Assembly (NCBI GenBank): GCA_043767805.1
Contig: JAYUGC010000173.1
Coordinates: forward strand, 1 to 21,715
Reading direction: 5' to 3'
DNA length: 21,715 nucleotides
DNA from: Pseudomonadota bacterium
Lineage (GTDB): Bacteria; Bdellovibrionota; FAC87; UBA2466
Shown here: piece after piece, positions 1-21,715 of the stretch
Layout of the letters: each line of letters begins with the position of its first letter
How positions within the stretch are numbered: position 1 is the first letter of the stretch
Made by a program: the position numbers and the translations under genes
The notes under the pieces: generated by a model
Seen by the model: only the letters and a program-made list of their open reading frames with translations
Told to the model about the DNA's origin: nothing
The model's database searches: none

Positions 1-756
1 TCGAAGGCCCATGGCCTGGTGACGCCGCTCCTCCATTATTTGCGGATGTGGGACGCGGTCAGCAGTAACCGGGTCGATCGGTTCGTTTGCCTTTCGCATT
101 GGATTCAGGGACGGATTCAAAAGGTGTATCGGCGGGAAAGCGACGTCGTTTATCCTTTCGTCGATACCGAGAAGTTTCGCCGCGATCTTTGCGTCCCGCC
201 GGGCGACTACTACCTAACCGCGGGCGCCTTCGCGCCCTACAAGAAAGTCGGCTTGGCCATCGAGGCATGTAACCGCCTCGGCCGTCCCCTTTGGGTAGTG
301 GGAAGCGGGCAGGACGCGAAACATCTGAAGCGGCTTGCCGGTCCTACGGTGAAATTCCTCGGCAATGTTTCCGATGAGGAGCTGCGGGGCGCTTACTCGG
401 GCGCACGTGCGTTTCTTTTCCCGGGTGAAGAAGATTTCGGTATCACGCCGCTGGAGTCCCTGGCTTGCGGCACTCCCGTCATTGCGTATGATTCCGGCGG
501 AGCCACCGAGACGATGATCGACGGCGTGACGGGTCTGCTTTTCTCGCCGCAAACGGTGGACGGTCTTTGCGACGCAATGGTGGATTTCGAGCGGAACCGC
601 CCGGTTTTCACGCCTGAGGCGTGCCGCCGCCAAGCCGAGAAATTCACGAAAGATAATTTCAAGCGGGGCATGGTCCGCATCATCAACGAGCTCCATCAAA
701 CTCGCCTCGCCCCACGCTCGCCCGACCTAAAAGTCCCCCCACAGCTAAATAGCTAA
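1..756 (+). CDS. Glycosyltransferase family 4 (GT-B), 5'-truncated by window edge
   Basis: Frame is open from position 1. Contains EDFGITPLESLACGTPVIA (E-x7-E motif of GT4), plus YKKVGLAIEAC and VVGSG segments typical of RfaB/WbaZ-like enzymes. Confidence 0.9.
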   Translation, partial: SKAHGLVTPLLHYLRMWDAVSSNRVDRFVCLSHWIQGRIQKVYRRESDVVYPFVDTEKFRRDLCVPPGDYYLTAGAFAPYKKVGLAIEACNRLGRPLWVVGSGQDAKHLKRLAGPTVKFLGNVSDEELRGAYSGARAFLFPGEEDFGITPLESLACGTPVIAYDSGGATETMIDGVTGLLFSPQTVDGLCDAMVDFERNRPVFTPEACRRQAEKFTKDNFKRGMVRIINELHQTRLAPRSPDLKVPPQLNS

Positions 757-770
757 AAGGTACCTTTTAG
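753..770. repeat. Perfect 18-bp palindrome CTAAAAGGTACCTTTTAG at a convergent gene junction
   Basis: Read directly. Contains the TAA of GT4 (754-756) and the minus-strand TAA of GT9 (767-769). Arms match the ends of the 21406-21494 inverted repeat. Confidence 0.8.
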
Positions 771-2011
771 ACGTCGAGACGCGCTTCGGGCGCGATGAAA
801 GTGTGCGGAAGGAAAACCGGGCGTGACTTCCATTGCTCGTCGAAGAACGACTCGATGCCGCTCGCGATGCGATCGGGGGTCAGCTCCGTCAGACACTTCA
901 CTCCGTAGCCCGGGCAGAAGCGAAGATGGCACGGCGTGCAAGCCGTCTCCAAGCTCAAAAGCAAAGTTTTACCGACAGGACCCCATTCGGAAGCCAGCGA
1001 ATGTCCGCTCAAGATCGTGACCGTCGGAACGCCGAGCGCCGCCGCCCAATGCGCGGGGCCGCTGAGATTTCCCAGAACGCCCGCCGCTCGCGAGAGGAAA
1101 TAGCCGGACTGACCTAAGGATAGCTTTCCTTGGAGTTGCCGATGTGCCGGAACTCCTGCCATCTTCTCGTCGCTGGCGCCGCCAATGAGATAGCAAGGAA
1201 GGGCGTAGGTCTTTTCCATCCGCGCGATGAGCTCGGGCCAATAGGGATAGCGGCGAGTCTCGAAGTTCGCGAAAGGATGCACTACGAGATAGCGAGCAGG
1301 CGGCTCGGAGCCAAAGGCGATGGAGTCCGCGCGGCGATCGGCTTCCGTCCACTGAAAGGTGGGAAACCGCACGTCCGACGGCCTGTACTTCTCACCCGTC
1401 ACGAAACCAGCGATCTCCAGCATTTGCAAAGTCTGATGGCCACGCTGCTCTCCCCATTGAGAGACGGGGGCGGCCGCGATGGATTTTGACTTGAGCCGCG
1501 GATCCAGCGGGTGCACCTGGGTGCGCGCTGGAATTTTCAAAAACTCTTTGAAGTAAGCCGGGTAAGTCCGCAAGAAGATCGAAACGTCGAACGGTTCCTT
1601 GGGCAACTCGGCGCGCGCGGCTTTAACGGAGAAAGAACGAAACCTAAGGGCGTAAGCCTTCACGTCGACGGCGACCACTTGATCGAACCAACCGGTGCGA
1701 TCGAAAACGACGCGGGTCGCCTTTTGGCAAAGCACCGTGAAACGGGCGTTGGGAAACTTCGCTTTCAAGCGGCCGATGGCGGGGAGCGCCAGCAGCGCGT
1801 CGCCCAGGTCGTCCGGCTTAAAGATGAGGACCGATCGCACTTCACTTACCGCGGGAACCGGGCGGTACACCCGTTCTCCATAAAGGCCTTGGGAGTCGGC
1901 ACCCATGCCTTGGGCTCTCAGGCGTAAGTCTTCATAATCGGAGAGATAATAGCGGCGCTCCACGGACTTCATCCATTGAAGGAACCGCTCCAAATACCTT
2001 TGCCGACGCAT
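767..2011 (-). CDS. Glycosyltransferase family 9 (ADP-heptose:LPS heptosyltransferase-like)
   Basis: LIFKPDDLGDALLALPAI, GNLSGPAHWAAALGVPTV and C-terminal CTPC...C...C motifs are typical of WaaF/WaaQ-like GT9. Confidence 0.88.
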   Translation of the reverse strand: MRRQRYLERFLQWMKSVERRYYLSDYEDLRLRAQGMGADSQGLYGERVYRPVPAVSEVRSVLIFKPDDLGDALLALPAIGRLKAKFPNARFTVLCQKATRVVFDRTGWFDQVVAVDVKAYALRFRSFSVKAARAELPKEPFDVSIFLRTYPAYFKEFLKIPARTQVHPLDPRLKSKSIAAAPVSQWGEQRGHQTLQMLEIAGFVTGEKYRPSDVRFPTFQWTEADRRADSIAFGSEPPARYLVVHPFANFETRRYPYWPELIARMEKTYALPCYLIGGASDEKMAGVPAHRQLQGKLSLGQSGYFLSRAAGVLGNLSGPAHWAAALGVPTVTILSGHSLASEWGPVGKTLLLSLETACTPCHLRFCPGYGVKCLTELTPDRIASGIESFFDEQWKSRPVFLPHTFIAPEARLDV

Positions 2012-2132
2012 GGCCGGGTTGTACCACGAAAATCGCGGACGGCGTTAACGGGCGCTGCGCTCTTGGACCCACCGCGCCTTCCTTAGAAGAGAAGCCCTGT
2101 TACCCTTACTCTATAAAGGTAGGAGGAACTTC

Positions 2133-2627
2133 ATGAAGCTCATCTCTTGGCTCGCGGCTCTAGGTTTGGCTTTCCCGGTTTTCGGCGCTTTGAACGTAGG
2201 CGATCCGACACCCAATCTCTGCTACCTCGACATGGCGGATAACCAAGTCTGCGTCGATCAGATGAAGGGCGCGCTAGTGGTCCTCGTGTACAGCACGGGT
2301 TGGTGCCCTGCTTGTAACGACGAGATGAAAGAGCTCGCGCCTCGCGTGAAGGAATTCCAGGGTAAGCCAGTGGTTTTCATCAGCCTCTCTTCTCAAGGCG
2401 ATGGCCACGGCAGCGAGCCCGACAAAGCTTTCTTGGAGAAGTGGCAGAAGAAGTACAACATCCCGTTCACGGTGGCGGCTTCGCCGAAGGACGCGGGAAA
2501 ATCCTACTTCGATCCGCCGTTCTACATTCCGGCGACCGTCGTTCTCGGCAAGGACGGAAAGCTGCTCGCGAAAGAACAGGGCATGGAAGTCGACGCCCTC
2601 TTCGCTTTGCTGAAGAAGAATCTCTAG
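2133..2627 (+). CDS. TlpA/ResA-like thiol-disulfide oxidoreductase (redoxin), exported
   Basis: Signal peptide, VGDPTP, WCPAC (CxxC) and cis-Pro YIP motif. Strong RBS AGGAGG upstream. Confidence 0.85.
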   Translation: MKLISWLAALGLAFPVFGALNVGDPTPNLCYLDMADNQVCVDQMKGALVVLVYSTGWCPACNDEMKELAPRVKEFQGKPVVFISLSSQGDGHGSEPDKAFLEKWQKKYNIPFTVAASPKDAGKSYFDPPFYIPATVVLGKDGKLLAKEQGMEVDALFALLKKNL

Positions 2628-2660
2628 TCTCTTAAAAGGTACCAGGGTCGCGTCTGAGAT

Positions 2661-3455
2661 TTAGATTTGCATTTCGATGCCCAGGGAGTGGGCGGTGTAG
2701 TTGCGCAGGAAGAACTGGCCGCGAGGATCGGCGCCGGTGAAGTACGCGTAGAAGAAGCGGAAGCTTCTAAACGCCATCGGCGGATTATTCATCGCGAGCC
2801 CGAGTTGGAGACTGAGCGAGGGATTCGTGGGGCTCTCGCCTCTCCACTTCAAGTCCCCCGCGACGAACGGCACGAGCTTATTGTTGCCCCACGCAATGAA
2901 GTAACTTCCGCCGAGCTGCCAGCCGGCGCGAGGCACGACGGGGATCGTGTGCGCGAGATAATGCAGGCCCGCGTACACCTGCGCGTGTCCCGACGGAGCG
3001 TACGCAAAACGAAGGCTCGCCGTTTCCCGGCTAAAAGGAATCGCGCCGACCGCGGCCGCACCGTCGGAGAGATGCGCGGAAATATGTGTGAAGCGGAACT
3101 GCGTCTGAAAGGGACCCGAGTCCCCTTCGATATAGATTCCGATTAGGCCGTCCGTGGTCTCCAAAGGAAAGCGGCTTCCCTCGCTGCGCATGGTGAAGTA
3201 ACCCGCGCCTTCGAGGCCGAAGTGGATGCGCCAGTTGGGATCATGCACCGGCTGAAAGCCCAGGATGGAAAAGTAATTTCCCACGGAGGCATGCATGTGG
3301 GAATCGCCCTCGAAGCCGAGCGCGAGACGAATCTCTCTCGGGTCGGCGAAGGTCGGCCGAAAGGGACGGCCCGAGGGAAGGAGCTCGATACCCACCTCCG
3401 CGCCGCGACCGAACACGCACACGAATGCCGCAAGCAGCAGTAGAAAAGATTTCAT
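2661..3455 (-). CDS. DUF1207-like outer-membrane beta-barrel protein
   Basis: Signal peptide, FRPTFADPRE, RFTHISAHLSD and PRGQFF segments resemble DUF1207. Alternating hydrophobic strands. Confidence 0.6.
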   Translation of the reverse strand: MKSFLLLLAAFVCVFGRGAEVGIELLPSGRPFRPTFADPREIRLALGFEGDSHMHASVGNYFSILGFQPVHDPNWRIHFGLEGAGYFTMRSEGSRFPLETTDGLIGIYIEGDSGPFQTQFRFTHISAHLSDGAAAVGAIPFSRETASLRFAYAPSGHAQVYAGLHYLAHTIPVVPRAGWQLGGSYFIAWGNNKLVPFVAGDLKWRGESPTNPSLSLQLGLAMNNPPMAFRSFRFFYAYFTGADPRGQFFLRNYTAHSLGIEMQI

Positions 3456-3478
3456 GGAAGTTGGGGAAGCAGGAGAGG

Positions 3479-4297
3479 TTAAAGAAGGAACATGGTGCCG
3501 AGCAAATGCTCGGTTTTCTTGGATGAGTCCGCGGAAACTTCCACGGAGTAGTGGAACGAAACCTTAGGCGCGAGGAAGCTGATGCCCCCCGACCAGAAAG
3601 ACTGGTGGCGATCTGGCTGGACGCGGTAACCGCCCTTCACGCTGAAAAAGTATTGGGAGATGTACTCCATGCCGAAGCCGTACTGATAAGGCTTGAAGCC
3701 CTTCATTTCACCGAGGGTAGCCGCGTTCAAAATGAGCGTGTTCTGAATATTGAACGAAGCGCCGAAACCCCATTCGGGCAGCTGATTCAAAGCCGCATTG
3801 CCACCGAAGAGATTGCGCATGGTAAAACCAAGGTGCACTGGCGTGAGCTCCACGAGCAAGCCGCCGTCCACGTCTTTGAAACTGGTCTTGTTGCCCGCCG
3901 CATCCGGACCCCAAAGCGCCTTACCTGAAAAACCGAGGCCGATGTAATCGGTCATCTTTCCCACAAGGGCGAGCTTCGCGCCCTGCACGGGATCGGACTG
4001 GCCTTCGTCAAGACGGCGGAAATAGCCCAAGCCCGCCCCAATGGCGGAGCTCTTCGTATCGAGAACGGAAGCGGCGAAGGTCTTGGGCAATCCGTACACG
4101 CCTTCGACCGTATAAACCTGGGTGAAAGCGCTGCCGGCGGGGTTGGAATAGAGGCTGTCGTTCAGCTGGCTGGAGCCCACCAGAGACTGGCCCTGCGCCC
4201 GCTCCTGAATCGGCACGAACTCGTGCCCCGCGTATACCGGGAGTGCTCCCCCCATCAAACCGCCGAGCATGACTATAACTAGCGCCAAACGCTTCAT
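3479..4297 (-). CDS. Hypothetical exported protein, probable outer-membrane beta-barrel
   Basis: Signal peptide, SLYSNPAG motif near the N-terminus, many Gly/aromatic amphipathic strands. RBS AAGGAG upstream. Lies 23 bp upstream of the DUF1207-like gene (probable operon). Confidence 0.65.
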   Translation of the reverse strand: MKRLALVIVMLGGLMGGALPVYAGHEFVPIQERAQGQSLVGSSQLNDSLYSNPAGSAFTQVYTVEGVYGLPKTFAASVLDTKSSAIGAGLGYFRRLDEGQSDPVQGAKLALVGKMTDYIGLGFSGKALWGPDAAGNKTSFKDVDGGLLVELTPVHLGFTMRNLFGGNAALNQLPEWGFGASFNIQNTLILNAATLGEMKGFKPYQYGFGMEYISQYFFSVKGGYRVQPDRHQSFWSGGISFLAPKVSFHYSVEVSADSSKKTEHLLGTMFLL

Positions 4298-4452
4298 GGA
4301 GCGCTCCTTACCATAGATCGGATTGTGCCTGAAAGCTTAGACGCGCGCGTAAATGCGGCTGTGACCTGTTCTTCCACTGTACAAGCTATCTACCCAAAAA
4401 TAAAGGCGCCTCGGGACAGTGCGATCTGTGCCCCAAGAGCATACAGACACTG

Positions 4453-4472
4453 GCTTTACACCGCTTTACACC
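4453..4472. repeat. 10-bp tandem direct repeat GCTTTACACC x2, possible regulator site
   Basis: Read directly. Ends 20 bp upstream of a sigma-54 -24 box in a divergent intergenic region. Confidence 0.5.
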
Positions 4473-4492
4473 CAACCGCGTCCAAAGCGCCG

Positions 4493-4508
4493 TGGCATAC
4501 CCCTTGCT
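4493..4508 (+). promoter_or_regulatory. Sigma-54 (-24/-12) promoter for the Gly/Tyr-rich protein gene
   Basis: TGGCATACCCCTTGCT has GG-N10-GC spacing matching TGGCACG-N4-TTGCW, about 70 bp upstream of the start. Confidence 0.7.
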
Positions 4509-4577
4509 TTGTACCGGCGTAGGGCCTCGGTGCCCGTGTGGTTTTAGCTCGTTAGCGGATGCGGATGTGGAGCGTTT

Positions 4578-5639
4578 GTGAAGATGTGGAAGCAAATTTT
4601 TTCTTGTCTCGGAATTATCGCGGCTCTTGCCGTCTCGACCCCGAGTTTCGCTGATTTCGATTTCAGCTTCGGTGGCGGCTATGGAGGCGGCGGTGGTGGC
4701 GGATATAGTTACGGTGGCGGCGGTGACGCGTACGGCGGCTTGTACAACACCGGCGGCTATAACCTTCTGAATTTCGGTACCAGCATGTACGACACCTCGA
4801 GCTACCTCTCGAGCAACTACGGCTACGATTCTTCTTCTTACGGCGGAGGCTGCGGTTCTTTCTATAGCAGCTGCTCCGGCGGTTACAGCTCGGCCGGTCT
4901 TTACGGCAGTGATTACGGAATGTCGCCCTACCTCTACGGCGGCTCGGGCTCGTCGGGCATCAGCATCGACATCAACATCAATATTCTTTCCGGTCTCCTC
5001 GGCGGCATGGGCGGCAATAGCTGCAACGTTTGCTCCGGTGGGCTCGGCGGTTACGGCAGCATGGGCGGCTATGGCGGTTACGGCGGACTTTACGGCGATG
5101 TGGGTTGTTCCATCGGCTATTGCTCCGGTGGCTCGAGCCAGATGCCTTATGTGATGCCCGGCTATCCGTACTACGGCGGCAACAACAATTATTACGACAC
5201 CACCTACGGCAATTATTACGGCTACAACAACAATCAGTACAACTACGGCACCCCCGGCAGCTACATCGATATCAACATCCAGAACCCCTGGACGCCGTAT
5301 CAGCCTCCGGTTTACACGCCTCCGTACAACGGTTGCGGCATCGGCACGTACACTTGTCCCTCGGGACCGGTCACGCGCATCGATCCTCCCATTTATTATC
5401 CTCCGACGTATACGCCTCCGACGACGTATCCGCCGGTCAACGTGCCTCCGCGCGTTGTGCCCCCGTCGCATGACCCGGGAATTCCGGGCGTGCCTTTGAC
5501 GCCGTACTATCCGCCGACGTACGTGCCCCCGACGTACACGCCGGTACCGACCCCGGTTCCTCAGAACCCGGTGTCGAACCCGAAATATGTGCCCACGCCT
5601 CCCACGCGGTTTCAGATTCCGCGCGGAGCGAAAAGATGA
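4578..5639 (+). CDS. Secreted low-complexity protein (Gly/Tyr/Ser/Asn-rich with Cys pairs, then Pro/Thr/Tyr-rich tail)
   Basis: 353-aa ORF with signal peptide (...AVSTPSFA/DF) and GGAG RBS before the GTG (alternative ATG at 4584). Third codon positions are consistently C/T (GGC, TAC). Confidence 0.8.
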   Translation: MKMWKQIFSCLGIIAALAVSTPSFADFDFSFGGGYGGGGGGGYSYGGGGDAYGGLYNTGGYNLLNFGTSMYDTSSYLSSNYGYDSSSYGGGCGSFYSSCSGGYSSAGLYGSDYGMSPYLYGGSGSSGISIDININILSGLLGGMGGNSCNVCSGGLGGYGSMGGYGGYGGLYGDVGCSIGYCSGGSSQMPYVMPGYPYYGGNNNYYDTTYGNYYGYNNNQYNYGTPGSYIDINIQNPWTPYQPPVYTPPYNGCGIGTYTCPSGPVTRIDPPIYYPPTYTPPTTYPPVNVPPRVVPPSHDPGIPGVPLTPYYPPTYVPPTYTPVPTPVPQNPVSNPKYVPTPPTRFQIPRGAKR

Positions 5640-5657
5640 CGAGGCTTGGGTAGAAAA

Positions 5658-5819
5658 AAGAGCTTCGTAGAGCGAGCAACAGAGATACGAAGGGTCGGCC
5701 TCTGAACGACTCGCCTCCTCCCCCTATATGTGGCCCCGAAACACACATATCTTGTCGGGCGGAGGCCGACCCTTCCCTTTCTCTGACCGCTTCAAAAAAT
5801 TCAAACATTTCAAGCTCTT
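5658..5819. ncRNA. Candidate structured RNA element (nested long stem-loop) between the Gly/Tyr-rich gene and dksA
   Basis: Perfect 14-bp stem 5689-5702/5762-5775, plus helices 5707-5710/5754-5757, 5726-5732/5744-5750, 5680-5685/5780-5785 and 5658-5665/5812-5819. No family recognised. Confidence 0.35.
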
Positions 5820-5893
5820 CTGACTTGATTGACTTTGAACGCGTATTTTGCGAGATTTGGCTGTCTTTTTTCCCAAACAGGGTGGGTACCAGA

Positions 5894-6277
5894 ATGAAAA
5901 AAACGGATGTAGAGAAGCTCAAAGGGATGTTGGAGCAGCAGCTCAAGATTTTGCAGGCGGATGCCGGCAACCTCAATGCGGTCACGAATTCCGCCGCACT
6001 CGCGGACGTGAATGACCAAGCCAGCCTCGAGTCCGAGCGTTCTTTCGAGCTTCGGATTAAAGACCGGGAGCGCAAGCTCATCGGGAAAGTTCAGGATGCT
6101 CTCCGCAAGATGGCGGACGGCAGCTATGGAACGTGCGAGTCCTGCGGAGAAGCCATCTCCGTGAAGCGGCTCCAGGCGCGCCCTGTAACCACCTATTGCA
6201 TCAACTGCAAGGCGGAGCAGGAAGCCGAAGAGAAGCGGGAAGAAGTTCTCGCTCAGTCTTCCGAACGCGCTCTGTAA
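5894..6277 (+). CDS. dksA: RNA polymerase-binding transcription factor DksA
   Basis: Coiled-coil tip DVNDQA (DxxDxA), RIKDRERKLI, and zinc finger CESC...RLQARP..CINC. ATG at 5894 preferred over TTG at 5825. Confidence 0.93.
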   Translation: MKKTDVEKLKGMLEQQLKILQADAGNLNAVTNSAALADVNDQASLESERSFELRIKDRERKLIGKVQDALRKMADGSYGTCESCGEAISVKRLQARPVTTYCINCKAEQEAEEKREEVLAQSSERAL

Positions 6278-6318
6278 GAGCCTTTCGCTCTTATCTAAGT
6301 ATATTCTATCGACGATTT

Positions 6319-6357
6319 GCTACGCCCGCGGGATTCTCCCGCGGGCGTAGCCATTTT
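6319..6357 (+). terminator. Probable intrinsic terminator after dksA
   Basis: Perfect 15-bp GC-rich stem GCTACGCCCGCGGGA-ttc-TCCCGCGGGCGTAGC followed by CATTTT. Confidence 0.65.
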
Positions 6358-6493
6358 ACGGCACGCCGCCTGAAACAAAACCTACCGACTGATCCGACGT
6401 CAGTGTAGTGCCGCCCAGCGCCTCTTTTGCTGGGCACTTTCCGCATACATCTCCGCAACTAGCTGATATCGCGAGAGCGGGTCCCCGTCCGCC

Positions 6494-6509
6494 TGGCACG
6501 GCCCGTGCT
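6494..6509 (+). promoter_or_regulatory. Sigma-54 (-24/-12) promoter for the metallopeptidase lipoprotein operon
   Basis: TGGCACGGCCCGTGCT has a perfect -24 box and GG-N10-GC spacing, about 30-50 bp before the likely starts. Confidence 0.65.
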
Positions 6510-6537
6510 TTGTAGTGCCTCCAGAAGGTTCTTGTTG

Positions 6538-7683
6538 ATGCGGATACGTGGGCTCATGTTGCGACGGCTGATTTGGAGCCTGGGGTTTTTCACCCTGGGT
6601 TGCTCCACCGATATTTTATCGGGACCCGTGAGCGTGGAAGTGATTCGCCCCGTGGCTGGCCAGAAGTGCCAGTACGTCGTCGCTCCCGCGACCCTCGTTA
6701 CCCTGTCCTCCCTCAGAACGATGACTGGCGCCTTGGGCGCCGTAGTCCACTCGGGCGAGAACGTGGGAGCCCGCCCCGACATTTTGGAAAAACAAGACGG
6801 CCTGGATACGGTCGACACCCAGTTCGCGAGCTCGGGCGGGACTTACTCGGCTTTGGATCTAGACTCGCTATACGCCGCGAGCCTCTATTTCGCGGTGGAG
6901 ACGGCGCACTTGACCATGTCTCGCCTCGATCCAGTGGCGGACATGCCCGCGACCGTTCCGGAGTTCGCCAAACGCACCCGTATCGTGCATGAAGCGAAAC
7001 GGACGTTCGGGGAGTACGGCAAGGATCCCGAAGTAACTGACAACGCGGAGTACTTCTCGAAACGTATCGGTACCGGCGCCGGCAGCTTCGTCCTGAACTA
7101 CCTTTTCTCCTATCCGACGGTGGCGGTTAAAGACATTCCCCTCGGACTCAACCTCGGCATCATGGCGCACGAGTACACCCATCTAGTGATGCGCCACCGT
7201 TTCTACGAGCCGGGCATTGTGAAAGACGTCGGCGTCGCCTCGGGTAAGCCGACCATGAACACACTGCAATCTCTCGACGAAGGCCTCGCCGATTACTTCG
7301 GTTTCATGGCGTCGGGCGATCCTTCCTTCTTCCTTTGCAGCTATCCCAACGAGAATCGCGATCTGAAAGTACCCAAAAGTTTCTCCGACGAAATCGTTAC
7401 GAGCATTGCAAGCGGTTCCAAGTTCGATTCCCACGAAGGAGGTGCCGTTTTCGCCGCCATCAATTACGAGATCGGCGCCAAAATCGGATTCGACATCAAT
7501 GGGACTTTTCTGATCCGTTTGATGAATGGACTACTCACCTGCTCGAGCACGACTTCGGGCACGAGCCTCTCCTTTAACTTCAAGGACGTAGCCACTTGCC
7601 AAGCGTCCCTCGCGGACTCGCGCTATCAGAGCGTCATTCGCGAGGTCTACAACGCCCGGCTGGGCAGCTACGGAGGCATCTGA
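6538..7683 (+). CDS. Putative lipoprotein zinc metallopeptidase (gluzincin, M4/M36-like)
   Basis: Lipobox-like FTLG/C, DNAEY, AHEYTH (HExxH) and SLDEGLADYFG (third-ligand ExxxD). Start is 6538 or 6556; the 6505 start overlaps the sigma-54 box. Confidence 0.7.
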   Translation: MRIRGLMLRRLIWSLGFFTLGCSTDILSGPVSVEVIRPVAGQKCQYVVAPATLVTLSSLRTMTGALGAVVHSGENVGARPDILEKQDGLDTVDTQFASSGGTYSALDLDSLYAASLYFAVETAHLTMSRLDPVADMPATVPEFAKRTRIVHEAKRTFGEYGKDPEVTDNAEYFSKRIGTGAGSFVLNYLFSYPTVAVKDIPLGLNLGIMAHEYTHLVMRHRFYEPGIVKDVGVASGKPTMNTLQSLDEGLADYFGFMASGDPSFFLCSYPNENRDLKVPKSFSDEIVTSIASGSKFDSHEGGAVFAAINYEIGAKIGFDINGTFLIRLMNGLLTCSSTTSGTSLSFNFKDVATCQASLADSRYQSVIREVYNARLGSYGGI

Positions 7684-8435
7684 TGCAATCCCGCTGGCTG
7701 ATACTTTTTTGTCTGATCTTTGCGTTCTTGGCCGAGGCGCACCCGAAGCTTCCTCTCATGCCCGAACGCGAGCCCGAAGTGCCCCTGACTTTGGATGAGT
7801 CTTTGGAAGCTCTGCCCTCCAAAGGGCGGTTTGCTTTTCTGAACTCCCAGGAAGATAAACGGCCGCGTTCGCGCGCGCCCAGCTACGCGCGCAGTTATAC
7901 TCCTGAGCATTCGAGCCGATCTTCCTTGCTCCTCGGCGTCGAAGTGGGAACCGTCGGCCGGGCGAACTCGACGAGCTCCGATGCGCTGGGCTTGAAACTT
8001 CTGATGGGAGGCCGCGCTTTCCTGATCCTGCCCGTCGCGCCTCGCTGGTATGTGAAGCCCTCTCTTGGATTTTTCTTCCGCAGGGAATCTGACGCCAAAG
8101 TCGGGATTACCGAGCACATGGCCGAAGGCGGCTTGAACGTTCAGTATGCCTTGAGCCAGGGCGGCGGCATGACCTGGCTCATTGGCGTCGTGAACCGGGT
8201 GGAAATGTCTTTCAGTAAGACTTCCATCTCCGCGCTAACCGCGTCCGCGGCGCCGGCCGATACCTCCGACTCGAGCGGGATGCTCCTGCGTTACCGTTTA
8301 GGCCCGTCTTTAGGCTTTACTCATCGTTTGACACCGACCATTGGCCTCATGATGGACGCCGAAGTCACCTTCTCGTTCACCAAGCCGGTGAAGCCCTATG
8401 GCGGAATCGTCGGCGGCTTGATCTTCCGCCTGTAG
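7683..8435 (+). CDS. Hypothetical outer-membrane beta-barrel protein
   Basis: ATG overlaps the upstream TGA (TGATG). Signal peptide MQSRWLILFCLIFAFLAEA, amphipathic strands, C-terminal GGLIFRL. Confidence 0.65.
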   Translation: MQSRWLILFCLIFAFLAEAHPKLPLMPEREPEVPLTLDESLEALPSKGRFAFLNSQEDKRPRSRAPSYARSYTPEHSSRSSLLLGVEVGTVGRANSTSSDALGLKLLMGGRAFLILPVAPRWYVKPSLGFFFRRESDAKVGITEHMAEGGLNVQYALSQGGGMTWLIGVVNRVEMSFSKTSISALTASAAPADTSDSSGMLLRYRLGPSLGFTHRLTPTIGLMMDAEVTFSFTKPVKPYGGIVGGLIFRL

Positions 8436-8445
8436 TCTCCCGCGC

Positions 8446-8480
8446 AAAAAACAGGGCGCCCTCCCGAAGGAGAGCGCCCT
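8446..8480 (-). terminator. Intrinsic terminator of the HU gene
   Basis: Minus strand AGGGCGCTCTCC-TTCG-GGAGGGCGCCCT-GTTTTTT: cUUCGg tetraloop stem plus U tract. Confidence 0.85.
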
Positions 8481-8502
8481 CAAAGTCAGACTTGCAAAAA
8501 CT

Positions 8503-8775
8503 CTAGTCCAAAAATTCTTTGAATTCCTTGCCGGCGCGGAAGCGGGGTACCCACATGGCGCGGATCTGGATGGGCTTACCCGTTTGCGGGTTGCGGCCCT
8601 TGCGCGCTTTCCGCTTGGAGCGGAGGAAAGTGCCGAATCCGATCAACCGGACGTCCTCGCCTTTTTTCAACGCTTTCTTCGTGGCGTCGATGGTGGCTTC
8701 CAGCACGCGCTGGCAATCCGCTTTAGTCAGATGGGTCTCTTCGGCAATTTTCGCGATCAGGTCGTTCTTGTTCAA
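8503..8775 (-). CDS. hup: DNA-binding protein HU
   Basis: MNKNDLI...GFGTF...RKGRNPQTG...VPRFRAGK. TTG start with GAGGAGG RBS. Confidence 0.95.
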   Translation of the reverse strand: MNKNDLIAKIAEETHLTKADCQRVLEATIDATKKALKKGEDVRLIGFGTFLRSKRKARKGRNPQTGKPIQIRAMWVPRFRAGKEFKEFLD

Positions 8776-8822
8776 GTTGTCCTCCTCAGAAGTTGTTGTC
8801 GAATCTCAAAAAAGAAGTTCAC

Positions 8823-8851
8823 AATATAGATAAGCGAGGATCATCGTGCAA
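8823..8851 (-). promoter_or_regulatory. Sigma-70-type promoter for HU
   Basis: Minus strand TTGCAC-17 nt-TATATT, about 48 bp upstream of the start. Confidence 0.6.
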
Positions 8852-8876
8852 GCGGGGAAATATCCGCGGCGGCAGA

Positions 8877-9752
8877 TTAGAAGGATGCTTTCAAGGCGGC
8901 GACCAGCTGTCTGGTAACGCGTGTCTGCACCCGGTTCTGCGGCCAGAGCACCGCGATGTTAACGGGAGCGTTCCAATTCTCCACGTTTATCGTCGATAAA
9001 GCGCTTCGTTTCGCGATCCAGTCCGGAAGAAAAGTCCAGCCATCGCTCAAACGGGTTTTCTCCACCGCGATCTCGTAGTTGTCGAAGATTAGATCCACCT
9101 TAGGCTGGATGCCGTGCTTCACGAATACGGGATGCGTCTCGCAGTTCTCGATCCCTTGAAACGATTTAGGAAGCGTCGCGGGATACTCAGTTATTTTCTT
9201 CAGGACGTTCGTCTTTTTTGTTTTCAAAACAGGATGGCCTTTGCGCACCGCGATCACTAATTGGCCTTCGTATACGGGAAGGATATCGACAGACGGATGT
9301 GACTGAGGACTGAAGCAAACACCGAAGTCGTACTCACCGGCGCTGACGCCGGCGTACACCGCCGCCGAACGAAGCGTGTAAATTTCCGCGGTGAGCTTCG
9401 GGTTTTCGTTTTGGATTTTCACCCACGCGGGACAAAGGAGCTCGCTGGCGAGTAAATGACTCGCGGCAAGCTTGTAGTTGCCCTGAAGTTCCGCGTCATC
9501 GCTGGTGAGCTCTTCGCGGATGTTATCGACGTCGAGAAGGAGGCGAGTCGCGCGCTCGGCTAAGATTTTACCGTGGGATGTGAGGCGGATGTTCTTGCCC
9601 TGCTTCTCGAAGAGCGGGCGGCCCAGCTCTTCTTCGAGAAGAGCGATGCCATGACTGATGGCGCTCGGGCTGATGGCCAGCACTTTGGCGGCTTTGCCGA
9701 TGTGCTGTTGTTTGGCCGTCTCCAGGAAGTAGAGGAGCTGGTGCAACTTCAT
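8877..9752 (-). CDS. LysR family transcriptional regulator
   Basis: N-terminal HTH (HIGKAAKVLAISPSAISHGIALLEEELGRPLF...LTSHG), 291 aa, with a substrate-binding domain. Confidence 0.93.
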   Translation of the reverse strand: MKLHQLLYFLETAKQQHIGKAAKVLAISPSAISHGIALLEEELGRPLFEKQGKNIRLTSHGKILAERATRLLLDVDNIREELTSDDAELQGNYKLAASHLLASELLCPAWVKIQNENPKLTAEIYTLRSAAVYAGVSAGEYDFGVCFSPQSHPSVDILPVYEGQLVIAVRKGHPVLKTKKTNVLKKITEYPATLPKSFQGIENCETHPVFVKHGIQPKVDLIFDNYEIAVEKTRLSDGWTFLPDWIAKRSALSTINVENWNAPVNIAVLWPQNRVQTRVTRQLVAALKASF

Positions 9753-9864
9753 GGTCGCACGCTACCAGAGCACTCCGGGCTTATAAACCAGGAAAGGAGC
9801 TAGGACTACCCGACCGGAGAGGAGGACAAATAACGCCAAAAGCTTGAAACGTGCCCGAACTCCT

Positions 9865-10131
9865 TTACGCCTGAATGAACCGCGAGATCCGTCGCCTCAT
9901 CTGATCCGTCTCCAACGCCAGCGTATTCCCAATCTTACGCTCCAAACGGGTCTTGGACTGACTCAGGCGATCGATGAGGTGGCGCATATCGATATGCTTC
10001 AGGGGTGAAACCCGCGCCCGATTGCCAGCCACGGACTTAAGCTCCCGCAACGTCCGCTCGAGATCCTGATAGACCCGCACTAATTCCAGAAGCTTGTGCT
10101 TCTGGCTGATGACTCGTTTTGCTTTTGCCAT
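9865..10131 (-). CDS. Small basic helical hypothetical protein
   Basis: 88-aa ORF from ATG 10131 (GGGAAG upstream; alternative start 10203), co-oriented with its neighbours. Amphipathic coiled-coil-like pattern. No recognised family. Confidence 0.5.
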   Translation of the reverse strand: MAKAKRVISQKHKLLELVRVYQDLERTLRELKSVAGNRARVSPLKHIDMRHLIDRLSQSKTRLERKIGNTLALETDQMRRRISRFIQA

Positions 10132-10218
10132 GGCTTCCCAAGATTTTTTTGGAACACCTAAGGTGCCAGAGCTGATGAGCCCTAGCAAACCGGGGCGCAT
10201 CATGAAGCTTCCCGCCGT

Positions 10219-10929
10219 TTAGAACGTCGGGAGGAAGAACGAAAGTCCGCCAAATACGGCGAAATTGCTCTTCATGGAACGGCTTCCGTACACCTGCGAC
10301 ATGACCACGTAATCGCGGAAGTCGAGGTTCAGAGCCATGGCGGAGTTCAGGAAAACGCGAAAGCCCATGCCGAAGTTGAGCATGGGATCGAAACCCGTTT
10401 TGACTACCGATTGCGTCGGCGCGGTGCTCGTGCCGGTGGAAACGAACTTGAGCGTCTCCGTGTTGGCGGCTCCGACGCCTGCCAGGAAATAGAGATCGAG
10501 GTGCATGACCTGGCGGCCGAAGAAGCGGATTTTTCCGTAAAGGGGAGACAAGACGAAGTTCGTGCCGAACATCATCTTGAGCTTCACCGTTTGCAGATTG
10601 GTGATGCCTTGGGCCTGAACGAGGTTGGTGGTGAAACCGGCCACCGTGGGAAAGGTGAGCATGGCATCGATGACTTCCCAGCCATAATGATCGCTCAAGT
10701 GCCAGGTGAGCCGCCCGCCCGCCATGACGTGATTAATGACGCTATCGTAAGGCATGACGCCGACCACGCCGCCCACTTCGAGCCGACCCGCCTTGTAATA
10801 AATCTTCTGGCGAACGACGGAGTTGACCGAGCGCTCGTAGTCCTTTTGCGGATCGCTCGCCGCGGAAACGGATCCAAAGGCACTCGAAGTAAAAATCAAG
10901 CTGACCAGACAGCCCAGGACGATTTTCAT
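10219..10929 (-). CDS. Outer-membrane beta-barrel protein, TIGR04565 (myxobacterial/Bdellovibrio GltA/B/H-like) type
   Basis: Signal peptide, VVRQKIYYKAGRLEV, PLYGKI, DLYFLAGVG, LDFRDY and C-terminal GLSFFLP match the remembered family pattern. Confidence 0.7.
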   Translation of the reverse strand: MKIVLGCLVSLIFTSSAFGSVSAASDPQKDYERSVNSVVRQKIYYKAGRLEVGGVVGVMPYDSVINHVMAGGRLTWHLSDHYGWEVIDAMLTFPTVAGFTTNLVQAQGITNLQTVKLKMMFGTNFVLSPLYGKIRFFGRQVMHLDLYFLAGVGAANTETLKFVSTGTSTAPTQSVVKTGFDPMLNFGMGFRVFLNSAMALNLDFRDYVVMSQVYGSRSMKSNFAVFGGLSFFLPTF

Positions 10930-10965
10930 GGTGATGACCTAAGGGAAAGTAAGGAAAGTAATTAC

Positions 10966-10994
10966 ATTGTCACATGACGGCGAGAAGTTCTCAA
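10966..10994 (-). promoter_or_regulatory. Possible sigma-70 promoter for the OM barrel gene
   Basis: Minus strand TTGAGA-17 nt-GACAAT with a TG extension, followed by a 9-bp tandem repeat (10944-10961). Confidence 0.35.
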
Positions 10995-11005
10995 GACTGG
11001 GCGCC

Positions 11006-13072
11006 TTAAAGAGAACTAACCGGGTCGACGTCGATGGCCATTTGGACGGGGTATTTCAGGCGCTCCGCGTAATCTTGCACGATGCGTAGCACGCTCTGCA
11101 GTTCGCGTACGGTGCCGCCCTTTACCATGCAGTGCCAGCGGTAGAGATTCTTGATCTTGGCGATGGGCGCTTCCGCGGGACCGGTCACTTCACATTGCCA
11201 GCCGTGCTTTTTCACCGTTTCGCGAACGCCGGCCGCAACGCTCTGGGCAAACTGCTCCACCTTCGCCGCATTGGAGTGCTGAAAACGGATCATGGCGAGC
11301 CGCTGAAACGGCGGGAACCCAAAGCGCTCCCTGCCCGCTAGCTCCGATCGGAAAAAATCCTCATCGCGATGCTCGGCGGCCGCTTGAAGTACGGGGTGAT
11401 CGGGGTTCAAAGTTTGAATGACGACTTCACCCGCAACTTCCGCCCGGCCCGCGCGCCCGGAGACTTGAGTCAAAATCTGAAACGTCCGCTCGTAAGCGCG
11501 GAAATCCGGCTGATTCAGGCTCGCGTCCGCGACCAAAATGCCGACGAGCGCAATGCCCGGAAAATCGTGCCCCTTGGCGATCATCTGCGTGCCGACGACG
11601 ATGTCGACTTCCCGCCGGACGATGGCGTTCAAGACGTCTTCCAAGTCCTTACGGGTTTTGATCACGCTGCGATCCATGCGCGCGGTCCGGGCTTTCGGGA
11701 AAATCTCCTTGATCGATGCCTCGACTTGCTCGGTGCCGAGACCCAGCTCTTTGAGCGAATTTCCCTGACACTCGCTGCAAAGGCACGGCGGCTCTATCTC
11801 CACGGCGCAGTAATGGCATTTCAAAAGCGGCGGATAGCGGTAGTAGGTCAAAGCGACGTCGCAGTTCTTGCAACGCCAGGTGTGCCCGCAGTCCGCGCAA
11901 AATAGAAAATGCGCGAAACCCAAGCGGTTCAAAAACAGCATGACCTGATGGCCGTTGGTCAGCGCCTGGTTCATTTTCGAGACGAGAACCTTACTGAGCC
12001 ACGGGTGCTGATAGGAATAAGCCGCTTCCTTGACCCGCAAGTCCACGAAAGTGGTCTTCGGCATGGGCCGTTCCATCACGCGCTTCAAGAGGCGGATGTG
12101 GGCGTATTTCCCCTGACGGCTGTTGTAATAACTCTCGAGCGAAGGCGTCGCCGAGCCGAGCACAACGCGCGCGCCGCAAAGCTTGGCGCGCACCACCGCG
12201 AGATCGCGAGCGTGATAGCGAAGGGAATCTTCCTGCTTGTAAGACGTCTCGTGCTCTTCGTCGACGACGATGAGGCCGATGTCTCTAAGCGGCGCGAACA
12301 CCGCCGAGCGAGCTCCCACCACCACGCGCGCGATGCCCTTGCGAATGCGCTCCCACTGAACGAATCTTTCCTTTGGGGTGATGTCGCTATGAAGGACTGC
12401 GACTTTGCCCGGAAACCGGCTCGAGAAACGGCCGAGTAGCTGCGGGGTCAAAGCGATTTCCGGCACGAGCACGATGGCGCCTCGTCCTTCGGCGAGCACT
12501 TTCTCCAAGACCGCCATGTACACTTCGGTCTTTCCGCTTCCGGTCACGCCTTGCAGAAGAACCGGGCGAGTCTCGGCCCAGACACCGTCGACGGCTTTCG
12601 CCTGCTCGTCGGTCAAGACCGGTTTCGGCACCGCCGAAGCCGTGAGCCCCATTTCGGCGAGCCCCTTATCGTCGGCGGCAAGCGCCTCGATTTTCTTGCG
12701 GCGGGCGTCGGTAAGCTTGAAATACTGTTTCGGCAGGGCCGAGGTCATCACGTCGCCCAAGGGATGGCAGTAATACTCCGCCGTCCATTTCAGAAAGCGA
12801 AAGGTCTGCTCGTCGAGCAGGGGCTCGGCGAAAAGCACGCGCTCGACCGCTTTGAGCTTAGTCTCTGCGACATCCGACTTTTCCGGAAAGCCTAGAACCA
12901 CCGCGTGGGTAGCCTTGTTACGGAAGAAGACTTCGACCACGCTTCCAATCTGAAGATCCGCCAGCTGCGACTCACTAGCTTTGTAGTGGAACGAGCCGTG
13001 GACTCTCGTGGGGATCGCCACATCAACTAGGCCCATCGGAAGGTCGGGGATTAGCGTGGGCTCCTCGATCAT
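11006..13072 (-). CDS. priA: Primosomal protein N' (replication restart helicase)
   Basis: GVTGSGKTEVY, VPEIALTPQ, DEEHE, SATPSLES, four CxxC pairs, GTQMIAKGHDF, QVSGRAGR and C-terminal DVDP. Confidence 0.97.
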   Translation of the reverse strand: MIEEPTLIPDLPMGLVDVAIPTRVHGSFHYKASESQLADLQIGSVVEVFFRNKATHAVVLGFPEKSDVAETKLKAVERVLFAEPLLDEQTFRFLKWTAEYYCHPLGDVMTSALPKQYFKLTDARRKKIEALAADDKGLAEMGLTASAVPKPVLTDEQAKAVDGVWAETRPVLLQGVTGSGKTEVYMAVLEKVLAEGRGAIVLVPEIALTPQLLGRFSSRFPGKVAVLHSDITPKERFVQWERIRKGIARVVVGARSAVFAPLRDIGLIVVDEEHETSYKQEDSLRYHARDLAVVRAKLCGARVVLGSATPSLESYYNSRQGKYAHIRLLKRVMERPMPKTTFVDLRVKEAAYSYQHPWLSKVLVSKMNQALTNGHQVMLFLNRLGFAHFLFCADCGHTWRCKNCDVALTYYRYPPLLKCHYCAVEIEPPCLCSECQGNSLKELGLGTEQVEASIKEIFPKARTARMDRSVIKTRKDLEDVLNAIVRREVDIVVGTQMIAKGHDFPGIALVGILVADASLNQPDFRAYERTFQILTQVSGRAGRAEVAGEVVIQTLNPDHPVLQAAAEHRDEDFFRSELAGRERFGFPPFQRLAMIRFQHSNAAKVEQFAQSVAAGVRETVKKHGWQCEVTGPAEAPIAKIKNLYRWHCMVKGGTVRELQSVLRIVQDYAERLKYPVQMAIDVDPVSSL

Positions 13073-13917
13073 CGATAGCCCAAAAGTATTTTGAGAACCG
13101 GCTCGGCGTTGGAAGACACGCTACTTGTGCGCGCCGCCTGAAATGACTTGCGAAATTCGGCGAGCTGATTAGCTTTCAGGGCTCGCACCGCGGGCACGGT
13201 GGAAACGATGCGCTCGACTCCTTGGGCGGTGAACGTCATGCGCTTGGGGTAAAGACCGATGCCGCCCGGCGCTTTGGTGAAGCCCGCGAAATCCCAGGTG
13301 GTGGTGCCCGCCCCTTCACGCCACTCGAGCCGGGAAATGCCCTTGAAATCGTCGTCAAAATAGACGGCCTTACGAACGGAGCCTTCATCGAGACCGACCA
13401 CCGCGATGGCCGCGCCCGTGGTGAGCCGCGCGAAATAGATATCGTCGTGGAGCTTGAAGAAGCTGCGGCTCTTCCAGGTATTCGGATCGCCCTTGGGCGT
13501 GTACCCGGAGTTAAAAGTAATGAGCTGCTCCCGGTGCACGAACTGCTCGTTCAAAAGCTGGCGGAGAAAATCCTCCGGCGAGGCGCCGACGAAATACTTC
13601 ATGAAGGCGCTCGAGCGCGACGCGAGGGACTGCCCGTTCACCACATAACTTTGCCGTTCCCAAGTGGCACCGATCGTCTGGCCTTGCGTCTTCCAGATCA
13701 CGTGAACGGTGTTGCCTTCGGCCACGATGCGCTCGTCCACCACCGCCTGCTGCCCGCTCGGAAGCTGGATCTTATGGGATAGGACGACTTCCAGGCCCGA
13801 CTGCGGCTTTCGGCCCTCGTAGACGCTTTCGACCATTTCCCTTACGGGCGGGATGTAGCCGAAGGCCAGGCGCGAGAAAGCCAAAAAAACCAAGGCGAGT
13901 TTCGAGGCGTTTTTCAT
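13069..13917 (-). CDS. Hypothetical exported protein
   Basis: Signal peptide from ATG 13917 (MKNASKLALVFLAFSRLAFG). Its stop overlaps the priA start (ATGA). Confidence 0.7.
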   Translation of the reverse strand: MKNASKLALVFLAFSRLAFGYIPPVREMVESVYEGRKPQSGLEVVLSHKIQLPSGQQAVVDERIVAEGNTVHVIWKTQGQTIGATWERQSYVVNGQSLASRSSAFMKYFVGASPEDFLRQLLNEQFVHREQLITFNSGYTPKGDPNTWKSRSFFKLHDDIYFARLTTGAAIAVVGLDEGSVRKAVYFDDDFKGISRLEWREGAGTTTWDFAGFTKAPGGIGLYPKRMTFTAQGVERIVSTVPAVRALKANQLAEFRKSFQAARTSSVSSNAEPVLKILLGYR

Positions 13918-14114
13918 AGCAAGTAGTTTACCCGGCATCGCGTCCCACATCGAGTTCTTGAGACCAACACATCTAACCGAGCCACGTCAAAGAGTCGACC
14001 TGTGGAATTTTCCCCACAACCTGAGTGGGATTCACCCTCGTTTTGCCTCCGCGACAGCGCGCCAAGTCATGAAACAACAGCGTGGTTTCCGGCCTTTAGC
14101 CAAACCGAGGTTTC

Positions 14115-14130
14115 TGGTATGGCTATTGCT
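14115..14130 (+). promoter_or_regulatory. Sigma-54 (-24/-12) promoter immediately upstream of lpxC
   Basis: TGGTATGGCTATTGCT with GG-N10-GC spacing. The GC ends 18 bp before the ATG. Confidence 0.55.
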
Positions 14131-14147
14131 TTGTTTCGCCCTCACCA

Positions 14148-15104
14148 ATGACAGAAGACTTCTTCACTTCGCCTTACGGGTACCGGGTCCAGAAGACTAT
14201 CCGCAAGGAGATCCGTTTCGACGGCATCGGGCTTCACACCGGAGTGAAGACTTCCGTGCGGCTTTTGCCCGCGCCGCCCAATCACGGCTTAATTTTCGAG
14301 CGCATCGACATTCCCCTCTCACCGAAAATCAACGCCCACTATGACTCCGTGGTCTGCACGCGGCTCGCGACGACCTTGGGCTCGGCCGAAGACCCGCGCG
14401 TGCGCATTTCCACCGTGGAACATTTGCTGGCCGCGCTCTTTGGCTCCGGCATCACCAATGTGCTCATTCAGGTCGAGGGACCGGAAATCCCGATTTTGGA
14501 CGGCAGCGCGAGCGGTTTTCTCGACGGGATCTGGGATACGGGCATCGAGCCCCAGGCCTATTCCCACCGCGTCCTCAAAGTGATTAAGCCCGTAAAGGTG
14601 TACCAGCAAGGCGCCGTGTGCGAGCTCCTTCCGCGCGATCGCTTGCGCCTCACTACCTCCATCGATTTCGCTCATCCGAAGGTCGGGACCCAAACGTTTG
14701 CGTTGGAGCTGACGCCCCAGGCTTTCAAAGACGATATTTGCTCGGCCCGCACGTTTGGCTTCATGAAGGACCAGGAAGCGCTTCAGCGAAACAACCTCGC
14801 TTTGGGCGCGTCCACAGACAACGTCTTGGCTTTTTCCGACACCGACATCGTCAATCCGGGCGGCACCCGCTTTCCGGATGAGTGCGTCCGGCACAAGCTT
14901 TTGGACGCTTTGGGCGATCTCGCCCTCTGCGGCTGCTGGATCGAAGGCGAAATGGTGAGCTTCCGCGGGGGGCATTCCATCCACCTCGCCATGCTCCGCG
15001 CCCTTCGGGAACAGCCGACCCACTGGAAGCTCTTTTCTCCCGAGCCTTTGGCGCCTCTGCGCCCCACCCGGCCGACCCAGTTCGCGCCGATTTTCCTCTC
15101 CTAA
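14148..15104 (+). CDS. lpxC: UDP-3-O-acyl-N-acetylglucosamine deacetylase
   Basis: QKTI...GIGLHTG, STVEHLLAAL, EIPILDGSA, ARTFGF, HKLLDALGDL and GGH motifs. Confidence 0.96.
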   Translation: MTEDFFTSPYGYRVQKTIRKEIRFDGIGLHTGVKTSVRLLPAPPNHGLIFERIDIPLSPKINAHYDSVVCTRLATTLGSAEDPRVRISTVEHLLAALFGSGITNVLIQVEGPEIPILDGSASGFLDGIWDTGIEPQAYSHRVLKVIKPVKVYQQGAVCELLPRDRLRLTTSIDFAHPKVGTQTFALELTPQAFKDDICSARTFGFMKDQEALQRNNLALGASTDNVLAFSDTDIVNPGGTRFPDECVRHKLLDALGDLALCGCWIEGEMVSFRGGHSIHLAMLRALREQPTHWKLFSPEPLAPLRPTRPTQFAPIFLS

Positions 15105-15175
15105 AAACAGTTCCCATCTAACGCGTAGCAGAGTAGCGTTTTCCCCTCTGCTTACGGGCAGTTTCGGGGTGTTTT

Positions 15176-16381
15176 GTGGAAGGTTTGGAACCGGCCTTTG
15201 AGGTCGATTTCGCGAGGTTGCGACTCGCGAGATTGCGCAAAGTACAAAAAGAAATGGCCGCGCGCCAAATCGGCGTTCTCGTGCTCACCAATCCGGTCAA
15301 TATTCGCTACGCGACCGACGTTTCGGTCATGCCCATTTGGACCGCTTTGAATCTCGCCCGTTTCGCCGTCATTCCCGTGGAGGGCGACCCGGTGATTTTC
15401 GAGTACGGCAAAGCGCTCTTTCGCGCGACCGCCCTTTGGCCGACGTCGCGGCCCATTCGATCGTGGCAGCTGCGTTTTAGCCAATCCCAAGTTGAAGATA
15501 GCTCCCGCCAGTTCGCGAGCGAAGTGCATGGGCTCATGGCCGAGTGGGGAGTCGCGGGAAGCGCCATCGCGACGGACGTTCTCGATTGCCACGGCTTCAC
15601 GGCGCTTCAAGCTCTGGGCGTTCCGATCGTCGATGCCGATGGCCCGCTGGGCGCGGCCCACAAGATCAAAACTCCGGATGAGTTAGCGCTGCTCTCCCGA
15701 TCCTGTCGCGTCGCCGAAACGGCGCTTTCCGAAATGGAGCGCGCCATCGTTCCGGGGATCAGCGAGAATGAGCTACTCGGAACTTTTTGGGGCAAGATGC
15801 AGGCTTTGGGCGGAGAACATTGCAGCACCCGGCTCATCGTCTCGGGCGAGAAAACGAACCCGTGGTTTTATGAAGCGGGCGAACGGCGAGTGCAGACCGG
15901 AGATCTCGTCGGCATCGATACCGACATGGTCGGCCCCCACGGCTATCTCTGCGACATCTCCCGTACCTTTCTTTGCGGCGACAAGCCGAACGCCGATCAG
16001 TTAGAGGCGTACCGGGTCGCTTACGATTTCATTCAAGGCACGGTCCCGCTCTGCCGCCCGGATGTCAGCTACCGGGAAATCGTCGACAAAGCGCCGCGCT
16101 ACCCCGCGGAGTACGCCGAGCAAGGATACTCTTGCATGGTGCATGGAGACGGGATGGATGACGAACCGCCGTTTCTGCCCTTCCCCCACGACTTGCCGAA
16201 AGCCGTCGTGCCCGAAGGCCGGCTGGAAGCCGGCATGGTACTCAGCGTGGAATTTTACGCGGGCAAAAAAGGAAAGCGCGACGGCGTGAAGCTCGAAGAG
16301 CAGATCGTGGTGACCGCGAACGGCCCTCAACTCCTGTCTCGTTACCCTTACGACCAAAGCCTTTTGGGAGGCCACTCATGA
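15176..16381 (+). CDS. M24 (Xaa-Pro peptidase fold) metalloenzyme, DMSP lyase DddP-like
   Basis: NIRYATD, TRLIVSGEKTNPWFYE, DTDMVGPHGYLCDISRT, YSCMVHGDGMDDEPP, SVEFY and GVKLEEQ resemble the DddP subfamily. GTG start. Confidence 0.8.
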   Translation: MEGLEPAFEVDFARLRLARLRKVQKEMAARQIGVLVLTNPVNIRYATDVSVMPIWTALNLARFAVIPVEGDPVIFEYGKALFRATALWPTSRPIRSWQLRFSQSQVEDSSRQFASEVHGLMAEWGVAGSAIATDVLDCHGFTALQALGVPIVDADGPLGAAHKIKTPDELALLSRSCRVAETALSEMERAIVPGISENELLGTFWGKMQALGGEHCSTRLIVSGEKTNPWFYEAGERRVQTGDLVGIDTDMVGPHGYLCDISRTFLCGDKPNADQLEAYRVAYDFIQGTVPLCRPDVSYREIVDKAPRYPAEYAEQGYSCMVHGDGMDDEPPFLPFPHDLPKAVVPEGRLEAGMVLSVEFYAGKKGKRDGVKLEEQIVVTANGPQLLSRYPYDQSLLGGHS

Positions 16382-17949
16382 AGATCCGCCACTCGGTATT
16401 CTGGCCTCCGTTTCTGATGGTACTTGGCGCGCTCGCGCTGAATTTCCTCGATCCGGTTCGGTTTCTCGCTTGGGTCAACGGCCTCAATCAGTGGGTGCTC
16501 GGCCATTTCAGCACGTGGTTTGCCCTCTGTGGACTCGGTGCCATCGGGGTCGCGGTCGCGGTGTTCTTCTCGCCCATCGGAAAAACCAAAATGGGCGGAA
16601 CGGACGCGAAGCCGCTTCTGTCGTTTTTTAGCTGGGCTTGTGTCTCGGTCTGCGTGAATACCGGAGCGGGCATTCTGTTTTGGGGCATGGCCGAGCCGAT
16701 TTACCATCTGACCCAGCCGCCCGCTTCCTTACACCTCGTGCCCGGCTCCGCTCGCGCGGCCGAGTTCGCGATGTCGTCGCTTTTCATGCACTGGGCGTTC
16801 ACGCCCGCCGCGCTCTTTGCCATCCCCGGCCTGCTCTTCGGCTTGGTTTTTTACAATCTCGGTCTGCCCTTTTCCTTGAGCTCGTGTTTGCAGCCGCTGG
16901 TGGGCCCTCGCCTTCAAAAAAAGCTGAGCACGCCCATAGACGTCGTCGCGCTATACACTTTGGTTCTCGGCATGGCGGCGTCACTCGCCACGGGCGTGCT
17001 TACCGTCGCGGGCGGGATCAGTCACCTGACCGGCTGGGTGAGCGGGCCGATTCTGTGGATTGGGATTGGCATCGTCATCGTGGTGACTTTTCTAATCTCG
17101 GCAGCGCTCGGTCTCGATAAGGGCATCAAGAACCTGTCTCTCATCAATAGCTACTTTTTGATCTTTCTCGCCCTCTTCGTGCTGGTGACCGGCCTGCCCG
17201 CGATGGTGTTCTTCTTCGGAAAGCTGGGCTTGAGCGAGTACTTGCGGACGTTTCTCAGCCGCAGCCTATTTACCGAGTTCTCGGCAAACGATCCGTGGCC
17301 TCAGCAATGGCCCGTCTTTTACTGGGCTGTGTGGCTCGCTTGGGCGCCGATCTCGGCGGGCTTCCTGGGCCGCATCGGAGTCGGCTACACCGTACGCCAA
17401 TTCCTTTGGATAAACCTCGTCATCCCCGCCGTCTTTGCCATTGGTTGGATGGCCATTTTTGGCGGGACGTCTCTAGGTTTCGAAATGGGTCACCAGGGAG
17501 CGAGCCTCTCCGGTATTTTGACGAGCAGCGGTCCCGAAGCGCTTACCTATACGGTGCTCGCACGACTTCCTTGGTCGTCGGTCATCATTCCCATCTTTCT
17601 TGGACTCGCCGCGATTTCTTACGTCACCGCGGCGGACTCCAATACGGTCACCATGGCGGCCATGAGCACGACGGGCTTTACCGCGGACTCTCCGGAGCCG
17701 CCCCTTAGCTTGAAGATCATCTGGGGCGTTCTCGTGGGAACAGTCTCACTCGTCATGCTGGTCCGAAGCGGAATCGACGGCATCAAAACGCTGTCCTATT
17801 TGGGCGGCCTTCCTGCTCTCTTTTTTGAAATTGCGGCGGGAGCGAGCTTGATGGTGCTCGCTTGGGGCCCGGCCATCAAAGGTGCCATCGATAAATATTT
17901 CAAGAAGCCGAAACCAGAAGGAGACACAGTATGGAAAACCCCTGGGTAG
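16378..17949 (+). CDS. BCCT family (betaine/carnitine/choline) transporter
   Basis: About 12 TM segments. GILFWGMAEP, HW, GLDKGIKNLS, WPVFYWAVWLAWAP, GYTVRQF and VTAADS are BCCT signatures. ATGA overlap with the upstream gene. Confidence 0.92.
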   Translation: MKIRHSVFWPPFLMVLGALALNFLDPVRFLAWVNGLNQWVLGHFSTWFALCGLGAIGVAVAVFFSPIGKTKMGGTDAKPLLSFFSWACVSVCVNTGAGILFWGMAEPIYHLTQPPASLHLVPGSARAAEFAMSSLFMHWAFTPAALFAIPGLLFGLVFYNLGLPFSLSSCLQPLVGPRLQKKLSTPIDVVALYTLVLGMAASLATGVLTVAGGISHLTGWVSGPILWIGIGIVIVVTFLISAALGLDKGIKNLSLINSYFLIFLALFVLVTGLPAMVFFFGKLGLSEYLRTFLSRSLFTEFSANDPWPQQWPVFYWAVWLAWAPISAGFLGRIGVGYTVRQFLWINLVIPAVFAIGWMAIFGGTSLGFEMGHQGASLSGILTSSGPEALTYTVLARLPWSSVIIPIFLGLAAISYVTAADSNTVTMAAMSTTGFTADSPEPPLSLKIIWGVLVGTVSLVMLVRSGIDGIKTLSYLGGLPALFFEIAAGASLMVLAWGPAIKGAIDKYFKKPKPEGDTVWKTPG

Positions 17950-18731
17950 ACTTCATCGATCTCAAAAAATACCCGGTCGATGACCTGAACAACCCCTTGC
18001 GCGCGAAGCTCGTCGGCGAGTTCAAGTCCTCCCTGGAGCGCATGGGTGTTGCCGAAATCGAAGGCTTTCTGACCAAGACCGGAATCGAGCGGATAGTGCG
18101 CGAGTCGAGCGCCATCGAAGCCAAAGCCTTTCATAACGCTCTCGTCGGCAATGCTTACCTGGAAGATCCCGATCCGGCGCTTCCCGCGGACCACGCGCGC
18201 AAGATGACCGAAAAAACGGCGCTCGGCGCAATCGCCTACGATCAAATTCCAAGCGACCATCTCATCCGCCAGATTTACGAGTGGGACCCTTTGATGAAAT
18301 TCATCGGGGATATCGTCGGACTCGAAAAGATTTATCGCTACGGCGATCCCATGGGCGCGCTTAATATCGCCGTCATGAAGGACGGAGACTATCTGCGCTG
18401 GCACTTCGATCAGACCGATTTCGTGACCTCGCTCAGTATCCGGAACGCGGACAAGGGAGGCTACTTCGAGTATGCGCCGATGATCCGCACGCCGAATATG
18501 GAGAATTACGGCGCCGTGAAGTCGGTCATCCAAGGGAACCGGGACATGGTGCAGCTCGTCGAGAACAAGCCTGGGACTCTGGTACTTTTCAAAGGTCGTT
18601 ACTCCTTGCACCGAGTGACGCCCATCGAAGGAAAGACGAGTCGCCTCATGGGCCTCTTCGGCTACGACGCGAAACCCGGCACCCAAAGCAGCAACTATCT
18701 GAGACGCATTCGCTACGGACGGACTTTATGA
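17931..18731 (+). CDS. Fe(II)/2-oxoglutarate-dependent oxygenase, BesD/HalD-like fold (hydroxylase-type HxD)
   Basis: WHFD (HxD) ... GGYFEY ... PGTLVLFKGRYSLHRVTP ... R. GGAG RBS lies inside the BCCT 3' end. Confidence 0.8.
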   Translation: MENPWVDFIDLKKYPVDDLNNPLRAKLVGEFKSSLERMGVAEIEGFLTKTGIERIVRESSAIEAKAFHNALVGNAYLEDPDPALPADHARKMTEKTALGAIAYDQIPSDHLIRQIYEWDPLMKFIGDIVGLEKIYRYGDPMGALNIAVMKDGDYLRWHFDQTDFVTSLSIRNADKGGYFEYAPMIRTPNMENYGAVKSVIQGNRDMVQLVENKPGTLVLFKGRYSLHRVTPIEGKTSRLMGLFGYDAKPGTQSSNYLRRIRYGRTL

Positions 18732-20206
18732 AAGACCTAAAGCCTTGGCTCAAAACAGAAAAACGGCTCTACATCGGCGGCGCGTGGGTCGCCTCCGCCA
18801 AGGGCGCGAAGCTCGAGGCCATCAATCCCGCCACCGGCGAGATCCTGACCCGCATCTTCGAAGCGGGTGCCGATGACGTAGGTAAAGCGGCCGACGCCGC
18901 CCAAGAGGCTTTCCGCAAAGGCCCGTGGCGTAAGTTCACCCGCGCCGAGCGGGCGACGCGCATCCAGAGGCTCGGCCAGGTACTCCGATCCAATGCCGAG
19001 GAGCTCGCGACTTTAGAGACCTTGGACAACGGCAAAACCTACCTCGAGGCGCTTAACGACGATATGCCCGAGTCCGCGAACGTTTTCGATTATTACGCGG
19101 GCTGGATCGACAAACATTACGGCGAGTCGGTTCCCGTGGAGCAAGGCTTCGTCAACTTCACGAAGCACGAGCCCATCGGAGTTTGTGGCCTCATCGTTCC
19201 GTGGAACTTTCCCCTGCTCCTCGCGTGCTGGAAGCTCGCCCCGGCTTTGGCGATGGGAAACACCGTCGTCATCAAGCCTTCTCCTTTTACCTGCCTCTCG
19301 CTCATTCGGTTCGTCGAACTCGTGCACGAGGCGGGGATATTGCCGACCGGAGTTTTGAATCTCGTTACGGGTGGCAATGAAGCGGGCGAGGCGATGTCTC
19401 GCCATCCCCGCATCGACAAGCTCTCGTTCACGGGTTCCACCGCCGTGGGCAAGAAGATCGTCGAAGGGTCCGGGGCGTCCAACCTAAAGTCGCTGTCCCT
19501 AGAGCTGGGCGGTAAGTCTCCCAATATCATTTTCGACGACGTGAAGGATTTGGACGCGGTCATCAACCGCTCCTTCACCGCCATGTTCTCGCACAAGGCC
19601 GAGAAGTGCTCGGAGCCGACCCGCTTCCTGATTCAGGAAGGCGTCTACACTCGCGTCGCGGAGGCCTTGGCGAAAAAGGCCGAAGCCGTGATCTGTGGCG
19701 ATCCCTTCCATCCGCGCACTCAGCAGGGCGCGCAGTGCCACGAAGCGCATTTCCAGAAAATATTGAGCTACTGCGACATAGGCAAACAGGAAGGCGCGCA
19801 CCTTCTGGCTGGCGGCTCGCGCGACAAAAGCGCGGGCAACGAAAAAGGTCTCTTCATCCGTCCCACGATTTTTGGCGAAGTAAAGAGCAGCATGCGGATC
19901 GCCCGCGAGGAAATCTTCGGGCCCGTGCTCTGCTTGATCCGTTTCCGCGAGGAAGCCGAGGCCATCGAGATGGCCAACGATACGCCCTATGGGCTCGCGG
20001 CCGGTGTCTATACCGGCGATGCGACGAGAGCGCATCGGGTCGCGGATCGCTTGGAAGCGGGCATGGTTTTCGTAAATCATTACGGCTGCTATGATTTCGC
20101 GAGCCCCTTCGGCGGGATCAAACAAAGTGGCTGGGGCAAGGAAATGGCCCTGCACTCGCTCGCGGCTTATACGAGAACGCGCTCCATTTGGATTCGCTAC
20201 GAATAG
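18728..20206 (+). CDS. NAD(P)-dependent aldehyde dehydrogenase
   Basis: PWNFP, FTGSTAVG, LELGGKSP, catalytic Cys in EKCSE, EEIFGPV and PFGGIKQSG. ATGA overlap with the upstream gene. Confidence 0.95.
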   Translation: MKDLKPWLKTEKRLYIGGAWVASAKGAKLEAINPATGEILTRIFEAGADDVGKAADAAQEAFRKGPWRKFTRAERATRIQRLGQVLRSNAEELATLETLDNGKTYLEALNDDMPESANVFDYYAGWIDKHYGESVPVEQGFVNFTKHEPIGVCGLIVPWNFPLLLACWKLAPALAMGNTVVIKPSPFTCLSLIRFVELVHEAGILPTGVLNLVTGGNEAGEAMSRHPRIDKLSFTGSTAVGKKIVEGSGASNLKSLSLELGGKSPNIIFDDVKDLDAVINRSFTAMFSHKAEKCSEPTRFLIQEGVYTRVAEALAKKAEAVICGDPFHPRTQQGAQCHEAHFQKILSYCDIGKQEGAHLLAGGSRDKSAGNEKGLFIRPTIFGEVKSSMRIAREEIFGPVLCLIRFREEAEAIEMANDTPYGLAAGVYTGDATRAHRVADRLEAGMVFVNHYGCYDFASPFGGIKQSGWGKEMALHSLAAYTRTRSIWIRYE

Positions 20207-21415
20207 ATGCCCAAGATTACCGACATCAAGCTCGTGCCCGTTCAAGGCGCTTACTACTACGAGGACATTGCCGCGCTTCAGGCGGCATCGGTCCCCGAAG
20301 CTGAGCGCTGGTTCGCGCCCGCAGTCACGCCAGGATTTCAGCGCGTGCGCGAGATAGCCGAAGCGGTTTCCGTGGGCTTGGTCCTCGATTCTGGCCGCGT
20401 TTACTGGGGCGATGCCATCGCCGTCTCTTACTCTGGAAAAGCGGGACGTAAAGGCGTGTTTCGATCGAAAGCGGGCATAGAGGAGATGACCCGTCTGCTC
20501 CGTCCCGCTCTCCTAGGCGAAGACGTCGCCTCATTTCGTAAGCTCGCCGAGAACGTCGACGCGCTCGATCTACACAACGCCTCCCGATACGGCGCGAGCC
20601 AAGCGCTGCTTCAAGCCACGGCCGAAGTGGCGGGCGTTACCATGACTCAAGTCCTTTGCCGCGAGTGGGCTTTGCCGCTCGTCGCCTCTCCCATTCCGTT
20701 ACAAGGATCTTGCGGAAACGATCGCTACGACAACGCCGATAAGATGATCGCTAATCGCTTAGCGGCGCTGCCTCATACCCAGGTCGACGATATCCCGGCC
20801 CAGCTCGGTTTGCGGGGCGAAGTTTTACTCGAGTACGTGCGGTGGCTGAAAAAACGTATCCAGGCGTTTGGTTTCGCGGGTTATTCGCCCACCCTGCACC
20901 TCGACGTCCACGGAAGTATCGGTCAGATCTTCAAAGGGGACATTTCCCGGGTAGCAGAGTACCTGAGGACTCTCGAAGCGGAGGTCGCGCCTTTTGCTTT
21001 GCGCATGGAAAGCGTCTTCATCGCAACCACCCGTCAGGAACAGATCGACTGTCTCTTTAAGCTCAAAGTGCGGCTGGCGGAGGCGGGCTCGGCGACAAAA
21101 TTAGTTGCCGACGAGTGGGCCAACACGAAAGCCGACATCGCGGAGTTCGCGCGCTCGGGCGCCGTGCACATGATTCACGTAAAGATGCCCGACTTGGGCA
21201 GCCTTCACCAAAGTCTCGAAGCCGTTTTGGACTGCCGCAAGCAGGGCGTGGAAACCTTACTCGGCGGAAGCTGCATCGAAACCGACATCTCCACGCGCGC
21301 CTCAATCCACGTGGCCCTCGCCAGCCGCCCAAACGTATTTCTCACCAAGCCCGGCATGGGCGTAAACGAAGCCATCGCCTTCTGCCGCAACGAAATGTCC
21401 CGCACCCTCAGCTAA
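20207..21415 (+). CDS. mal: Methylaspartate ammonia-lyase homologue (enolase superfamily), divergent active site
   Basis: TPGF..VRE.AEAVSV, YSG..GR, RYGASQALL, NDRYDNADKMI, LPH, HLDVHG, ADEWANT, KMPDLG, GGSCIETD and KPGMG. Starts immediately after the ALDH stop. Confidence 0.88.
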   Translation: MPKITDIKLVPVQGAYYYEDIAALQAASVPEAERWFAPAVTPGFQRVREIAEAVSVGLVLDSGRVYWGDAIAVSYSGKAGRKGVFRSKAGIEEMTRLLRPALLGEDVASFRKLAENVDALDLHNASRYGASQALLQATAEVAGVTMTQVLCREWALPLVASPIPLQGSCGNDRYDNADKMIANRLAALPHTQVDDIPAQLGLRGEVLLEYVRWLKKRIQAFGFAGYSPTLHLDVHGSIGQIFKGDISRVAEYLRTLEAEVAPFALRMESVFIATTRQEQIDCLFKLKVRLAEAGSATKLVADEWANTKADIAEFARSGAVHMIHVKMPDLGSLHQSLEAVLDCRKQGVETLLGGSCIETDISTRASIHVALASRPNVFLTKPGMGVNEAIAFCRNEMSRTLS

Positions 21416-21494
21416 AAGGTGTGTGGATACTTTTAGCCACGGCAAATCCCGTGCCGGCATTGGCTAAAAGTATCCACACACCTTTTAGCTGAGG
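21406..21494. repeat. Perfect 34-bp inverted repeat with 21-nt spacer and internally palindromic arms (REP/MITE-like; possible bidirectional terminator)
   Basis: CCTCAGCTAAAAGGTGTGTGGATACTTTTAGCCA (21406-21439) and its exact reverse complement (21461-21494). Includes both convergent TAA stops. Confidence 0.9.
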
Positions 21495-21715
21495 AGTTGG
21501 CGGAGGGTTTGGTGGTCGATGTTGGAGCCGGAGAGGATGATGGCTGTCTTTTGGAAGGCGAGCTTGTCTTTGAGCTTGAGGAGACCCGCGAGTCCGGCTG
21601 CGCCCGCTCCTTCGGCGAGATTGTGGGTGGTCCTAAGGAGCAGCCTCAAGGCGAAACGGATCTCGTCGTCTGTGACCGTAATAAAATCGTGGAGGCCGGT
21701 CTTCAAGGCGCCGAA
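21485..21715 (-). CDS. PLP-dependent threonine/serine dehydratase family protein, C-terminal part (truncated by window edge)
   Basis: VTDDEI...LAEGAGAAGLAG...AIILSGSNID is the fold-type II dehydratase C-terminal motif. Frame is open to the window end. Confidence 0.85.
   Translation of the reverse strand, partial: FGALKTGLHDFITVTDDEIRFALRLLLRTTHNLAEGAGAAGLAGLLKLKDKLAFQKTAIILSGSNIDHQTLRQLLS

Follow-up and report, generated by a model that had tools for sequence, protein, structure and literature searches.

Gene arrangement at the locus

The window, the whole 21,715-nucleotide stretch of DNA that was analysed, carries at positions 15176-21415 five plus-strand genes that overlap or abut (Table 1). 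The M24 and BCCT genes share an ATGA at 16378-16381, and the oxygenase and ALDH genes share another at 18728-18731. The BCCT and oxygenase genes overlap by 19 nt, with the oxygenase ATG at 17931 and the BCCT stop codon TAG at 17947-17949, and the ALDH stop codon TAG is followed without a gap by the ATG of the MAL-like gene at 20204-20209. On re-reading the open reading frames and junctions directly, the coordinates match exactly the co-orientation, overlaps and abutment claimed in an earlier note on this DNA. The five-gene set is a real operon.

Table 1. Features of the operon and its flanks in the window.
Feature	Position	Strand	Description
lpxC stop to M24 start gap	15105-15175	+	71 nt; possible promoter region, nothing recognised
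M24 gene	15176-16381	+	GTG start; DddP-like M24 metalloenzyme, 401 aa
BCCT gene	16378-17949	+	BCCT-family transporter, 523 aa
2OG oxygenase gene	17931-18731	+	Fe(II)/2-oxoglutarate hydroxylase (predicted), BesD/HalD fold, 266 aa
ALDH gene	18728-20206	+	NAD(P)-dependent aldehyde dehydrogenase, 492 aa
MAL-like gene	20207-21415	+	MAL-fold (enolase superfamily) C-N lyase, 402 aa
Inverted repeat	21406-21494	none	between convergent stop codons

Sigma-70-like sites number 0 in 14900-21715 against 1.9 expected, Rfam (E<=1) gives no match apart from a 15.9-bit chance match on the minus strand, and no riboswitch or regulator hinting at a ligand was found.

The large inverted repeat noted earlier as closing the operon is present and perfect, with two 34-nt arms (21406-21439 and 21461-21494) that are 100% complementary around a 21-nt loop; the stop codons of the two convergent genes lie within the repeat. 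The arm sequence matches the window twice, at the two arms themselves, where shuffles predict 0 matches. The folding energy of the repeat is -77.5 kcal/mol (z = -13.85), a value reached by 0 of 200 shuffles. No T-run lies 3' of the repeat, which is possibly a transcript-end hairpin. In L001, L003 and L008, no such repeat follows the homologous operon; as it is not conserved in relatives, the repeat lies outside the system.

Protein families and residue signatures

All five family calls of the earlier note are borne out by Pfam and NCBIfam, with refinements concerning the oxygenase motif, the M24 score and the MAL-like pocket. The BCCT protein matches PF02028 over its full length (377.7 bits, profile positions 1-480 of 485) and reaches no NCBIfam equivalog cut-off (glycine betaine 285.8 vs 650, BetT 211, CaiT 185). 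It is presumed to be an importer.

The oxygenase matches Pfam HalD (PF23169) with 41.7 bits, where the cut-off is 26, and its AF2 model has a pLDDT of 95.8. A PDB sequence search with the protein gave no match; its best Foldseek matches are HalD, HalB, BesD and the hydroxylase 7JSD (TM 0.61-0.71, 14-17% identity, probability 1.00), and HalA is also among the fold matches. The fold is thus common to the BesD/HalD family (6NIE, 7U6H, 7U6J, 7JSD), whose matching structures are described as amino-acid enzymes and whose members act on C4/C5 carbons of free amino acids. In radical halogenases of this type, the carboxylate ligand of the iron is replaced by Gly or Ala (HxG/A). Here all 79 sequences compared share H158, D160, H227 and R238, and the invariant H158-x-D160 rules out a halogenase. 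Because the HxD motif is invariant, the BesD-like call can be refined to a predicted Fe/2OG hydroxylase, a hydroxylase-type member of the family. None of the 1180 relatives has an informative name, and the automatic cluster names that label them halogenases are probably wrong. Unlike the BesD/HalD halogenases, the window oxygenase also has catabolic enzymes and importers as partners.

The ALDH matches Pfam Aldedh at 548.5 bits. Its nearest relatives by sequence are ALDH2/ALDH1 and betaine-aldehyde dehydrogenase, not ALDH7. A betaine-aldehyde dehydrogenase identity was rejected, as both profile cut-offs are missed (TIGR01804, 514.1 vs 668.6; NF009725, 493 vs 593). Aligned with ALDH2, the enzyme has D, E, K, C and S at ALDH2-numbered positions 120, 124, 301, 302 and 303, respectively, and K301, E/D124 and S/T303 are found in 38 of 38 oxygenase-linked ALDHs. 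The pocket thus combines conserved acidic residues (120 and 124) with the lysine of a K-C-[S/T] motif, again in 38 of 38. The acidic residues point to an aldehyde with a cationic group, and the lysine beside the catalytic cysteine suggests that this aldehyde also bears a carboxylate. ALDH7, the alpha-aminoadipate semialdehyde dehydrogenase, likewise has a basic residue before the catalytic cysteine, Ser or Thr after it and acidic residues at 120-124. There, aminoadipate semialdehyde is described as pairing through its amino and carboxylate groups with Glu121 and Arg301, and the product as hydrogen-bonded by Thr303 (PMC11362210). The window ALDH has Lys rather than Arg, and its likeness to ALDH7 is one of pocket logic only. 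The acidic channel entrance described for aminoaldehyde dehydrogenases (PMC10648994) parallels its acidic pocket.

The MAL-like protein has MAAL_N and MAAL_C matches in Pfam and scores 380.9 bits against TIGR01502 (cut-off 286.15), so automatic annotation would call it MAL. As in MAL, the fold is the two-domain one of the enolase superfamily; K331, the base, and the Mg ligands D238, E273 and D307 are retained too, and all four residues are identical in all 23 MAL-like locus homologues. C361 is kept in the alignment to 1KKO, and the C1-carboxylate contacts are retained, with T360 as Ser and C361 as Cys. The changes relative to 1KKO are Q73S, Q172S, Q329H, F170Q, Y356L and C310A. Q73 and Q172 are described as the amino-group ligands of MAL (PMC7241714); the window lyase has Ser at both, His at Q329 and an altered methyl pocket (F170, Y356). 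The Q73S/Q172S signature is present in the window protein and 22 of 23 MAL-like locus homologues, in which F170 is Q or H, Y356 is L or I and L384 is kept. Among 93 full-length family representatives, positions 73/172/329 read S/S/H in 14 and Q/Q/(Q or H) in 18. The fold and catalytic residues therefore uphold the MAL-like call, whereas its substrate pocket (Q73, Q172, F170, Y356) is unlike that of a true methylaspartate ammonia-lyase. The partners also differ from those of MAL, being the oxygenase and the ALDH. Glutamate mutase, which the earlier note reported absent from the operon, is matched by none of the scanned window ORFs, several of which have no Pfam match.

In other loci, an aspartase-like lyase of the Lyase_1 fold takes the place of the MAL-like enzyme. 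It shares with aspartate ammonia-lyase (AspA/AspB) the fold, the SS-loop GSSxxxxKxNP, T187, K324 and N326, but scores 314-456 bits against a subfamily cut-off of 510 and is substituted at T101, N142, H/Q188 and M321. Position 101, a Thr that we take to have a role in aspartase, is Ile, and M321 is Phe. N142 is changed to Ala or Ser and H188 to Cys in 39 of 40 sequences; both residues are described as amine contacts of aspartase (PMC11744663). The two lyases have unrelated folds, and both make fumarate from aspartate-type substrates. As judged from the alignments, both types keep the catalytic and carboxylate-binding residues and lose the amine contacts, which reads as remodelling of two amine pockets.

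The M24 protein matches Pfam Peptidase_M24 (104.5 bits) and Creatinase_N. The DddP-like call holds for the M24 fold and the aligned DddP residues, and the score lies below the DddP cut-off (NF043017, 257.6 bits vs 600; 263.4 bits for the homologue in L055). Among solved structures, its best matches are those of DddP, 4RZY, 4S00, 4S01 and 4B28 (206 bits). DoeA models score only 27-30 bits. Aligned with 4RZY, it is identical at D295, D297, D307, H371, E406 and E421, which we take to be metal ligands, at D377, presumably the proposed catalytic Asp, and at W95 and Y366. Relative to DddP, its N-terminus lacks about 46 residues (401 aa vs a 447-aa chain; the alignment starts at DddP residue 53). The enzyme probably cleaves a related beta-onium carboxylate.

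Conservation of the neighbourhood

Neighbourhoods were counted in 80 related loci around oxygenase homologues. In 72 of these, the gene after the oxygenase encodes an aspartate-type lyase, of the MAL-like kind in 26 and of the aspartase-like kind in 46; of the 8 remaining loci, 5 lie on contigs that break off within 2 kb. An ALDH gene occurs in 39 of 80. A BCCT transporter, at varying position and with 28-78% identity to the window BCCT, lies beside the oxygenase in 18, and an OpuA-type ABC importer (OpuAC-fused, binding-protein) replaces it in 4, which gives a betaine-type transporter of either of these two unrelated kinds in 22. M24 homologues are rare neighbours of the oxygenase (5 of 80). 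In one variant (L072), a CaiB-like CoA-transferase adjoins the oxygenase-BCCT pair.

The earlier note had made co-occurrence in other genomes the test of its five-family operon, and the gene set does recur: the order M24-BCCT-oxygenase-ALDH-MAL is found in L001-L003, and all five genes are present in a different order in L008. The conserved unit, however, is the oxygenase with its lyase; the M24 gene is accessory, an add-on of few lineages, and the lyase is more often of the other fold. The oxygenase-lyase linkage is seen in records titled as belonging to several phyla, and many bacteria of soil and fresh water carry the core of betaine-type importer, iron oxygenase, ALDH and aspartate-type lyase.

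The lyase type switches only once on the oxygenase tree, so the lyase was replaced in one event, and the substrate might differ between the branches. In 38 loci, of which 37 belong to a single Binataceae-like clade, the oxygenase and lyase stand alone, and neither an ALDH nor a transporter lies within 10 kb. In these loci, the ALDH step must therefore be supplied elsewhere, or the order of steps differs.

A candidate betaine-to-fumarate route and its alternatives

We assign a probability of about 0.5 to the operon encoding a catabolic route, previously undescribed, that takes up a zwitterionic betaine-like solute and converts its four-carbon skeleton to fumarate. The earlier note had proposed onium-type import, hydroxylation, aldehyde oxidation and beta-elimination, and the family, pocket and neighbourhood evidence, all of it computational, agrees with that route. 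Its statement that no known pathway matches also holds, as literature searches gave no described pathway combining these genes. Binding-protein-dependent ABC systems only import, and their presence beside the system therefore favours the catabolic direction.

From the gene order and coupling, family folds, neighbourhood conservation and residue signatures, we infer the following step order, chemistry and substrate. The BCCT protein, or the OpuA-type ABC importer in other genomes, would bring in the solute. The BesD-fold hydroxylase would then hydroxylate a 2-(N-modified amino)-4-X-butanoate at its gamma-carbon, which carries the heteroatom X (O, N or S); the product would therefore be a hemiacetal or hemiaminal and would collapse to N-modified aspartate beta-semialdehyde. 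The ALDH would oxidise this zwitterionic aldehyde to N-modified aspartate. Finally, the MAL-fold lyase, or the aspartase-fold lyase in the other branch of the family, would take the C3 proton and expel the modified nitrogen group, giving fumarate and an amine, possibly trimethylamine.

The leading candidate substrate is homoserine betaine, free or as its glyceryl ether from the betaine lipid DGTS, which would yield trimethylamine and fumarate. Homoserine betaine is a documented compatible solute (bioRxiv 10.1101/2021.03.10.434842, citing Pade 2016). Ectoine is a second candidate and would yield acetamidine and fumarate. Counted against this route, besides the oxygenase-lyase loci that lack an ALDH, the single switch of lyase type and the absence of a riboswitch or regulator hinting at a ligand, is the loss of aromatics from the MAL-like pocket (F170 to Q/H, Y356 to L/I), which makes it unlike the classical trimethylammonium cage; the residue roles are also taken from homologues.

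Other readings share some of this evidence. The lyase might act first, on an imported N-substituted aspartate with a cationic substituent, to give fumarate and a primary amine; the oxygenase would then hydroxylate the amine-bearing carbon, releasing ammonia and an aldehyde for the ALDH to oxidise. The enlarged amine pockets of both lyases suit such an N-alkyl leaving group, and the two-gene oxygenase-lyase operon without ALDH (38 loci) fits because any general ALDH could complete the route. We know of no natural N-substituted aspartate with an onium group, however, and the ALDH lysine (38/38), in suggesting a carboxylate on the aldehyde, demands an extra assumption, which leaves this order unlikely. 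Alternatively, the leaving group could already be lost at the oxygenase. Hydroxylation at C4 of a 4-onium or 4-amino 2-aminobutanoate, such as S-methylmethionine, 2,4-diaminobutyrate or its N-gamma-methylated forms, azetidine-2-carboxylate or canavanine, would release DMS, an amine or another group and lead through aspartate semialdehyde and aspartate to fumarate. The enzyme logic and transporters are the same as in the preferred betaine-to-fumarate route, the ALDH pocket would also suit unmodified aspartate semialdehyde, and the DddP-like M24 enzyme would be linked thematically to DMS-releasing chemistry. Yet plain aspartate needs no remodelled lyase, and the NH3+ contacts are replaced in 22 of 23 and 39 of 40 sequences; aspartate semialdehyde is moreover a central metabolite for which a dedicated ALDH is superfluous. 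We consider this reading rather improbable.

A carnitine or gamma-butyrobetaine route, in which the oxygenase splits the C4-N bond, the ALDH forms malate or succinate and the lyase dehydrates D-malate, recalls the carnitine-to-TMA cluster, where BCCT, oxygenase and ALDH occur together and the Rieske enzyme CntAB cleaves the C4-N bond. The CaiB-like CoA-transferase of L072 also fits. This route is nonetheless very improbable: the acidic ALDH residues 120/124 suggest a cationic aldehyde, and malate semialdehyde has no cationic group; the aspartase-like lyase has Cys at 188, where His188 is the catalytic acid of fumarase; and the BesD family consists of amino-acid enzymes. The MAL and aspartase reactions are reversible, and a biosynthetic direction, raised in the earlier note, could have the lyase add an amine to fumarate to form an N-substituted aspartate; the genes might also be juxtaposed fortuitously in this lineage. 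Both ideas are hardly credible given that the oxygenase and ALDH steps are effectively irreversible, binding-protein ABC importers replace BCCT in 4 loci and the linkage persists across records naming several phyla.

Among the closest known counterparts of the preferred betaine-to-fumarate route are ectoine degradation, which uses the M24 hydrolase DoeA/EutD, DoeB, DoeD and the ALDH DoeC, and the carnitine-to-TMA pathway of CntAB, ALDH and BCCT. Neither is known to have an Fe/2OG oxygenase or a C-N lyase. Like the window operon, they begin with an M24 enzyme or an oxygenase, import a compatible solute, use an ALDH to oxidise an aldehyde and end in a C4 dicarboxylate.

Organization of the operon and its surroundings

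Five genes on the forward strand of the window encode an M24 protein, a BCCT transporter, a 2OG oxygenase (OG), an aldehyde dehydrogenase (ALDH), and a lyase resembling methylaspartate ammonia-lyase (MAL). These five families, named in the earlier note, were all confirmed by Pfam and NCBIfam. The junctions are also as claimed there: genes overlap by ATGA at 16378 and 18728 and by 19 nt at 17931-17949, and at 20204-20209 a TAG runs straight into an ATG. GC content is even over the window (0.55-0.60). A promoter and terminator scan found nothing above shuffled sequences (0 versus 1.9; 10 versus 8.9), and a permissive RNA scan of 14800-15400 gave one chance-level match. A riboswitch search of the window and 14 oxygenase-homologue loci found none upstream of the operons; its sole matches were two tRNAs and one purine riboswitch. 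The latter (locus L021:13830-13926, 63.4 bits) lies directly 3' of the MAL-like gene, begins the next transcription unit, and is unrelated to the system.

Features of the window in and around the operon
Feature	Position	Strand	Remark
ORF	3479-4297		no Pfam match
ORF	4386-5471		no Pfam match
ORF	5437-6081		no Pfam match
ORF	6505-7683		no Pfam match
ORF	7596-8435		no Pfam match
ORF	8519-8833		no Pfam match
beta-barrel outer-membrane protein	10219-10929		myxobacterial-type OMP domain
ORF	13069-13950	-	293 aa; no Pfam match; 4-nt overlap with priA start
priA		opposite to operon	upstream of operon
lpxC	14148-15104		upstream of operon, 71-nt gap to M24
M24	15176-16381	+	ORF in window
BCCT	16378-17949	+	ORF in window
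2OG oxygenase (OG)	17931-18731	+	ORF in window
ALDH	18728-20206	+	ORF in window
MAL-like lyase	20207-21415	+	ORF in window
inverted repeat	21406-21494		arms 21406-21439 and 21461-21494

The large inverted repeat said to close the operon is present, with perfect 34-nt arms and a 21-nt loop. It is unique within the window and folds at -77.5 kcal/mol (z = -13.85). The repeat takes in the last codons and stop (..CTCAGCTAA) of both the MAL-like gene and a convergent gene, so the two convergent proteins share their final residues (..LS). The C-terminus of the convergent gene product, read by eye, presumably resembles a PLP-dependent threonine dehydratase. No counterpart of the repeat was found downstream of the operon in the related loci L001, L003, and L008, and L002 holds only an unrelated 18-nt repeat (83%) there. 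Because it is not conserved in relatives, the repeat was not retained as a component of the system. It may represent a palindromic element that was acquired recently, or else a bidirectional transcript-end hairpin.

Conservation of the locus and its two lyase partners

A scan of one genome per species yielded 126 pattern matches to the oxygenase; 111 passed confirmation, and the 80 best, each with as much as 10 kb of flanking sequence, make up the set of loci (numbered in the L001 style). Which genes neighbor the oxygenase was determined by tblastn searches using the window proteins and by grouping neighboring ORFs into clusters. A lyase of either type is present at 72 of the 80 loci. It is MAL-like at 26 loci, and at 46 it is a Lyase_1 protein nearest aspartate ammonia-lyase (aspartase), with scores (314-456 bits) that stay under the subfamily cut-off of 510. 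ALDH is found at 39/80 loci, and a BCCT, on either side of the oxygenase and 28-78% identical to that of the window, at 18/80. An OpuAC-fused ABC importer occurs at 4/80 (L018, L032, L055, L070) and M24 at 5/80 (L008, L055, and L001-L003, which are cut by contig ends). In five of the eight lyase-free loci (L007, L010, L023, L025, L039), the contig stops less than 2 kb downstream of the oxygenase; L018, L070, and L072 have enough room, yet carry no lyase. L072 (2245-7658; record titled Leptospiraceae) combines an alkaline phosphatase, the oxygenase, a BCCT, and a family III (CaiB-like) CoA-transferase, without ALDH or lyase.

The gene grouping proposed in the earlier note recurs in other genomes. 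L001-L003 share the window order M24-BCCT-OG-ALDH-MAL and have oxygenases 61-73% identical to that of the window, in records titled Pseudobdellovibrionaceae or Deltaproteobacteria; the complete set of five is also present in L008, reordered. A quick maximum-likelihood tree of 81 oxygenases divides into two branches. One holds 30 rows, 26 MAL-linked and four without a lyase label (SH-aLRT 99), and the other holds 51, comprising 46 aspartase-linked rows, four without a lyase label, and L032, whose divergent MAL-like gene is on the opposite strand. A single change of lyase type suffices on this tree. L026 and L051, in records titled as the Polynucleobacter group, are placed inside the Oligoflexales/Bdellovibrionota branch, which could reflect gene transfer or, alternatively, contigs misassigned in the assemblies concerned.

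Since 37 of the 46 aspartase-linked rows belong to a single Binataceae-like clade, those 37 are not independent observations. Members of this clade pair the oxygenase and lyase genes in an overlapping two-gene unit, and neither an ALDH nor a transporter lies within 10 kb. Elsewhere, the aspartase-linked form comprises six Obscuribacterales loci, L048, L076, and L055. The Obscuribacterales order is OG-lyase-ALDH in 5/6 (in the sixth, L060, the contig stops inside the lyase), L048 and L076 have the order OG-lyase-ALDH-BCCT, and in L055 lyase and M24 are divergent from OG-ALDH-OpuA.

Neighbors of the Binataceae-like two-gene form include a lipoprotein esterase with a GWSNG motif, a PNPOx-like protein, an epimerase, and PBP1; these look like lineage synteny and were dropped as a substrate clue. 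The esterase (L033-L067 and similar loci) is a predicted lipoprotein of about 350 aa with a serine-hydrolase motif and a weak Esterase_PHB match (22 bits); it precedes the oxygenase by about 100-150 bp in the same orientation (e.g., L065:8852-9904). Other hydrolases near the system are an alpha/beta hydrolase in L022, a SASA esterase in L055, and a GDSL lipase in L070. Their presence could be a hint of an ester or lipid precursor, or a coincidence.

Enzyme families and active-site residues

The oxygenase has a weak match to Pfam HalD (41.7 bits), and its profile gave only chance-level matches among PDB sequences (ArgRS, E 0.0029; 6GEM, E 0.0037). Its identity came from the fold search only: an AF2 model built from a 79-sequence alignment (pLDDT 95.8) matches HalD, HalB, BesD, HalA, and the BesD-family lysine hydroxylase 7JSD (TM 0.61-0.71, 14-17% identity), and the structure descriptions include Lys and Orn complexes. 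Enzymes with the BesD/HalD fold typically act on free amino acids at the gamma or delta carbon. His-158-x-Asp-160, His-227, and Arg-238 are invariant across the 79 sequences, and the HxD motif marks the enzyme as a hydroxylase-type member; a halogenase reading was rejected on this motif. The label 'putative HalD/BesD family halogenase', given by automatic cluster naming, is probably wrong. Of the 1180 relatives at E <= 1e-3, those with a name are called 'hypothetical protein', apart from one '2OG-Fe(II) oxygenase superfamily'.

Against the DddP model, the M24 protein reaches 257.6 bits (cut-off 600); a true-DddP reading was rejected on this curated cut-off, and by sequence the protein is DddP-like. 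In alignment to the DddP structure 4RZY (206 bits), Asp-295, Asp-297, Asp-307, His-371, Asp-377, Glu-406, Glu-421, Trp-95, and Tyr-366 are all identical. We take these to be metal ligands, base, and substrate contacts, and M24 appears to retain a complete DddP-type active site. It is regarded as an accessory of the system.

The ALDH is nearest to the BADH models, yet it falls under their curated cut-offs, on which a true-BADH reading was rejected; its nearest PDB sequences are ALDH2/ALDH1 and BADH. In ALDH2 numbering (alignment to 4FR8), all 38 enzymes, 37 from the loci plus that of the window, have Lys-301 before the catalytic Cys-302, Ser/Thr-303, Glu/Asp-124, Asp-121, Ser/Cys-296, Gly-457, Tyr-459, and Asp/His-460, and 35/38 have Asp/Glu-120. 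This signature is identical in the MAL-linked and aspartase-linked branches. According to PMC11362210, Glu-121 and Arg-301 of ALDH7 ion-pair with aminoadipate semialdehyde or aminoadipate through its amino and carboxylate groups, and Thr-303 hydrogen-bonds the product; the acidic segment of the window ALDH is only approximately equivalent to ALDH7 Glu-121. Acidic residues at the mouth of the channel in plant aminoaldehyde dehydrogenases steer cationic aldehydes, according to PMC10648994 and PMC11362210. By analogy, we infer that the ALDH substrate is zwitterionic and an aldehyde of the amino-acid semialdehyde type. A literature search returned no precedent for carboxylate binding by Arg-124/Arg-301.

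The MAL-like protein scores above the MAL equivalog cut-off (380.9 versus 286). Relative to 1KKO, it retains the Mg ligands Asp-238, Glu-273, and Asp-307, the base Lys-331, and the C1-carboxylate contacts (Thr-360 as Ser, and Cys-361). The amino-group ligands Gln-73 and Gln-172 are both Ser; Gln-329 is His, Phe-170 Gln, Tyr-356 Leu, and Cys-310 Ala. As described in PMC7241714, the C4 carboxylate or enolate is held in MAL by Gln-329, His-194, and Mg, and Leu-384, Phe-170, and Tyr-356 form a hydrophobic pocket in which Leu-384 touches the methyl group. The window signature occurs in 22/23 locus proteins, down to 34% identity, the exception being L032. The MAL family is small, with 685 matches at E <= 1e-3 among 1.84 billion representatives. 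Among 93 full-length sequences within the best 150, S/S/H occurs in 14 and the canonical Q/Q/(Q or H) in 18. Further non-canonical pockets (proteins P0122-P0271) include I/S/Q in five representatives and T/Q/Q in four, which suggests other unrecognized specificities in a family uniformly annotated as methylaspartate ammonia-lyase.

Forty aspartase-like ORFs longer than 330 aa were aligned to aspartases. In 39/40, GGAGTS is replaced by GGG[S/G/A/E]I[A/G] (Thr-101 to Ile, or Phe in one; we take Thr-101 to be a functional aspartase position), SQSTND by SQST[A/S][D/E] (Asn-142 to Ala/Ser), and RT[H/Q]LQDA by RTC... (residue 188 to Cys). GSSxMP becomes GSS[I/F/M]F (Met-321 to Phe) in 36/40, plus one SSSIF; rows outside these counts are broken ORFs. 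Thr-187, Lys-324, Asn-326, and the catalytic SS-loop are retained. In aspartase, as described in PMC11744663, His-188 and Asn-142 contact the amine group, while Thr-187, Met-321, Lys-324, and Asn-326 line the carboxylate pocket. Two unrelated lyase folds thus keep the parts for succinate-skeleton binding and elimination, and both replace the polar residues that hold -NH3+. These replacements suggest that the leaving group either has more bulk than ammonia or offers no N-H donors.

A candidate route from betaine-type solutes to fumarate

In the proposed pathway, a solute would enter through the BCCT or an OpuA-type ABC system. That the ABC system is a binding-protein importer favors catabolism. 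The oxygenase would hydroxylate a 2-(N-modified amino)-4-X-butanoate at its gamma-carbon, and the product would collapse to an N-modified aspartate semialdehyde. ALDH would oxidize this to an N-modified aspartate, from which the lyase would release fumarate and an amine. The main difficulty for this order is the two-gene oxygenase-lyase form without ALDH. It keeps alive a lyase-first order, in which an imported N-substituted aspartate would be cleaved first, the oxygenase would then act on the released amine, and the ALDH on the resulting aldehyde.

Two substrate candidates are compatible with all constraints on the oxygenase-first order. Homoserine betaine serves cyanobacteria as a compatible solute and also forms the head group of the betaine lipid DGTS. 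With this compound, or the glyceryl ether from DGTS, the Fe/2OG oxygenase would break the C4-O bond or oxidize the C4 alcohol, the dedicated ALDH would make N,N,N-trimethylaspartate, and the lyase would yield fumarate and trimethylamine (TMA). Its role as a compatible solute is documented in bioRxiv 10.1101/2021.03.10.434842. Ectoine is the other candidate; hydroxylation at ring C6 would lead to N-acetimidoyl-aspartate and, from it, acetamidine. The pockets pull in opposite directions: a trimethylammonium group is disfavored by the MAL-like pocket, which does not form an aromatic cage, and favored by the aspartase-like pocket, which turns hydrophobic. We put at about one in five the chance that the system is the first homoserine betaine catabolic route, with an oxygenase, an ALDH, and a TMA-forming lyase invented twice (MAL fold and aspartase fold) leading to fumarate, and an unrecognized oxygen-dependent TMA source in soils and fresh waters.

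The earlier note knew of no described pathway with this gene set, and a full-text literature search found none; most subscription journals lie outside that search, and prior work is possible. Searches aimed at homoserine betaine and betaine-lipid catabolism likewise returned no description of these genes. The oxygenase family has more than 1000 relatives, and 111 confirmed matches in the one-genome-per-species collection, with no informative names and automatic cluster names that call them halogenases. If the model is true, it would define a new aerobic pathway by which a betaine-type solute is converted to fumarate, and would add two new specificities to well-studied lyase scaffolds, which are prized in biocatalysis for making N-substituted aspartates. 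The annotations 'methylaspartate ammonia-lyase', 'aspartate ammonia-lyase', and 'halogenase' would be corrected, and the system may reveal a new source of volatile methylamines. The enzymes themselves belong to known superfamilies, and the logic of import, oxygenase, ALDH, and lyase is familiar.
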